From Dehalococcoidia bacterium UBA7891 (GTDB taxonomy: Bacteria > Chloroflexota > Dehalococcoidia > Lucifugimonadales > UBA826): 64,000 nucleotides of DNA. Shown here piece by piece: positions 1-64,000 of this stretch; the stretch's first letter is position 1, and each line of letters begins with the position of its first letter. Location: NCBI GenBank assembly GCA_002500485.1, contig DLRJ01000072.1, positions 982 through 64,981 of the forward strand. The letters are read 5' to 3'. The notes below the pieces were generated by a model, which worked only from the letters and a program-made list of their open reading frames with translations, had not been told where the DNA came from and did not search any database. Made by a program: the position numbers and the translations under genes.

Positions 1-233
1 GAATATATGAATGGGAAAAAGCCAGGGCCGGCACTCGTTCAGTGGCGAAAGCATTGGCAAATGGGAGTATGTTATCGATAATTGGTGGAGGTTCAACGGT
101 GGATGCCGTAAATTTTTTGGGCCTTCAAGGGCAGATGACACATGTGTCTACGGGAGGAGGAGCATCCTTGGAGCTGTTGGAAGGTAGGGAACTACCAGGA
201 GTTACTTCACTACGTGAGAAGATAGAAGGTTAA
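1..233 (+). CDS. pgk: phosphoglycerate kinase, C-terminal fragment (5' end outside window)
   Basis: The frame is open from the window edge (..YEWEKARAGTRSVAKALA..). SIIGGGSTVDAV and THVSTGGGASLELLEG are typical of the PGK C-terminus. It is followed by other glycolytic genes. Confidence 0.85.
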   Translation, partial: IYEWEKARAGTRSVAKALANGSMLSIIGGGSTVDAVNFLGLQGQMTHVSTGGGASLELLEGRELPGVTSLREKIEG

Positions 234-239
234 GAAATT

Positions 240-1451
240 ATGATCGATTTCCAGTATTTATCTAGTATCAGAAAACAAACTGCCTCCAAAATCGTCATGA
301 TTGTTGTCGATGGTCTAGGTGGAATGACAGATCCTTCGACAGGTAATTCTGAATTAGAGGCTGCTGTGTTGCCAAACTTAGACAAATTGGCTGCCAATAG
401 TTCCTGCGGTGTAAGCACGCCTGTCCTTCCCGGCATAACCCCTGGCAGCGGCCCCGGACACATGGCTTTGTTTGGATACAACCCTATTAAGTATCTTTTG
501 GGTCGAGGAGTGCTGGAAGGGCTAGGAATAGGGGCCCCTATAGGCAAGGGGGACGTAGCCGCAAGAGGAAATTTTTGCCTTTTAGGGGATGATGGCAAGA
601 TTTTAGATAGACGTGCAGGAAGAATTACAACTGAAGAATGCGTGGAACTAGTAGAGTTGCTCAAACAAATCGAGATTCCTGGATTCGGAATCGAAATATA
701 TCCAGTTATGGATTACCGGTTCGTCTTGGTTCTCAAAGGAGAAACCTCTTCTCCTGATGTTTCAGAGACCGATCCTCAGATTACAGGTATTGCACCATTG
801 ATCTCGAGTCCAACCTCTGAGAGAGGGACTGGCACAGCCTTGGCGGTTAATCTTTTCACCCAAAGAAGTATGGAAATTCTTACGGAACACAAAGGAAGTG
901 CTAACGGCATTTTACTACGCGGTTTCTCAAACATACCTGAATTGCCACATTTCGGTTCATCATATGCTCTGAATCCTGCGGCTATAGCTGCCTACCCCAT
1001 GTACAGGGGAGTTGCCGGCCTTTTGGGCATGGAAGTACTAAATTCCAAACAAACTTTTGAAGATGAAATTAAAACCCTGCAAACGAATTTCTCCAAAGGT
1101 TACGATTATTTCTTTCTGCATTACAAACCTGCTGATAGTGCAGGGGAGGACGGAAATTTTAGCCAAAAAGTGGCTATGCTTGAGGAATTCGATAAAAAAC
1201 TTGAAAGTGTTATCCAACTGGAACCTGACGTAATAGTCATATGTGGAGACCATTCAACACCTTCCTATATCTCTTCTCACAGTTGGCATCCCGTACCCTT
1301 TTTGATCAATTCCAAATTTTCTCAAGGTAAGATCGGGAGCCAATTCACAGAAAACAGCTGTCGGGAAGGCACAATAGGAAGCATCAGGGCCGAAGAACTC
1401 ATGCTACTGGTTCTATCTCACGCGGGTAAGCTAAATAAATTTGGACCCTAA
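240..1451 (+). CDS. apgM: cofactor-independent phosphoglycerate mutase, archaeal-type (ApgM family)
   Basis: 403-aa ORF with MIVVDGLGG, GPGHMALFGY and ICGDHSTP, motifs of the alkaline-phosphatase-superfamily mutase. It lies between pgk and tpiA. Confidence 0.8.
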   Translation: MIDFQYLSSIRKQTASKIVMIVVDGLGGMTDPSTGNSELEAAVLPNLDKLAANSSCGVSTPVLPGITPGSGPGHMALFGYNPIKYLLGRGVLEGLGIGAPIGKGDVAARGNFCLLGDDGKILDRRAGRITTEECVELVELLKQIEIPGFGIEIYPVMDYRFVLVLKGETSSPDVSETDPQITGIAPLISSPTSERGTGTALAVNLFTQRSMEILTEHKGSANGILLRGFSNIPELPHFGSSYALNPAAIAAYPMYRGVAGLLGMEVLNSKQTFEDEIKTLQTNFSKGYDYFFLHYKPADSAGEDGNFSQKVAMLEEFDKKLESVIQLEPDVIVICGDHSTPSYISSHSWHPVPFLINSKFSQGKIGSQFTENSCREGTIGSIRAEELMLLVLSHAGKLNKFGP

Positions 1452-1987
1452 TATAGATCTTAATCTTGCCTGTACATCTACACTTTTATAGTTCATATCC
1501 CTTGGTTTCAACCAAAAATAAACATAAAAACATAGCTATCGCTAATATACCACTGATTTAAGTTCTTAATATACGATTTGGTTAAATTACAAATATAATT
1601 AGCTCAATTGAGCATCCAAATTTGCACCATTTCTGGGTAATGAAACATCCCAGGGCGGATTTTTTTCCATGATCAATACTCATCACCATATATGTACCCT
1701 GTTTTTTCTATAATTCCTAATTCCTTTCACTACCTCTATTACCGATTGAACAACCACCGAAAGTGGCCTGATATGTTGATTAAAATGGCCATAATTAATC
1801 AAAACTAAACAATAAATTAACTACAGAACATAATGCAGTGACCATGCATCAAAATTAGGGCTCAAACCCCTAAAGTTTGATATTTAAACCTTCTCAAAAG
1901 TAAAACAATGCCTTCCAATGGAATATTTAGTAGGATGTTAAAGTAGCACCAGAAGCACCTTTTAAATACTGTGAGATATCAAGATAT

Positions 1988-2734
1988 ATGTATATTTTAG
2001 CAAATTGGAAAAATAAATTATCCTCAGAATCCAGTAAAAGCCTGGCCAATGACATATATTCACGACTGGTGCATCAATATTTAAATATTGAAATAGTTAT
2101 ATTTCCAGACGATATCTCATTGCTAGGAGTAAAGTCTATTTTGGATTCGCTATCTATCGTCAAGATAGGTGCTCAGGATGGTCCTTTGGATAGAACTAGT
2201 AGTCTCACCGGTTCTATTTCTGCCCCTAATTTAAGCAATGTTTGTGACTACGTACTACTTGGACATTCTGAAAGAAGGATCCAATTAGGGGAAACGAATG
2301 AAATGGTTGCTCTAAAAGCTACCGTAGCAATTGAGCTGGGTTTGGTTCCAGTTATATGTGTAACCAAAGGAACCGGGACAGCCCTTGATCCATATTCTGA
2401 GATCAAAGCCCAATTAGAGTCTATCCAGGATCATATACGTCGGCAGGGCAAATATTTAATCGCATATGAGCCAATCGACGCCATAGGCACGGGAATTTCT
2501 GCCGACCCCCAGGAAATCAAAAACACAGCCGAAACCATCCGGAAAATGCTTTCGGGACTTCAGGGCTCTTCTGATATCCCGGTGCTATATGGGGGGAGTG
2601 TAAATGCCAAGAACGTGAACTCATTCTTGTCGCTTGAAGGAATAGATGGAGTCTTGGTCGGTGGAGAAAGCCTCAACGTGGATAGTTTCCTAAAAATTGT
2701 ACAGAAGGCATCAGATACACAGCATTCAAGATGA
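1988..2734 (+). CDS. tpiA: triosephosphate isomerase
   Basis: Contains ANWKNK, LLGHSERR, AYEPIDAIGTG and LYGGSV, the TIM catalytic and phosphate-loop motifs. Confidence 0.85.
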   Translation: MYILANWKNKLSSESSKSLANDIYSRLVHQYLNIEIVIFPDDISLLGVKSILDSLSIVKIGAQDGPLDRTSSLTGSISAPNLSNVCDYVLLGHSERRIQLGETNEMVALKATVAIELGLVPVICVTKGTGTALDPYSEIKAQLESIQDHIRRQGKYLIAYEPIDAIGTGISADPQEIKNTAETIRKMLSGLQGSSDIPVLYGGSVNAKNVNSFLSLEGIDGVLVGGESLNVDSFLKIVQKASDTQHSR

Positions 2735-3639
2735 TAGTGATACTAGGGGCGACAGGTACAGGAAAAAGCCAGATCGGAATCAATATCGCTCATCAATTGA
2801 ACGGTGAAATTATCAACGCCGATAGTCGTCAAATATACAAAGGAATGACTATTGGAACAGCTAAACCCAACGAACAAGATATGAAGTCCATTCCCCATCA
2901 TTTATTCGATTTTAAATACCCCGATGAAAGTTTCAGTGTTTTTGAGTTCAAAGAACTGGTGTCCAACACCGCGCACGAGATTCAGTCTAGAGGCAAGGTT
3001 CCAATCCTTGTTGGAGGAACAGGCCAATACCTTCTGGCTTTCTTGGAAAATTGGACTTTAAATGGTGGCCCTCCAAACCCAGAGATAAGAAAAACGCTAT
3101 CTGATCGCTTTTCAAAATTTGGTTTGGATAACCTAGTAGAAGAATTAACCAATACTTCCCCAGACATAGCTCAGACCATCGATTTAGACAATTCAAGAAG
3201 GGTCATGAGGGCACTAGAAAAAATCCACAATGATGATAGACACACACTTGCAGCACCGAAACCCGACATTCAAAATACACTAAACATATCTGTGTTCGGT
3301 ATTCAAATACCCAGGACCCTGCTATACCCCAGAGTTGATGCAAGAGCTGAGGGTATGATTAGAAATGGATGGATTTCGGAAACCCACAAATTGCTAGACT
3401 ATGGGTATGGTGTGGACCTTTCGTCCATGAGTGGTATTGGATACAGGGAAATATCAAAATACCTGCATGGAGATTCAACCTGGCAATTTTGCATCTCAAA
3501 AATAAAGTCACGTACCCATCGGCTTATACGCACCCAGAATAATTGGTTCAGAAGGATTGATAGCTCAATAACCTGGTTTGATTCCCATGAGTTAAACACT
3601 TTTGAAATATCCAATAAAATATCGTGCTTAATGAATTGA
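2731..3639 (+). CDS. miaA: tRNA dimethylallyltransferase
   Basis: P-loop GATGTGKS followed by INADSRQIYKGMTIGTAKP. There is a 4-nt ATGA overlap with tpiA. Confidence 0.9.
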   Translation: MIVILGATGTGKSQIGINIAHQLNGEIINADSRQIYKGMTIGTAKPNEQDMKSIPHHLFDFKYPDESFSVFEFKELVSNTAHEIQSRGKVPILVGGTGQYLLAFLENWTLNGGPPNPEIRKTLSDRFSKFGLDNLVEELTNTSPDIAQTIDLDNSRRVMRALEKIHNDDRHTLAAPKPDIQNTLNISVFGIQIPRTLLYPRVDARAEGMIRNGWISETHKLLDYGYGVDLSSMSGIGYREISKYLHGDSTWQFCISKIKSRTHRLIRTQNNWFRRIDSSITWFDSHELNTFEISNKISCLMN

Positions 3640-3722
3640 ACAACTTCCCCAAGCCTATATGATCCATTCGATGTTAGAATTCCTACCACTTAATGCAATA
3701 CCCAGTTAGATAGAAGTTAGAT

Positions 3723-4562
3723 ATGAAATTCACCAAAATGCATGGAGCCGGAAATGACTACGTTTATGTGAACGGGTTTGAGTATGATCTTGACTGGAAA
3801 CACATATCTCAAACCGTGAGCGACAGACACAAAGGCATAGGAGCAGATGGTCTCATTGTTGCATGCCCATCGTCTAACAACTCAGACCTAAAAATGCGTA
3901 TGTTCAACGCAGATGGTTCAGAAGGAGAGATGTGTGGGAACGGAATACGCTGCCTGGTTGGTTTTGCTAGGGATGAAAGTTTAATAAACGGTGACTTACA
4001 AGTAATCACAGTGGAGACAATGGCAGGCAATTTGGACGTTTTCCCAATTTTGGAAGATAGTCGAATGATAGGGGCGAAAGTCAGCATGGGATCTCCTAAT
4101 TTGGTCCCGAAAAATGTACCCGTGCAAATTGGCTCCGATGAACCAACTCTCGACTATTCATTGGATTTGGACACACACGAATTATCCCTTGGGTTTGTAT
4201 CAATGGGAAACCCTCATGCTATTGCCTTTATTGAAGAAGATGTAGATAACTTCCCCTTAGAATTGATAGGCCCTAAAATTGAAAATCACGATATTTTCCC
4301 AAACAAAGTGAATTTTGAGATTGTAAATGCGCTAAGCCCATCAGAACTCAAAGTGAGAGTTTGGGAAAGAGGGTCTGGGATCACGATGGCCTGTGGTTCT
4401 GGAGCCTGTGCAGTTGCTGTAGCAGCCAGGTTGAAAGGAATTACATTGGATGATGTCAACTTGAAACTACCCGGTGGAGATTTAAAAGTTCGTTGGGATG
4501 GGGTAGGGGAAGTAGAATTGGAGGGACCGATTGAAACAGTATACAAAGGTGTTCTCCAATAA
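3723..4562 (+). CDS. dapF: diaminopimelate epimerase
   Basis: KMHGAGNDYVYV, MCGNGIRC, SMGNPH and ACGSGACA; both catalytic-Cys motifs are present. Confidence 0.9.
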   Translation: MKFTKMHGAGNDYVYVNGFEYDLDWKHISQTVSDRHKGIGADGLIVACPSSNNSDLKMRMFNADGSEGEMCGNGIRCLVGFARDESLINGDLQVITVETMAGNLDVFPILEDSRMIGAKVSMGSPNLVPKNVPVQIGSDEPTLDYSLDLDTHELSLGFVSMGNPHAIAFIEEDVDNFPLELIGPKIENHDIFPNKVNFEIVNALSPSELKVRVWERGSGITMACGSGACAVAVAARLKGITLDDVNLKLPGGDLKVRWDGVGEVELEGPIETVYKGVLQ

Positions 4563-4603
4563 TAATTATCTAGGGATCGGCTGGAAACAGGAGTTAAATA
4601 AAA

Positions 4604-5773
4604 ATGGAATTCGCAAATCGGTTAGACACGGTACCACCGTATCTTTTTGTAGAAATAAGCAGAAAAATCGCTGCCAAAAAAGCACAGGGTATAGATGTGA
4701 TCTCCTTTGGAATTGGTGATCCCGATTTGGAAACTCCAAGCAACGTGATAGCTGAACTCAGTAGAACTGCCCTAGATTCCCCAAATCATCGATACCCAGA
4801 AACGGACGGCTTACCAGAATTCCGGAGGGCAGTGACAGACTGGTACCAGAAACGTTTCTCCATATCGTTGGACGCTGAAAAGGAAGTCCTTCCACTAATT
4901 GGAGCGAAAGAAGGCATAGGTCATGCTGCCTTATGTTTTATAAACCCTGGAGACATTGCATTAATACCGGACCCTGGATATCCAGTTTATTCCGTAGGTA
5001 CTTGGTTTGCCGGAGGGGAATGCCATTGGATGCCACTGAAGGAAGAAAACGGATGGCTACCTGATCTCGACGATATTCCAGAGGATGTGGCCAACAATTC
5101 TAAGGTAATGTGGTTGAATTATCCCAATAATCCCACTGGTGCAATTGTGGACAAAGGATATTTGGCTGATGTTGTTAGCTTTGGAAAACAATACAACATT
5201 GCCGTAATGCATGATGCCTGTTACACCGAAGTTGCCTACGATGGCTATAGACCTATAAGTTTCCTTGAAATCCCTGGTGCCATGGATATCGGTCTGGAAT
5301 TTCACTCGCTGTCTAAAAGTTACAACATGACAGGCTGGAGAGTGGGAATGGCTGTTGGTAATTCCGATATGATAAATGCCCTCATGGTGGTGAAATCTAA
5401 TTTAGATTCAGGCATACCCAATGCGGTCCAACATATGGGCATCGAAGCGCTGAAGGCCTCAGACAAAGAGATTGACACTCGAAATGCCATATACCAGAAC
5501 AGACGAGACAGAGTTGTGGCTTCTCTAAACAAAATTGGATTAAATGTAGACCCTCCTAGGGCGAGTCTGTACGTTTGGGCAAAAATCCCCGATGGATATA
5601 CTTCAGCTGAGTTTGCAGAATTACTACTAGAGGAAAGAAACCTAGTAGTGACCGCAGGAAACGGCTATGGACCCAGTGGAGAAGGTTATGTACGTCTTTC
5701 TCTCACCATTTCGGAAACAGACCTGGAGAAAGGGCTAAGCAGATTGGAAAACTGGAAAATACCTCAAAAATAG
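4604..5773 (+). CDS. dapL: class I/II aminotransferase, LL-diaminopimelate aminotransferase-like
   Basis: NYPNNPTG and the PLP-lysine motif SLSKSYNMTGWR. The N-terminus RLDTVPPYLF..ISFGIGDPD resembles DapL-type enzymes, and the gene is adjacent to dapF. Confidence 0.65.
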   Translation: MEFANRLDTVPPYLFVEISRKIAAKKAQGIDVISFGIGDPDLETPSNVIAELSRTALDSPNHRYPETDGLPEFRRAVTDWYQKRFSISLDAEKEVLPLIGAKEGIGHAALCFINPGDIALIPDPGYPVYSVGTWFAGGECHWMPLKEENGWLPDLDDIPEDVANNSKVMWLNYPNNPTGAIVDKGYLADVVSFGKQYNIAVMHDACYTEVAYDGYRPISFLEIPGAMDIGLEFHSLSKSYNMTGWRVGMAVGNSDMINALMVVKSNLDSGIPNAVQHMGIEALKASDKEIDTRNAIYQNRRDRVVASLNKIGLNVDPPRASLYVWAKIPDGYTSAEFAELLLEERNLVVTAGNGYGPSGEGYVRLSLTISETDLEKGLSRLENWKIPQK

Positions 5774-5798
5774 ACGTCACGATAACGGAGTAGTACTC

Positions 5799-6932
5799 AT
5801 ATCAACCAATCTACATACTGTAGCATCCAAGGCCGAGCGAGTCTTACTCGTTGGGGCTCATATCAAAGGGTCTAGAAGTAGGTGGCGGCCAAAAGATTCG
5901 ATATCCGAATTGAAGGAATTAGCCTCCGGTGCCGGCGCCAAAGTGGTAGATGTAGTCAACCAGCAATTAACTAAACCAACGCAAACTTATGTCGGTAAAG
6001 GAAAATTGGGGGAGCTTTTAGAGATAGTCAAACGGGAAAAAATAGATACCATAATATGCGATGACGAATTAAAACCCACCCAACAACTGAACCTGGAAAA
6101 TGCACTCCCTGGCACAAAAGTAATAGACCGGACGGCCCTGATTTTACATATTTTTGCATCGAGGGCCCAAACTCATGAAGGCAGATTACAAGTGGATTTG
6201 GCCCAGCATGAGTATCTCCTACCCAGATTAGCCGGCCAATGGACCCATTTGGAAAGGCTCGGTGGAGGAATCGGTACCAGGGGACCAGGGGAGTCACAAA
6301 TTGAAACCGACCGCCGCCTAGCTAGAAATAGGATCGCTAAGTTAAAAAAAGATATCGAAAAAGTCAGAAAGCATAGACAAAGATATCGGCAGCGAAGGAA
6401 GCGATCTAACTTACCTATAGTGTCCTTGGTGGGTTACACGAATGCTGGGAAAAGCACCTTATTAAATACATTGGCCTCCTCAGCAGTCACAGCCGAAAAT
6501 AAACTATTTTCAACCCTAGACCCTATTACAAGGAAGATTTCCATAAGGAATGGAAAAGAGATACTTTTGACAGACACTGTGGGTTTCATACAAAAACTTC
6601 CAACAAGTCTTATTGCGGCCTTCCGGGCGACCTTAGAGGAAGCTGAAGAAGCCGACCTTTTGATTCATGTTTCTGATATTTCACACCCAAACAGGTCTGA
6701 ACATTGTCATGCCGTAAATGAAGTCCTCGGAAATCTAGGTTTAACAGACAAACCCAAAATCGGAGTTTTAAACAAAATTGATCTCTTTCCAAAGAACTAT
6801 CAGGCGCATGAAGATACATCTCTTATAAAACTTATGGATCAGTTTGATCAAACCGTGTTCTGCTCAGCTGAAACAGGATTTGGAATAGGGGAACTAATTA
6901 ACGTGATTGAATGCAAAATATCTGAGTATTAG
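5799..6932 (+). CDS. hflX: GTPase HflX (start codon uncertain; proposed non-canonical ATA)
   Basis: GYTNAGKSTL (G1), DTVGF (G3), NKID (G4) and ERLGGGIGTRGPGE. HflX-like N-terminal sequence (AERVLLVGAHI..) extends upstream of the first canonical start, TTG 5910. GGAG at 5787-5790 lies 8 nt before ATA 5799. Confidence 0.8.
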   Translation: MSTNLHTVASKAERVLLVGAHIKGSRSRWRPKDSISELKELASGAGAKVVDVVNQQLTKPTQTYVGKGKLGELLEIVKREKIDTIICDDELKPTQQLNLENALPGTKVIDRTALILHIFASRAQTHEGRLQVDLAQHEYLLPRLAGQWTHLERLGGGIGTRGPGESQIETDRRLARNRIAKLKKDIEKVRKHRQRYRQRRKRSNLPIVSLVGYTNAGKSTLLNTLASSAVTAENKLFSTLDPITRKISIRNGKEILLTDTVGFIQKLPTSLIAAFRATLEEAEEADLLIHVSDISHPNRSEHCHAVNEVLGNLGLTDKPKIGVLNKIDLFPKNYQAHEDTSLIKLMDQFDQTVFCSAETGFGIGELINVIECKISEY

Positions 6933-6980
6933 TCTTATAGCCACATATTTCTTATTGCGCACTATAAATGTTATGTAAAG

Positions 6981-7997
6981 TTAGGGGATCGAAATTTTCA
7001 CTGATAAGCTGCCTTTAGTGGTTAAATGCATCAATAATCCTATCACCAAGCTGTTCACGTCCTGGTATGTAATCAATTGACCTTGCCTTAAAGCGGATGC
7101 CGGGAAATATTTCTGAAATTCTATAGATTCAGAAACTAAAATAACGTTCCCAGGTGTAATTCCATTAGCTACCCCGACTGCAAATATTTCAGTCAATTGA
7201 ATTTCCTCATTAAATTCAGAGGCATTTAAAACCAATACTGTAGCCACGGCCTTTTCAGGTTCATCTACATCATCATATGGCCCGATACTTTTAGTTGGTA
7301 TACCGAGGCTTCTAAATTGGGAAATCACAATTGAGGTAATATTTTTTGCCGTCTCTGTTGTCTCAATAAACAGCAGATATCCTTCTTTCGCAGCCATTGA
7401 GGAAGGGCGTTTAATTACTGAGTCAATGGAAACAGGTATATTTTCAACTATATTTGGTAGGGTTTTATCTGTTAGAGGTGAAGTAAGTCCTTTTACTGCA
7501 TTTTCTCTTACCCCTAAATCTTCTATATATGACAGGTTTTCTGTAAACAAACGGGTGAACTCATCAGTTTGATCAATAGCAATACCTAGATCTCTTACCA
7601 ATAAATTAGTCAGAAATTCTGGTTTAGGAAGTTCTCCTTCATTTAGGAGTTTGTTTAGTTTTCGGAATTTTTCAGGCATATAGGCAGCTTTTAAAAGAGA
7701 TTCTGCAAGTTCTTCAATCGACTTGGGGATTGAAATTGAAATCCCTAGGTCAGTCAAGGAAATGGTCTCGTCCCTATATCTCCCTTTAGTGAATCCATAT
7801 TGCTCTGAAGCTGCTAAGAGAGTGGTGAAACTACTACTTCTAGGGCTGATGCTCAAATGGTTAGCCAAAAGCTTCCTATCTAAAGGCAATCCGGCATTAT
7901 CGTGATATATCGCTTTGGCGATTTCCAACGTGTCCTTTATTGTATGGGCCGGATAACCCCGAACCCTGCGAGTCCTGCGAAATCCATCTTTATTCAT
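6981..7997 (-). CDS. hypothetical protein (orphan; basic N-terminus, two helical wHTH-like segments, alpha/beta C-terminal domain)
   Basis: A 338-aa ORF on the opposite strand to both neighbours, flanked by AT-rich spacers. I recognise no family motif with certainty. Confidence 0.6.
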   Translation of the reverse strand: MNKDGFRRTRRVRGYPAHTIKDTLEIAKAIYHDNAGLPLDRKLLANHLSISPRSSSFTTLLAASEQYGFTKGRYRDETISLTDLGISISIPKSIEELAESLLKAAYMPEKFRKLNKLLNEGELPKPEFLTNLLVRDLGIAIDQTDEFTRLFTENLSYIEDLGVRENAVKGLTSPLTDKTLPNIVENIPVSIDSVIKRPSSMAAKEGYLLFIETTETAKNITSIVISQFRSLGIPTKSIGPYDDVDEPEKAVATVLVLNASEFNEEIQLTEIFAVGVANGITPGNVILVSESIEFQKYFPASALRQGQLITYQDVNSLVIGLLMHLTTKGSLSVKISIP

Positions 7998-8184
7998 GCT
8001 ATTTCAAACTTCAGCCTCTTTTTTGAAATCATTTTGAAATAAATATACGGATCTTGCAAAAAATGTCAATCGTCTTTTTGGTTTTTTTAACCTTAACGTC
8101 TATTTCGTTTCGTTACATATTGATAAAATAGAGTCTGGATGTATTCTTAACTTTAATTATTTTACTAGGACCAAATAGAACAAA

Positions 8185-9426
8185 ATGACAAAATTACTCA
8201 CTTTACTATGTGTAGTGTCTTTCATTTCAATCCCCCTAGCGTGTTCTTCAGATACAACCGCCGAACCAGATGTACCGACACCAACCAAATACTCTGATAG
8301 TAGTGCCCCCTACCCGATGGCCTCTACGATTCCCAAGGAGCAATTAGGCTCCTCTGAGGGGACACCCAGGGAACTAGAAGCAGTATGGGAGGCCTGGTCC
8401 CTTTTAAACAAGGAACATATTGACCGAGCAACTTTTGAGGCGGGAACCTTTGAAGAATCCGCAATCAAAGGATTGATTGATTCTGTTGAAGACACCCATA
8501 CTTCATATGTGGATCCCTTAGTGTTACAAATTGAACAAACAGATTTATCTGGACAATTTGAAGGTATTGGCGCCCATGTGAGGAGACGAGAAGACGGCAT
8601 GATACAAATTATAAGCCCTATCGAAGGGGGCCCTGCAGAGGCCGCAGGAATCTTGGCTGGGGATATCATTTTAGCTGTCGACGGAGAATCAATAGAGGGA
8701 CTGGAACTCTTAGAGGCCGTATCAAAAATAAGGGGCCCTAAAGGGAGTATAGTCTCCCTCACAGTGAAACATATAGGCGAACTCGAAACAACGATTATAG
8801 ATGTCAGCAGAGACGTTATAGCCTTACCCAGTGTATTACTCCGGAGTGATCCGGGGGATGACATAACCCACATCCGGATTACAGAGTTTAAAGGTGACAC
8901 TCCAGTCAGGCTTTCCGAAATTTTAAATAAGGAGTTGGAGGCCGGCTCTAAAGGCCTAATACTCGACTTAAGAAGTAACCCTGGCGGCTATTTGCAACAG
9001 GTTTTTGATATTGCCAACATGTTTTTAGATGACGGTGTAATCCTCCTTGAGGAACGACAAACCGAAAATGTAACATGGCAGGCATCGGGCGGTGGATTTG
9101 CCTCAACCCTACCAATGGTGGTTCTGGTAAATAAGTACAGCGCCAGCGGGAGTGAAATCCTAATGGGGGCTTTCCAAGATAATGGGAGGGCTACGGTAAT
9201 TGGAGAGCAAACCTTTGGTAAAGGAACGGTCAATGTCTTCAGAAAATTAAGTAATGGTGGCGGCCTTTATATGTCGGTTGGGCGTTGGTACACTCCTAAC
9301 AAAAGGCCAATCGAAGGGGAAGGTCTCACTCCAGATATATTGGTCACATCACGAGATAGCAAGGAAGCAGATATAAAACAGGTTGATGAAGCCTATAAGG
9401 AAATAAATAAACTATTAAATGACTAA
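8185..9426 (+). CDS. ctpA: S41 carboxy-terminal processing peptidase, lipoprotein
   Basis: Signal peptide with lipobox PLAC. PDZ segment GPAEAAGILAGDIILAVDG. S41 catalytic region NKYSASGSEI..GEQTFGKG. Confidence 0.85.
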   Translation: MTKLLTLLCVVSFISIPLACSSDTTAEPDVPTPTKYSDSSAPYPMASTIPKEQLGSSEGTPRELEAVWEAWSLLNKEHIDRATFEAGTFEESAIKGLIDSVEDTHTSYVDPLVLQIEQTDLSGQFEGIGAHVRRREDGMIQIISPIEGGPAEAAGILAGDIILAVDGESIEGLELLEAVSKIRGPKGSIVSLTVKHIGELETTIIDVSRDVIALPSVLLRSDPGDDITHIRITEFKGDTPVRLSEILNKELEAGSKGLILDLRSNPGGYLQQVFDIANMFLDDGVILLEERQTENVTWQASGGGFASTLPMVVLVNKYSASGSEILMGAFQDNGRATVIGEQTFGKGTVNVFRKLSNGGGLYMSVGRWYTPNKRPIEGEGLTPDILVTSRDSKEADIKQVDEAYKEINKLLND

Positions 9427-9438
9427 CGAGATAATCGC

Positions 9439-9894
9439 ATGTCGGATACCTTAATAGCATCAAATCGCCGAGCTTACTATGATTATGAAATATTGGAAAC
9501 TATTGAGGCCGGCCTAGTTCTCCAGTCGTCGGAAATAAAATCAATCCGAGATCACAGAGTAAATTTGGCGGGTTCATATGCATTCCCGTCGAATGGGGAA
9601 CTCTGGCTGAACAACGCCCACATTGCCCAGTACCCCTATTCCAGGGGAGAAAACCACCACCCACTCAGAAGCCGGAAACTGTTGTTACGAAAGCAGGAGC
9701 TCAGAAAATTCATGGCTGCGGCACAACAAAAAGGTTATTCGATAGTTCCATTAAAGCTTTATTTGTCAGGGCATTTTGCGAAAATTTCAATAGGGATAGG
9801 TCGCGGCAAAAGACAGTACGACAAGAGAAAGGCGATTATTGAGAAGGAAAGATCGAGGGACGCACAAGAGGCGATCCGCCGTGAATTACAATAA
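9439..9894 (+). CDS. smpB: SsrA-binding protein
   Basis: 151 aa with NRRAYYDYEILETIEAGLVLQSSEIKS and a basic C-terminal tail, as in SmpB. Confidence 0.9.
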   Translation: MSDTLIASNRRAYYDYEILETIEAGLVLQSSEIKSIRDHRVNLAGSYAFPSNGELWLNNAHIAQYPYSRGENHHPLRSRKLLLRKQELRKFMAAAQQKGYSIVPLKLYLSGHFAKISIGIGRGKRQYDKRKAIIEKERSRDAQEAIRRELQ

Positions 9895-9931
9895 GAAAAG
9901 GGATGGGAACTGCGAGTTCGCATCCCTTTTC
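9895..9931. terminator. bidirectional intrinsic terminator hairpin between smpB and the convergent small HTH gene
   Basis: gaaaagggatg (9895-9905) pairs with catcccttttc (9921-9931). An inner gaac/gttc pair extends the stem. A/T tracts flank it on both sides. Confidence 0.55.
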
Positions 9932-9946
9932 TCTGTCCCAGACAGT

Positions 9947-10180
9947 TTAGCCGTCTAGACGAGTTACATGCATGGTGTCCCCAGGAGCAAGGGCCACTCT
10001 TCTTACATCGATTCTGAATTTGAGTAACCAATAAGCCAATGTGGCCTTACTGACTCCAAGGTAATCCGCTGTGGCAGTCAACCCTTGCTCTGTAACCATT
10101 TCAGGAAGCATTTTTTCCAGTGGCTGACGAAATCTTTCCTCAACCGCGATCATCTTTTTTGTTTTTCTTGTTGCCATCAA
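9947..10180 (-). CDS. small helix-turn-helix DNA-binding protein
   Basis: 77 aa. TATADYLGVSKATLAYWLLKF looks like a classical HTH, and the N-terminus is basic. Confidence 0.5.
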   Translation of the reverse strand: MMATRKTKKMIAVEERFRQPLEKMLPEMVTEQGLTATADYLGVSKATLAYWLLKFRIDVRRVALAPGDTMHVTRLDG

Positions 10181-10418
10181 TTCCTCCGTTAATTTCGAAG
10201 ACTAATAGATATTATTTACCAAACCAGGCAATGTCAACGAAGTTTTCAATCATTTCTGGCTCTTTTCTAATGATTTCAAAACCCGCCGCACCTAACGCGC
10301 CGTGTGCTTAACGCTATTAACCTTTAGGGACACATTCGCTTATACCTTAAGGTATAGTTCGATATCTCTTACAATTCTAATTTGACGTTTGCCATTCAAA
10401 CTTGGAAAATAATTATGT

Positions 10419-10494
10419 GGCCCTGTAGCTCAGTGGATAGAGCGACTGCCTTCTAAGCAGTAAGTCGTGGGTTCGAATCCCTCCAGGGTCGCCA
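10419..10494 (+). tRNA. tRNA-Arg (anticodon TCT), CCA encoded
   Basis: Cloverleaf read by hand: acceptor GGCCCTG/CAGGGTC, anticodon stem ACTGC/GCAGT, loop CTTCTAA, T-loop TTCGAAT. Confidence 0.9.
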
Positions 10495-10522
10495 CCCTTT
10501 CATTCAACAAAGGTGGGTGGGA

Positions 10523-12622
10523 ATGCCCCCCCTACCCCACAGAAAAATAGCAGAACCCCACATGACAAACCGACTTTCCGAAGAATCGAGTCCTTATCTT
10601 TTGCAACATAAGGACAATCCTGTCAATTGGTTTGCCTGGGGCCTGGACGCCTTTGAAGAGGCTAAGGCTCGTGATGTTCCGGTCCTTTTAAGCGTCGGCT
10701 ACTCTTCCTGTCACTGGTGTCACGTTATGGAATACGAATCTTTTGAGAATGAAGAAATCGCAAAAGCTATGAATGATAATTTCGTAAGCGTGAAAGTGGA
10801 CCGTGAAGAAAGGCCCGACATAGACTCTATCTACATGTCGGCTGTTCAATCCATGACTGGCCAGGGCGGCTGGCCTTTGACGGTTTTCTTGACCTCTGAA
10901 GGGTTGCCGTTCTTTGGAGGTACATATTACCCCCCAGAACCCCGAGGAGGTATGCCTGGTTTCATTCAAATACTTTTGGCTATATCAGATGCATACAAAA
11001 ATAGGCGGCCGGAGATAGAGGAATCAGGCTCGTATCTCCTAGAGCATATAAGAGCTTCGATAACAGAGACTCCTGCCACCAATAATTTTGAACCTAGTTT
11101 ACTGGAACAGGCATACGAACAACTTCTTGCACAATGCGATTGGGAATGGGGTGGGTTCGGGAATTCGATAAAATTCCCTCAGTCCATGGCCTTAGAGTTC
11201 CTACTCAGATACCACTTAAACCACCCAGATTCTCGAGCCCTAGAAATGGTCGAAACAGCCCTTCAAAAAATGGCGTCTGGAGGTATGTACGACCATTTAG
11301 GGGGAGGGTTCCACAGATATTCGACTGACAAGAAATGGCTGGTGCCTCATTTCGAAAAAATGCTGTATGACAATGCCTTACTTTCGAGACTTTACATTCA
11401 CGCTTTCCAGGTTACAGGTAAAAATTTCTATCTTAGGGTTGCAAAAGACATATATGAATACATTGATAGGGACATGACCGATGAAAATGGTCTGTTTTAT
11501 TCCGCTGAAGATGCGGACAGTGAAGGCGAAGAAGGAACCTTTTACCTATGGGACCCTAATGAATTTAAGCGCCATTTAACCGATCTAGAGATGGCGTTAT
11601 TCAAATCAGCCTTTAGCCTAGGGGAAGAAGGTGACTTCGAAGGCAAAAATATTCTCCACTACAAACCAAAAGGAATGAATTTTGGATTTTTGGGAAGCGA
11701 GAACCCGGATTTACTTAATTTAAGAAAGAAATTGGTTGACATAAGGAATAGTCGGCCGAAGCCATTCAAAGACAATAAAAGCCTTCTATCTTGGAATGCT
11801 CTCATGTCACTCTCTTTCATAGAAGGATACCTTGTAAGCAAAGAGGAAAAGTTACTGGAAATAGCAAAACTAAACCTTAATTCATTATTAGATCTTATTG
11901 AATTTAATTCCGGGCTATTTCATTCATCCAAGGGGGGTCAAATAGGGAGTTATGGCTACCTCGAGGATTATTCATCCCTTATACTAGCCATGCTGGCTAT
12001 GCATGAAGCAACATTAGACCTGGAATGGCTGGCTAAAACGGAAAAAATAGCAGACACTTTAGTCTCCTTGTTCTGGAATAGTCATGAAACACGACTGTAC
12101 GACACTCCAGAAGACGGTGATGACCTCATTATTAGACCTAGTGAAAGTTACGATAACGCCACACCCTCAGGCTCATCCATGACTGCGGAGGCATTATTTA
12201 AATTATCTCTGATAACTAACAAATTAGAATATTTTAATATATTCATATCATTAATGAGCTCTACTGCCACCATCGCAAGTGAGCATCCAGTCTCTTTCGG
12301 TAATTGGCTATGTGTTTACGATTCTTATATTTATCCAACCATCGAAATAGCAATTATTTCAGATAATGCAAAACAAGCTTTGAAAATGCGTGATTGTTTG
12401 TACGAGTCCTATGTCCCTAATCATATTTTTTGTGGGAACGCCTATTTCAGCCACACAGAAAAAGCTAGGAACAAATGGGATACCTATCCCCTACTTAATG
12501 ACCGCGAACCGAAACAAGATATAGCAATGGCTTATTTATGCGAAAATTATGTTTGCGAACTTCCTGTCAGCTCAACAACAGAGCTATTGCGGTTAATACG
12601 ACAAAAGACGAAGGTGTCCTAA
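10523..12622 (+). CDS. thioredoxin-domain protein, DUF255/YyaL family (N-terminal Trx-like plus six-hairpin glycosidase-like domain)
   Basis: [31 protein letters not shown] is the DUF255 signature. Start ATG 10523 has AAGGTGG 6 nt upstream. ATG 10562 is an alternative that fits homologue N-termini. Confidence 0.8.
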
Positions 12623-12628
12623 ATCGAG

Positions 12629-14062
12629 TTAATGCTTTTTACGTAAAGACCCGTCCAAATCTAAAGAAACCCATTGATCTACAAATGTCTTTTTTGCCAA
12701 TGTAGGGGATTCCCTACTTTTCGTCCACGAAGGCGGGAATGGCTTTCGAACAAAAGGGGCTATGGTTGCAATCAAGTTGGCCGATCGTACGAGAAACCCA
12801 ATTGCCTTATTATTTGATAACAAAGAAGACAAAAATTTAGAAACAACTCGCTCCCCTAGTCCAGCGGACTGCTGATCTGGATAATCTTTACCTTCCGCAA
12901 GCTGATTACGCAAATACAAAAGCATCCTAGGAATATCTATTTTCACCGGACATGCCTCTTTACAAGCCCCACACAAACTGGAGGCAAAAGGCAAATTCTT
13001 AGCATCTGACAACCCGGTCAAAATAGGGGACACAATAGACCCGATTGGCCCCGGATAAACCCAACCGTAGGAATGTCCCCCAACTTTCCTGTAAACAGGG
13101 CATGCGTTTAAACATGCCCCGCATCTCAGGCAATATAATGCCTCTCTCAAATAGGGATCGGCCAGCATCTTAGATCTCCCATTGTCTACGATGACCAAGT
13201 GGAACTCTTCTGGACCGTCTATATCAGTACTTTCCCGTGGTCCCGAGACCATGGTCACATAACTTGAGATCCACTGGCCCGTTGCCGACCTTATAAGCAA
13301 CCGCAAAAATGTGCCCAAATCTTCCATAGATGGAATAATTTTTTCCATGCCAACAATAGCGACATGTACAGGAGGCATTGAAGTACACATCCGACCGTTA
13401 CCTTCGTTCGATACCAAGGCCAATGTGCCAGTTTCGGCTACCAAAAAATTGCCCCCGGTTATTCCCATATCAGCTTGAATAAATTTATCTCTTAATTGGT
13501 CTCGTGCCTCTAAGGTTAAAGTTTCTATATTTTCTGTCTGGCTTGTACCAATTTTATCAGCGAACAATTCAGACACTTCTTGCCTGGATTTATGTATTGC
13601 TGGAGCAATAATATGGTAAGGAGTCTCTTCTGCCAGCTGTACAATGTATTCGCCCAAGTCAGTCTCATATGGATCTATTCCATGCTTGATCAATTCCTCG
13701 TTGAGCGACATTTCCTCTGACAACATAGATTTACTTTTAACAACCGTCTTAACGTCTTTCTCCTTCGCTAAATTTATAACGTACTGAGTCGCATCTTCAG
13801 CTGTCTCAGCAAAATAAACATTACCACCGGAGGAAATCACGTTAGATTCCAATAACTCCAAATAGTAATCCAAATTATTTATTACGTGCTTTTTGATTTC
13901 CCTACCTTTTATTTGTAATTCTTCCCAATCGACCGTATCTGAGGATGCTTTGATACGCGCACTATGGAACCCTCCATAAAGCCCGGATAAATTTTTCTGA
14001 ATCTGAGGATCCAATAAGGTCTCTTTGGATTTCGAATTGAAATTTTTCGTCTCTGGTTTCAT
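12629..14062 (-). CDS. lutB: LutB/LldF-type iron-sulfur protein (lactate utilisation)
   Basis: Two ferredoxin-type cluster motifs, CLRCGACLNACPVY and CGACKEACPVKI, plus an N-terminal LUD-like domain. There is a 4-nt overlap with lutA. Confidence 0.8.
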   Translation of the reverse strand: MKPETKNFNSKSKETLLDPQIQKNLSGLYGGFHSARIKASSDTVDWEELQIKGREIKKHVINNLDYYLELLESNVISSGGNVYFAETAEDATQYVINLAKEKDVKTVVKSKSMLSEEMSLNEELIKHGIDPYETDLGEYIVQLAEETPYHIIAPAIHKSRQEVSELFADKIGTSQTENIETLTLEARDQLRDKFIQADMGITGGNFLVAETGTLALVSNEGNGRMCTSMPPVHVAIVGMEKIIPSMEDLGTFLRLLIRSATGQWISSYVTMVSGPRESTDIDGPEEFHLVIVDNGRSKMLADPYLREALYCLRCGACLNACPVYRKVGGHSYGWVYPGPIGSIVSPILTGLSDAKNLPFASSLCGACKEACPVKIDIPRMLLYLRNQLAEGKDYPDQQSAGLGERVVSKFLSSLLSNNKAIGFLVRSANLIATIAPFVRKPFPPSWTKSRESPTLAKKTFVDQWVSLDLDGSLRKKH

Positions 14063-14817
14063 TTTTGATATTCCATATTCAAAGATTGCTCTATTACTTG
14101 CGAAATATGCATGCTTTTGAGGGGAATTTTTTTTCGTGCAATCAACCCGTCAATATGCATCAAACAACTCATGTCTGATGCGGTAACAATATCTGCGCCA
14201 CTTTTCACTATATTAGCGACTTTTTCTTCTCCCATAGCCGTGGATATTTCCGAATATTTTGTAGCGAAGGTACCTCCAAAACCGCAACAAACTTCAGATT
14301 GGTCCATATCCATTACTGTCACATTTTCGAGTGACTGTAGAAGATCAATCGGTTCACTGGAAACACCCAATTCCCTTTTGAGGTGGCAAGATTCATGATA
14401 GGTCACATTGATTTTTTCAGTTATGGCGGATTGGAACGGGGTCAGATCAAATATACCTAGTTCTCTAGTTATATATTCTGTGAATTCAAAAGTCCTGCCT
14501 GACACGTCTCTTATCTCACCAATGTCATCATCATTGCATACTTCAAGATAATGATTTCTTACCATGCTAGTACATGACCCTGACGGTAGCACTATATCTT
14601 CTTGGCCACCGGAATAGCTCTCAACGAATTTTCTCATCAACTTGGATGAATCGTTCCAATGTCCGGAATTGAAAAACGGCTGTCCGCAGCAGGTTTGATC
14701 CGGCCGAACCGTAACATCTACTCCCAATTTACTCAAAACCCTAACCACACTAAATGCAACATCCGGATAGAAATTATTAAGAATACATGTTGCAAATAAG
14801 GAAACTTTGGTAGACAC
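14059..14817 (-). CDS. lutA: LutA-type (Fe-S) oxidoreductase with cysteine-rich CCG domains
   Basis: CCGQPFFNSG and CCGFGGTF, two CCG motifs. It lies upstream of, and is translationally coupled to, lutB. Confidence 0.8.
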   Translation of the reverse strand: MSTKVSLFATCILNNFYPDVAFSVVRVLSKLGVDVTVRPDQTCCGQPFFNSGHWNDSSKLMRKFVESYSGGQEDIVLPSGSCTSMVRNHYLEVCNDDDIGEIRDVSGRTFEFTEYITRELGIFDLTPFQSAITEKINVTYHESCHLKRELGVSSEPIDLLQSLENVTVMDMDQSEVCCGFGGTFATKYSEISTAMGEEKVANIVKSGADIVTASDMSCLMHIDGLIARKKIPLKSMHISQVIEQSLNMEYQK

Positions 14818-14882
14818 GAATTTTTGTTCCCTTTAACTTGTTAAAAAGCGTATATTCTCAAAGTTTCTATGCAGCTTAGGAA

Positions 14883-15131
14883 TTAAATAACTATCCCACG
14901 TATTGAAAAAGCCAAAATCCAACCAAGCATAAGCAAACTCCCCCCTGCGAACAATCTACCTTCTTTACCTTCTTCTGGCGGACCGGTGAGTCTCATGGTT
15001 ACAAAAAATAATCCCAACAACACAGCCAGCAGCCAAACTGATAAATTGTTAACGCCCAACCCCGCACCAAGAGCTGCACCTATGCCGCCCCACAGATAAG
15101 GCAGTTTGAGTATATTAAGGAGTTCATTCAT
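14883..15131 (-). CDS. small hydrophobic membrane protein
   Basis: 82 aa with two or three Gly/Leu-rich predicted membrane spans. No family recognised. Confidence 0.4.
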   Translation of the reverse strand: MNELLNILKLPYLWGGIGAALGAGLGVNNLSVWLLAVLLGLFFVTMRLTGPPEEGKEGRLFAGGSLLMLGWILAFSIRGIVI

Positions 15132-15215
15132 ACTCTGAAGAATACACTGCGATTATATCGTTTGCAATGTGATAAGCGCATACTCAAATTACAACTCACC
15201 TACCAGGAGGAAAGT

Positions 15216-15653
15216 ATGATTACAGGATTCAATCATTCAGGGTTTGTAGTCAGGGACCTAGATAAAATGGTTTCCTTTTACCGGGATGATTTGGGACTCC
15301 AAATCGAAAGAGAGATCGACAGTAGAGCCCCTGAAACTGGTGATCATACCGGTATTCCAGGGGCCCATAGGACTTTGATATTTGTTGGGAAGGGTGGTGG
15401 ACACGCTCTGGAATTGGTGTACTACATTTATCCGGACAGTCCCAGTGGACATCTGAACCGTAACCAACTGGGAGCAGCTCACGTCTGTTTCAATGTCGAA
15501 AACATAGAGGAACTTTATCAAGATCTCACAAATAAAGGGGTCAAATTCGTAACGCCGCCGATAATGACCGATACAGAAACTGGAGGCAGACATGGAATTT
15601 GCTACTGCCAAGACCCCGAAGGAAATTGGCTGGAATTCATACAGGCCGGTTAA
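15216..15653 (+). CDS. VOC (glyoxalase/bleomycin-resistance/dioxygenase) family protein
   Basis: ITGFNHSGFVVRDLDKMVSFY..HVCFNVENI..PEGNWLEF. AGGAGG lies upstream of ATG 15216, so the longer 15162 start is unlikely. Confidence 0.75.
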   Translation: MITGFNHSGFVVRDLDKMVSFYRDDLGLQIEREIDSRAPETGDHTGIPGAHRTLIFVGKGGGHALELVYYIYPDSPSGHLNRNQLGAAHVCFNVENIEELYQDLTNKGVKFVTPPIMTDTETGGRHGICYCQDPEGNWLEFIQAG

Positions 15654-15656
15654 ATG

Positions 15657-16679
15657 TTATTCAATCTCATAAATCTGGATTCTATGACGGTTAGATTCCA
15701 CAACATATAACCGATTGTTGTCATCTATCCTTACCGAAACCGGTCCCCAAAAAAATGGTTCAGTTTGGGAAGATATATGATATGGATCATTTAAATGATC
15801 CGGAACATCCGGGTTCAGGTCAGATATTTCCCGGGTCTCCATTTCGTCTGGATTTGATTCAAAAAAATCTTTAGCCCAATCAGAAAGAGTCGCTTCACCT
15901 CGAAGGCTAGCAATCACTTTCCCCTCAGAATTAAATACCTGAAGCCTCTCATTACCCCAGTCGGCGACATATACATTGCCACTTTGATCTATTGATACGG
16001 CCGACGGTCTTATTAATTGTTCTTGCTTTACTCCCGAATCCCCAATCGTTTTCAAATGGTGCCCATTGGAATCGAATTTTTGGACCCTATCATTTCTCCA
16101 GTCTGCTACATAAACATTGTCTTCCGCATCTAAGCCTAGACCCCATGGTAAATTAAATTCACCTGGTCCTGTGCCTTGAGAACCCCATTGAGTCAAAAAC
16201 ATACCATCCGCAGTGTATTTCTGAACTCTATGGTTTCGTTGATCACAGATATAAACTGTTCCAGATGAATCAGTGGCTATCCCCGCCGGGCCGTTGAATT
16301 CACCTTCCGACTCACCTTTCTGACCCCATTTACCTAGAACTTCACCTTCATCAGAATAAATTGTTATCCTGTTAGTGTGCTCATCTGTTATAAGCAGTCG
16401 CCCTTCCGCATCAAATGCCATCGCCACAGGCAACATCATTTGACCGTCACCATCTCCGAATCCGTAACCAAATTCATATAGATACTCTTCATCAAGATTA
16501 CAGACCCCTACCCTTATCGCGTTTCTTCTGGCAGGATCACATCGATTTAATACAAATATATTGTCCCCGGGGCCAATGGCAACATCGTATGGGTTAGCGA
16601 ATCCACGGCCATTGAAACCATTATTGACTATACCTATTGTTTTAAGGTACTTAATACTGGTTGTATTAGTAATCACCAT
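15657..16679 (-). CDS. NHL-repeat beta-propeller protein
   Basis: Repeated G.F..P.GIA.D..G.vYVaD..N.RvQ.F units, about six copies. No signal peptide. Confidence 0.8.
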   Translation of the reverse strand: MVITNTTSIKYLKTIGIVNNGFNGRGFANPYDVAIGPGDNIFVLNRCDPARRNAIRVGVCNLDEEYLYEFGYGFGDGDGQMMLPVAMAFDAEGRLLITDEHTNRITIYSDEGEVLGKWGQKGESEGEFNGPAGIATDSSGTVYICDQRNHRVQKYTADGMFLTQWGSQGTGPGEFNLPWGLGLDAEDNVYVADWRNDRVQKFDSNGHHLKTIGDSGVKQEQLIRPSAVSIDQSGNVYVADWGNERLQVFNSEGKVIASLRGEATLSDWAKDFFESNPDEMETREISDLNPDVPDHLNDPYHISSQTEPFFWGPVSVRIDDNNRLYVVESNRHRIQIYEIE

Positions 16680-16705
16680 GATTTATACCTCTGAATTTTC
16701 GTGGT

Positions 16706-18154
16706 TTAAGCTAGCTGGTATTCTCGGGTCGAGGCAATCATTCCAATCAACCGAGCAACCTGGGCCGATCCGTCTTCATCAGTTTTCCCGTTTTTCAGAT
16801 GTAGCTTGCCTTGGGATTCCGCAAATTCAATTAACCCTTCCCTTGTATCCGCTCCCACTTGTATGGGTCCCATAAAATCCAAACATGAATCTACTAAGTT
16901 TTCAGCATGGATCAAATCTATATACCCAGCAGTGACCCTCCTAATTATGTCTTGAACACCCTCTTTTGCTGGGTCGCTTAATTCCTTAGCTGCGAAATTG
17001 ATGCGCTCCACCAAGGAACCGCTATCTATCCACTCCACTCCTTCATGCCACCCTTCAACTGTCGGAGGTGCTAACAGCCCCTGTCCCATAAACATTGTTT
17101 GTGCCCATAGAGAATGCACGTCCAAAGTGGGTTCCTGATAGCTACCAGCTAATCTAGCTGTGCCTACAACAGATTCTACAGGGCCTTTCACTCTGGAATA
17201 TCGGCATTTTTCTGATTTGAAATAATCCGAGTTAAAAAGAGTCCTCAACACAGCTGAGACTTTAAATCCGGATTCGAAATAAGAATCCATCATTGCTTTT
17301 ATTACCTGCACTCCGTCATCATCTACTTCATCAGATGCGAAATATTGAAACAATCTTGTCGATAAAAACCTGGCAGTGGGTTTTTGGGTTACGATTATGT
17401 CAACAATGTCCTCACCGTTGAAATTCCCAACTTCACCTAAGAATTTTTTCTCACCACTATCATGATCGTCTGCCCGATATTCGTAATGCCAGGCTATTCT
17501 GCCGTATGGCCATATGGAATCCTTACTTGCCCTTACTGACATGTATTCAGCATTTTTTAAAGTCCAACCAGTAAAAGCTTTAGCACATTCTTTAATGTCG
17601 TCTTCTGAATAGTTACCAATACCCATGGAGAATAATTCGAGTAATTCCCTTCCATAATTCTCGTTGATGGCCTCTTTATGATTCTCATTATTGTCAAGCC
17701 ACAGAATCATTGCAGGATCCCGAGACAATTCAACTAATAAATCCCGGAAACTACCAAATCCATATTTCCGAAACATGTCAATTTGGTTGAGTAATGCCCG
17801 GGCTTGATTTAGTTTGGCGTAGCCTGTTGCAAACAATCCATGCCAAAATAAAGCTAATTTCTCTTCAAGAGGGTTACTTGTCGTCAGCATGCGGTAGAGC
17901 CAATAAGCACCCGCGCCATCCAACTGTCTCAATTCTGATTGGTCAACGTGATATCGTCGAATTAGATCATCTGGCATGTGGTCGGATTCGCCAGGGTCTA
18001 GTAGTTTATCCACCGTGGCCTCATAACCATCGCTCAGATACTCATCCAATTCATTACGAGTAGCACCGAACCCAGCCCGTCGCATAAGATGGGCCATCAA
18101 AGAAACGTCCTGACTCATATTTCTCACCTCTGAATAGTTATCTTTTAGTGCCAA
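16706..18154 (-). CDS. DUF1800 domain protein
   Basis: N-terminal HLMRRAGFGAT, followed by FWHGLFAT and WLDNNENHK as I recall for DUF1800. It is paired with a DUF1501 gene. Confidence 0.7.
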   Translation of the reverse strand: MALKDNYSEVRNMSQDVSLMAHLMRRAGFGATRNELDEYLSDGYEATVDKLLDPGESDHMPDDLIRRYHVDQSELRQLDGAGAYWLYRMLTTSNPLEEKLALFWHGLFATGYAKLNQARALLNQIDMFRKYGFGSFRDLLVELSRDPAMILWLDNNENHKEAINENYGRELLELFSMGIGNYSEDDIKECAKAFTGWTLKNAEYMSVRASKDSIWPYGRIAWHYEYRADDHDSGEKKFLGEVGNFNGEDIVDIIVTQKPTARFLSTRLFQYFASDEVDDDGVQVIKAMMDSYFESGFKVSAVLRTLFNSDYFKSEKCRYSRVKGPVESVVGTARLAGSYQEPTLDVHSLWAQTMFMGQGLLAPPTVEGWHEGVEWIDSGSLVERINFAAKELSDPAKEGVQDIIRRVTAGYIDLIHAENLVDSCLDFMGPIQVGADTREGLIEFAESQGKLHLKNGKTDEDGSAQVARLIGMIASTREYQLA

Positions 18155-18178
18155 ATCCGGTTTTATTAGTCTTACTAT

Positions 18179-19306
18179 TTAGGCATTGACGAAATCAAAC
18201 TGCTCAAAGTGACCATTTACTATCGGAACAGGGTCCAACCCAAACCATTTTTCAACAACGGTCGAATAAGTGGACCGGAAATCATTGTTGAAATGTAAAT
18301 CTCCTTCCAAGTGATCTGCCTCTTTTATAGACGGATACTGTCCATACATTCCACCTTTAATTTCACCCCCGATGATAAATGCAACACCGCCAGAACCATG
18401 ATCTGTGCCCGAGCCGTTGTCCTTGATACGCCTTCCAAATTCAGAGAATATCATCACTACGACTTCGTCCTCACGTCCATGTTCCTGCATATCATCGTAG
18501 AAATCTCCCACCGCACCAGACACTTCATCCCAAAGTTTTGCATGTGTAAGGATTTCCCCTGAATGAGTATCAAAACTACCATGTTGTGTATAAAAGACTC
18601 GGGTACCGAAATCAGCGAGCAAGACCTGAGCTATACTTTTCATCCCTTGAGCAATCGGGTTGGCAGCATATTCAATAGCCGAACTATATTTTTGAGGAGC
18701 GGTCCTGAGTATATCTGCACCTTTCAACGCATCCATACCTGTCTGGCCTAGAAAATTGAGGACTGGGTCTTTTCCCTGTACTCCGCCATACATGTGCGCA
18801 AATGCGTCAAGCGCAAGTTTTTTTGCCGACTCATCTTTTATATCTGGGAATAAGCCATATGTATCCAAATTACCGACTGACGCAACAGGGACTCCGCGAA
18901 CCCCTAAGGCTCTTGGTAACCCTCTACCGAAGTTCACACCAGTTAAGACATTTTCAGCAGTCGGATCAAGATCTCTAATAACTCTGCCAAGCCATCCTTC
19001 AGTGCCTATTTCATCAGGCTGAGCGGTATGCCAAATATCCATAGAACGAAAATGTGATCTATTCGGGTTGTCATAACCAATCCCATTAATGACAGCAACT
19101 TTTCCTTGATCATAAAGTCTTTTAATAGGTGCTAAATGGGGGCTGAAACCATAGACTTTATCGATGGGAAGAACCTTGTTTTGTTCAATATGGACAGTTT
19201 TCCTAAAGTCGTAATACTCGTCATCCCCATAGGGAACTACAGTATTTAAATAGTCGTTCCCACCTGAAAGCTGAACAACAACAAGTGATTTGTTTTTGTT
19301 TCCCAT
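18179..19306 (-). CDS. DUF1501 domain protein (sulfatase/alkaline-phosphatase-like fold)
   Basis: VVVQLSGGNDYLNTVVPYG, FSEFGRR and GTDHGSGG, as in DUF1501. The twin-arginine leader that is usual for this family is absent. Confidence 0.7.
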   Translation of the reverse strand: MGNKNKSLVVVQLSGGNDYLNTVVPYGDDEYYDFRKTVHIEQNKVLPIDKVYGFSPHLAPIKRLYDQGKVAVINGIGYDNPNRSHFRSMDIWHTAQPDEIGTEGWLGRVIRDLDPTAENVLTGVNFGRGLPRALGVRGVPVASVGNLDTYGLFPDIKDESAKKLALDAFAHMYGGVQGKDPVLNFLGQTGMDALKGADILRTAPQKYSSAIEYAANPIAQGMKSIAQVLLADFGTRVFYTQHGSFDTHSGEILTHAKLWDEVSGAVGDFYDDMQEHGREDEVVVMIFSEFGRRIKDNGSGTDHGSGGVAFIIGGEIKGGMYGQYPSIKEADHLEGDLHFNNDFRSTYSTVVEKWFGLDPVPIVNGHFEQFDFVNA

Positions 19307-19466
19307 TAGGTCCCCCTATCGGTAAATTAATTACATGAAATGAATTTAAATTCTGAATAAGGAGATATTACTACCTAAATTAGTGTAATTCAATCCATAC
19401 AATCAACCAATAATTTGATTCATATTACTAACCTAGTAGTAGTGTTTCCGTATAAATGAGTAAAAT

Positions 19467-20531
19467 GTGTTTTCTATTTACAAAATTTCACAAACATGGG
19501 GTGAAATCGTGTCCTCATCACCAATAGCAAAAACCTATTCCTTCAGTACATTGCAGCAAGCGAGTGAATACTTTCTTAAGCAGGGCTGGACCGATGGTCT
19601 TCCAATTAATTTACCCACAGAACAAGAAGTTTCCAAATTTATAGACCTTTCAGGTAAATCTTATAAAGACGTTGTAGGAGTTGAGCCTGTCAAAGGCAGG
19701 GAAATTACAATGGAGAAAGTCGCCATAAACTCAGTGATGGCTGGTTGCAAACCAGAATATTTTCCCATAGTGCTAACAGCTGTGGAGGCGCTGCTGGAAT
19801 CAAAATTTAATCTCCATGGGATTACCGCTAGTACTATGGGAGCAGGCATTTTGACGCTTGTGACTGGACCCATCGCGAAAGAAATAGGGTTAAATGGTGG
19901 AATAAGTCTCTTCGGCCCAGGGCATCAAGCAAACGCGACCATTGGCCGGGCGCTTCGATTAGTGGTAATTAATTGCACCGGATCCAGATCTGGAGAAATT
20001 GATAAAGCCACTCTGGGGCATGCTGGTAAATATACCTGGTGCATAACTGAAAATGAAGACTTTCGACCATGGCCCAACACAGCAGAAGACAGGGGTTTTT
20101 CGAAAGATGCCAACACCGTTTCAGTGTTCGCAGGCCTATCTCCGATCCAAGTAAGTAATCATTCGAGCCAAGATCCCGAAAATATACTTAGAAGTTTTAG
20201 AGATGCCCTTTTTGCTGCAGGCCCTAACCAAGGAGAGATAGTAATAATATTTTGTCCTGAACATATGCAATCTTTTAAAAAAGCTGGATGGACCAAGAAC
20301 CAGATTAGAGATTTTCTTTATGAGATGGCCGCAAGGACAAACGACGAGTGGGGATTCGGATCTATACCCCCTGGCCCCAGACCAACGGGCTCTGAGATAA
20401 CACCCTCTGCATTAACACCAGAGAGCTTCACATTACTAGTGGGAGGAGGTGCGGCAGGAGCGTTTTCATGCGTTATACCACTTTGGGCAGGCGGGGTAGG
20501 ATCCCAATCTGTCACAAAAGAATTAATTTAA
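19467..20531 (+). CDS. uncharacterised conserved-looking protein immediately upstream of the UGSC selenoprotein gene
   Basis: A 354-aa ORF with well-ordered segments (GWTDGLPINLPTEQEV, AINSVMAGCKPEYFPIV, GHQANATIGRALRLVVINCTG). The start is uncertain: GTG 19467 or GTG 19509. Confidence 0.6.
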   Translation: MFSIYKISQTWGEIVSSSPIAKTYSFSTLQQASEYFLKQGWTDGLPINLPTEQEVSKFIDLSGKSYKDVVGVEPVKGREITMEKVAINSVMAGCKPEYFPIVLTAVEALLESKFNLHGITASTMGAGILTLVTGPIAKEIGLNGGISLFGPGHQANATIGRALRLVVINCTGSRSGEIDKATLGHAGKYTWCITENEDFRPWPNTAEDRGFSKDANTVSVFAGLSPIQVSNHSSQDPENILRSFRDALFAAGPNQGEIVIIFCPEHMQSFKKAGWTKNQIRDFLYEMAARTNDEWGFGSIPPGPRPTGSEITPSALTPESFTLLVGGGAAGAFSCVIPLWAGGVGSQSVTKELI

Positions 20532-20595
20532 AGTCATATAGCCAAGTGTAAATCAGAAGATACTGTATGATGGGGAAAAGAAAAAGGGGGAACTT

Positions 20596-21129
20596 ATGGT
20601 TGAAGGAATTAGAGTTTTGGATCCAACAATAGATGCCAATTCACAGAATTCCCTACTGGCGATACGCCCTGAATCGCTCAATGGATTGACGGTAGGGCTG
20701 CTTGCCAACGGCAAAAAGAACTCTGTAGAAATACTCCGATACGTGTATGAGATTCTCAAAGATGATCATGGGCTAGGGGCTGTTATTGAAGATAACAAAG
20801 GTAACGCTTCAAGACCATGCCCTCCGAATTTGCTAGAAAAGCTAGCCAAACAATGTGATGTGATTATCACAGCCTCGGGTGATTGAGGGTCATGTTCTTC
20901 GTGCAGTGTGCACGACGGAATTCAATTTGAGAAAAAAGGAGTCCCTGCTGCAGTGATCTGCACGGAACCATTTGTGACTAGTGCCGTAGCTATGTCAAAA
21001 ATGGGAGGCATCCCAGAATTTCCTTTCGCTGTTGTACCTCATCCACTGGGTAGCTTAGACGAAACTTTGTTAAGAGAAAGGGCGCGAGAAGTAGCAAAGG
21101 ATATCGTAAAAATCCTCCTAGAAGGATAA
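20596..21129 (+). CDS. UGSC-motif selenoprotein (TGA at 20884-20886 read as selenocysteine; 177 aa)
   Basis: ORFs 20596..20886 and 20908..21129 are in one frame with no stop in between other than the TGA. The junction reads ITASGD-U-GSCSSCSVHDG. A SECIS-like hairpin follows the TGA. AAGGGGG lies 5 nt before ATG 20596, and the second ORF has no SD of its own. selC is nearby. Confidence 0.8.
20895..20920 (+). promoter_or_regulatory. candidate bacterial SECIS hairpin
   Basis: CGUGCA (20900-20905) pairs with UGCACG (20909-20914) around a GUG apical loop. The stem is extended by UUCUU/A(C)GGAA. The apical loop starts 20 nt after the UGA. Confidence 0.65.
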
Positions 21130-21143
21130 GAATCAGAAGATAG

Positions 21144-21953
21144 TCAAACCATATAATTCATATTTTTGACGATTGAAATACCAAGGTGTCGATCCCCCTG
21201 GATCAACACCTTGTGATCAGACAGAATTTTATCGGGGTCCCACCTCCCGCAACAAAGGCACATAAACACCTCACAGTCCATTTCCAACTCAATTGTTGGC
21301 TCTGAAAGTTCCTTTACAAGTCGGGCCCTCCCTTCATCAACTCTTATATTCACAACAAAAAAAGACTCTCCGTATATCTTGAACCTTACAGAACTCCTTT
21401 CCGGAGCCCCTGCTTTCTTCCCAACCACAAAGGGCATCACACTAGTCATTCTTTCATACGAATGTTGAGCAGCAAGACCTAACAAATTACCCTGCTTTCC
21501 AATTGCCCTACGAATATCTTGTTCGTGTACCCAGCAATCAAATACTCTGACAGACACTTGATCAGCAACATTTCCCTTGCCTATAGGTGAGTCGGCCTCA
21601 GCAGCAAAATCTAGTTGCCCGTTAAGCATCTTCAATCTTTCTGAATTAACCTCTGAGAATTCCTCGAGCACCTCTGCAGGAGTCATCGCGCGTCGGGAAA
21701 CCACATCTATTTCATTTTTCGCACCTTGCTCATTCCTGATATGACACATCTCATCCAAAGGCATATCTGGCACCTCTCTACCGAGAATACGATGCTCTAT
21801 GCCAACCAAATGAGCTATGCAATCCTTCACCGTCCAAGTGGGGCAATCAGTATCAACTTCCCACTCATCCAAACTCAAAGATGTACATAATTTTTCCAAA
21901 GATTGCCACTGGGATTTTTGTAATTCGATCAACCTTTCTCTTTCATTGGGCAT
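21144..21953 (-). CDS. DinB-like / mycothiol-dependent maleylpyruvate-isomerase-family protein
   Basis: The N-terminus W..L..L...L..DEW...T.CP.WTVKD...HLVG is typical of the MDMPI_N / TIGR03083-type four-helix bundle. Confidence 0.65.
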   Translation of the reverse strand: MPNERERLIELQKSQWQSLEKLCTSLSLDEWEVDTDCPTWTVKDCIAHLVGIEHRILGREVPDMPLDEMCHIRNEQGAKNEIDVVSRRAMTPAEVLEEFSEVNSERLKMLNGQLDFAAEADSPIGKGNVADQVSVRVFDCWVHEQDIRRAIGKQGNLLGLAAQHSYERMTSVMPFVVGKKAGAPERSSVRFKIYGESFFVVNIRVDEGRARLVKELSEPTIELEMDCEVFMCLCCGRWDPDKILSDHKVLIQGDRHLGISIVKNMNYMV

Positions 21954-21965
21954 GTGTGATTTAAA

Positions 21966-22442
21966 TTAATCCTGATTTGTTCCCATTCTCACGATTAAGT
22001 CAAATTCTTGGTTTTTAACAGGTTGGACGGATAATCTGGAGTTCTTTACCAACACCATATCGGAAAGAGCTGGAATCTTTTTTATCTCCTGGAGTGGTAT
22101 AGGGGTATCAAACGATAAATCAGCTTTTATATCAACCATAAACCATATCGGATTATCCGGGCTGCTTTTGGGGTCTGGGTGTTTTGAATCCGGATCCCAA
22201 GCCGTGAAATCCGCGTATCCATCCTTGACTACTACTGCGGTTCCAACAACAGCAGAAGGTTTTGAATTTGAGTGGTAAAACAATACCCCGTCGCCAATTT
22301 TTATCTCATCCCGCAGGAGATTTCTAGCTTGGTAATTCCTAACCCCATCCCATTCGGCTGTGGCCTTGTCTTCCGATTTAAGTTCTTCAAAGGAATAATC
22401 AGACGGTTCTGACTTCATCAGCCAGTATTTCTTTTCTCTCAT
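21966..22442 (-). CDS. EVE (PUA-like) domain protein
   Basis: KYWLMKSEPSDYSFEEL..WDGVRNYQARNLLRDEIKIGDGVLFYHSN. GGAGG lies 5-6 nt before ATG 22442, which is preferred over ATG 22493. Confidence 0.8.
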   Translation of the reverse strand: MREKKYWLMKSEPSDYSFEELKSEDKATAEWDGVRNYQARNLLRDEIKIGDGVLFYHSNSKPSAVVGTAVVVKDGYADFTAWDPDSKHPDPKSSPDNPIWFMVDIKADLSFDTPIPLQEIKKIPALSDMVLVKNSRLSVQPVKNQEFDLIVRMGTNQD

Positions 22443-22486
22443 TTTTTCCTCCGCTGGAACATCGGGATGAATTATACGTACATCCC

Positions 22487-23317
22487 CTACCATTTCTTGT
22501 CATTCCTTTCCAGAAGTTCTAATACACTGGAGGCTTCAACTGCTGAACGTCCCACAGGCTCCTTTTTCAAAAATCTTTTGAGATCATCTATAGATTGTCT
22601 TTGATGTCCCACCCTAAACCCTATCATCCCTCTATCCCTAATCTCAAAAACGTTGTCCGGCTCAAGACCAACTATTAAATCCATGACCTTGTAGGCTTGT
22701 TTACTCTTACCTTCACTTAAGTAAATGTATTTCAAATTTCGCAACAGTCTTACAACTATGTATTTGTCATCTACTGGCGACAAATAACGGTCATTCCAAG
22801 TGAAAGGGGCCGAGACATGATCATTAAAGTTTTTCTCACATTCATCTTTACTTAACACGGTCCCGTTATCGAATACGTCTATGTAAAATATTTCGGTTTC
22901 ATCACTAGCACGAACAAGGAAGTGTCCTGGCATCCCGATGCCTGCAACATCGATCCCCAATCTAGAGGCAATCTCCATGTAAACTATAGCGAGGGTAATT
23001 GGTATCCCTTGACGCCTGTTTAAAACTTCATTTATGAAACTATTTTTGTGATCGTAATAATTCTTAACATTCCCTGAGAAACGTAGTTCTGAAAAAAAAT
23101 AATCACTGATTTCATTTAATTTTTGCAAAAGGCTAGAGTTTGACTGAATTCTCCGAGACAACACTGATTCCAATTGGGTGAATGAGGCCAATTCCTCATC
23201 AATGTTGATTTCTGGGTATTCCAAGGTGGAGACTAATAGCCCTAAAGTAGCCAGGCTCACCGAAGTATTATTTAACTCTGTTTGTATTGTGCGAAGTAAT
23301 TTCAATCCTGCACCCAT
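22487..23317 (-). CDS. SirB1-like transglutaminase-fold plus TPR-like protein
   Basis: The segment NSFINEVLNRRQGIPITLAIVYMEIASRLGIDVAGIGMPGHFLVR matches my recollection of the SirB1/UPF0162 family. Confidence 0.6.
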   Translation of the reverse strand: MGAGLKLLRTIQTELNNTSVSLATLGLLVSTLEYPEINIDEELASFTQLESVLSRRIQSNSSLLQKLNEISDYFFSELRFSGNVKNYYDHKNSFINEVLNRRQGIPITLAIVYMEIASRLGIDVAGIGMPGHFLVRASDETEIFYIDVFDNGTVLSKDECEKNFNDHVSAPFTWNDRYLSPVDDKYIVVRLLRNLKYIYLSEGKSKQAYKVMDLIVGLEPDNVFEIRDRGMIGFRVGHQRQSIDDLKRFLKKEPVGRSAVEASSVLELLERNDKKW

Positions 23318-23346
23318 AGGTTATCTGAGACTATACATCAGCCATA

Positions 23347-23444
23347 TGGCGGGAGCGCGAGGGAGTCGAACCCACCGCACCAATCGAAGGATTACTGCCA
23401 ACGGAGTTGAAGTCCGCAGAGACCACCAGGCCCCATCCGCTCCC
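23347..23444 (-). tRNA. selC: tRNA-Sec (anticodon UCA), CCA encoded
   Basis: 98 nt. The anticodon loop is CUUCAAC. The D-stem has 6 bp (GGGGCC/GGUCUC) with the 4-nt loop UGGU. There is a long variable arm (CAGUAAUC-CUUC-GAUUGGUG) and the T-loop UUCGACU. The acceptor is GGGAGCG/CGCUCCC. Confidence 0.85.
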
Positions 23445-23487
23445 AGATTAAGTTGTCCTCTATTACTGAATAGGTAATTTAATAAAA

Positions 23488-23817
23488 TTACCCCGAAAGG
23501 GCCTCATCAATCTTCTTTTGAATTATGGATTTCGGAACAGCGCCCACTATTTGGTCAACTGGCTTCCCGTCACTAAATATCAAAAGAGCTGGTATTCCTC
23601 TGATGTTGTAGTCCATAGAAGTTTGCCCATTACTATCAACGTCTAATTTGCCTACTTTGATTTTGCCTTCATACTCATCAGCGATCTGCTGAACTACAGG
23701 AGCTATCATCTTGCATGGCTGACACCAGTCAGCCCAAAAATCAATAAGCACAGGTATATCAGAGTTTAGTACTTCTTCTTGAAAATTACTGTCCGTTATT
23801 TCAACAGTGTTGGCCAT
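23488..23817 (-). CDS. trxA: thioredoxin
   Basis: 109 aa with VLIDFWADWCQPCKMIAP and IRGIPALLIF. The active site reads WCQPC rather than WCGPC. Confidence 0.9.
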   Translation of the reverse strand: MANTVEITDSNFQEEVLNSDIPVLIDFWADWCQPCKMIAPVVQQIADEYEGKIKVGKLDVDSNGQTSMDYNIRGIPALLIFSDGKPVDQIVGAVPKSIIQKKIDEALSG

Positions 23818-23885
23818 AACATATTCTCCTTGCTACCTAAAGTTGTTCTTTAATTTACTATATCTGGCTTGTCTGTAATTTGACA

Positions 23886-24446
23886 TTAATCGTTATCTTT
23901 CCAGTAGTCGATGAAATCTACAGGTATATATTCAACTTCATCCCAAAATATTGTACCTAAAAGCAGTCCTTTTGGCACATCAAAAACCAAACTACCAGAT
24001 ACCTGAAAGCCTCTTGCTAGCTCTATTTCCCCCCACAAAACCGGTGTTATTTCTAAAACATCAGGATCTAGGCTCAAGGTCCCTGAAATCTCCTTGGAAC
24101 GTGTAAAAGGATCTATTGCATTAGATTTCTTTCCTCTCCGGTCACCGAGTGTCGCAGCATCTGGGTCTACAGATATCGGTATAACCGTACTACTTCTATT
24201 GACTATAGTCGTGTTGACAACGGCCAATTTCCTATTCGATGCACTAGGTGTGATAATCCTTGTGATTCCATCTTCGGTATAAAACGCCTTGGAAACAACT
24301 TGAGGTCGTGAGGCGTGTACTTCCAAGTTCCTACCAGTTGCTCCCAAATCTAATTTCTCCGAGTTACAAGAGACAAAAAAAGTAATTGAAATTAAACAGG
24401 CCGATAAAACAGCTAAAATCGATCGAAAATTAGTAAAAATAATCAT
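23886..24446 (-). CDS. secreted lipoprotein, DUF4352-like Ig-fold
   Basis: Signal peptide ending in lipobox FVSC. The beta-rich body ends in SGSLVFDVPKG. Confidence 0.45.
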   Translation of the reverse strand: MIIFTNFRSILAVLSACLISITFFVSCNSEKLDLGATGRNLEVHASRPQVVSKAFYTEDGITRIITPSASNRKLAVVNTTIVNRSSTVIPISVDPDAATLGDRRGKKSNAIDPFTRSKEISGTLSLDPDVLEITPVLWGEIELARGFQVSGSLVFDVPKGLLLGTIFWDEVEYIPVDFIDYWKDND

Positions 24447-24505
24447 GGTTTCTCTAAATGTTTTAATTCTTAAAATACAGGCTCAACAATCTATCACATC
24501 GTAAA

Positions 24506-25702
24506 TCAAGGATGGGCAGTTAAGGAAGGCAAATCACGTAGCCTTTTTATGAGATTCGGAAGCACCTCCATGAGATAATCTACATCTCCGTCAGAGTTAT
24601 CCCGACCCAAAGTTATTCTAAGGGTACCCTGAGCTAACTCCGCAGAATGACCTATCGCTAGCAAAACATGCGATGGCTCCAATGAAGCTGATGAGCATGC
24701 ACTTCCACTAGAAGCACAAATTCCGGCAAAATCTAAACCTAGAAGAATAGGCTCTCCCTCGACTCCGCGGAAAGATACACTAACATTATTCGGAAGCCGG
24801 TCTGTTAAATGGCCGTTTATAGTCATTCCTTCTATTTCATCTCTTAGTCCTCTGATTATCCTGTCACGCTTGGCAGATAAGCTGACCTGTAGTTCTTCCC
24901 TATCCTTTACAGCTAGCTCTAAAGCCTTTGCTAACCCCACTATTCCGGGAACGTTCTCAGTGCCAGATCGGTTTTGGCGTTCCTGACCACCTCCCATTAT
25001 CAAAGGTTCAAATGGGGTACCTCTCCTCAAATAAAGAAGCCCTACCCCTCGTGGGCCATGAAATTTATGGGCAGAAATACTTAGCATATCTACCCCTAAA
25101 TCTTTTACATTTATCTCGAGTGAACCAGCCGCCTGCACTGCATCACTGTGAACCAATATAGTTTTTCCTTTTTCCTGGCCTAATAATTTGACAGCTTCTG
25201 CAATCTTTTTTATAGGCTGAATAGTCCCGATTTCATTGTTTGCCATCATCACACTGACAAGAATAGTGTCCTCTCTTATAGAGCCTAAAACCTCATCTAC
25301 AGAAACCCTCCCATAGGAATCAACAGGCAAATAAGTCACATCAAACCCAAACTGTTCCATCTGTTGACAAGTATGCAAAACAGCATGATGCTCAATTTCC
25401 GTCGTTATAATATGGGTTCCCAAATTACGCATTGCCGAGGCAGCGCCCTTAATTGCAGCATTATCAGACTCGGTCCCTCCACTAGTAAATACTATTTCAC
25501 TAATCCTAGCGCCAAGTATCCGTGCCACTGATTCTCGAGATTCATCAACCGCTTTCCTCGCTTCCTGAGCTAGGGTATATATGCTGGAAGGGTTCCCATA
25601 GCTGAATTGCAAATATGGCAACATCGTCTCCAACACCTCGGGCCTCATGCGCGTAGTCGCGGCGTGATCAAAATAGATGATTCCGTTTTCTGACTGTGGC
25701 AT
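24506..25702 (-). CDS. cysteine desulfurase (NifS/IscS class V aminotransferase)
   Basis: [21 protein letters not shown] (PLP lysine) and SSGSACSS (active-site Cys loop). ATG 25702 has GGGAGGA upstream. The longer 25951 start has no homology support. Confidence 0.88.
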
Positions 25703-25931
25703 GACGATCAATCCTCCCTCGCAATCACAACCAAATGTCCCTCTATAGATCTTAGCATGTCCATTTGTTACAGATAGGTCTGATAGAAAGGTGAAAATAT
25801 CATTGTAATTGTGAAGGAGTTTAAAATATGCTTGTACACTGGAACCGGTTAGATTAACATTCCTCAGTTCTCTTTTTACCGTCGACCAATACCGGATAAA
25901 ATGTGAAACGCAGGAATTAAGGATTACATAA

Positions 25932-26900
25932 TTGATCGATGCGATAGACATAACTAAATATTACGGTGACTTCCCTGCTGTAACAGGTTTGAATTTTTCA
26001 GTTGAACAGGGAGAGATCCTTGGTTTTCTTGGACCTAACGGGGCCGGTAAATCAACAACAATGAAAATATTAACCGGATTTATCCCTCCTTCTTCCGGTA
26101 CTGCCAAAATTGCCGGATATGACATTGTTGAACAATCCCTACTTGCTAGAAGACACATCGGATATTTACCAGAGACAGTGCCACTATACGAGGACATGGA
26201 GATCAGTGATTACCTGTCCTTCATGGGTCAAATCAGGGGAATGTCTTCCTCTCAATTAAAAAAACGGATAGATGAGGTGGTCGAACTGTGCCGGCTTGAA
26301 GAGTACAGAAATACTATTATTGGCAAACTCTCTAAAGGATATAGACAAAGAGTCGGAATATCACAAGCAATACTGCATGAACCTGACGTTTTAGTATTGG
26401 ACGAACCTACTATAGGAATTGATCCCATCCAAGTAGTAGAGACTAGGCAATTAATAAAAAACCTAGGCGAAGAACATACCTTGATATTAAGTTCGCACAT
26501 TCTTCCGGAAGTGAGCATGATCTGTGACAGGGTCATCATCATTCATGAAGGGCAGATCGTGGCTGTTGACGATCCTAGCAACTTAGGTACTAATTTATCA
26601 GGAATAGAACGGGTAGAAATTGAGGTAAAAGGGCCTAATAGGGAAATAGTTCCTGTGCTCGAAGAGATAGACGGAGTCCAATCAATAGAAAGAATCCCAG
26701 TAACAGGTGGCGCCTACCACAGATATCATATTACGGTAGATATAGGACGAGATCTTAGACACGACTTAGCCAAAATGGTTGTAGCTAGTGGTTGGGAACT
26801 TTTGAAATTACAGTCACTTGGTATGTCTTTAGAAGAAATATTCCTGAGACTTACAATAGAGGAAGAGGAATTACCGAGTCCTCCAGGGGAAGCTTCTTGA
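25932..26900 (+). CDS. ABC transporter ATP-binding protein (ABC-2/GldA-like)
   Basis: Walker [10 protein letters not shown], signature LSKGYRQR and Walker B VLVLDEPT. Confidence 0.88.
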
Positions 26901-27610
26901 CAAATTTAATCGCTATTACCCGAAAGGAGGCTAAAGCCTATTTTTCAACTCCCTCTGCCTACATAGTGGGAGCGATGTTCTTGGTTTTGACCGGTGTGTT
27001 TTTCGTATTTGATGTAAGCACGCCATTTGCCGAAGCTGGAGTGAGAGGGCTTTCTGATTGGGCAAGTTTCTTCATCGTGTTCCTTGCACCTCTTATCACA
27101 ATGAAACTATTGGCTGAGGAACAAAAGTTAGGTACCTTGGAGTTGTTACTAACCTCCCCAGTTCGGGAATGGGAAGTAGTTTTAGGAAAATATCTCGCTA
27201 GCCTTTTGATGCTTTTAGCAATCCAATCAGTAACCTTGTACTACGTTTTTATGATCTACTTTTTTGGAAATCCAGATACAGGCCCAGTCATCAGTGCCTA
27301 TCTTGGACTGGTACTACACGGGGCGGCGGCTCTGGCAATAGGTATGCTAGGTTCATCCCTTTCAGGTAACCAAATAGTATCAGCTGTAGTTGCAACAGCT
27401 ATATTACTGATATTTTCCTTCATAAACAGGGTTTCATCATTAGTGGATGGCGCCGTCGCAGAATTCATTAATGCACTTTCCATGAATGCTCGGTTATCGG
27501 ATTTCAGCAGAGGGGTCATTGACCTAAGCCATGTGGTCTACTTCTTGAGTATTGTGGCAATATTTTTATTCTTATCAATACGTTCGCTTGAAACAAGAAG
27601 GTGGAGATAG
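26897..27610 (+). CDS. ABC-2 type permease (GldF-like)
   Basis: A polytopic hydrophobic ORF. TTG 26897 overlaps the ATPase stop codon (TTGA). The 26792 extension overlaps the ATPase gene and is not hydrophobic. Confidence 0.75.
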   Translation: MTNLIAITRKEAKAYFSTPSAYIVGAMFLVLTGVFFVFDVSTPFAEAGVRGLSDWASFFIVFLAPLITMKLLAEEQKLGTLELLLTSPVREWEVVLGKYLASLLMLLAIQSVTLYYVFMIYFFGNPDTGPVISAYLGLVLHGAAALAIGMLGSSLSGNQIVSAVVATAILLIFSFINRVSSLVDGAVAEFINALSMNARLSDFSRGVIDLSHVVYFLSIVAIFLFLSIRSLETRRWR

Positions 27611-27612
27611 GG

Positions 27613-29277
27613 ATGGCTCTTAAACCGCAAATAAATGATGCTTCCTATGCTGAAATAATCCTATCGTCTATTAAATCCCCAAATTTTTGGAGCATCATAT
27701 TAGGGTCCGCGGGTATATTCGCAGTTCTTCTCGGGGGCTCAATTAATTTAGCCTTTGAAGGCCTCAAAGATTTATCGCTGTGGGTTTTGATGGCAGGAGC
27801 CGGACTAATATTCCTAGCACTAGTACTGTCACCAAGGGCAGTGGCAATGTTCCTTGCAGGAAGGAAAGGTAGATACGGCGTAAACGTAGCGATTATGACC
27901 CTAGCATTCTTTGTAATTCTCCTAATAGCCAATTTTTTAATGTATCAAAACCCAAATAGGATTGATGTAACCGCCACGAGGGTTTTCACTCTTTCAGAAC
28001 AAACTTATGGAATATTGGACAACCTTTCCGAAAACGATCGATCAGTGCATGCATATGCTTTTTTTGTATCTTCAGTATCCTCCGACAACCAACGACAATC
28101 AGCTGAAGACCTATTAAACGAATTTGACAGGAGATCCCACAATTTTAGTTTTTCATTTGTGGATCCAGAACTAAACAGATCAGAAGCATTGAAATATAAC
28201 GTGACAACTTACCCATCAGTTGTCTTTGAGGCAGATGATGGCAAATTTGAAGGCGTTACCCTCTTAACGGAACAAGATTTCGTTACTGGTATATTAATTT
28301 CAACAGGAACAGAGCAAAAAGCCATTTACTACCTAACTGGGCATGGTGAGACATCGGTATCTAGAGACCCCATGACCGGTGCAATTGGATTGGAAGGACT
28401 AGATCTAGCAATAGAAGGCATGCAAAGGGACAATTATTTTGTGATGCCTTTGAATTTGAAACAGTTTGAATCCGTGCCTGACGATGCTGCAGTATTAATA
28501 ATTGCAGGCCCCAAAGACAATAAAGACTTGGACGAGTCAGAGTTAACGGCAATTCTAAAATATGTCCGAGACGGCGGAAGAATATTAATGCTACTCGATC
28601 CGAATCCACCAGTAAAATTTAACGGTCTAGCCGCCCTTTACGGTATAGCGATATCCAGTGAACATGTGGTAGATGCAGTAAGCAATGTCTCAGGGAAAAT
28701 GCTCACCCCTATGGTGCAAAAGGCCAATGGGCAATTTACCACAAGTAACTCGGCCCCTGGCCTTACAATAGCTGATGACATATCAGTAACAATTTTCCCA
28801 GATTCAGCTGCGATACTCAGCCCTTCAGCTGAGGAATTTGCACTAAGGGACCATATCAAATTCACTCCACTTGGTATGACTACTCCAGCAAGTTGGCTAA
28901 CGAAGGACCCAGAAGATGTTACATATTCTTCAGAGAAACAACAGGGCCCTTTTCCTATATCGGCTGTAGTTGAGGCCACAGGAATGTATACTGACTTAGG
29001 AGCCACCCACCAACTAGCTAAAATCGTTCTATTCTCGGACTCTGATTTTGCCAGCAATAAATACTTCGCCAGCATGGATAATGCAGATATTTTCCTCAAT
29101 TCAATTAACTGGCTTGCCGATGATTTTGAGTTGATATCCATAAGGCCCAAACTACTGCCCTACAGGGAATTGGTTGTGAACAGTAGAGAAAGGGATTTCA
29201 TTAAGTGGTCCAGTTGGACACTACCTCCAACCTTCATGCTCTTCATGGCTTTGGTTGTATGGTGGAGACGTAGATAA
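27613..29277 (+). CDS. GldG-like ABC-transporter auxiliary protein
   Basis: N- and C-terminal membrane anchors flank a large extracytoplasmic domain. Its position after the GldA/F-like pair fits. GGAG lies 6 nt before ATG 27613. Confidence 0.65.
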   Translation: MALKPQINDASYAEIILSSIKSPNFWSIILGSAGIFAVLLGGSINLAFEGLKDLSLWVLMAGAGLIFLALVLSPRAVAMFLAGRKGRYGVNVAIMTLAFFVILLIANFLMYQNPNRIDVTATRVFTLSEQTYGILDNLSENDRSVHAYAFFVSSVSSDNQRQSAEDLLNEFDRRSHNFSFSFVDPELNRSEALKYNVTTYPSVVFEADDGKFEGVTLLTEQDFVTGILISTGTEQKAIYYLTGHGETSVSRDPMTGAIGLEGLDLAIEGMQRDNYFVMPLNLKQFESVPDDAAVLIIAGPKDNKDLDESELTAILKYVRDGGRILMLLDPNPPVKFNGLAALYGIAISSEHVVDAVSNVSGKMLTPMVQKANGQFTTSNSAPGLTIADDISVTIFPDSAAILSPSAEEFALRDHIKFTPLGMTTPASWLTKDPEDVTYSSEKQQGPFPISAVVEATGMYTDLGATHQLAKIVLFSDSDFASNKYFASMDNADIFLNSINWLADDFELISIRPKLLPYRELVVNSRERDFIKWSSWTLPPTFMLFMALVVWWRRR

Positions 29278-29289
29278 GAGAGATCAAAA

Positions 29290-30309
29290 TTGAATCTTAA
29301 AGCCACCGTAGCATTAATAATACTGGCAGCTGTTGCTGTTGTCGTTTACCTATTTAATCCTTTTGCCCAAGAGGATAAGAAACCTCCTCCAAAACCTTGG
29401 TTTTACCAAGTTTCGGTAGATGATATGACATCAATCCGAATCACTCACGAGGACAAGAGTGAATCATTTATCAAAACTCCTTCAGGTACCTGGGCATTTG
29501 ATTGGGATGTATTGATCCCCCCTAATCACAATAGATGGGGTGGCATTGCTTTTATCCTAGGAGGACCGCAAACGAAACGAGATCTAACCGAAACAACTAC
29601 CCTAATAGTTGACCCGTCCCAATACGGCCTCGACGATCCACACACAGTAGTTAATATCGGCCTCACTCTTAATAGGACATTGGAATTTAGACTTGGAGAC
29701 AAAACCACCAACGGCTGGCACCATTACGGTCAGATCGTGGGATTCCCTCAATTGTTTCTTATAGCCGACACGTGGGGTGAAGTGCTAGCTCGATTAGCAG
29801 TAGAACCACCCTACCCCAAATGGTATATAGAACGGCCTGCAGATCAAATCAGCGAAATAAATATTTTTCCTAAATCGGAAGATGCTAAAACCGACAAGGC
29901 TCAGCTGAACTTCAAAAGAGAAAAAGATGGGACTTGGCGAGTGATAGACTATCTCGTCGGCACGGAATCCCACTTGGTCGATGACACCAAATGGCAGAAA
30001 CTTTTACCCACAATAAAAAGCCCTTCTGGAGTTGATGTTGCGGTCCACAAAGTTCGGGACCGAGATTATTCCCAATGGGGCCTAGGAGACAACTCAGCAG
30101 CAGTAGAAATACGTTTCCAAAACACGACGGAACAAGGGACAACATACACCGACGGCTCTTTACTGCTAATTGGTGACCTTGAACCCGGCGGACAAGCCTA
30201 TTACGGAAAGTCTGAAGAAGAAGGAGTGACTCAACCAGTACTACTTTTCCCCAAACTGTGGGTAGAAACCATATTTGGGTTATACGAAAATATTCCATAC
30301 GCTGATTAA
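29290..30309 (+). CDS. DUF4340-like membrane-anchored protein
   Basis: It has a single N-terminal anchor. This position after GldG-like genes is typical of DUF4340. The call rests on context and architecture. Confidence 0.5.
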   Translation: MNLKATVALIILAAVAVVVYLFNPFAQEDKKPPPKPWFYQVSVDDMTSIRITHEDKSESFIKTPSGTWAFDWDVLIPPNHNRWGGIAFILGGPQTKRDLTETTTLIVDPSQYGLDDPHTVVNIGLTLNRTLEFRLGDKTTNGWHHYGQIVGFPQLFLIADTWGEVLARLAVEPPYPKWYIERPADQISEINIFPKSEDAKTDKAQLNFKREKDGTWRVIDYLVGTESHLVDDTKWQKLLPTIKSPSGVDVAVHKVRDRDYSQWGLGDNSAAVEIRFQNTTEQGTTYTDGSLLLIGDLEPGGQAYYGKSEEEGVTQPVLLFPKLWVETIFGLYENIPYAD

Positions 30310-30353
30310 ATTTGACTGAGTCGACCTCTTAGAATTCGGGATGGCTTTTGGTT

Positions 30354-31535
30354 ATGGATGCTGAAATTATTGCGGTCGGGACAGAACTACTTATGGGAGA
30401 GTTGGTTGATTCAAATTCGGCTTTCCTAGCATCTGAACTACCTAAATTGGGAATGTCATTAAAGATTGCTGTCAAAATCGGAGATGATATTAATGACCTT
30501 CTAAAAGGCATAGAGTCCGCATTAATTAGATCTGATGTGGTAATAACCACTGGCGGACTCGGACCAACATCTGACGACCTGACAAGAGAATCAATCGCCA
30601 AATTTTTTGAGGAAGAAATGGAAGTGGACCCGACACTTCTCAATGATTTAGAAGATAATTTTGCGCTGCGCGGCATAAAAATGCCAAACCCCAACATCAA
30701 ACAAGCTACTTTAATACCTTCATCCATTCCGCTACCTAATCCGAATGGAACCGCCCCGGGTTGGTTTGTAAATAAAGACGGGAAAATAGTAATAGCAATG
30801 CCCGGGCCTCCAATGGAATTGATTCCTATGTGGAAAAACCATGTGGTAGAAAAACTTGCAGCACTTTCAGGCGGCATTTCCATTGCAACAAAAAATATCA
30901 AAACATTCGGCCGATCTGAAGGAGAATTAGATGAAATACTGTCACATCTTTTCGGGCAAGAAAATCCTTATCTCGGTATTTATTCTAAACAAGATGGCAT
31001 ACATCTTAGAGCAATAGCAAAATCAGATACAGATTCGGAAGCCACCTCTCTAATCAGCCAAATTGAGCACCAAATCATTGAAAAAGTAGGTGCAGATTTT
31101 GTCTGGGGGCAAGATGACGACACTCCTGCAATGGTCGCCACCAGCTTCCTCCGATCAAGAAATCTTCGCCTCTGCGTCACTGAATCGTATACAGGAGGGG
31201 CCGTCTGTGGTCTCATTTCTGAATGTGAACTATTCGACGAGGTATTCTTTCAAGGATTAATAAAAACTCCCGTTAAGAAGCCAATCATTGACTATCAGGA
31301 ACCCAATCAATCCTGTAATGATTCCTGTAAAGCAGATTTACATCTTAATATATCTCCCCTATTACTTGAAGATACAAACCACAACTTTGGAACCGTACTT
31401 TTCAAAATAAGTAGTCAGCATACAACCACGTGCATATCGGGGAAATATAGGACGGGAAATTCTAGGATGAGGCAAAGAGCCTCAAATCACGCCTTAATTG
31501 AATTAATAAGATTTATTAAATCAACCTATAAATAA
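30354..31535 (+). CDS. cinA: CinA-family protein (MoCF-binding N-domain, divergent PncC-like C-domain)
   Basis: [24 protein letters not shown] and [15 protein letters not shown] in the N-domain. The C-domain has [10 protein letters not shown] but is otherwise divergent. Confidence 0.8.
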
Positions 31536-31536
31536 T

Positions 31537-31613
<77 letters not shown>

Positions 31614-31737
31614 ACAGACAAAAAAGAATAGCATGCCAACACAAAGGCATCAATAAACTATGCCATTGTGGAATAGTTTTGATTGTATTGTTAAACTTCC
31701 CATCAGCCTATATTACAAACGAGTAGACTGGAGGAAG

Positions 31738-32544
31738 ATGTTTCAAATGACTACTATTCCTGAAGTAGCCTTGTCACCTAAAGATGTTCGGGAACTAATA
31801 CGAGGCGGCGAATTTACACGTCCCACTGCGGGTGTCGCGGCTGGTTATGTACAAGCTAATTTGGCTATTCTCCCGAAAGAGTATGCTTTTGATTTTCTGC
31901 TTTTTTGCCAAAGAAACCCTAAACCTTGTCCGTTGGTTGAAGTTTTGGAGCCTGGCCAAGTTGAAGTCTCTGTGACAGCCCCTTCAAGTGATATTAGAAC
32001 AGACGTACCCTTGTACCGTGTGTATGAAAATGGGGAAATGTCAGCAGAAATAAGTAACCTTACTGGCCTATGGAAATCTGATTTTGTCTCATTTTTGTTA
32101 GGTTGCAGCTTTTCTTTTGAATCCGCCCTAATAAATAATGGGATAAGACTTCCTCATTTTGAAACCGGCACCAACGTCTCCATGTATATAACCAACATAC
32201 CAACAGTTCCGGCAGGCCCGTTTTCTGGGCCGATGGTAGTCTCAATGAGATCAATCCCACAGGAAAAGGTGGTGAGAGCTGTTCAAGTCACATCAAGATT
32301 CCCCGGAGTGCACGGATCCCCAATCCACATTGGAGACCCGTCAGCAATTGGCATATCCAATCTATCCCAACCAGATTTTGGAGACCCCACTATAATAAAA
32401 GAGGGTGAGGTGCCAGTCTTTTGGGCTTGCGGGGTCACTCCCCAATCAGTAGCTATGTCATCAAAACCACCCATAATGGTTACACATGCCCCAGGGCATA
32501 TGTTTATAACCGATATGAAAGATGAAGATTATTCTGTCCTATAG
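31738..32544 (+). CDS. DUF1445 putative hydro-lyase (D-glutamate cyclase C-terminal-domain homologue)
   Basis: RPTAGVAAGYVQANLAILPKEYAFDFLLFCQRNPKPCPL and GSPIHIGDP..VFWACGVTPQ match the DUF1445 family as I recall it. Confidence 0.7.
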   Translation: MFQMTTIPEVALSPKDVRELIRGGEFTRPTAGVAAGYVQANLAILPKEYAFDFLLFCQRNPKPCPLVEVLEPGQVEVSVTAPSSDIRTDVPLYRVYENGEMSAEISNLTGLWKSDFVSFLLGCSFSFESALINNGIRLPHFETGTNVSMYITNIPTVPAGPFSGPMVVSMRSIPQEKVVRAVQVTSRFPGVHGSPIHIGDPSAIGISNLSQPDFGDPTIIKEGEVPVFWACGVTPQSVAMSSKPPIMVTHAPGHMFITDMKDEDYSVL

Positions 32545-32552
32545 ATATAACC

Positions 32553-33404
32553 ATGACATTAGAAGAACTCATACTTAGTCAGGATAAAAGAGGTATTTCA
32601 AAAATTAGAAATTCTCTTGCCAGAGATTTCTGTTTCGATGCTGCTAATTTCATATTAGCCAATCCAGGAAAAGTTATCATCACAACTGGATTTTACATCC
32701 TAAGTGCCGAAGCCGCTGAGACTGATGGCCCCCCTGGAGCGATCGCAATCGGGAATGCCTTGGAAGAGATAGGATATGAGGTTGTCTACGTCACAGATAA
32801 ATATTGCAGCCAAATGATGAAGGAAATTTCAACAGAAACATCCCGAGTCATTGAATTTCCCATTGGAACCCTTGGTACAAGTAAAAAAATAGCATCCCAG
32901 ATCCTGGAGGAAGAAAAGCCAGACCTTTTGATATCAATTGAAAGGTGTGCTCCAGCTACTGACGGGCTGTACAGAAACATGAGAGACATGGACATCACTA
33001 GCAATACTGCGAAAATAGACCTTCTATTTGAGACACATTACGCTAGCGTTGGTATTGGAGATGGTGGGAACGAGATCGGCTTGGGTAATCTTTATTCAGA
33101 GGTTGAAGGGTCTACAGAATTGGTTGGCTTCCCAGCAAACACCAAAACGACAAAACTGATAATAAGCAGCGTCTCAAATTGGGGTGGCTATGGATTGATC
33201 GCTGCCATTTCCATCTTGAAAGGTAAAAACCTGCTCCCTTCGGTCGAAAGCGATATCCATAACATAAAAAAAATCGTCGCCATGGGAGCAGTGGACGGCT
33301 TCAGTGGAGATAATGTTGAAAAAGTAGACGGATTCACTTTAGAGGAAAACGTCTCATTTTTGGAAAATCTCCATGATTTCGTCCAAGATTCACTTGCTCA
33401 TTAA
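32553..33404 (+). CDS. DUF4392 protein (D-glutamate cyclase N-terminal-domain homologue)
   Basis: TTGF..ETDGPPGA..IERCAP..YRNMRDMDI..GIGDGGNEIGLG, as in DUF4392. It is adjacent to the DUF1445 gene. Confidence 0.6.
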   Translation: MTLEELILSQDKRGISKIRNSLARDFCFDAANFILANPGKVIITTGFYILSAEAAETDGPPGAIAIGNALEEIGYEVVYVTDKYCSQMMKEISTETSRVIEFPIGTLGTSKKIASQILEEEKPDLLISIERCAPATDGLYRNMRDMDITSNTAKIDLLFETHYASVGIGDGGNEIGLGNLYSEVEGSTELVGFPANTKTTKLIISSVSNWGGYGLIAAISILKGKNLLPSVESDIHNIKKIVAMGAVDGFSGDNVEKVDGFTLEENVSFLENLHDFVQDSLAH

Positions 33405-33429
33405 CTCAGCCTATATATTTCAACCCGAA

Positions 33430-34059
33430 TTACAAACTGTTGCTTGTCTCTGGTACATTATTTTCTGTCCGCTTAGGGGTCTGCGTGACATTTAACGCAT
33501 CCAAGCCACGCCTTACCTGACCAAGCTGATTAGACAACTGTTCTTCTATAGAAGATAACACTTCCATAGAATAGCGATCTGCACCTTGGCGCAGCTCAGC
33601 CGCTTGGTTTTCAGCATCGCTTACCAATGCATATGCTCTACGCTGAGCCTCTTGAATGACTGTTTGGACTTCATCTTGAGCGCTTGTAACTAATGTTTGG
33701 GCCTCGCCTGAAGCTGTTGCTACAATCTCTTCACCCCTATTATTAGCCACTTTCAAGACTTCCGAATCGGAGACTTTTTCTTCTTGCTCAACTGAAGCCG
33801 CGGTTGACAACTGAACAGCAGTATTTTTTGCATCATCAACAATTCTAGATGCTTCCATCTGTGCCTGACTGATAATGCTGTCCTTTTGCGTAATTATAGT
33901 TTGAGCCTCTTGCACTCCTGATGGCATACTATTTTGTAACTCAGACAGAAGAATTCCTAGCCGATCTGCATCTATCATCGTTTTCCCACGAAAACCCGGA
34001 ACACGTGTACCACTTTTACTTACTTCAATTAGTTCATTGACAAGTTGGTTAAGATCCAT
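33430..34059 (-). CDS. coiled-coil protein of unknown function (ATPase-b/DivIVA-like heptads)
   Basis: 209 aa, Ala/Gln/Glu-rich with heptad-like repeats. It is the last gene of the rsmD-coaD transcription unit. Confidence 0.45.
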   Translation of the reverse strand: MDLNQLVNELIEVSKSGTRVPGFRGKTMIDADRLGILLSELQNSMPSGVQEAQTIITQKDSIISQAQMEASRIVDDAKNTAVQLSTAASVEQEEKVSDSEVLKVANNRGEEIVATASGEAQTLVTSAQDEVQTVIQEAQRRAYALVSDAENQAAELRQGADRYSMEVLSSIEEQLSNQLGQVRRGLDALNVTQTPKRTENNVPETSNSL

Positions 34060-34093
34060 AATTAGTAGCCTCCCTGACTTATACTAAGCAAAT

Positions 34094-34567
34094 CTAAATA
34101 CGCTCTTTAAGTGCTTCCGCAACATGAGGAGGCACTAAATTATCTATATTGGCCCCTAAGCGGGCAACTTCTTTTATCCTACTGGAATATATGAACTGGT
34201 GCTCCAATGCACTCATCATGCACACCACATCAATATCCGGCGCCAAATTTCGCCACATGAGAGCCATTTCAAACTCTTGTTCAAAATCGAATCCAGCCCT
34301 TAAACCTCGTAGTATCACCTCTGCCCCAACCTCACGGGCCACTGTAGGTGCTAAGCCTGTAAATTGAACTACTTCTACGTTAGTTATTCCGTCCAAAGAC
34401 TCTTGAAATAAGGCAACTCTTTCTTCTGTATCAAACATTAAATTCTTCGGAGGAGCCTTGTAGACTCCCACTATCACTTGATCAAAGAGACGGGATGCTC
34501 GCCTAGCAACATCAATATGTCCATTATGGGCCGGATCGAAACTTCCTGGGTAAAATGCTTTAGCCAC
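34094..34567 (-). CDS. coaD: phosphopantetheine adenylyltransferase
   Basis: AFYPGSFDPAHNGHIDV (HxGH) and the ..SSRIKE.. motif, in 157 aa. Confidence 0.92.
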   Translation of the reverse strand: MAKAFYPGSFDPAHNGHIDVARRASRLFDQVIVGVYKAPPKNLMFDTEERVALFQESLDGITNVEVVQFTGLAPTVAREVGAEVILRGLRAGFDFEQEFEMALMWRNLAPDIDVVCMMSALEHQFIYSSRIKEVARLGANIDNLVPPHVAEALKERI

Positions 34568-35114
34568 TTACAACCTCGTATATAGTTATTTTAGAATCCC
34601 CATAGCTTTTGTTGTTAATTCTATTCATATTACCGTAAAAAGAGTCTAAATCCAGGTTGGATCTATGCTCTGCCACCACCTTGCCTCCATCATTGACGAA
34701 CCCAGACTTTCCAACTTCACACATCACCCTATCCCAATCATCAAGTTCAAAGGGGGGGTCCAAAAAGACCATGTCATATCCCCCCTCCGATTGCTCAACA
34801 AACCTATAAGATTCGCTTTGATGCACCTTTCCCACTTTATCCAGATCCATAATTTTCAAATTATTTGATATCAACCTGCAATTTCGTCCAACTTTTTCAA
34901 CAAAATCACATTTCACGGCTCCACGACTTATGGCTTCTATTCCCAGAGCCCCAGTACAGGAATAAAGATCCAGCACTCTACTATCCGTCACAGTATCTCC
35001 CAACATTGAGAAGAGTGCCAATTTCACCTTTTGCGTGGTTGGCCTGACACCCTTACCTTTGGTGGGAGAACCTATGGACCTCCCTTTTAGGTAACCTCCC
35101 GATATCTTTATCAC
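34560..35114 (-). CDS. rsmD: 16S rRNA (guanine966-N2)-methyltransferase
   Basis: IISGGYLKGR.., VLDLYSCTGALGIEAISRG and FLDPPF (the DPPY-type motif). It overlaps coaD. Confidence 0.88.
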   Translation of the reverse strand: MIKISGGYLKGRSIGSPTKGKGVRPTTQKVKLALFSMLGDTVTDSRVLDLYSCTGALGIEAISRGAVKCDFVEKVGRNCRLISNNLKIMDLDKVGKVHQSESYRFVEQSEGGYDMVFLDPPFELDDWDRVMCEVGKSGFVNDGGKVVAEHRSNLDLDSFYGNMNRINNKSYGDSKITIYEVVSG

Positions 35115-35331
35115 CTAGACGGATCCTTAAGTCATCTAAAATTGAACCCACTCACTGGATGGTAACAATTCACAACTAGTTCGCAAAGCAAAATATGTGC
35201 TTTTTTAGAGGCAATATTTGTAAGAAATTTTCAGACCTCTAATATTTAATCAATTTTATGTTTTACATGTACTTTTGGCGCAGTTAAAATTAGTTTTCAA
35301 GTTAAAACATTTTAGGAAAAAGGGGTCAGAA

Positions 35332-36825
35332 TTGTCCCAACAAAACGAACAAGAATTTATGAAAGTGAGGATTGAGAAAACAGCTTCCCTTCGACAAAAA
35401 GGTATAGACCCATACCCAACCAATTATAAAAGGACACATACTAGTAAAAAAGCCGAGGAAGCATTCGAATCAGCTGAAAAATCGAATACGGAATTCAATA
35501 AAATTATAAAAGTAGCTGGCAGAATAATGGGGCGCCGAGGAATGGGGAAAGCTTCTTTCATAGACCTTTCCGACACAGACGGCCGGATACAAATTATAAT
35601 GCGAAGCAACGTTCTCAATGAGCGCTACGAAATATTAAATGACCTAGATATAGGAGACTGGATTGGGGCAGAAGGCACTTTATTTCGGACAAGAACTGGC
35701 CAAATCACTCTTCAAGTGGAAAGTTTCTCGATCCTATGCAAATCACTAAGACCACTTCCAGAAAAATGGCATGGCCTGACAGACTTAGAAACAAGGTTTC
35801 GCCAGCGGTATTTGGATTTAATTTCAAATGAGGATGCAGTTAAAACTGCCAAGAAGCGTAGTTTATTAGTCAGCACCATTAGGCAATTTATGTCAAACAG
35901 GGGCTTTATCGAAGTAGAAACTCCGATGTTAGTCCCGATTGCAGCTGGGGGTATGGCACATCCGTTTACAACTCACCACAACGCTTTAAATAGAGATCTT
36001 TTCCTGAGGATTGCAACAGAACTACATTTGAAGCGCCTGATCGTTGGAGGTATCGAAAAGGTTTTTGAAATCGGTCGCGTTTTCAGAAATGAGGGAGTAG
36101 ATCTACAACACAACCCTGAGTTCACAACTATGGAAAGCTATGAAGCATTTTCTGACTATAATGATGTTATGGTGATGGTAGAACAATTAGTCTCCACAGC
36201 TGCTAAAACTTTGAATGGGTCGGAAACAGTCACATATGGGGATGAAGAATTAAAATTCTCTCCTCCTTGGCCACGAATTGACCTGCGCGAAAAAATAATT
36301 GACGTTAGCGGAATAGACTTCTTTGAACACTCAGACGTTGATTCTCTTAAAACAGCGATGGGTAAAGCTGGTGTGGACGTAAGTCAACAAGTTAGTTGGA
36401 GTGGCCTTCTTGATAAATTGATCTCAGACAAGGTAGAACCCACCTTGGTCCAGCCATGTTTCCTAGTGAATTACCCGGTGGCCATGTCACCTTTAGCAAA
36501 AAAATCGCCTACCGATGAAAGAATCGCCGAAAGATTTGAAGGATTCGTATGTGGCATGGAAATATGTAATGCCTTCACAGAACTGAATGATCCAATTGAC
36601 CAGCGAGCGAGGTTTGAAGAACAAGAGATGCTTCGACAAGAGTTCCAAGACGAGGAAATGGACAGACTAGATGAAGATTTCCTTGTCGCTATCGAACACG
36701 GTATGCCACCCACGGGGGGGCTTGGCATTGGTATTGACAGGCTTACGATGCTTCTCACAAACAACCTATCTATTAGAGAAGTAATCCTGTTTCCTCAATT
36801 AAGAAGTGACCGAGTGGAAGGTTGA
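35332..36825 (+). CDS. lysS: lysine--tRNA ligase, class II
   Basis: RQRYLDLI, FIEVETPML, FRNEGVD..HNPEFT (motif 2) and GLGIGIDRL (motif 3). TTG 35332 has AAGGGG 6 nt upstream and gives a normal length. Confidence 0.9.
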   Translation: MSQQNEQEFMKVRIEKTASLRQKGIDPYPTNYKRTHTSKKAEEAFESAEKSNTEFNKIIKVAGRIMGRRGMGKASFIDLSDTDGRIQIIMRSNVLNERYEILNDLDIGDWIGAEGTLFRTRTGQITLQVESFSILCKSLRPLPEKWHGLTDLETRFRQRYLDLISNEDAVKTAKKRSLLVSTIRQFMSNRGFIEVETPMLVPIAAGGMAHPFTTHHNALNRDLFLRIATELHLKRLIVGGIEKVFEIGRVFRNEGVDLQHNPEFTTMESYEAFSDYNDVMVMVEQLVSTAAKTLNGSETVTYGDEELKFSPPWPRIDLREKIIDVSGIDFFEHSDVDSLKTAMGKAGVDVSQQVSWSGLLDKLISDKVEPTLVQPCFLVNYPVAMSPLAKKSPTDERIAERFEGFVCGMEICNAFTELNDPIDQRARFEEQEMLRQEFQDEEMDRLDEDFLVAIEHGMPPTGGLGIGIDRLTMLLTNNLSIREVILFPQLRSDRVEG

Positions 36826-36832
36826 TAAAAAA

Positions 36833-38428
36833 ATGTCTGATTACACAGCCGATCTCATAATCATTAACGCAAACATACATACTGTAAATAGTAAGGTTCC
36901 ACATGCGCAGAGTTTTGCCGTAAAGAACGGTAGATTTGTATCAGTTGGTACAAATTCAGATACTCAAATGCTAAGCGGTCCAAATACTGAAATATTGGAT
37001 TTGACAGGGTATACAGTTGTACCTGGTTTCATTGATGCTCATATACATGTCCTCAGTAGCGGTTCTCGCCACATCATGGCAGCAGATTGCGATCTACGTA
37101 GCATCTCAGACGTTCAGGACGCTCTAAAAAGACGGTCAGAAAAAACTGAGTCTGGTAACTGGGTACAGGGGTTCAAATATGACGATACTAAGACTGAAGA
37201 AAATAGATTTTTAACAACTTCAGACTTAGACAAAGTCAGCACGGAATTACCTATATTTGTGTCTCACAGAGCGGGCCATGTTTACTACGCCAACAGTAAA
37301 GCTCTATCTCTTGCAGGATATACCGATGATTCGGACGATCCTCATGGGGGGAGATTGGGAAGAGACCCAAATACTGGAAAACTAAATGGAGTGATTTATG
37401 AAAGGGCGGTGGAGGCATTCAGAGAATTACTACCTACTGTAGACGCTGAAGACCGACGCAGGGGACTCAAATTAATAAATGGAATGCTCAGCGAAGTAGG
37501 ATTAACTAGCGTTCATGATGCAAGCGTATCCAACGATGAATTCGTAACCTACCAGGAAGGTCTAGAAAATGGAGACTTGGATCTCAGGGTTTACATGCTT
37601 ATGGCCAAAGCCCACTTCCCTGCCCTCAGGGATGCTGGAATACGAACAGGGTTCGGAAACGATCGCTTAAAAGTTGGTGGCATCAAAATGGTTTCTGATG
37701 GGGCGATAGCAGCGAGGACCGCCTACCTGTCTCAACCATACATAGGTTCCGACTATGATGATTGTGGCATACAAGCAATGAGTCGGGAAGAGATAAGTGA
37801 ATCTGTTAAAGAAATGCATTCGGAAGGCTTTCAGGTGTGCATACATGCTAATGGAGACCTTGCAATATCTATGGTATTAGACGCGTATGAGGAAGCATTG
37901 AAGAAGTTTCCAAGAGCTAACCCAAGGCACCGAATAGAGCACTGTACCCTTGTTAATCCAGAAATTTTAACGCGAATGAACAAAACGGGAACCATAGCCA
38001 CCCCTTTCTGCACTTACGTTTATTATCATGGAGAAAAAATGCAGTTTTACGGTGATGAAAGGTTAGAGTGGATGTTCGCACAAAAATCTTTCATGGAATA
38101 TGGCGTTACGTCCACCGGTGCTACTGATTACCCTCCAGGACCGTATGAGCCGTTATTAGGTATTCAAAGTTGTGTTACTAGAACCGACATAAATGGAACT
38201 CTGTGGGGGCCAAGCCAAAAGATATCTGCCAAGGATGCCTTGCGCATTTACACATTAAACGGGGCATATGCTTCATTTGAAGAATCTCATAAAGGTTCGA
38301 TTGAACCGGGTAAATTAGCCGATTTTGTGGTACTTGAAGAAGACATATTGGATGTGGACCCTTTCTCGATCAAAGATATCAAGGTTATAAAGACTGTGGT
38401 AGGAGGCAAACCTACTTACGAAATTTAG
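36833..38428 (+). CDS. amidohydrolase-3 family metal-dependent hydrolase (YtcJ-like)
   Basis: VPGFIDAHIHV, HANGD and HRIEHCTL, the metal ligands of the TIM-barrel amidohydrolase family. ATG 36833 follows the lysS stop. Confidence 0.8.
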   Translation: MSDYTADLIIINANIHTVNSKVPHAQSFAVKNGRFVSVGTNSDTQMLSGPNTEILDLTGYTVVPGFIDAHIHVLSSGSRHIMAADCDLRSISDVQDALKRRSEKTESGNWVQGFKYDDTKTEENRFLTTSDLDKVSTELPIFVSHRAGHVYYANSKALSLAGYTDDSDDPHGGRLGRDPNTGKLNGVIYERAVEAFRELLPTVDAEDRRRGLKLINGMLSEVGLTSVHDASVSNDEFVTYQEGLENGDLDLRVYMLMAKAHFPALRDAGIRTGFGNDRLKVGGIKMVSDGAIAARTAYLSQPYIGSDYDDCGIQAMSREEISESVKEMHSEGFQVCIHANGDLAISMVLDAYEEALKKFPRANPRHRIEHCTLVNPEILTRMNKTGTIATPFCTYVYYHGEKMQFYGDERLEWMFAQKSFMEYGVTSTGATDYPPGPYEPLLGIQSCVTRTDINGTLWGPSQKISAKDALRIYTLNGAYASFEESHKGSIEPGKLADFVVLEEDILDVDPFSIKDIKVIKTVVGGKPTYEI

Positions 38429-41400
38429 TCCGACTTCCGGACTGATATCGTGACTTGTTCTCCTTCCAATTCATAACTCTCTGAATAGCTATCATTCAAG
38501 CCTTCTCCGAATATGACTTCAGAAGCTAAAGTTTCTTGAAGTACATAGTCACTAAATTTACCCACTACCCTCGAAATTTCAGCGGACCCATTTACGAACA
38601 ATTCGATACGATCAGATATTTCTAACCCTGCAGCTCTTCTAACATTCTGGATACTGTGAACTAGTTCTCGGGCAAGCCCTTCATCTTTCAGTGAATCGGA
38701 TATTTCTGTAGATATACCTACCGCATAACCTCGATCGGTAGAGGTAGAATAACCCTCCAATTCATCGGCATTTACCAAGATATCTTCTGGGCCTAATTCA
38801 AATCCGGCAATATTTACTGCATTGCCTGCCTCAATATCAGTCCTTATGCTATCAACATCAGCCTGTTCCAACGCTTCTCTGATCGCAGCAACACTCTTAC
38901 CATATTTCGGTCCCAGAACAGGTAAGTTTGGCTGTAGCCTAAAACTAACTATTTCTGAAGCATCATCAACTGGTTTTATCTCTTTAATATTGAGCTCATC
39001 TAATATCTGATCCTCTATAAGCCCCAACATCTCTAGCTCAGTGGAATTTCTAGTTTTAACAAACAAGTCCTGCAAAGGTTGTCTTACCTTTATACCTGCT
39101 TTACTTCGAGCTGACCTACCCATACTTGATAGCTGCATGGCCAGCCTAACTCTCTCTGTCAAACCTTGATCAATCAAACTTTCATCACTAACTGGATAGT
39201 CTTCCAAATGAACACTTTCCCTACCGAAGGAGAAATGGGAAGCCAAATTCTGGTACATTTTTTCAGTAATGAAAGGTATGACAGGTGCCATTAATTTTAT
39301 TAAAGTCATCAGAACTTCATGCAATGTGGTATATGCAGAAAGTTTGTCAATATCTGGATCCTCAGCTGCTCCGGTAAGTAATCCTGATTTCCAAAACCTT
39401 CTTCGGCTTCTCCTCACATACCAGTTGGAGAGATATTCGATAAACTCTTCAACTTCTCTAGTAACCCTCTCTGGCTGAAAGTTTTCAAGGTTGTCAGTTA
39501 CTGTTTGAACTAAAATATTTAATTCACTGAGAATCCATCTATCTAATTCGGCTCGATCTGACACGTTGGGTGATTGCGCCTCAGGATCAAATTTATCAAT
39601 ATTGGCGTATGTAACGAAAAACGAATATACATTCCATAAAGGAATTAAAAATTGCCTACGTACCTCATCAGCACTACCAAACCCAAAATTCAGATTTGAA
39701 GCAGGATTTTGACCGGCGAATTGCCAACGCATCGCATCAACCCCCATTTTTTCAGCGGCATCCTCAAACCAGATAGCATTGCCCTTACTTTTATGCATTT
39801 CTTCGCCATTTGCGTCCCGCATTAACGCATAGCTAAAAATATTCTTGCAAGGTTCAGAATCGGCTAGAACTGTACTCATCGTAAGTAGGGAATAGAACCA
39901 GTTTCTGTATTGCCCAGGAAAACTCTCAGAAATCCAATCAGCTGGAAACCAATCTTTCCAATAATTTCTGTCGTGTCGGTAATTTAAAGTCGAGAAAGAA
40001 ACAATACCGGCGTCAAGCCATGGATTTCCTACGTCTGAAACACGAGACAATTTCTCCCCACAAGAAGAGCAATTAATCTTCACCGAATCTATCCAAGGTT
40101 TATGAGGTGAATTACCTTCAAATTCATCCCAGCCCTCGACAGCCCTCTCTTCCAATTCTTTCTCACTTCCAATTACGTCGAAATTACCGCATGAACATTT
40201 ATAAATTGGAAGGGCTAAACCATAGTATCTTTTCTTAGAAATCATCCAATCGTCCATATTTCTAAGCCAGTCCAATTCACGTTTCATCCCGAATTCGGGA
40301 ACCCACCGAATATTTTGAGTAACTCGAGATAGGGGCCCTCTTAGTGGGTCCATTTTTATGAACCATTCATCCACCAATCTAAAAACCAACTCTGAACCAC
40401 ATCTCCAGCAATGAGGATATCTGTGCTTGTACCGTTCTAGGCGATAAAACTTACCTTTGCTCTTTAAACTCTCATATATTTTGTCATTGACTTCATATAC
40501 ATTTAAACCGGTGAGCCAATCGAACCCTTCCACAAAATCTCCTAGATCATCCAGCGGTGCTATGGTTGGTATACCTTCCCTTTTACCCAATGCAAAGTCC
40601 TCTTTACCAGCACCCGGAGCAATATGAACAATTCCAGTACCTTCTGTTTCGGAAACTTCATCCCATGCTACAACTCTGTGTTTCACTCCTTCCTGAGCAG
40701 GCAATTCATCAAATGGACCCTCATAATTCAGTCCTACTAATTCAGAACCTTTGAGTTCAGAGACCACTTCATATTCTCCTGCCACTGAGGATATTCGAGA
40801 TTTAGCCAAATACAAATAGCCATGATCTTGCTTAACTTTCACATAATCGATGTCTTTATTTACAGCGGCAGCACAATTTGAAGATAAGGTCCAAGGAGTC
40901 GTGGTCCATATAAGGAGAGACTCCTCTGTAGTTTCCGAGTCTGAATCAAGTATCGGAAATTTAACAAACAAGCCGGGGTGTTCTATTTCTACATACCCCT
41001 CTGTAACAATTTCGTGTTCGGACAACCCTGTGCTGCATCGAGGGCACCATGGCATTACATCAGTGCCTTCATACAATAAACCTTTCTCATGACAAGTTTT
41101 CAAGAAGTGCCAAATTGTGTAATTGTTCTCATCCGACATAGTGTGATAGGAATTATCCCAGTGCATCCAATAGGCCAGTTGCTTTGATTGCTCTGATATA
41201 ACATCTGCAAATCGCTGAACCCTCTCCTTACACAACGTCACAAATTTATCTATTCCGTATCCTTCTATATCAGTTTTGGAGGTAAAACCTAATTCCTTCT
41301 CCACTTCCACTTCTATCCACAACCCTTGCCCATCAAACCCGTTTTGGTACCTTTGCCTATATCCTTGCATAGTCCTAAATCTGCTAAAAAGATCCTTGTA

Positions 41401-41592
41401 ACTCCTACCCCAAGCATGATGCACTCCCATAGGATTGTTAGCAGTTATCGGCCCATCTATGAAGGAATATCGTTTATCTGAATCTTCATTTTTTGCCATG
41501 TATTTGTCTGGTATTTGATTTTCGTTCCACCACTTCAAAATACCGGTCTCCATCTCAGGAAAATTCATTTTCGAATCTACTGCTTCAAACAT
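38425..41592 (-). CDS. ileS: isoleucine--tRNA ligase
   Basis: PITANNPMGVHHAWG (HIGH-type) and KMHKSKGN (KMSKS). The Zn-knuckle cysteines and the length of about 1055 aa fit. ATG 41592 has GGGAG 5 nt upstream and lies directly after the T-box terminator. Confidence 0.92.
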   Translation of the reverse strand: MFEAVDSKMNFPEMETGILKWWNENQIPDKYMAKNEDSDKRYSFIDGPITANNPMGVHHAWGRSYKDLFSRFRTMQGYRQRYQNGFDGQGLWIEVEVEKELGFTSKTDIEGYGIDKFVTLCKERVQRFADVISEQSKQLAYWMHWDNSYHTMSDENNYTIWHFLKTCHEKGLLYEGTDVMPWCPRCSTGLSEHEIVTEGYVEIEHPGLFVKFPILDSDSETTEESLLIWTTTPWTLSSNCAAAVNKDIDYVKVKQDHGYLYLAKSRISSVAGEYEVVSELKGSELVGLNYEGPFDELPAQEGVKHRVVAWDEVSETEGTGIVHIAPGAGKEDFALGKREGIPTIAPLDDLGDFVEGFDWLTGLNVYEVNDKIYESLKSKGKFYRLERYKHRYPHCWRCGSELVFRLVDEWFIKMDPLRGPLSRVTQNIRWVPEFGMKRELDWLRNMDDWMISKKRYYGLALPIYKCSCGNFDVIGSEKELEERAVEGWDEFEGNSPHKPWIDSVKINCSSCGEKLSRVSDVGNPWLDAGIVSFSTLNYRHDRNYWKDWFPADWISESFPGQYRNWFYSLLTMSTVLADSEPCKNIFSYALMRDANGEEMHKSKGNAIWFEDAAEKMGVDAMRWQFAGQNPASNLNFGFGSADEVRRQFLIPLWNVYSFFVTYANIDKFDPEAQSPNVSDRAELDRWILSELNILVQTVTDNLENFQPERVTREVEEFIEYLSNWYVRRSRRRFWKSGLLTGAAEDPDIDKLSAYTTLHEVLMTLIKLMAPVIPFITEKMYQNLASHFSFGRESVHLEDYPVSDESLIDQGLTERVRLAMQLSSMGRSARSKAGIKVRQPLQDLFVKTRNSTELEMLGLIEDQILDELNIKEIKPVDDASEIVSFRLQPNLPVLGPKYGKSVAAIREALEQADVDSIRTDIEAGNAVNIAGFELGPEDILVNADELEGYSTSTDRGYAVGISTEISDSLKDEGLARELVHSIQNVRRAAGLEISDRIELFVNGSAEISRVVGKFSDYVLQETLASEVIFGEGLNDSYSESYELEGEQVTISVRKSD

Positions 41593-41602
41593 ATTTACTC
41601 CC

Positions 41603-41850
41603 AAAATATAAGGCCCGCCCCAATCAAGGGACGGGCCTTAAAATAGTCCGCGGTACCACCCTAATTCCCCGTATCAGACGAGGCTCTTAGTTAAAAAGCA
41701 CCGATAACGTAGTGCAGATCCGTCATTTCCTAATCACTTATAAGTTTTCAGAATGAAACTCCGGAGTGATCTTCAAGCTAGCCGCAAGTACCCTCTCTCA
41801 GCAACCAAGGGCTCTCTGAACCGCAATCTAGTCTCTACTCGTCTCCATCA
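41603..41850 (-). promoter_or_regulatory. T-box riboswitch leader, Ile specifier (AUC), with intrinsic terminator
   Basis: Read on the minus strand. Stem I has the AGUA...GAA S-turn and an AGAGAG box. The specifier AUC-A is at 41768-41770. The T-box is AATTAGGGTGGTACCGCGG (41648-41666). The terminator AAGGCCCGTCCC-TTGATT-GGGGCGGGCCTT plus a U-tract is at 41603-41639. Confidence 0.85.
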
Positions 41851-41907
41851 AAGTTATTTATTTAGCTGCAACAAGAGTAGAAAAGAGCGTGCCTTGTGTC
41901 AAGATTT

Positions 41908-42651
41908 TCATTGAACTCTCTTTCGGCCCGTTTTCTCTTCATAGAGTTTCCAAGTATTCTCATTGAACGGGTAATACTTACCGGGAGAACAATTCTCAAT
42001 CTCCAATTGGGCTTTAACTACCTCCTCAACTTCCTCTCTTTCATGTGCTATTCTGATTACCTCTTCTACCTCAGATCTGGGAACAACAACCACACCATCG
42101 TCATCCCCTACTATCGCATCGCCAGGTCTAACCAATACTCCACCACATTGAATAGCATCGTTAACCTGCCAGGGCCAAAAATCGGCTGGTCCTTGCTTGG
42201 CAGTTGTAGCAGCCGAGTAAACCGGAAACCCATACTCCTTCAAAGCGACACTATCTCTCACTCCGCCATCCGTAACTAAGCCACCGACTTGCAGCTGCAT
42301 CAGACGCATGAATTTAATATCTCCTCCTATGGAGCTGTACTGCCAGCCCATTGCATCTATTACCAACACTTCACTTGGTCCGCAGAGTTCTATTGCAACA
42401 TATTCGGCTGATTGTTCTTTTTTCGGTTTGTCCTGAGCTATATCTGGCCTATGAGGAACAAATCTAAGCGTCACGGCTCTGCCGGCCATAGATTGGCCAA
42501 GCTGAAGAGGCTTGGCTCCTTCTACATAAGCGGAAGGCCAGCCTTTGACCCAAAGCCCATCAATTAGAGTCTGTGTAGGTATTTTCTTCAAAACTTCCAA
42601 GGTTTCATCTGCAATAGGCGTTATTTCTGTCATTTCGTTCCTCTTATTCAA
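41908..42651 (-). CDS. RraA-family protein (RraA / HMG-CHA aldolase fold)
   Basis: VIDAMG...SIGGDI..GGLVTDGGVRD...PGDAIVGDDDGVVVVP, as in the RraA-like family. Confidence 0.75.
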   Translation of the reverse strand: MNKRNEMTEITPIADETLEVLKKIPTQTLIDGLWVKGWPSAYVEGAKPLQLGQSMAGRAVTLRFVPHRPDIAQDKPKKEQSAEYVAIELCGPSEVLVIDAMGWQYSSIGGDIKFMRLMQLQVGGLVTDGGVRDSVALKEYGFPVYSAATTAKQGPADFWPWQVNDAIQCGGVLVRPGDAIVGDDDGVVVVPRSEVEEVIRIAHEREEVEEVVKAQLEIENCSPGKYYPFNENTWKLYEEKTGRKRVQ

Positions 42652-42734
42652 ATTGAATTACTATGCACCTATCTAAGCATATAATTGAGGTAACTATCTA
42701 CTTCCCAGATTTGGCCTGAAGGAGGATTATCAAA

Positions 42735-43921
42735 GTGGAAACCCTAAACACTGACATACTTGTGATTGGCGGAGGGGTAAACGGAACCAGCATAGCAATG
42801 GCATTGGTTGCGAGAAGTGCGGGGAAAATAACATTGATTGAAAAAGGCGGTCTTGCAACAGGTGCCACTGGACGATCTGGTGCAATGGTGCGAGAACACT
42901 ATTTGAATGTTGAACTCGTCAGGATGGCTTCTGATGCCAAAAATTTCTTTGAAGAATGGTCCAAGGAAATGGGATATGATCTCAAATTTCAAACTACAGG
43001 AAGGATACTGCTATTTGATGAATCTGACGCAGGCGCCGCGATAGCAAATGGCGAGATGAATAGAGCAGAAGGGGTAAATATAGAAACCTTGAGTCCCGAA
43101 AAAACAATGGGGCTTATTCCATTGGCAAACCTAGAAGACGTAAGTATCTCCCTGTACGAACCAGAGGCAGGATAAGCTGATCCTGTAGCTACCACTTATG
43201 CGTTTGCCATGGAAGCTCAAAAAAAGGCGTTGAATTATTGACCCGGACACCAGTGAAAAATCTAATCGTCAAGGGCGGGCGCATTTTAGGAGTAGAAACT
43301 GCTACTGGAAAAATAAATGCTGATGCTGTTATTAATGTGACTGGCCCTTGGGCCAATTCCTTGCTCGGCCAAAATGATGTCCCACTTCCAATCACTCCAA
43401 TTAGAGTACAAATGGTCCATCTAAGACGTCCTCCGAAACTTGAAACATTAGAGCAAATCATCATTGACTACACTTGCGGGGCTTATTACAGAACAGATGG
43501 CACACCCAACACACTTGTGGGGGGAGAAGCTCCAGAAGATATGTCGGAGATAGTGAATCCAAACACATTTGGACTCAATGCAGACCATGATTTCATAACA
43601 AGGTTTTGGAACAGGGCCACAAAGCGTTTTCCTGACTTTGTTGATGCCACCTGCAGGGGTGGATATGGATCTCTTTATGATATGACTCCGGATGGAAATC
43701 CAATCCTGGATGAATCACCAAACATTTCTGGACTTTACAATGTAGCCGGATTTAGCGGACATGGTTTTAAGTTGTCCCCAATAATTGGTGAGATGGTCGC
43801 AGATTTAGTGACAGGGCAGTCAAAAAGCTCGCACGATTACAAATTCTTCCGATCATCCAGATTCAATGAGAACTCACTAATAACGCCTGCTCGGCCATAC
43901 TCTGCGAGGGTGCATCAGTAA
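42735..43921 (+). pseudogene. FAD-dependent oxidoreductase (DAO / sarcosine-oxidase-beta-like), disrupted
   Basis: The N-terminus has DILVIGGGVNGTSIA (GxGxxG). An in-frame TAA at 43173-43175 falls within ..YEPEAG*ADPVATTYAFA... The reading frame then moves by -1 at CAAAAAAAGG (43218-43227) to continue ..AQKK/GVELLTRTPV... Confidence 0.65.
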
Positions 43922-43998
43922 ATGTTGTTATAGACAGCCAATCCCACCATAGCTATAATTTTCTGCCACGGTGGTTGTAGTTGGGGACACTTTATCAG

Positions 43999-44086
43999 GC
44001 CGAGGTGGTGGAATTGGTAGACACGCAGCGTTGAGGGCGCTGTGGCCGAATAGGCTGTAGGAGTTCGAGTCTCCTCCTCGGCACCA
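43999..44086 (+). tRNA. tRNA-Leu (anticodon GAG), CCA encoded
   Basis: Acceptor GCCGAGG/CCTCGGC, anticodon stem CAGCG/CGCTG, loop TTGAGGG, a long variable arm and T-loop TTCGAGT. Confidence 0.9.
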
Positions 44087-44101
44087 CTGAAATTTTTATT
44101 A

Positions 44102-44178
44102 GGCGACGTAGCCAAGCGGTCTAAGGCGGGGGTTTGCAAAACCTCTATTCGGCGGTTCGAATCCGCCCGTCGCCTCCA
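44102..44178 (+). tRNA. tRNA-Cys (anticodon GCA), CCA encoded
   Basis: Acceptor GGCGACG/CGTCGCC, anticodon loop TTGCAAA and T-loop TTCGAAT. Confidence 0.9.
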
Positions 44179-44236
44179 AAAAAATTCTTCATCAAGTAAG
44201 GCATCATATGCTTCAGCACCAACATGAATCCCCTAT

Positions 44237-45127
44237 TTGGATAATCCGAACTTCGTAATGCCACTGAAAGAATCCTCTGAATTAGTTCTGCTTGGAACAG
44301 GAGGCGGTCCCAAAATATGGGCAGCCCGATCTCAACCTGCAAGCGCCATATTAGTCAATGGAGATGTTTACATAATCGATGCCGGCGATGGTATCACCGG
44401 ACAATTAGCCAAATCAGGAATAGATACCAACTCCATCAAAGCGGTATTCATAACCCACAATCATTCAGACCACGTAGCTGACTATGGAACCTTACTTCTT
44501 CGGGCCTGGCAAAGCGGACATAAAGGTCCTATTGATTGTTTCGGCCCTCCGCCATTAAAAGATATGACCAATTCATATATGGCCTATATGAATTGGGACA
44601 TCAATCTTAGAATTCAACATGAAGCACGACCTGATTTCAAATCAATGATCAATGTTTTGGAGATAACACATAACTCATCCGTCTATCAAGACTCGAACGT
44701 GAAGGTAGATTGCATAAAAGTACCTCACGGAGAGGCCGATCCATCTTACTCATATCGTTTTCAAATCGATGGAAAGGTAATAGTTTTTTCTGGGGATACT
44801 TCTAAAAGCGAAGCTCTAGTAAGTTTTGCTTCAGAAGCAGACATACTTGTTCATGAAGTTCTTAATCTTGAGGGTGTGGAGGCAATTATAGAGAAAACCT
44901 ATCCCGGAAACGAAGCCTTCAGGAGTCACATAATTGAAGGCCATACAACAATGTCCGAGGTAGGAGAAATAGCCAGCCAGGCGAAGGTGAAAATTTTAGT
45001 TCTGAACCATTTTGTGCCGACCGGTTCTCCGTATTTGGACAAGGAAGAAATATGGCAAGATGGGGTACGCAAAACTTTTAACGGACAAATAATCGTGGGC
45101 ACTGATTTATTAAGGATACCTTTGTAG
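44237..45127 (+). CDS. MBL-fold metallo-hydrolase
   Basis: VLLGTGGGP..IIDAGDG..ITHNHSDHVADYG (the HxHxDH motif). The start is either TTG 44237 or ATG 44258. Confidence 0.8.
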   Translation: MDNPNFVMPLKESSELVLLGTGGGPKIWAARSQPASAILVNGDVYIIDAGDGITGQLAKSGIDTNSIKAVFITHNHSDHVADYGTLLLRAWQSGHKGPIDCFGPPPLKDMTNSYMAYMNWDINLRIQHEARPDFKSMINVLEITHNSSVYQDSNVKVDCIKVPHGEADPSYSYRFQIDGKVIVFSGDTSKSEALVSFASEADILVHEVLNLEGVEAIIEKTYPGNEAFRSHIIEGHTTMSEVGEIASQAKVKILVLNHFVPTGSPYLDKEEIWQDGVRKTFNGQIIVGTDLLRIPL

Positions 45128-45147
45128 TTCAAAGATATTGTAGAGAA

Positions 45148-46188
45148 TTAACCAGTTAGAAAAAGAGGCTTCACGTGTTCCGCCAATAGGTCCATTGTCC
45201 GGAACACAATGCTTCGATCCATTTCTCCAGTGTTAATCTTCATCATGAGATTTTTCACACCTATTTTATCCAATTCTGAAATCTGTTCTGCTACATCTCT
45301 TGGTGTGCCTGTGATAAAAATATTATCGAAGTCTTTTTTTGATATTTCTCTAGGTTTTGATAGACCTGGCGATCCGGATTTGGGGTTATATTTATCCCTA
45401 GCGACCTTGAAAAAAGTCTGTTCTCTTGTATAGCCGTCAAAGGCTATTTCTTCCGCTTCAGAACGACTTTCAGCAACCACAATGTTTTTGTTAACCCACA
45501 CTTGGTCCAAAATATCCTCCATTCCCGACTCGGTGATTTCCGTTGATTCCAACGATTTTGTAAAGACTTGAAGTCTATCTTTTATAGAATGATTATCCTG
45601 AGCTGCTATCAAAATTGGACGTCTCTTGAACCCCATTTCAATTGTGGATTCCCTGCTGATACAAGCCCGCAACAAAGGAGGGTGAGGTTTCTGTAATGGC
45701 ATCGGTCTCAGTTCCGGAAATGCGAGATCCCAATATTTACCTTTAAACTGCACAGGCTTCCCACTCCATGCCTCCAAAATAATCTCTTCAGCTTCTGAAA
45801 TGCTATCTGCAGCATCAGACATTGGAACCCCAAACCCAATATATTCATATTCATTAAAAGCCGATCCTTTACCTGTACCTAACATCATTCTTCCCTTGCT
45901 CAGATGGTCCAGCAATGCCACTTGTGCTGCCAGCCTGACCGGATGATGCAAAGCCATTTCAACTACAGCAAAACCTATAGTTACATTCTTTGTTCTCTGT
46001 GCTATTGCACCCGCGAACACCACTGGGTCAGCATAGGCAGTAGCTCCATCAAAATGGTGTTCAGATAACCAAATTGAATCAAACCCTAGAGCTTCCCATC
46101 TATCAATTTCAGTTAAAGTGTCGTCAATAACATGTCCATCATTTTTTGAATTTTGAGATATAGGGAACACCCAAGAACCGAATCGCAT
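45148..46188 (-). CDS. LLM-class (luciferase-like) flavin/F420-dependent oxidoreductase
   Basis: FDSIWLSEHHF, GRMMLGTGKG and TIM-barrel LLM architecture, in 346 aa. Confidence 0.8.
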   Translation of the reverse strand: MRFGSWVFPISQNSKNDGHVIDDTLTEIDRWEALGFDSIWLSEHHFDGATAYADPVVFAGAIAQRTKNVTIGFAVVEMALHHPVRLAAQVALLDHLSKGRMMLGTGKGSAFNEYEYIGFGVPMSDAADSISEAEEIILEAWSGKPVQFKGKYWDLAFPELRPMPLQKPHPPLLRACISRESTIEMGFKRRPILIAAQDNHSIKDRLQVFTKSLESTEITESGMEDILDQVWVNKNIVVAESRSEAEEIAFDGYTREQTFFKVARDKYNPKSGSPGLSKPREISKKDFDNIFITGTPRDVAEQISELDKIGVKNLMMKINTGEMDRSIVFRTMDLLAEHVKPLFLTG

Positions 46189-46272
46189 AAATTACACACC
46201 TTAAATAATTAATTACACATTATGAAATTACAGTCTACAGAATATTTCATCACCTAAAAGTGAATAAGGCAC

Positions 46273-46428
46273 CTAGTAACTACTATCGGCTGCACTTTTT
46301 TTGAGAATATATTTTTTTAACATAACTTCAATTTCCTTGCTTGTGTACAAGTCATCAGGACCTATCGCAATAAAATCCAGTATTTCTCCGTAAGAGTAAC
46401 TTGACCACCACCTACCTAAATTAGCCAT
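46273..46428 (-). CDS. candidate small protein (51 aa)
   Basis: An ATG preceded by GAGGA at 7 nt, with an open frame to TAG. It is the only plausible coding segment in a 312-bp gap. No homology recognised. Confidence 0.3.
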   Translation of the reverse strand: MANLGRWWSSYSYGEILDFIAIGPDDLYTSKEIEVMLKKYILKKSAADSSY

Positions 46429-46500
46429 GCCAATATCCTCTAAATATTACTTGTAGGTCGAATAAATATTTACTTGACGGTCCAACATAACAAAGGTTCA

Positions 46501-47358
46501 TCACGAGCGGGCTTGAGCCAAACCACAGACAGTTGAGGTGCCCACTCTCCCTGATCTGTCATATAACGACATAGTGCCAACAGAAACTCCTTGATCCGCT
46601 CCATGATAAGAAGTCTCCGTACCAATCCAACTCCCTATGGGAGTTCGCTGAAGGTACAAAGTTATATCCGCATTTATGTAACTCAGCCCTTTAGTACCTG
46701 AATTTGTAAATGGATTAGCAAAATCAGCCACCTGAGCTATCCTTACCAACTGGCTTGGAAGCATCCCTGATATCAGACTATATGTTTCCCGGATCCAGGC
46801 CCTTCTTACCCCTAGTTTCCTGTTCTGTGATCTATATTCGTCATATGGCTCCCCTGTGTCATCTTGCACGTTTACAGTCTGCCATATTGGTAAAGAGGCC
46901 GTACGGTCAGGACCTTTCTGAGCTACGTATGGAGGTGGCATATCTTCAGGTGGAGAGCGAATTTCCCAGGCAGTAGGAGACCATATTTCCCCATCTGGAT
47001 TCTCACTTTTCTTCAGCATAACGACACTTCCCCTGGCTATATCTATAATACCTCTCCCCTTGATGTCTGATGCAATATTTACATCGACGACCTTTATTCT
47101 CCTACCGGATCTAACGATTTGATTCGTAACAATCAAAGGTGACATAGGAGGCGGTCGGAAAAGATCAACTGTAATTCTTGAGGCCTGGAAAGTATCAACC
47201 TCATCTTCTGACAAACAATTCGTCTCAACCTCAAAAGCCACCAACCCAGACAAGACTCGCCCGTGAAGTGTTTTGGGATCCCATGGCCCTCGTGCATAAA
47301 GTGTTGGGTGATAAACATTTTTATTGTCACTATCTCGGTTAAAAAAGGCTTCATTCAT
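46501..47358 (-). CDS. thioesterase-like hotdog-fold protein (TesB-like double hotdog)
   Basis: PTLYARGPWDPKTLHGRVLSGL resembles acyl-CoA thioesterase N-domain families. ATG 47358 avoids overlap with the upstream gene. Confidence 0.55.
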   Translation of the reverse strand: MNEAFFNRDSDNKNVYHPTLYARGPWDPKTLHGRVLSGLVAFEVETNCLSEDEVDTFQASRITVDLFRPPPMSPLIVTNQIVRSGRRIKVVDVNIASDIKGRGIIDIARGSVVMLKKSENPDGEIWSPTAWEIRSPPEDMPPPYVAQKGPDRTASLPIWQTVNVQDDTGEPYDEYRSQNRKLGVRRAWIRETYSLISGMLPSQLVRIAQVADFANPFTNSGTKGLSYINADITLYLQRTPIGSWIGTETSYHGADQGVSVGTMSLYDRSGRVGTSTVCGLAQARS

Positions 47359-47362
47359 ATGG

Positions 47363-48349
47363 CTATGACACCGTCCATATTTCACAGATTTTATCTAAAG
47401 CTTCCTGTGGCAGTGGTCCTTGATTAGCATAATCTATTGCTTGCTTTAATTGATCAAAATTCGACAGTCCGATTAAAGCCGTATCGAGATTGTCATGACT
47501 AATTGCGAATCTAATAGAGGCTTCCACAAGATTATCTACGAATCCCTCTTTAAGCAGAAATTCAAAAGCGGAAGTTCTAGTAACATCTTCTTGAAACGTG
47601 GATGAAGTTGCGATGGGGGCCACGTTTTGCTGTGCGATCGGATGTCTCTTCAAACTACCTGATAGAGCTCCTCCAGCCAAAATTCTAATACCGACAGTTC
47701 CGATACCCTCTGTTGATGCTAACTTCATAAGCTCCTCATAGTTTTGATATGGAAATGTTTTCTCAAGATGGTACCCAGAAGTTGGATTGAGCATGTTGTA
47801 GCAAGTATGTATTCCACTGGGGGAATACTTAACTAATGCCTCTTTTATAGAATCTGTTTCGCCAAGTCCATTAAATCCCCAGTACCGCAATTTCCCAGAG
47901 GCAACAGCCTTTTCAAAAACCTCCACTATTAAATTTAAGTCATCCACAGAAAGAGTCCCTGAAGAAATGTTTCGTTCAGCGCCTATAGTATTATGGGTGT
48001 AAACAATATCTACTGTATTAATCCCAAGCCTTAGCAAACTATTGTCTATTTGATCTGAAATAGTTTTCGAAATATTTTCAAATTCATCACTCGCAATTCT
48101 CACTTTCGTCCCGATGAGCAAATCAGTCATGTCTAGTTCTCTTAGAATGGCTCCAGTATGAATTTCAGACAATCCGTCACCATACATACGAGCAGTATCA
48201 AAATAATTAATGCCAGAATCGATAGCGTATTCGACCGCGTCCATCATCTCTTTGTGATCACCTAAAACCATCAGTCCACCAACGGCTCCGCATCCAAAAC
48301 CTAATTGTGAAACTTGTAATTCTGTATCACCAAATCTATTAATTTTCAT
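47363..48349 (-). CDS. aldo/keto reductase
   Basis: LGFGCGAVGG..INYFDTARMYGDG..WGFNGLG..; a typical AKR TIM-barrel N-terminus with the catalytic D/Y context. Confidence 0.85.
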   Translation of the reverse strand: MKINRFGDTELQVSQLGFGCGAVGGLMVLGDHKEMMDAVEYAIDSGINYFDTARMYGDGLSEIHTGAILRELDMTDLLIGTKVRIASDEFENISKTISDQIDNSLLRLGINTVDIVYTHNTIGAERNISSGTLSVDDLNLIVEVFEKAVASGKLRYWGFNGLGETDSIKEALVKYSPSGIHTCYNMLNPTSGYHLEKTFPYQNYEELMKLASTEGIGTVGIRILAGGALSGSLKRHPIAQQNVAPIATSSTFQEDVTRTSAFEFLLKEGFVDNLVEASIRFAISHDNLDTALIGLSNFDQLKQAIDYANQGPLPQEALDKICEIWTVS

Positions 48350-48454
48350 TCTTTATTTCCCTGTCTTGCAGACCCGTTCTGTTAGGTGATTCCACATATA
48401 TTTATGTTTTTAAATATTGGAAATTTCAGCCTGATTCGTCATTTCATAGTTCTC

Positions 48455-49237
48455 TCAATGCATGATCATTCCACCATCAACGTTGAAAGCTTGCCCAGTA
48501 ATATTCCTAGAACCAGGTCCAGCCAAAAAAACTGCCAGGGCGGCCACATCTTCTGCATCATTCGGTCTGCCAAGAGGAATTTCCTCAGTCATCATCGCTT
48601 TAACCTCTTCTGAACTGGCCCCGAGTTCTGTAGACCTTAAGGAAAGAATGTTGGCTAACATATCAGTTTGAACGATGCCAGGGCATATCGCATTGACATT
48701 CACGTCATGTTCAGCCATGACACTAGCTGCACTATGAGTCATTGCAATTACTGCACCTTTACTGGCAGCGTATGCAGCGTTTGATGCTCTTCTATAACCT
48801 TTCCCAGCAATGGAGGCAGTATTTATAATTCTGCCACCTCTTGCTTGTTCTACCATTTGGTTCGCGACCTTTTGCATGCAGAAAAAAGCACCTTTTGCAT
48901 TAACACGATTTATTTGATCCCAATGATCTTCCTCTATATCAAAAAAACTTATGTGGCGAGTCAAACCTGCGTTGTTGAACAAAATATCGACTGAGCCAAG
49001 TTTCGAAACTGCCTCATGAACCATATTTTCAATCTGGCCAATGTCACCGATGTCCAACGAAATTGAAAAGGCTCTGACCCCTAGAGCCGAAATTTCCTCA
49101 GCTGTATCTTTGGCAGTCTGAGGATCTATATCAGCTATAACTATGTCCGCTCCACCCTCTGCGAATTTCGTTGCCGCCGCTTTTCCTATTCCCCGGCCAC
49201 CACCTGTTACCAAAGCTACCTTACCTTCAAAGTCCAT
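48455..49237 (-). CDS. SDR-family oxidoreductase (FabG-like)
   Basis: TGGGRGIGKA (TGxxxGIG), NNAG and YAASKGAV (YxxxK). Confidence 0.88.
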   Translation of the reverse strand: MDFEGKVALVTGGGRGIGKAAATKFAEGGADIVIADIDPQTAKDTAEEISALGVRAFSISLDIGDIGQIENMVHEAVSKLGSVDILFNNAGLTRHISFFDIEEDHWDQINRVNAKGAFFCMQKVANQMVEQARGGRIINTASIAGKGYRRASNAAYAASKGAVIAMTHSAASVMAEHDVNVNAICPGIVQTDMLANILSLRSTELGASSEEVKAMMTEEIPLGRPNDAEDVAALAVFLAGPGSRNITGQAFNVDGGMIMH

Positions 49238-49252
49238 AAAATCCCTCTTAAT

Positions 49253-50020
49253 TTAAAATCTTGTATATCCGCCATCAATTACAAATTCTTCACCGGTTTG
49301 ATACGAGGAAGCATCACTGGCCAAATAGACCGCAATCCCAGCAAAATCTTCCGGAGTGCCCCACCTTCTAGCAGGCACTCTTTTCATAACCCTATCTTCA
49401 AATCTCTCGTCCCCTACCCGAGCTGAGGTCATAGCAGTTTCGATCCAACCAGGAATAATAGAATTGGCAGTAATAGCGTATCGAGCCATTTCAACTGACA
49501 ACCCTCTAACCATAGCTAGCATTGCTCCTTTGGTAGATGCATAAGCTTCATTTCTAGCAGCCCCATGAATAGCGGAAGTACTAGAAGTGCCAACAAGCCT
49601 GCCACCCTCCCCTCTTTCAATCATATGTTTAGACGCCGCCCTGAATGTAAAAAAGGTACCATCAAGATTAATTCCCATAACCTTTCTCCAAAGATCAGTA
49701 GGAAATTCATGAAATGGAGCTCCCCCACCAGCCCCAGCATTAGCGAAACAAGAATCAACTTTCCCGAAAACTTTAAGAGTTTCCTGAAAAGCCGTTTCAA
49801 CTTGATCTTCGGAAGACACGTCACATCTGATTGCATGGGCTTTGATTCCAAGGGAACTCAGTTCTTTTTGAGATTTTTCATTCTTCTCAATATTGGTTCC
49901 CCATATACAAACATTGGCTCCAGATTCAGCCAAACCCTTTGCCATCCCCAGACCAATCCCACTATTACCACCAGTCACTAAAGCCACCTTGCCTGATAAA
50001 TTAAATGCATCTAAAGGCAT
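49253..50020 (-). CDS. SDR-family oxidoreductase
   Basis: TGGNSGIGLG, ANAG and YASTKGAM (YxxxK). Confidence 0.88.
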   Translation of the reverse strand: MPLDAFNLSGKVALVTGGNSGIGLGMAKGLAESGANVCIWGTNIEKNEKSQKELSSLGIKAHAIRCDVSSEDQVETAFQETLKVFGKVDSCFANAGAGGGAPFHEFPTDLWRKVMGINLDGTFFTFRAASKHMIERGEGGRLVGTSSTSAIHGAARNEAYASTKGAMLAMVRGLSVEMARYAITANSIIPGWIETAMTSARVGDERFEDRVMKRVPARRWGTPEDFAGIAVYLASDASSYQTGEEFVIDGGYTRF

Positions 50021-50150
50021 GACTCCTCCTTTGTTATTAACCGTTTCGATATAACTGCATTTTAAAATAGATCAACCTTAGAATTCCAAATAGGCACAAA
50101 GGTAGGCTGAAATATTTTACAAATGGTCAAAAAATATACGCCGCAGATAT

Positions 50151-50714
50151 CTATATTTGAACATACACTGCTTCAAGTCCTCTATACCTCTGCTCGCTAT
50201 CCATCCCAAACCCAACCAACCAACGATCACTTTTGAGTTGAAATCCGCAAAAACGAGGAACTATTTCCTTGGGTTGATTTCTTTTCCGATCTATCAACAC
50301 AGCCAGATCCACTTTTTGGATCCCTCTTGATTGTATATCTTTCATTAATTTCATCATGGTAGTCCCGGTATCTAGTAAATCATCCACCACGACTGTTGGT
50401 GCTTGTAAATCAACCCGATTATCAAAAGTTGTGGGGAATTCTATTGTAGGTTCGGTTAAAACTTCGTCACTAGAATAAGCTGATGCAAATATTGGAGACA
50501 CTAGCCATTTACCAGGTCGTTTCTTCTCCAATTCCGACAAAAGATAAGCTGAGAATTGCATTCCTCCCGTCATTACTGGCACTACATTGATGGTACTGAG
50601 ATTATCGTAATACTCAACCATTGATTGAGCCAACGAGGCGACCGCTGATTGTACTTCGTGCTTGGAATATAATATTTCTAGACCATCTAATTCAAAATCT
50701 GTATTTTGATCCAA
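50151..50714 (-). CDS. purine phosphoribosyltransferase (Hpt-like)
   Basis: The PRPP-binding loop VVVVDDLLDTGTTM. It is the last gene of the nucleoside-uptake operon. Confidence 0.75.
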   Translation of the reverse strand: MDQNTDFELDGLEILYSKHEVQSAVASLAQSMVEYYDNLSTINVVPVMTGGMQFSAYLLSELEKKRPGKWLVSPIFASAYSSDEVLTEPTIEFPTTFDNRVDLQAPTVVVDDLLDTGTTMMKLMKDIQSRGIQKVDLAVLIDRKRNQPKEIVPRFCGFQLKSDRWLVGFGMDSEQRYRGLEAVYVQI

Positions 50715-50775
50715 TTTATTCTCCTAAATAAGTCATTTGATGAGCTTTTTGCTGCATTTGTACAACTCCCAGCTT

Positions 50776-51720
50776 CTATAGGCGTTGAAATGATTCGCCT
50801 AGAGCCGAGGGGGGCCTAGCAGTTATGAATCGACCAAACATGCTATTTTTTAAAAGCAGGTATTGAATTTTTTTATGGTTGATAAATAAAAGTGTCATGA
50901 TCATCAATGGAAATGGAATTATCGGAAGGACTTGAGAAAGTTGAGGAAGGACCGGTTGTAGTTTAAGCGCCACCAACTGCAATACACCAAACAAATAACA
51001 TCCCAATGCCGCCCTTATAGGATGCCACCCTCCAAAAATAACTATTGCCAATGCTATCCAGCCAAAATTAATGATATGCCCATCTGACCACCCGAGTTTT
51101 ACATCTAGAGAAAAAGCGGCACCACCCAACCCCACTAGAAATCCACCCAACGCAGTGTAGAAATATCTCAATTTATTGACGTCTATACCTCTTGCATAAG
51201 CTGCCTCAGAGCGCTCCCCGGCAGCCTGTAAATTCAATCCCTGCCTTGTATGGAAAATAAACCAAAAGGAGAGTCCAATAAGTATGTAACTGAAATATAC
51301 GAGTAAGTTTTGTTGAAATAATACCGGCCCCACTCCAGGTATGTCTTTCAATACCGGGATGTGTAAATCTTGCACCGATGGGCCTGGTTTTCTCACAAAA
51401 TCTTGTCCCAAAAAAGCCGCTAGTTTCGTAGAAAGTAAGGTTAGTACTATGCCAACTGCTATCTGATTTAATCGCAGTCGTATAGAAGAAAATGCAACAA
51501 TTAGGGCTAGATTGCTCGAAACCAATCCTCCTGCTATTAAACCAAGGACAACATTTCCAGTAGTAAAAGAAACCGCAAACCCGGTCATAGCTGAAAGCAG
51601 CATACTTCCGTCTAGGGATAAATTTACTACACCAGATTTTTCGGTGATAGTCTCCCCTAATACAGCGAAAACCAAAGGGGTTGCGTAGCTAATAACAATA
51701 GCGAGGGTCTCTGGATTCAT
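50776..51720 (-). CDS. ABC transporter permease (BMP/nucleoside system, YufQ/NupQ-like)
   Basis: A polytopic membrane ORF in an operon with a BMP lipoprotein and a duplicated ATPase. Confidence 0.8.
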   Translation of the reverse strand: MNPETLAIVISYATPLVFAVLGETITEKSGVVNLSLDGSMLLSAMTGFAVSFTTGNVVLGLIAGGLVSSNLALIVAFSSIRLRLNQIAVGIVLTLLSTKLAAFLGQDFVRKPGPSVQDLHIPVLKDIPGVGPVLFQQNLLVYFSYILIGLSFWFIFHTRQGLNLQAAGERSEAAYARGIDVNKLRYFYTALGGFLVGLGGAAFSLDVKLGWSDGHIINFGWIALAIVIFGGWHPIRAALGCYLFGVLQLVALKLQPVLPQLSQVLPIIPFPLMIMTLLFINHKKIQYLLLKNSMFGRFITARPPSALGESFQRL

Positions 51721-51723
51721 CTA

Positions 51724-52767
51724 TTATTCTGCCTTAGCATGTAGTTCTCTTCTTTGCCGAAGGAGTCTCATTGCACTTATTAATATTACTGAGAGCACCA
51801 ATGTTCCCTGGAATACCCCACCCAAGGAAGAGTGAAGACCTAACCTTAGCTGCCATTGAATGCTACCAATGGCGATCATAGAGAAGAAAAATGCTATTGG
51901 TATTACCAAGGAAGGTCTATATCCGGCCAATAGAACCACGAGAATCCCCAAAAATCCGTATCCACCAGATATAGAAGGGATTAATCTATGATGTACTGAG
52001 GCTACCTGTGTCACTCCTGCCAATCCAGCAACAGCACCACCCAATATAAACGCCATCAATATATATTTGGATGTCGATATACCAAACCTGTAACTTGAAT
52101 CTGGATTCAAGCCTATTGCCCTTAACCTAAGCCCAAATTGGGTCCTATTGAAAACAAATAGAACTGTAAGCACAACCAACAAGGCTATGGACACTGCAAG
52201 TGGCGACAGCCTAAGTCCTTCGATAGTAGGAAACCAAGCACTGCCTTGAAACGGTTCTGTTCCGCTGGTGGAGGCTATTCCCTTTCGACTCCAAGGACCA
52301 ATTACAAGATAAACTACAAGGCCTGTTGCAACAAAATCTAACCCAAGACCACCGAAAATCTCATTAACTCGTCCTTTAACTTTAAGTAATCCGACTAAAA
52401 GCCCCCAGAAACCTCCTCCTAAAAATCCGGCAACTATCATTGCAGGTAACAAAAACCCAGGGGGCATATGGATTTCTCTAGCGATAAACGAAGCTGCCAC
52501 TGCCCCAGCTATTATTTGCCCTTCTACCCCGATATTCCAAAGGCCAGCTCTGAAAGTTATAACTAACGAGGCCGAAGCTATGATTAGTGGAACACTAACC
52601 ATAAGTGTGTCACCTAACTTGGTCATGGACCCCAAAGACCCTGTGATCAAAAGTGTATAAGTTTCTAAAATAGGGATCTTGAACAAGGTCAAAAGAATGG
52701 AAACAAAAACCATAGATACCAATACTGCAGTGGAATAGTAATAAATGGGACCAGTGACCCCTTTCAT
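51724..52767 (-). CDS. ABC transporter permease (BMP/nucleoside system, YufP/NupP-like)
   Basis: A polytopic membrane ORF. There is a 4-nt overlap with the upstream ATPase gene. Confidence 0.8.
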   Translation of the reverse strand: MKGVTGPIYYYSTAVLVSMVFVSILLTLFKIPILETYTLLITGSLGSMTKLGDTLMVSVPLIIASASLVITFRAGLWNIGVEGQIIAGAVAASFIAREIHMPPGFLLPAMIVAGFLGGGFWGLLVGLLKVKGRVNEIFGGLGLDFVATGLVVYLVIGPWSRKGIASTSGTEPFQGSAWFPTIEGLRLSPLAVSIALLVVLTVLFVFNRTQFGLRLRAIGLNPDSSYRFGISTSKYILMAFILGGAVAGLAGVTQVASVHHRLIPSISGGYGFLGILVVLLAGYRPSLVIPIAFFFSMIAIGSIQWQLRLGLHSSLGGVFQGTLVLSVILISAMRLLRQRRELHAKAE

Positions 52768-54227
52768 GATTGGACGCCGCCTATCAAGGAACCAATTTCA
52801 TATGGGGTCGTTTCTTTAGATGATAGGTTACCAATGATTTTCCCTGAAAAACACACCAGTATTCGATCTGAAAAATTTATTAATTCATTTATGTCTGAAG
52901 ATGAAAATATTATGGTGGTTCCACTTTTTGAACGGTCTAAAAGTTCCTGCCAAATCCATTCCGCAGATTCTATATCCAGTCCCCGAGTCGGGTGTTCCAT
53001 CGATAAAACGGACAAGTTATCTGGCATGAGTGCTAGCAAAAGTCTTTGTTGGTTTCCCCCTGACAAATCTTCGGGTTTTGAGGTAACAGTTCCTCGAATA
53101 GAGTATTCCTGCAATTTACATTCAGCTATTTGTCGAGATTCCTTCCAATCTATTGTTTTACGACTTTGGTTCCCGGTTAAGGCAAAATGTTCAGTTATCG
53201 TCAATCCCTGAATTAAACCTTCTCCTGCTCTATCTGCGGGAAGATAATGGAACCCGTTTTCCATGTACCATTTATAAGAATGGTTCGTTATATTTTCCCC
53301 TTTGAAATACGTGCTACCCCTGTAAGTTTTTGTTAATCCTGTAATGTTTCTCAACAAAAGACGCTGGCCTGCACCTTCCAAGCCCGCTAATCCAATGATT
53401 TCGCCTTCAGAAAATTTACAATGGACCTCTTCGATGGTCGAGGTTTCCTCCTTTGCACAAATACCATCCAAAATAAGTAAATCTTGACCTAGAACAGTTT
53501 GATTTTGCGGGAGAGATTGTGTGTAACCCCCAAACATAAGATTCACCAAATCTGAGGTAGGACAAGGTACAGTCAGAGTATCTATCAACACTCCTTTTCT
53601 CAGAACAGTTACTCGATCACAAATTGATTGAATTTCATCCAACTTGTGTGAAACAAAAATAACAGACATTCCGCTTGCAGCAAGTCGTTCGATAGTCTTG
53701 AATAAATTTTCCCGTTGGGCTTCTGAAATAGCCGTGGTGGGTTCGTCTAGAATCAATACTCGGGCGCCCATCCAGAGTAATCTAGCCATTTCCAATTGCT
53801 GTCTTTCTCCTATGGTTAGACTTGAAGCAACAGTGTCCGGGTCTAGATCAAATCCGTATTCTTGAGATATTTTGTGTATATCATCACGTACAAGTTTCCT
53901 ATCAAAATCACGGGATTTGGGTAAACCCGCGAGAAAATTATCCACAATTGAAAACGGAAGAAACACTAAGGGTTCTTGATGTAATATTCCAATCCCCGCC
54001 TCTATCGCATCTGTAGGAGACGACAGATCCAGGTATTCTCCATCAAGCTCAACTGTCCCTGCATCGCTTGTCAACGATCCGGAGATTATGTTTACTAAAG
54101 TAGATTTCCCTGCTCCATTTTCACCAAGCAATCCATGAATCTCACCTTGGCCTATATCGATAGATATATCGTTATTAGCTAAGACGGTTCCAAAACTTTT
54201 GCTTATATTGAGTAACTTCAAAGACAT
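52764..54227 (-). CDS. ABC transporter ATP-binding protein with two fused ATPase domains
   Basis: The first domain has GENGAGKST, LTIGERQQ and ILDEPT. The second has LSGGNQQR and a degenerate P-loop, as in CUT2/nucleoside ATPases. Confidence 0.88.
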   Translation of the reverse strand: MSLKLLNISKSFGTVLANNDISIDIGQGEIHGLLGENGAGKSTLVNIISGSLTSDAGTVELDGEYLDLSSPTDAIEAGIGILHQEPLVFLPFSIVDNFLAGLPKSRDFDRKLVRDDIHKISQEYGFDLDPDTVASSLTIGERQQLEMARLLWMGARVLILDEPTTAISEAQRENLFKTIERLAASGMSVIFVSHKLDEIQSICDRVTVLRKGVLIDTLTVPCPTSDLVNLMFGGYTQSLPQNQTVLGQDLLILDGICAKEETSTIEEVHCKFSEGEIIGLAGLEGAGQRLLLRNITGLTKTYRGSTYFKGENITNHSYKWYMENGFHYLPADRAGEGLIQGLTITEHFALTGNQSRKTIDWKESRQIAECKLQEYSIRGTVTSKPEDLSGGNQQRLLLALMPDNLSVLSMEHPTRGLDIESAEWIWQELLDRSKSGTTIIFSSSDINELINFSDRILVCFSGKIIGNLSSKETTPYEIGSLIGGVQS

Positions 54228-54247
54228 GAAGTCTACCTAGTTTCTTT

Positions 54248-55444
54248 CTATTCAGTTGTTGATGCCCCTTCAATCCCTTCAAGCAACATAGGGAGATACC
54301 AAATCTCCTTATCGGTGGCTTCTTTACCATCAGCCAAAAAAGCTGATCCATCTTGATAATTTATAGGGCCCCTCCAAAGATTTAGCTCGTCTTTAGCCAA
54401 TTTTTGTATGAATTCATCCAGGGATTTTGAATTATCTGCTGTTAAGCCCTCGCCTTTCATAAAGCCTATAGCGCTGGAGTCATGATCATTGATATTATCC
54501 CAGTCTGGGCCCACCCAATCGAACGAAGTCTTGAAATTTCCGTCGATTACTGATTTAGCTATCTTGTGGTAAGAAGGTCCCCAATTGAAGTAAGGGACTC
54601 CCAAACATACCGCAGGTGCCTCCAAACATGCACCTTCATAGTCGTAAGGTACTGCCCATACTGTTTTCCCCGAAGCTGCTGCTTGACCAGCAACAACAAT
54701 GGCTTCTGTAGTATCGATTCCTGAGATTACTACGTCTGATCCAGATGCAATGAAATCGTTTACCACAACAGTTGGATCCTGGGTTACACCTGGAATATTG
54801 AACCAAAAACCTATCCAGGTCACTTTAAATTTCAAATCAGAAGCGCTTTTCCCTTTTACCGTTTCCCAGCAATGTTTTGCTCCTAAGTAGGTTGAGCTAA
54901 CCAGTCGTCTCGTTTCCGCATTAATCAAAGGACCAAGATATGAAATATTACCAGTATCCGACTGAAGGGCAGCAGCACATCCTGCAATCATTTTCCCGTA
55001 TTCCATCTTCCCCATCACGTTACCCAAACTTTTCAAATCACTACGATAATCCTCTCCATCTGACCAAGCTGTATCACCTGAAGCCCATATCATTGGAGTA
55101 TCCGGATGGGCAGCTGCTGCCTCCAAAATCCCATCTTTCATATCGTCAGATGTTGCCAAAATTAGGTTAGCACCCTGCGAAATCATGTCCTCCACAATTT
55201 GAGGGACTGTAACATTGGGGGAATCAGCGGGGTTAACTTTGTCAATTGTGATAACTTCTCCACCTGTCTTACTAACAGCATACGAGGCACCTTCGAAGTG
55301 TGCTTGCGACCACCCGTGATCATTCTGTGGCCCAACCAGTATCAAACCCAATTTGAAGGAGTCGCTATCAACACCGCCACTACTAGAACAGGCCCCTAAA
55401 GACAAAAGTAAGATCAATATTAGAGGCAACAATTTGAAACGCAT
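54248..55444 (-). CDS. BMP-family (PnrA/Med-like) substrate-binding lipoprotein
   Basis: ATG 55444 has AAGGAG 8 nt upstream. The signal peptide ends in lipobox LGAC. LILVGPQNDHGWSQAH is the BMP family motif. Confidence 0.85.
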   Translation of the reverse strand: MRFKLLPLILILLLSLGACSSSGGVDSDSFKLGLILVGPQNDHGWSQAHFEGASYAVSKTGGEVITIDKVNPADSPNVTVPQIVEDMISQGANLILATSDDMKDGILEAAAAHPDTPMIWASGDTAWSDGEDYRSDLKSLGNVMGKMEYGKMIAGCAAALQSDTGNISYLGPLINAETRRLVSSTYLGAKHCWETVKGKSASDLKFKVTWIGFWFNIPGVTQDPTVVVNDFIASGSDVVISGIDTTEAIVVAGQAAASGKTVWAVPYDYEGACLEAPAVCLGVPYFNWGPSYHKIAKSVIDGNFKTSFDWVGPDWDNINDHDSSAIGFMKGEGLTADNSKSLDEFIQKLAKDELNLWRGPINYQDGSAFLADGKEATDKEIWYLPMLLEGIEGASTTE

Positions 55445-55604
55445 AAGAGGTTCTCCTTTGAATTTAACTCTTTTCGGGCGGTCATTTTTGACAAAATCGG
55501 CAAAACATCTCTTTGTCATTAATTATGCACACACAAGTCTATGCTTCAATTGGAGATAGTGGATATCGCAACTGTTAAACTTTTGTAAACTGTGAGCACA
55601 TTTT

Positions 55605-56657
55605 CTAGAGGTATGGCATCACTTTTTCAGCGAACAATTTCATGGAATGCTGAACCACTTCAGTCGTATTTCTACCCCTTCTGTTAAATTCCAATATACA
55701 TTGATCCATTCCGGGAATTCTATCTTCTAGTTCCCTTAGACTCTCTATGCAACCTTCCGGGCTATCGTAAATGCAGTGTTCTAGTGCCGTTGCAAAATTC
55801 CAAGACCCCCAACCACCAGCACCTGATGAGAAGTCATGCCGACCACCTCCTATTGCTGAAGAATGCACAGGAGGGCCATCGCCAATCACATCACTGTCAA
55901 GCCAATTTTTCCGCATCAAGTCATGGGCTTTTTCCTTACTCTCAGCCACAAAAAAAGAAACTACAACATGAAAAGGTTGCGGGTTACCATTTGCTGCACC
56001 TTCGTTTACATTGGCTTTGAAAGTTTTTATATGCGCTCCCAAGTTAGCTATCGATTGGCTTAAAGTTATTCCAACCACACCCAACCCGTTTTGCGCAGCA
56101 AATTTGAAAGACCCATCACTATTTGCCGCCATCAAAAGTGGCGGGTAAGGGCCTTGAACTGGCTTTGGAAGAACTGGGACATCATTGAAATCCCAATAGT
56201 TTCCCTTGAAATTTAGTCTGCTCTCAGCCCAAGCATTTTTGAGGACATCAGAATATTCAGAAACCATGGCTCTACTTTCGTCACCGTCTATTTCTGAAGA
56301 TACTCCCATTACTTGACTAGACGGGCCACCCCATCTACCACCTATGCACAAGTCCAATCTACCTTTCGTCAAAATATCGCAAGTTGCCACCTCAGTAGCT
56401 AAATTTAATGGGTGGTGCATTGGAACCTGGGTCGCTAGAGTACCAAACCGAATCTTTGTTGTATGCTGAGCCGCCGCCGCCACCACCAATAAAGGTTCTG
56501 ACATTGGCCTCGTCGGATAAAAAGGTGCTTCTGCCAACCAACCTTCAACAAAACCCAGGTTTTCAGCCAAAATCAACTCTTCAATGGTTTCCCAGTGTCG
56601 ACGGCCCACATCCGATCCCTCATAGCCGGGAACTTGCCAAAATACTCCAAATTTCAA
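55605..56657 (-). CDS. LLM-class (luciferase-like) flavin/F420-dependent oxidoreductase
   Basis: 350 aa with an LLM-type TIM-barrel pattern (GFVEGWLAE..; GRLDLCIGGRWG). It is a paralogue of 45148..46188. Confidence 0.75.
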   Translation of the reverse strand: MKFGVFWQVPGYEGSDVGRRHWETIEELILAENLGFVEGWLAEAPFYPTRPMSEPLLVVAAAAQHTTKIRFGTLATQVPMHHPLNLATEVATCDILTKGRLDLCIGGRWGGPSSQVMGVSSEIDGDESRAMVSEYSDVLKNAWAESRLNFKGNYWDFNDVPVLPKPVQGPYPPLLMAANSDGSFKFAAQNGLGVVGITLSQSIANLGAHIKTFKANVNEGAANGNPQPFHVVVSFFVAESKEKAHDLMRKNWLDSDVIGDGPPVHSSAIGGGRHDFSSGAGGWGSWNFATALEHCIYDSPEGCIESLRELEDRIPGMDQCILEFNRRGRNTTEVVQHSMKLFAEKVMPYL

Positions 56658-56676
56658 ATTGTCTCACTCCTGGAAT

Positions 56677-56991
56677 TTATTCCACTGGTATGGCTATGGA
56701 TACTCTGGTCCTATCCCCAACCGCCTTCGTCGTGTGACCTTGTCCCGTTAAATCTTCAGCAAGCATCATATCTCCAGGGCCCAAGGTATACACAGATCCA
56801 TCTCCTAGGCCTATTTCTACTTGACCTTCCAAGGTAACTATAAATTGCTTCTTTGGGGCCACATGCCAGTCAATGAAATTTCCAGGTTCATGCCACCGAA
56901 AAACAATACCTGTTGCTGGCAAATCAGCAGGCGGAGAATACTCCTCCATGTGGGACTGTCCGTCATCTCCGGTGAAAATTCTATAAAACAT
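56677..56991 (-). CDS. cupin-domain protein
   Basis: 104 aa. WHVAPKKQFIVTLEGQVEIGLGDG..LGPGDMMLAED fits the two-motif cupin beta-barrel. Confidence 0.7.
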   Translation of the reverse strand: MFYRIFTGDDGQSHMEEYSPPADLPATGIVFRWHEPGNFIDWHVAPKKQFIVTLEGQVEIGLGDGSVYTLGPGDMMLAEDLTGQGHTTKAVGDRTRVSIAIPVE

Positions 56992-57109
56992 TCTTACCCC
57001 CTAATACTAGAAGTTTCTTTGTTTACACCAAATATCTTTTCGTAATTGATCATCAAGGATACAGAGCATCCAACGAATAACAACATACCGCTCCTGGTGA
57101 AATTTAATT

Positions 57110-57340
57110 TTATGGGCGTATATCTAGCTTCCATTCACCTGATGTAGATGAAGGGGATATTTTGCACTTAATCTTTTTTTCCAACGATTTTGGGAGGGCG
57201 TAGGTACCAACCATGTGCGAAGAGGTTAAAAAGGTGGTTCCAACTCCATATTGAGCCTCATTTATCGCTTCATCAACACGAGCTATTTGTTCTGGAATTG
57301 ATAAATTCGTCATATCTACAGTTTCTTGAGGTTTCCCCAT
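57110..57340 (-). CDS. TusA-like small protein lacking the CPxP cysteine
   Basis: It aligns by eye with the TusA-like protein at 59002 (..TFLTSSH..LPKSLEKK..KCKI....GEWKLDI). The active-site position reads S-I-P-E instead of I-C-P-Y. ATG 57340 lies 1 nt after the yeeE stop. Confidence 0.5.
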   Translation of the reverse strand: MGKPQETVDMTNLSIPEQIARVDEAINEAQYGVGTTFLTSSHMVGTYALPKSLEKKIKCKISPSSTSGEWKLDIRP

Positions 57341-57341
57341 T

Positions 57342-58586
57342 TTAGGGAAACCTTTTGATCCACTGGACACCCAGGTAGGCTCCTAAAGCTAGCCCTACGG
57401 CATATACCCATCCATTGAGTGCTAGAGAGGGAACAGCCGAAAAGAAAGCCCCCAATGTGCAACCTAACCCAAGCCCAGCACCATATCCCATAATCACCCC
57501 CCCCACTATCGATTGCACATATCTAACCGGAGTTTGTGGAATTCTCAATTTGAACTCACGGGCAAATACAGCTGATGCCAACGCTCCGGCGACAATACCA
57601 AAATTCAGGAAAAATCCGCCGGTGAGCCAAGATCCTTCTGCCACTGTCATAGCACATGCCCCTAAACCCTCCATACCCTTCAAATGTAGTTCTTGCAGTC
57701 CCAGGTTAGTACTCAAAGATGTCGTCCACCGGGATATTTCTCCGACAACCCCTAAAGGCCTAAACCTGACAAACAATAATATATTGATTATTCCTAGGGC
57801 TATCCCACCTATAATCGGACTCCATTCCTTCCTAAAAATGTTCCTCAAATACCCTGTTATTTCTGAAGTTGTATTAGCAGGATTGTTTTCTTGAGATTTT
57901 CTTTTTATTTCTGGCATAATGAATCCCGCGGTAGCCCTTCTTTCCCTCCAAACAGCAAGATAAAGTAAGGCTGCCAGAAGGAAAGTGGTGACCACCAGAG
58001 CGCCTGTATAGGAGATTTCAGCCGGCATCCAAATCTGTGCTTCAGAAGAAATCAAATTGTCCCACCACCAATTCCAGGAATTATTAAGCAGGAAGAGACC
58101 CACCATAACTCCCCCTATGGCAAGCCAAGACCCCACATAACCTTCTCCCATCCTATATAGGGATCCTGACACACATCCTCCTGCCAAAACCATACCGATC
58201 CCAAATAAGGTGCCTGCAATTAAAGTAGACAATCCCACAGGCAACACATTGGCATCTGACGGGGGGACTCCAAATCCTGGGTTTGGCGACACCGTGCTCA
58301 TCACCATTACAAACCCTACGGTGCAAACAGCAAGACCAACCAAAACCCCCTTTAATATTCGAGTTTGTCCCAGAAGGAAAAAATCTCTAAAGGCCGATGT
58401 GAAACAAAATCGACTTCTTTGCACAGTTATACCAAAGGCAATACCAGCTAACCAAAAAACAGCCTCCCCATGAGTACCGGCATAGATTGTGTACCCAAGA
58501 ATTAATAACAAAACCCCCGACACGACAAGGGCCCAAAAAGTATTTTTATCTATCTTCCCTTTTCTTGACGCTGTAGCTATCTGCAT
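57342..58586 (-). CDS. yeeE: YeeE/YedE-family sulfur (thiosulfate/selenium) transport protein
   Basis: A polytopic protein with the three conserved Cys motifs of the family: RSRFCFTSAFR, AGGCVSGSLYR and GLGCTLGAF. Confidence 0.8.
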   Translation of the reverse strand: MQIATASRKGKIDKNTFWALVVSGVLLLILGYTIYAGTHGEAVFWLAGIAFGITVQRSRFCFTSAFRDFFLLGQTRILKGVLVGLAVCTVGFVMVMSTVSPNPGFGVPPSDANVLPVGLSTLIAGTLFGIGMVLAGGCVSGSLYRMGEGYVGSWLAIGGVMVGLFLLNNSWNWWWDNLISSEAQIWMPAEISYTGALVVTTFLLAALLYLAVWRERRATAGFIMPEIKRKSQENNPANTTSEITGYLRNIFRKEWSPIIGGIALGIINILLFVRFRPLGVVGEISRWTTSLSTNLGLQELHLKGMEGLGACAMTVAEGSWLTGGFFLNFGIVAGALASAVFAREFKLRIPQTPVRYVQSIVGGVIMGYGAGLGLGCTLGAFFSAVPSLALNGWVYAVGLALGAYLGVQWIKRFP

Positions 58587-58940
58587 AAATTCCTACTGCT
58601 ATTTCTTGCTGATGCTATGTCTCCCTGTTGGCATTTAAATTAAACGAAGGCGCATCTCAACCAGCGTATCCAACAAGCACAATTTATATAGACTAACTAA
58701 GTACCCCCATATACTACATAAATTTTTTCTTATGAATAGTGCAACCCAGCAGATCATTAAGTTTAATTTGACATAAAAGGTACTATTCGGTAACTTTATA
58801 GCCTCATGATAACTAATAGAAAATACGGCTTACTCAAGCAGACTATGTGCCTCGTGAGTGCATACCGTCTTGCAGGTAAGTGTTCTTGTATGAATTAACA
58901 AGGGGTATTTTTCTAGTCGCTTAATGGCGAATAAACATAA

Positions 58941-58974
58941 CCCCGTCCGCATTGGCTGGACGGGGTTTTTTTTT
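58941..58974 (+). terminator. intrinsic terminator located 27 nt upstream of the tusA-like start codon
   Basis: CCCCGTCC (58941-58948) pairs with GGACGGGG (58958-58965) across a 9-nt loop, followed by T9 (58966-58974). Confidence 0.75.
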
Positions 58975-59001
58975 GAATAAACACAAAGGAGTTTTCGAAA
59001 A

Positions 59002-59244
59002 ATGCCAAATGACTCAAATCCAATTTTGCTGGACGTAAGAGGTGAAATATGCCCTTATCCAATGCTCAGAACGAATAAGGAACTAGATAATTCGAAACAA
59101 CCGCTGACAGCTTTGGATGTACTAACTGATCACCCACCAGCACTGTCCACTATACCTCCTGAAGCCATGAAACGAGGGTATGGGTGCGAAATTGAAGAGA
59201 TGGAAGCCGGTGAATGGAAAATTCGTTTATTTAAACCAGAGTAG
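59002..59244 (+). CDS. TusA/SirA-family sulfurtransferase (YedF/YeeD-like)
   Basis: 80 aa with the LDVRGEICPYP CPxP motif. AAGGAG lies 10 nt upstream. Confidence 0.85.
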   Translation: MPNDSNPILLDVRGEICPYPMLRTNKELDNSKQPLTALDVLTDHPPALSTIPPEAMKRGYGCEIEEMEAGEWKIRLFKPE

Positions 59245-59280
59245 AGATATCTACATAAAAAACGTTACAGGAGCACAGAT

Positions 59281-60225
59281 ATGCTGATACACCGATTGAC
59301 CAAAATGGGTTTTGGAATGCTAGTAGGAGCGCTAATTTTAGGCGTCCTAAGTGCCTGCTCAAGCACTTCCGGTGTGTCTGAAGACACATCATTGGATAGT
59401 AGAGGTTACTCATCCACAGAGCGACTGGTGTCAACAAAATGGGTCGCAGATAATCTCGACAACAAAAATGTAAAGGTTATTGATATCAGAAAAGCTGAAG
59501 ACTATGACGCTGGACACATTCCTGGTGCCTTAAACTACTCTTCCAAAGAACTCCAGGTTGAATCTGGAGGGGTGAAAGGTTTAATCCCACCATCAACAGA
59601 TATTTCGAATAAACTTAGTTCTTTAGGTATAAAAAGTGACGACACCATAATCATCTATGACGGCATAAAAAATCTCTGGTCAACAAGGTTTTTGTGGACA
59701 CTGGATGTATACGGTCATGATGACGCAAGGATGATGGACGGTTCCTTTGGTTTGTGGGAAAAAGAAAACAGGAAAATTACCGCCGATGCTACTCCAGCAA
59801 AGACCTCTACCTATAAATTCACAGGTACGGCCAATAGTGAACTGGTCACAAGTATAGAGACAGTACTGGGTTCCTTAGATGATTCCTCCTCGGTAGTCCT
59901 AGACACCAGAGGGGCAGAGGAATTTGCAGGACGTGATGTAAGGGCCAGTAGAGGGGGCCATATTCCAGGTTCCATACATGTTGAATGGGTGAACAACGTT
60001 GATGAAGATGGTAGATTTCTACCTGCCTCAGATTTAAAAGAATTGTATGCATCTGCGTACATAACGGACGAGTTAGGCGATATTTATACCTTATGCCAAA
60101 CGGCAGTCAGGGCAACCCACAGCTGGTATGTACTGGCTGATCTACTTGGCTTTGATAATGTATCCGTCTATGATGGGTCTTGGACTGAATGGGGTAACAG
60201 AGAAGATACACCTATCGACTCCTAG
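59281..60225 (+). CDS. tandem-rhodanese sulfurtransferase, predicted lipoprotein
   Basis: The signal peptide has lipobox LSAC. There are two rhodanese domains. The C-terminal one carries the active-site loop CQTAVRAT, followed by YDGSWTEW. Confidence 0.8.
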   Translation: MLIHRLTKMGFGMLVGALILGVLSACSSTSGVSEDTSLDSRGYSSTERLVSTKWVADNLDNKNVKVIDIRKAEDYDAGHIPGALNYSSKELQVESGGVKGLIPPSTDISNKLSSLGIKSDDTIIIYDGIKNLWSTRFLWTLDVYGHDDARMMDGSFGLWEKENRKITADATPAKTSTYKFTGTANSELVTSIETVLGSLDDSSSVVLDTRGAEEFAGRDVRASRGGHIPGSIHVEWVNNVDEDGRFLPASDLKELYASAYITDELGDIYTLCQTAVRATHSWYVLADLLGFDNVSVYDGSWTEWGNREDTPIDS

Positions 60226-60353
60226 ATCAGACTAGGATTCTACTAGGACAACAGTAAAGCACTGCTCATGTTGCTCATCAACCCAAATGAATAACATGGG
60301 CAGTTTTCAATTTCGCACGATACCCAATAATAAGAATTAATAGGAGCATCAGT

Positions 60354-61142
60354 ATGGGAACTTTAGATGGCAGGGTAGCTTTAGTAACGGGATCAAGCCG
60401 AGGAATTGGAGAATACATGGCTCTCCATTTTGCAAAAGCTGGAGCCAAAGTGGCGATTGCTGCTCGGACTACTGAAGTAACCGATAAAAGACTCCCGGGC
60501 ACCATTTATTCGGTGGCAGAATCAATCAATAAAGATGGCGGTGAGGCAATTGGAGTCCAAATGAATATGAGAGACCCTGAAAGTATCACAGCCGGGGTCG
60601 ATGAAACGGTGGAAAAACTCGGGGGACTCGATATAGTAGTCAACAATGCCGCGATATTGGTTCCTGGATCGCTCGAAACCGTCCAAGACAGGCACATCGA
60701 TTTAATATGGCAAATAGATTTACGCGGACCATTAATCCTGATGAAACGTGCCCTGCCCCACCTGAAATCGGCAGGTGCGGGAGATTTCATAAATGTATCT
60801 TCAGTCGCTGGCGTTTTCCCAGGACCAGGACCTTATGAGGACACCCCTTCTAGAAGAGACGGGAGTTTTTATGGAATGATAAAAGCTGGGTTAGAGCGAT
60901 TTTCACAGGGGCTTGCCAAAGAGTTGCAAGGAGACAAAATTAAAGTGAATGTACTTTCCCCTCAAGGTCGTATTAAAACCCCAGGAAATATATGGGCCGA
61001 AAACGATCCGGAAAACCCATCCCTTGAATTTGAAGCTGCTGATGAAATGGGCAAAGCGGGTGTATGGATATGCGAACAACCTAACACCTATACTGGCCAT
61101 ATCCTTTTTGATCAAGATGTTTGTAAAGAGCAAAATTTGTAG
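60354..61142 (+). CDS. SDR-family oxidoreductase
   Basis: TGSSRGIGEY, NNAA and YGMIKAG (YxxxK). Confidence 0.85.
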   Translation: MGTLDGRVALVTGSSRGIGEYMALHFAKAGAKVAIAARTTEVTDKRLPGTIYSVAESINKDGGEAIGVQMNMRDPESITAGVDETVEKLGGLDIVVNNAAILVPGSLETVQDRHIDLIWQIDLRGPLILMKRALPHLKSAGAGDFINVSSVAGVFPGPGPYEDTPSRRDGSFYGMIKAGLERFSQGLAKELQGDKIKVNVLSPQGRIKTPGNIWAENDPENPSLEFEAADEMGKAGVWICEQPNTYTGHILFDQDVCKEQNL

Positions 61143-61173
61143 TAAGGAAACAGATAGCCATTCCAATATAACT

Positions 61174-61896
61174 ATGCCTCTGCAACATCTACGGTTACTT
61201 CATACCTCAGACACACATCTTGGGGATCATCTAGGTCACCCGTCGTCGAACAACGCCTTACAGAAGGTTGTATCTGAAACAATTCTCTTAGGAGCAGATT
61301 TTCTATTGTTGGCCGGGGACGTATTTGATAACGAAAGAATATCTGACGAAACTGTAAAATTTTTCTTGGATGAAATATATAAATTAGAAACACCTGTAAT
61401 TTTATTACCGGGTAATCATGATTTGATGCACGACACATCCATATATAAACGGGGGATTTTCAAAGATTATCCCAGCAACCTTTTTATATTTAAGGAGGAG
61501 GACGGTGAGATTATTGAATTCTATGATCAAGGTATCAAATTCTGGGGTAAAGCCATGTCTGAGCACAGTCCTTCTTTCCAACCGTTGTCACCGCTCCCTC
61601 ACCCTGAAAAAAACACGTGGTTTATAGGCATGGCCCACGGACATTTCGAGGCGATAGAAACCAATTCCGGGAGGTCATCATTAATATCCCCAGGAGAGAT
61701 CAACAAATCACCTTTTAATTATATTGCTCTAGGCCACTGGGACCTCTACACCGATGTATCCCAAGGACAAAACCTTGCGGTTTACTCGGGATGTCCTATG
61801 ACCATAGGGGCTAAAAGTGGACCAGGGTTTGTGAGTCTTGTGGATTTGGATCCTGAAAAAGGAACACTCTACGAGAAATGGGCCATCAAATCTTAA
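61174..61896 (+). CDS. metallophosphoesterase
   Basis: LLHTSDTHLGD, LLAGDVFD and LPGNHD, which are calcineurin-like motifs I-III. ATG 61174 removes a non-homologous extension that overlaps the SDR gene. Confidence 0.8.
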   Translation: MPLQHLRLLHTSDTHLGDHLGHPSSNNALQKVVSETILLGADFLLLAGDVFDNERISDETVKFFLDEIYKLETPVILLPGNHDLMHDTSIYKRGIFKDYPSNLFIFKEEDGEIIEFYDQGIKFWGKAMSEHSPSFQPLSPLPHPEKNTWFIGMAHGHFEAIETNSGRSSLISPGEINKSPFNYIALGHWDLYTDVSQGQNLAVYSGCPMTIGAKSGPGFVSLVDLDPEKGTLYEKWAIKS

Positions 61897-62705
61897 TTTA
61901 TACCGACAGTTGCTCCACCATCTATTACAACCATGGCCCCTGTTATATACGATGCCTCCGCCGAGGCCAGAAATAAGGCTAAATTTGCTACTTCTTCCGG
62001 TTTGCCTACACGATCCATTAGCGACATGGATGACGCTTCCTGAATAAATCCTTCTGGGTCTGCCGGGTCTATCTTTTTTTGTCTAGAAATGCCCCTTTGA
62101 TACCAACCCTCAGTATGTATATCTCCAGGGCATATGCCATTAACCCTAATACCATATTCCCCCCAATCCATAGCCAAACACCTCGTCAGCTGGGCTATAG
62201 CTCCCTTGGTAGAGTTATATGGCAGTGATTTTGCCTGGGCAATAAAACTACTAATCGAAGCAATATTGACGATTGTGGGATGATCACTTTTCTTCAAATA
62301 TTTGAGGGTAGATTTACATACATTGGCAGTTCCGATGACATTCACTAAAATGGCCTTCATCCACTCCTGGTAATCCAAAACATCTGCCCCGCCAAAAGTA
62401 AACGAAGCGGCATTATTGACTACAGAATCAACACCACCCATAACTTCAACAGCATATTCCACCATTTTTTTTACCTCTGCCATGTCCGACACATCAGTCT
62501 TACAAAAATGAACTCCCCCACCGGAACTAGATGCCAAACTTGGTATAATCCCATTCGAGTCTTCTTTAACATCTGCCACTAAAACGATGGCACCTTCCTT
62601 AATAAAACGACTAACTATTGCCAATCCAATACCAGACATTCCGCCCGTAACAATTACTTTTTTTCCTTCTAATCTCATATCAGTCATGGAATCTCGTTTT
62701 ACCAC
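61893..62705 (-). CDS. SDR-family oxidoreductase
   Basis: TGGMSGIGLA, NNAA and YNSTKGAI (YxxxK). Confidence 0.88.
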   Translation of the reverse strand: MVKRDSMTDMRLEGKKVIVTGGMSGIGLAIVSRFIKEGAIVLVADVKEDSNGIIPSLASSSGGGVHFCKTDVSDMAEVKKMVEYAVEVMGGVDSVVNNAASFTFGGADVLDYQEWMKAILVNVIGTANVCKSTLKYLKKSDHPTIVNIASISSFIAQAKSLPYNSTKGAIAQLTRCLAMDWGEYGIRVNGICPGDIHTEGWYQRGISRQKKIDPADPEGFIQEASSMSLMDRVGKPEEVANLALFLASAEASYITGAMVVIDGGATVGIN

Positions 62706-63391
62706 TACCCTTTATGGTTTTCGATCCGTTCTAGATCTGTTTTGGTAAAATATGGATCGAGTAAAGTGACCACTTCCTCTAATGTGTCTTCAGGACTATC
62801 TATGGAAGTATCCACCTTAACTACTGGCCCTATGTCACTTTTCGATATGAAATATTGGTAATCAGCCATTACATCCTCGATATCTTCAACCTGCAGGGGA
62901 CTATTAGTATGTTCTGGGTGGTCTTTCAGAGCGAGCATTCGTGATTCGATGATGTCGGGGGAGGCAACCATGTGCACCGTTATTATAGGATCAGTGGTAA
63001 TTTGCTTTATACGATTTTCAATACCGACGAAAACATTGTTCCTGTCGAATTGTTCTCCGTCTAACCCATAACCATAATATCTTCTTGCATAAACGGCTTC
63101 TTCAATGTGGAACCCCACCGACAAATCATCTTCTTGAACATAGTGGTGTATGTGGTAATACATTCCATAACGATGGTACATCTCTTTTAATTTTGGAGAC
63201 AAATTCAATATTTGTTCCTGTTCTTCCAATGTGGTGTCATCAGGATGTCCAGAGGTATGAGGCAGTTTCGAATGGTCGTGTACCAATCCCATAAAAAAGG
63301 GTTCGCCCATGTTTTTTAACTTCCAGTCACTCAGCATTCTGGAAATAGTAGTGGATCCGACATATTCAATACCAGCTAATATTACTTTCAT
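62705..63391 (-). CDS. hypothetical P-loop-kinase-like protein with lysine-less Walker A
   Basis: 228 aa. The N-terminus KVILAGIEYVGSTTIS resembles GxxxxGK[ST], but with GST in place of GK[ST]. No further family motif recognised. Confidence 0.45.
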   Translation of the reverse strand: MKVILAGIEYVGSTTISRMLSDWKLKNMGEPFFMGLVHDHSKLPHTSGHPDDTTLEEQEQILNLSPKLKEMYHRYGMYYHIHHYVQEDDLSVGFHIEEAVYARRYYGYGLDGEQFDRNNVFVGIENRIKQITTDPIITVHMVASPDIIESRMLALKDHPEHTNSPLQVEDIEDVMADYQYFISKSDIGPVVKVDTSIDSPEDTLEEVVTLLDPYFTKTDLERIENHKG

Positions 63392-63571
63392 AACTCAATT
63401 CCTTAATTTGTACTTTTCAACCTAGAATGGATAATCACACAAGTGTTTGATTTTGTATAGATCGAACTCTTTCTACTTGCTCAACCCTATCTCAAAATTG
63501 CGCCCAATTTACGACTATGCTCACTATTGGCTCTGATATACTGAATATTTGAAAATTCATCGACAGGAAGC

Positions 63572-64000
63572 ATGAAATTGGCCGCAATTGACTCATCTCT
63601 AGACATAGAAAAAATAAGCTCCTTATGTAAACGGAGAGGATTTGTTTATCAAAGCAGCGAAATCTATGGTGGATTGGCCAGCACTTGGGATTATGGACCG
63701 TTAGGTGTTGAATTAAAAAGAAACGTCAAAGATCACTGGTGGAACACCATGGTATGGGAAAGAGATGACATGGTAGGGCTGGATGCCTCCATTCTCATGC
63801 ACCCTGACACATGGCGAGCGAGTGGCCATCTGGAAAGTTTCACTGACCCTTTGGTGGAATGTAGTGATTGCAATCGAAGGTACCGTGAAGACCATATTGA
63901 AACTGAAGTCTGCCCAGAATGTTCAGGGGCGTTAACCGAACCCAGACTTTTTCACCTAATGTTCAAAACCTTCATGGGTCCAGTTGAAGAGGATGCCTCA
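63572..64000 (+). CDS. glyQS: glycine--tRNA ligase (dimeric GlyQS type), N-terminal fragment; 3' end outside window
   Basis: The frame is open to the window edge. KRRGFVYQSSEIYGGLASTWDYGPLGVELKRNVKDHWW and FHLMFKT are typical of GlyQS. AGGAAG lies upstream of ATG 63572. Confidence 0.88.
   Translation, partial: MKLAAIDSSLDIEKISSLCKRRGFVYQSSEIYGGLASTWDYGPLGVELKRNVKDHWWNTMVWERDDMVGLDASILMHPDTWRASGHLESFTDPLVECSDCNRRYREDHIETEVCPECSGALTEPRLFHLMFKTFMGPVEEDAS

What the first reader, a model, noticed from the sequence alone, without database searches (positions are those of the whole stretch)
20596..21129. Selenoprotein hidden as two ORFs: in-frame TGA inside a U-G-S-C-S-S-C redox motif
The 96-aa and 73-aa ORFs share one frame and are separated only by TGA 20884-20886 plus seven sense codons. 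The second ORF has no ribosome-binding site, and its only start candidate (GTG 20908) sits in the loop of the hairpin. Read through, the junction is ITASGD-U-GSCSSCSVHDGIQFEKKG. That is a UxxC overlapping a CxxC, the classic context for selenocysteine in redox proteins. It matches the UGSC motif after which an uncharacterised (seleno)protein family is named. The family's function is unknown. A SECIS-like hairpin and a tRNA-Sec gene in the same window support Sec decoding.
Basis: partly seen in the sequence, partly recalled or inferred. Interest (0 to 1): 0.85.

Follow-up and report, generated by a model that had tools for sequence, protein, structure and literature searches.

The report
UGSC selenoprotein gene split by TGA

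Summary
Window 20596-21129 (+) is one gene. Read through TGA 20884-20886, the 177-aa product matches Pfam PF24696 (UGSC) end to end and passes the NCBIfam equivalog cut-off for NF041046, "UGSC family (seleno)protein". All 90 related Sec-type loci whose sequence reaches the column have TGA there (65 distinct sequences), followed by a conserved ~80-aa in-frame tail. All 78 Cys-type homologues (mostly Actinomycetota) have TGC or TGT. A 7-bp hairpin 12 nt after the UGA is fully paired in 53 of 53 distinct Sec-type sequences, with compensatory changes, and in 0 of 76 Cys-type genes. Synonymous variation collapses exactly over it. A tRNA-Sec lies 2.2 kb away. The family has been known since about 2007 and its function is unknown, so novelty is low. 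New here: the fold is flavodoxin/Rossmann-like, not thioredoxin-like. The U-GS-C-SS-C motif is the UxxCxxC motif of GrdB, with weak but repeated HMM similarity to GrdB/PrdB. The upstream 354-aa gene (no Pfam or NCBIfam family) is adjacent to UGSC in almost every locus and fused to it in 30 of 150 representative clusters. It is otherwise fused to Prx-, Trx- or NifU-like redox domains. I infer a two-part, thioredoxin-fed selenol/thiol reductase.

The parts
20596..21129 (+). UGSC-family selenoprotein gene, 177 codons plus a TAA stop. Sec is codon 97 and the redox motif is U97-G-S-C100-S-S-C103.
   Evidence: Translation. PF24696 193.2 bits, protein residues 6-175 on profile 1-171/172. NF041046 143.3 bits against a cut-off of 125. 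Cys/Sec-aligned homologues.
20884..20886 (+). In-frame TGA decoded as selenocysteine.
   Evidence: TGA in all 65 distinct Sec-type sequences. TGC or TGT in all Cys-type loci. TGA is otherwise an ordinary stop, ending 8 of 33 family-supported genes in the window.
20899..20915 (+). SECIS core hairpin: 7-bp stem UCGUGCA/UGCACGA with a GUG loop, starting 12 nt after the UGA. In this sequence it can extend to 20894-20921.
   Evidence: Core stem 100% paired in 53 distinct sequences, with GC to AU in 4, CG to UA in 1 and GC to GU in 3. RNAalifold predicts the same helix. Synonymous-codon entropy is 0.00-0.69 bits at codons +5 to +11, against about 0.7-2.5 elsewhere. All 7 pairs are present in 0 of 76 Cys-type genes, including L172 and L173, which encode the same SCSV peptide.
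20581..20591 (+). Shine-Dalgarno-like purine run (AAAAAGGGGGA) ahead of ATG 20596. There is no equivalent before GTG 20908.
   Evidence: Read directly from the sequence.
19467..20531 (+). Partner gene: 354-aa protein with no Pfam or NCBIfam family, 64 nt upstream on the same strand. Residues conserved across the family: WxDGLP (41-46), R78, N88, AGC94xP, S122-T123, G150xG152...N156...R161, C192xxE195, E265-H266.
   Evidence: No family hit. Adjacent to UGSC in 77 of 80 Cys-type loci and in every Sec-type locus with enough flank. Reciprocal test 3 of 3. Fused to UGSC in 30 of 150 representative clusters. Conservation analysis.
23347..23444 (-). tRNA-Sec (anticodon TCA), 2.2 kb downstream of the selenoprotein gene.
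   Evidence: ARAGORN. Rfam RF01852, 62.5 bits. A tRNA-Sec lies 0.1-4 kb downstream of UGSC in 21 of 35 related loci.
23488..23817 (-). Thioredoxin (109 aa, WCQPC motif) next to the tRNA-Sec. A candidate reductant for the UGSC protein; the link is inferred.
   Evidence: ORF listing. 76% identical to the Pfam-annotated thioredoxin of L007. A thioredoxin lies within the flank in 31 of 92 Sec-type loci. In L172 and L173, thioredoxin (with thioredoxin reductase in L172) is in the same operon as partner and UGSC.

Best explanation
Window 20596-21129 is a single gene for a 177-residue selenoprotein of the UGSC family.

Shown by comparative evidence: UGA 20884-20886 is a selenocysteine codon. It is marked by a SECIS hairpin (20899-20915) that starts 12 nt downstream, inside the coding sequence. 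By established knowledge of bacterial Sec insertion, SelB carrying Sec-tRNA(Sec) binds such a hairpin and delivers Sec at the UGA. A tRNA-Sec gene lies 2.2 kb away.

Shown by prediction: the protein has a flavodoxin/Rossmann-like alpha/beta fold. Sec97 sits in the loop between strand 3 and the N-terminus of helix 3, with Cys100 and Cys103 on the first turns of that helix. The motif is UxxCxxC.

Inferred: the protein does not work alone. It is the selenol/thiol redox module of a two-part enzyme whose core is the 354-aa protein encoded just upstream (19467-20531). That protein keeps two universally conserved cysteines (C94, C192) and a Glu-His pair. Sec97 attacks either a substrate adduct or an oxidised cysteine on the partner. 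Cys100 (and Cys103) then resolves the intermediate into a selenenylsulfide, which thioredoxin reduces again. This parallels the way the selenoprotein subunits GrdB and PrdB work with their partner subunits GrdE and PrdA. The substrate is unknown.
For: Identity and recoding:
- Family models are passed above their cut-offs.
- The Sec column is Cys in full-length homologues and is the exact truncation point of the 97-99-aa fragments.
- TGA plus a conserved in-frame tail in every Sec-type locus; TGC/TGT in every Cys-type locus.
- Hairpin fully paired in 53 of 53 sequences with compensatory changes, a synonymous-site freeze over exactly that stretch, and absence from Cys-type genes that encode the same peptide.
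- tRNA-Sec present; TGA is otherwise a stop.

Fold: AlphaFold2 pLDDT 92.1, five beta-alpha units. Foldseek returns only flavodoxin-like folds, TM 0.57 or lower.

GrdB/PrdB link:
- The window protein hits GrdB TIGR01917 at E = 2.4e-5 over residues 81-154, matching model positions 331-398.
- 5 of 31 other members hit PrdB TIGR04483, best E = 4.9e-5.
- GrdB's defining motif is UxxCxxC (PMC6778437, PMC13188914).

Partner:
- Adjacent in 77 of 80 Cys-type loci and in every Sec-type locus with enough flanking sequence, although the gene order is reversed between the two groups.
- 3 of 3 in the reciprocal test, with otherwise different neighbours.
- 30 of 150 representative partner clusters are UGSC fusions in both orders. 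The five other N-terminal extensions examined are AhpC-TSA/Redoxin, Trx-like CPTC or NifU-like CxxC domains in the same position.
- Operons run TrxR-Trx-partner-UGSC in Arthrobacter and Trx-partner-UGSC in Nonomuraea.
- A thioredoxin lies next to the tRNA-Sec in the window.
Against: - No experiment exists for any member of either family. The literature lists the function as unknown (PMC13188914).
- The GrdB/PrdB similarity is weak, far below those families' cut-offs. Its register relative to their Sec is fixed only to within about 3 residues.
- The partner shows no detectable similarity to GrdE or PrdA, or to any Pfam or NCBIfam model. It has no convincing structural neighbour; the best is class-I fumarate hydratase at TM about 0.25.
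- Thioredoxin is in the same operon in only a few actinobacterial loci. In the marine loci it is on the opposite strand, so that linkage could be lineage synteny.
- selA, selB and selD were not seen in the window.
- NifU fusions, a NifS-like neighbour and the nearby tRNA-Sec also fit a sulfur, selenium or Fe-S trafficking role.
Confidence: 0.6

Rival explanations
1. The UGSC protein is a self-sufficient thiol/selenol oxidoreductase with a thioredoxin-like role in general redox defence, as the literature has assumed. The neighbouring gene is incidental.
For: A UxxC motif at a helix N-terminus is the classic geometry of redox-active CxxC proteins. The GOS paper and later reviews group UGSC with proteins "likely" to have a Trx-like fold (PMC2398784, PMC13188914).
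Against: The predicted fold is flavodoxin/Rossmann-like, not thioredoxin-like. The partner is adjacent in nearly all loci across phyla even though gene order is reversed. It is physically fused to UGSC in 30 of 150 clusters.
Confidence: 0.12
2. The cassette handles sulfur, selenium or Fe-S clusters rather than reducing a metabolite. UGSC would carry a persulfide, a perselenide or a cluster, and pass it to or from the partner.
For: NifU-like C-terminal domains are fused to UGSC in 7 of 31 full-length homologues, and a NifU-like domain is fused to the partner in P0254. A NifS/IscS-like cysteine desulfurase (24506-25951, 521 bits to TIGR03402) lies in a conserved block with tRNA-Sec and thioredoxin next to the cassette. 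The best, though weak, structural hits for the partner are Fe-S fumarate hydratases.
Against: Only two partner cysteines are universal; C263 is replaced by G, S or T in most actinobacterial members, so a family-wide 3-Cys cluster site is unlikely. The NifS block is on the opposite strand and was seen only in the marine lineage. Interchange with peroxiredoxin-like and Trx-like domains points to electron or disulfide relay.
Confidence: 0.2
3. TGA 20884 is a genuine stop. The locus is two small genes or a decayed pseudogene.
For: Gene callers split it this way in the public collections: 97-99-aa and 74-aa products.
Against: The ~80 codons downstream are conserved in frame in every Sec-type locus. 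The second ORF has no ribosome-binding site, and its first start codon lies inside the hairpin. One protein-family profile spans both parts, and Cys occupies the column in other lineages. The TGA itself is invariant in 65 distinct sequences that share only 50-99% protein identity.
Confidence: 0.02
4. TGA is read as Trp or Gly because the genetic code is reassigned across the genome.
For: One database entry (P0001) shows W at the column.
Against: TGA ends 8 of 33 family-supported genes in this window. A tRNA-Sec is present. Homologues have Cys, not Trp or Gly, at the column.
Confidence: 0.01

Closest known systems
UGSC family (seleno)protein (NCBIfam NF041046, Pfam PF24696; the "UGSC-containing protein" of Zhang and Gladyshev)
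   Same: Full-length match above both curated cut-offs. Same U/C-G-S-C motif at the same column. The same split between Sec forms and Cys forms. Marine metagenomic distribution.
   Different: Nothing that defines the family differs. This copy belongs to the UxxCxxC (U-GS-C-SS-C) subgroup, which has an extra conserved Cys75 in a GNASRPCP motif that the actinobacterial Cys forms lack.
GrdB/GrdF/GrdH and PrdB, the substrate-specific selenoprotein subunits of glycine, sarcosine, betaine and D-proline reductases
   Same: A UxxCxxC motif after the Sec. Weak but repeated HMM similarity across the Sec region. Each works with a second subunit encoded next door. Thioredoxin and thioredoxin reductase genes sit in the same operon in some members, as I recall for grd operons.
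   Different: Scores are far below the family cut-offs (19-23 bits against 65-602). The protein is much shorter than GrdB (177 aa against about 430). The partner is not detectably related to the pyruvoyl proproteins GrdE or PrdA. No grdA, grdC, grdD or prdC genes are nearby. The hosts appear to be SAR202-like Chloroflexota and Actinomycetota rather than the amino-acid-fermenting clostridia in which Grd and Prd have been characterised.
Bacterial SECIS elements (E. coli fdhF type; the bSECISearch consensus)
   Same: A hairpin inside the coding sequence beginning 12 nt after the UGA. The apical loop is 19 nt from the UGA and contains G-U. It is present only in the UGA-bearing genes.
   Different: A very small GUG or GUA triloop on a 7-10-bp stem. 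No Rfam SECIS model matches. SelB binding is untested.
Thioredoxin-fold UxxC/CxxU selenoproteins (SelW-like, Prx-like, Trx-like)
   Same: The redox motif sits at the N-terminus of a helix following a beta-strand. Sec/Cys interchange occurs across lineages.
   Different: The predicted topology is a five-unit parallel beta-alpha sandwich (flavodoxin/Rossmann-like), not the thioredoxin fold.

Membership tests
UGSC family (seleno)protein (NF041046 / PF24696) | Whole-protein score above the curated cut-off of the family models | tested here: met
   NF041046 143.3 bits against a cut-off of 125; PF24696 193.2 bits against 25, covering profile positions 1-171 of 172.
UGSC family (seleno)protein (NF041046 / PF24696) | U/C-G-S-C motif with Sec or Cys at the family's conserved column | tested here: met
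   GD-U-GSCS aligns with the invariant GD-C-GSCS of full-length homologues.
UGSC family (seleno)protein (NF041046 / PF24696) | For Sec forms: in-frame UGA with a downstream SECIS, in a Sec-decoding organism | tested here: met
   Hairpin with covariation and a synonymous-site freeze, absent from Cys forms. tRNA-Sec in the window. selA, selB and selD not seen in the window.
Bacterial SECIS element | Stem-loop shortly downstream of the UGA (about 11 nt to the stem; apical loop 16-37 nt from the UGA) with G/U in the apical loop. This consensus is recalled from Zhang and Gladyshev 2005. | tested here: met
   The stem starts 12 nt after the UGA. The loop (GUG or GUA) starts 19 nt after it.
Bacterial SECIS element | Binding by SelB and UGA read-through that depends on the SECIS | not testable with these tools
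   Needs a binding or reporter assay.
GrdB/PrdB selenoprotein B family (TIGR01917, TIGR01918, TIGR04483) | Score above the family cut-off | tested here: not met
   23.4 bits against 602.2 (TIGR01917). 19.4 against 65.45 (TIGR01918). The PrdB matches whose bit scores were listed reach about 14 bits against 300; the best PrdB match in the family has E = 4.9e-5.
GrdB/PrdB selenoprotein B family (TIGR01917, TIGR01918, TIGR04483) | UxxCxxC motif following the Sec (PMC6778437) | tested here: met
   U97-G-S-C100-S-S-C103, conserved in all Sec-type homologues.
GrdB/PrdB selenoprotein B family (TIGR01917, TIGR01918, TIGR04483) | Partner subunit is a pyruvoyl proprotein (GrdE/PrdA), with grdA/C/D or prdC genes nearby | tested here: not met
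   The partner hits no Pfam or NCBIfam model. No such genes were seen among the window ORFs scanned or in the annotated related loci.
Thioredoxin-fold redox proteins | Thioredoxin fold with the CxxC/UxxC motif at the N-terminus of helix 1 | tested here: not met
   The AlphaFold2 model (pLDDT 92) has five beta-alpha units. All Foldseek matches are flavodoxin-like or Rossmann-like. No thioredoxin-family Pfam hit.

The most novel reading that the evidence does not exclude
UGSC and the unannotated ~345-aa partner together form a widespread enzyme that has not been characterised. The partner family has 4,541 clusters at 50% identity. I suspect, but could not confirm, that it is the "Unknown_1" domain of the 2008 GOS paper. 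On this reading the enzyme is a two-part, often fused, Sec- or Cys-dependent reductase. Its redox subunit shares ancestry with the GrdB/PrdB selenoprotein subunits of Stickland reductases, and it operates in SAR202-like marine Chloroflexota and in Actinomycetota on an unknown substrate.
Probability: 0.3. Interest if true: 0.65.

Novelty: already known. Interest (0 to 1): 0.33.

Why it matters
As a selenoprotein call it is routine. It shows that standard gene callers still split this gene: the public collections hold many 97-99-aa and 74-aa fragments, and one entry with a mistranslated Trp.

The wider value is that UGSC is among the most abundant predicted selenoprotein families in the ocean and still has no known function. 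Four observations turn that into a testable problem:
- the near-obligate pairing or fusion with one uncharacterised protein family
- the interchange of UGSC with Prx-, Trx- and NifU-like domains
- the GrdB-type UxxCxxC motif
- thioredoxin and thioredoxin reductase in the same operon in culturable actinobacteria

These suggest co-expressing the pair, or using the Cys-type operon of a culturable Arthrobacter or Nonomuraea, and then looking for the substrate.

Tried and rejected
- **Single-sequence folding.** The 68-nt stretch after the TGA gives z = -0.29, which is uninformative. I used comparative analysis instead.
- **PDB sequence searches.** The UGSC protein and its family profile find nothing real.
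- **Foldseek, UGSC model.** Only generic flavodoxin-like matches.
- **Foldseek, partner model.** No convincing match.
- **Three-Cys [4Fe-4S] site in the partner.** Prompted by the weak fumarate-hydratase hits. Dropped because C263 is not conserved in the actinobacterial members.
- **Pfam and NCBIfam scans of the partner.** Three distant homologues were included (Pfam only). Nothing found.
- **Genome-collection scan.** The tool chose the pattern GDCGSCS, so it returned only Cys forms. Sec forms came from a metagenome scan built on the N-terminal fragments.
- **All-against-all ORF clustering of flanks.** Meant to find a third conserved gene. It collapsed into one giant cluster because of spurious ORFs in the high-GC loci, so I used pre-called genes instead. 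ComA and Peptidase_S15 neighbours recur in only 2-3 loci.
- **P0024.** Not on record for a context look-up.
- **Rfam.** No SECIS family hit, even at E up to 10.
- **GOS Figure S1.** Held only as an image, so I could not confirm that "Unknown_1" is this partner.
- **selA, selB, selD.** Not found in the 51 window ORFs scanned.
- **Other selenoprotein genes in the window.** The scan found none that were credible.
- **Structure prediction.** I used the 65%-identical P0001, which has W at the Sec column, as the first row instead.

Full report
**1. The observation**

ORF 20596-20886 (ATG start, 96 aa) ends in TGA at 20884-20886. ORF 20908-21129 (GTG start, 73 aa) is in the same frame, seven sense codons further on. 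A Shine-Dalgarno-like purine run precedes the ATG, and nothing similar precedes the GTG. The junction reads ITASGD-U-GSCSSCSVHDG. A 7-bp hairpin (UCGUGCA-GUG-UGCACGA, 20899-20915) starts 12 nt after the TGA. The GTG straddles the loop and the 3' arm rather than lying entirely in the loop.

A tRNA-Sec at 23347-23444 (-) is called by both ARAGORN and Rfam. In-frame TGAs between ORFs are common by chance, with 53 in this window, and the single-sequence fold is not significant (z = -0.29). The case therefore rests on homology and comparison.

**2. Identity**

With Cys in place of U, the joined 177-aa protein matches Pfam PF24696 (UGSC) over profile positions 1-171 of 172 at 193.2 bits (cut-off 25). 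It also matches the NCBIfam equivalog NF041046, "UGSC family (seleno)protein", at 143.3 bits (cut-off 125).

A search of 5.8 billion proteins returns two kinds of relatives. Full-length proteins have Cys at the TGA column (GD-C-GSCS). Many 97-99-aa proteins end exactly at ...SGD. One entry (P0001, 65% identical) has W at that column, which looks like a TGA translated as Trp.

I fetched 171 related loci. All 90 Sec-type loci whose sequence reaches the column have TGA, followed by a conserved in-frame tail of about 80 aa (GSCSSCSVHDG...). All 78 Cys-type loci with a detectable match, almost all Actinomycetota, have TGC or TGT. TGA ends 8 of 33 family-supported genes in the window, so the code is standard and the recoding is site-specific.

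**3. The SECIS element**

- In 53 distinct sequences the 7-bp core stem is paired in every case.
- All eight variant sequences keep pairing: GC to AU in four, CG to UA in one, GC to GU in three.
- RNAalifold predicts the same helix independently.
- Per-codon analysis of 65 distinct genes shows synonymous-codon entropy of 0.33, 0.11, 0.00, 0.12, 0.35, 0.39 and 0.69 bits at codons +5 to +11. Elsewhere it is about 0.7-2.5 bits, close to the maximum for most codons. That is selection on the RNA overlaid on the coding sequence.
- None of 76 distinct Cys-type genes has all seven pairs. L172 and L173 encode the same S-C-S-V peptide with Cys and keep only four and three pairs. The hairpin therefore goes with the UGA, not with the peptide.
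- No Rfam SECIS model matches. In my understanding those models are clade-specific, so this was expected.

selA, selB and selD were not found among the 51 of the window's 65 ORFs of 120 aa or more that I scanned. This says nothing about the rest of the genome.

**4. What is already known**

UGSC-containing protein has been a recognised, computationally predicted selenoprotein family since at least 2007 (PMC1976440). It was among the most abundant families in the GOS selenoproteome, with 255 Sec forms and 21 Cys forms. It was described there as likely to have a Trx-like fold and as occurring in a "UGSC/Unknown_1" fusion (PMC2398784). The 2022 and 2026 reviews still list its function as unknown (PMC9312934, PMC13188914). 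The finding is therefore a correct call on a known family, not a discovery.

**5. The fold and the GrdB/PrdB similarity**

It has mean pLDDT 92.1. It shows five beta-alpha units: strands 33-37, 64-67, 89-93, 118-123 and 145-147, alternating with helices. The Sec lies in the loop between strand 3 and helix 99-113. Foldseek against the PDB gives only flavodoxin, WrbA, RpiB and PurE-like matches at TM 0.57 or lower. The fold is flavodoxin/Rossmann-like, not thioredoxin-like.

The window protein also hits GrdB (TIGR01917, E = 2.4e-5, residues 81-154 on model positions 331-398) and related models. Five of 31 other family members hit PrdB (TIGR04483, best E = 4.9e-5). Coordinates place the Sec/Cys column within about three positions of the Sec of PrdB, which is U151 in *C. 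difficile* (PMC11229817), and of GrdB. The Sec-type motif U-GS-C-SS-C has the form UxxCxxC, the motif that defines GrdB/F/H (PMC6778437, PMC13188914). The scores are far below family cut-offs, so this is a remote relationship and not membership.

**6. The partner**

The gene 64 nt upstream (19467-20531, 354 aa) has no Pfam or NCBIfam match. Its homologues occur as follows:

- **Sec-type loci:** directly upstream on the same strand wherever enough flank exists. The exception is one lineage (L001-L006), where the gene is 2.6 kb away on the opposite strand.
- **Cys-type loci:** 77 of 80, always on the same strand. It is usually immediately downstream, so the gene order is reversed.
- **Reciprocal test:** three partner homologues picked from long contigs each have a split UGSC gene directly downstream, while the other neighbours differ.

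An exhaustive search finds 4,541 partner clusters at E of 0.001 or lower. The top 150 break down as follows:

| Architecture | Count |
|---|---|
| Stand-alone | 97 |
| Full UGSC domain fused N-terminally | 9 |
| Start with only the post-Sec part of a UGSC domain | 17 |
| End with only the pre-Sec part (HMM 3-94) | 4 |
| Other N-terminal extension | 17 |
| Tandem duplications | 6 |

The 17 and 4 partial forms are the patterns expected of Sec-type fusions cut at the TGA. I examined five of the 17 other extensions: four are AhpC-TSA/Redoxin or Trx-like domains with a CPTC motif, and one is a NifU-like CxxC domain.

In Arthrobacter the operon runs thioredoxin reductase, thioredoxin, partner, UGSC-NifU. 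In Nonomuraea it runs thioredoxin, partner, UGSC.

The partner keeps two universal cysteines (C94 in AGCxP, and C192) plus WxDGLP, R78, N88, ST, GxGxxAN..R and E265-H266. Its model (pLDDT 83.7) has no convincing PDB neighbour.

**7. Mechanism**

Shown: the recoding signals and the identity of the protein.

Inferred: UGSC is the selenol/thiol redox module of a two-part enzyme whose core is the partner. Sec97 attacks a substrate adduct or an oxidised cysteine on the partner. Cys100 or Cys103 resolves the intermediate to a selenenylsulfide, and thioredoxin reduces it again. This is how GrdB and PrdB are thought to act with GrdE and PrdA (PMC11229817, PMC13188914).

The main rival is a role in sulfur, selenium or Fe-S trafficking. 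It is suggested by the NifU fusions and by a conserved block next to the cassette containing tRNA-Sec, thioredoxin, an unknown gene and a NifS-like gene. Readings in which the TGA is a real stop, or the code is reassigned, are effectively excluded.

**8. Verdict**

Novelty is low, because the family is catalogued and this copy passes its equivalog model. The modest added interest comes from the UGSC-partner cassette and fusions, the corrected fold and the GrdB-type motif. Together these give a concrete, testable route to the function of an abundant ocean selenoprotein family.

Noticed in passing
window 23347-25951 (-); also L007, L092-L097, L111, L114, L121, L124, L130, L163, L168, L176: A conserved block on the opposite strand downstream of the UGSC gene: tRNA-Sec, thioredoxin (23488-23817), an unannotated 186-aa protein with a lipoprotein-like N-terminus (23886-24446), and a NifS/IscS-like cysteine desulfurase (24506-25951). 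A tRNA-Sec lies 0.1-4 kb downstream of UGSC in 21 of 35 related loci, including loci where UGSC is only 53-65% identical. Intervening genes (EVE, MDMPI-like, transglutaminase-like) come and go.
   Followed up: partly
P0285, P0297, P0269, P0343, P0272, P0254, P0242, P0253 (partner-family representatives): The partner domain also occurs fused to peroxiredoxin-like AhpC-TSA/Redoxin domains or Trx-like domains with a CPTC motif, and to a NifU-like CADC domain. It also occurs as tandem duplications of about 710 aa. Several of the Prx/Trx fusions have a short PGCG[SA]K-like motif in the linker.
   Followed up: partly
window 20596-20883 and alignment A4: Sec-type UGSC proteins carry an extra invariant cysteine (C75, in the motif KGNASRPCP) and C87 (CDV). 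Actinobacterial Cys-type proteins lack C75. The Cys-type proteins split into a CGSCSA(A/S/T) subgroup with the partner downstream and a CGSCSSC subgroup, often NifU-fused, with the partner upstream as in the Sec forms.
   Followed up: partly
P0001 and the 97-99-aa / 74-aa database entries: Public protein collections hold this gene family mostly as split fragments. At least one entry has Trp at the Sec column, apparently from a gene caller using a code that reads TGA as Trp.
   Followed up: yes
window 41624-41860 (-): A T-box leader (Rfam RF00230, 121 bits) lies upstream of the 1059-aa ORF 38425-41604 (-), presumably an aminoacyl-tRNA synthetase. Names attached to partner homologues (Chloroflexi, SAR202 cluster, Dehalococcoidia) suggest the window comes from a marine SAR202-like Chloroflexota genome.
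   Followed up: no
window 57342-58586 (-) and 59281-60225 (+): A YedE/FdhT-like putative selenium/sulfur transporter (198 bits, below the cut-off of 350) and a rhodanese-type sulfurtransferase (3-mercaptopyruvate sulfurtransferase-like, with a weak hit to the selenite-reduction protein ExtH) lie near each other. They may be relevant to selenium or sulfur handling.
   Followed up: no
window 16706-19306 (-): A DUF1800/DUF1501 gene pair lies immediately upstream of the partner gene on the opposite strand. It recurs in 18-25 of the closely related marine loci but not in other lineages.
   Followed up: no
window 10517-12622 (+): A 701-aa ORF whose only family signal is a faint match (E = 8e-6, 24 bits) to the rhodanese/DsbD-fusion selenoprotein TsoB. 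It remains uncharacterised.
   Followed up: no
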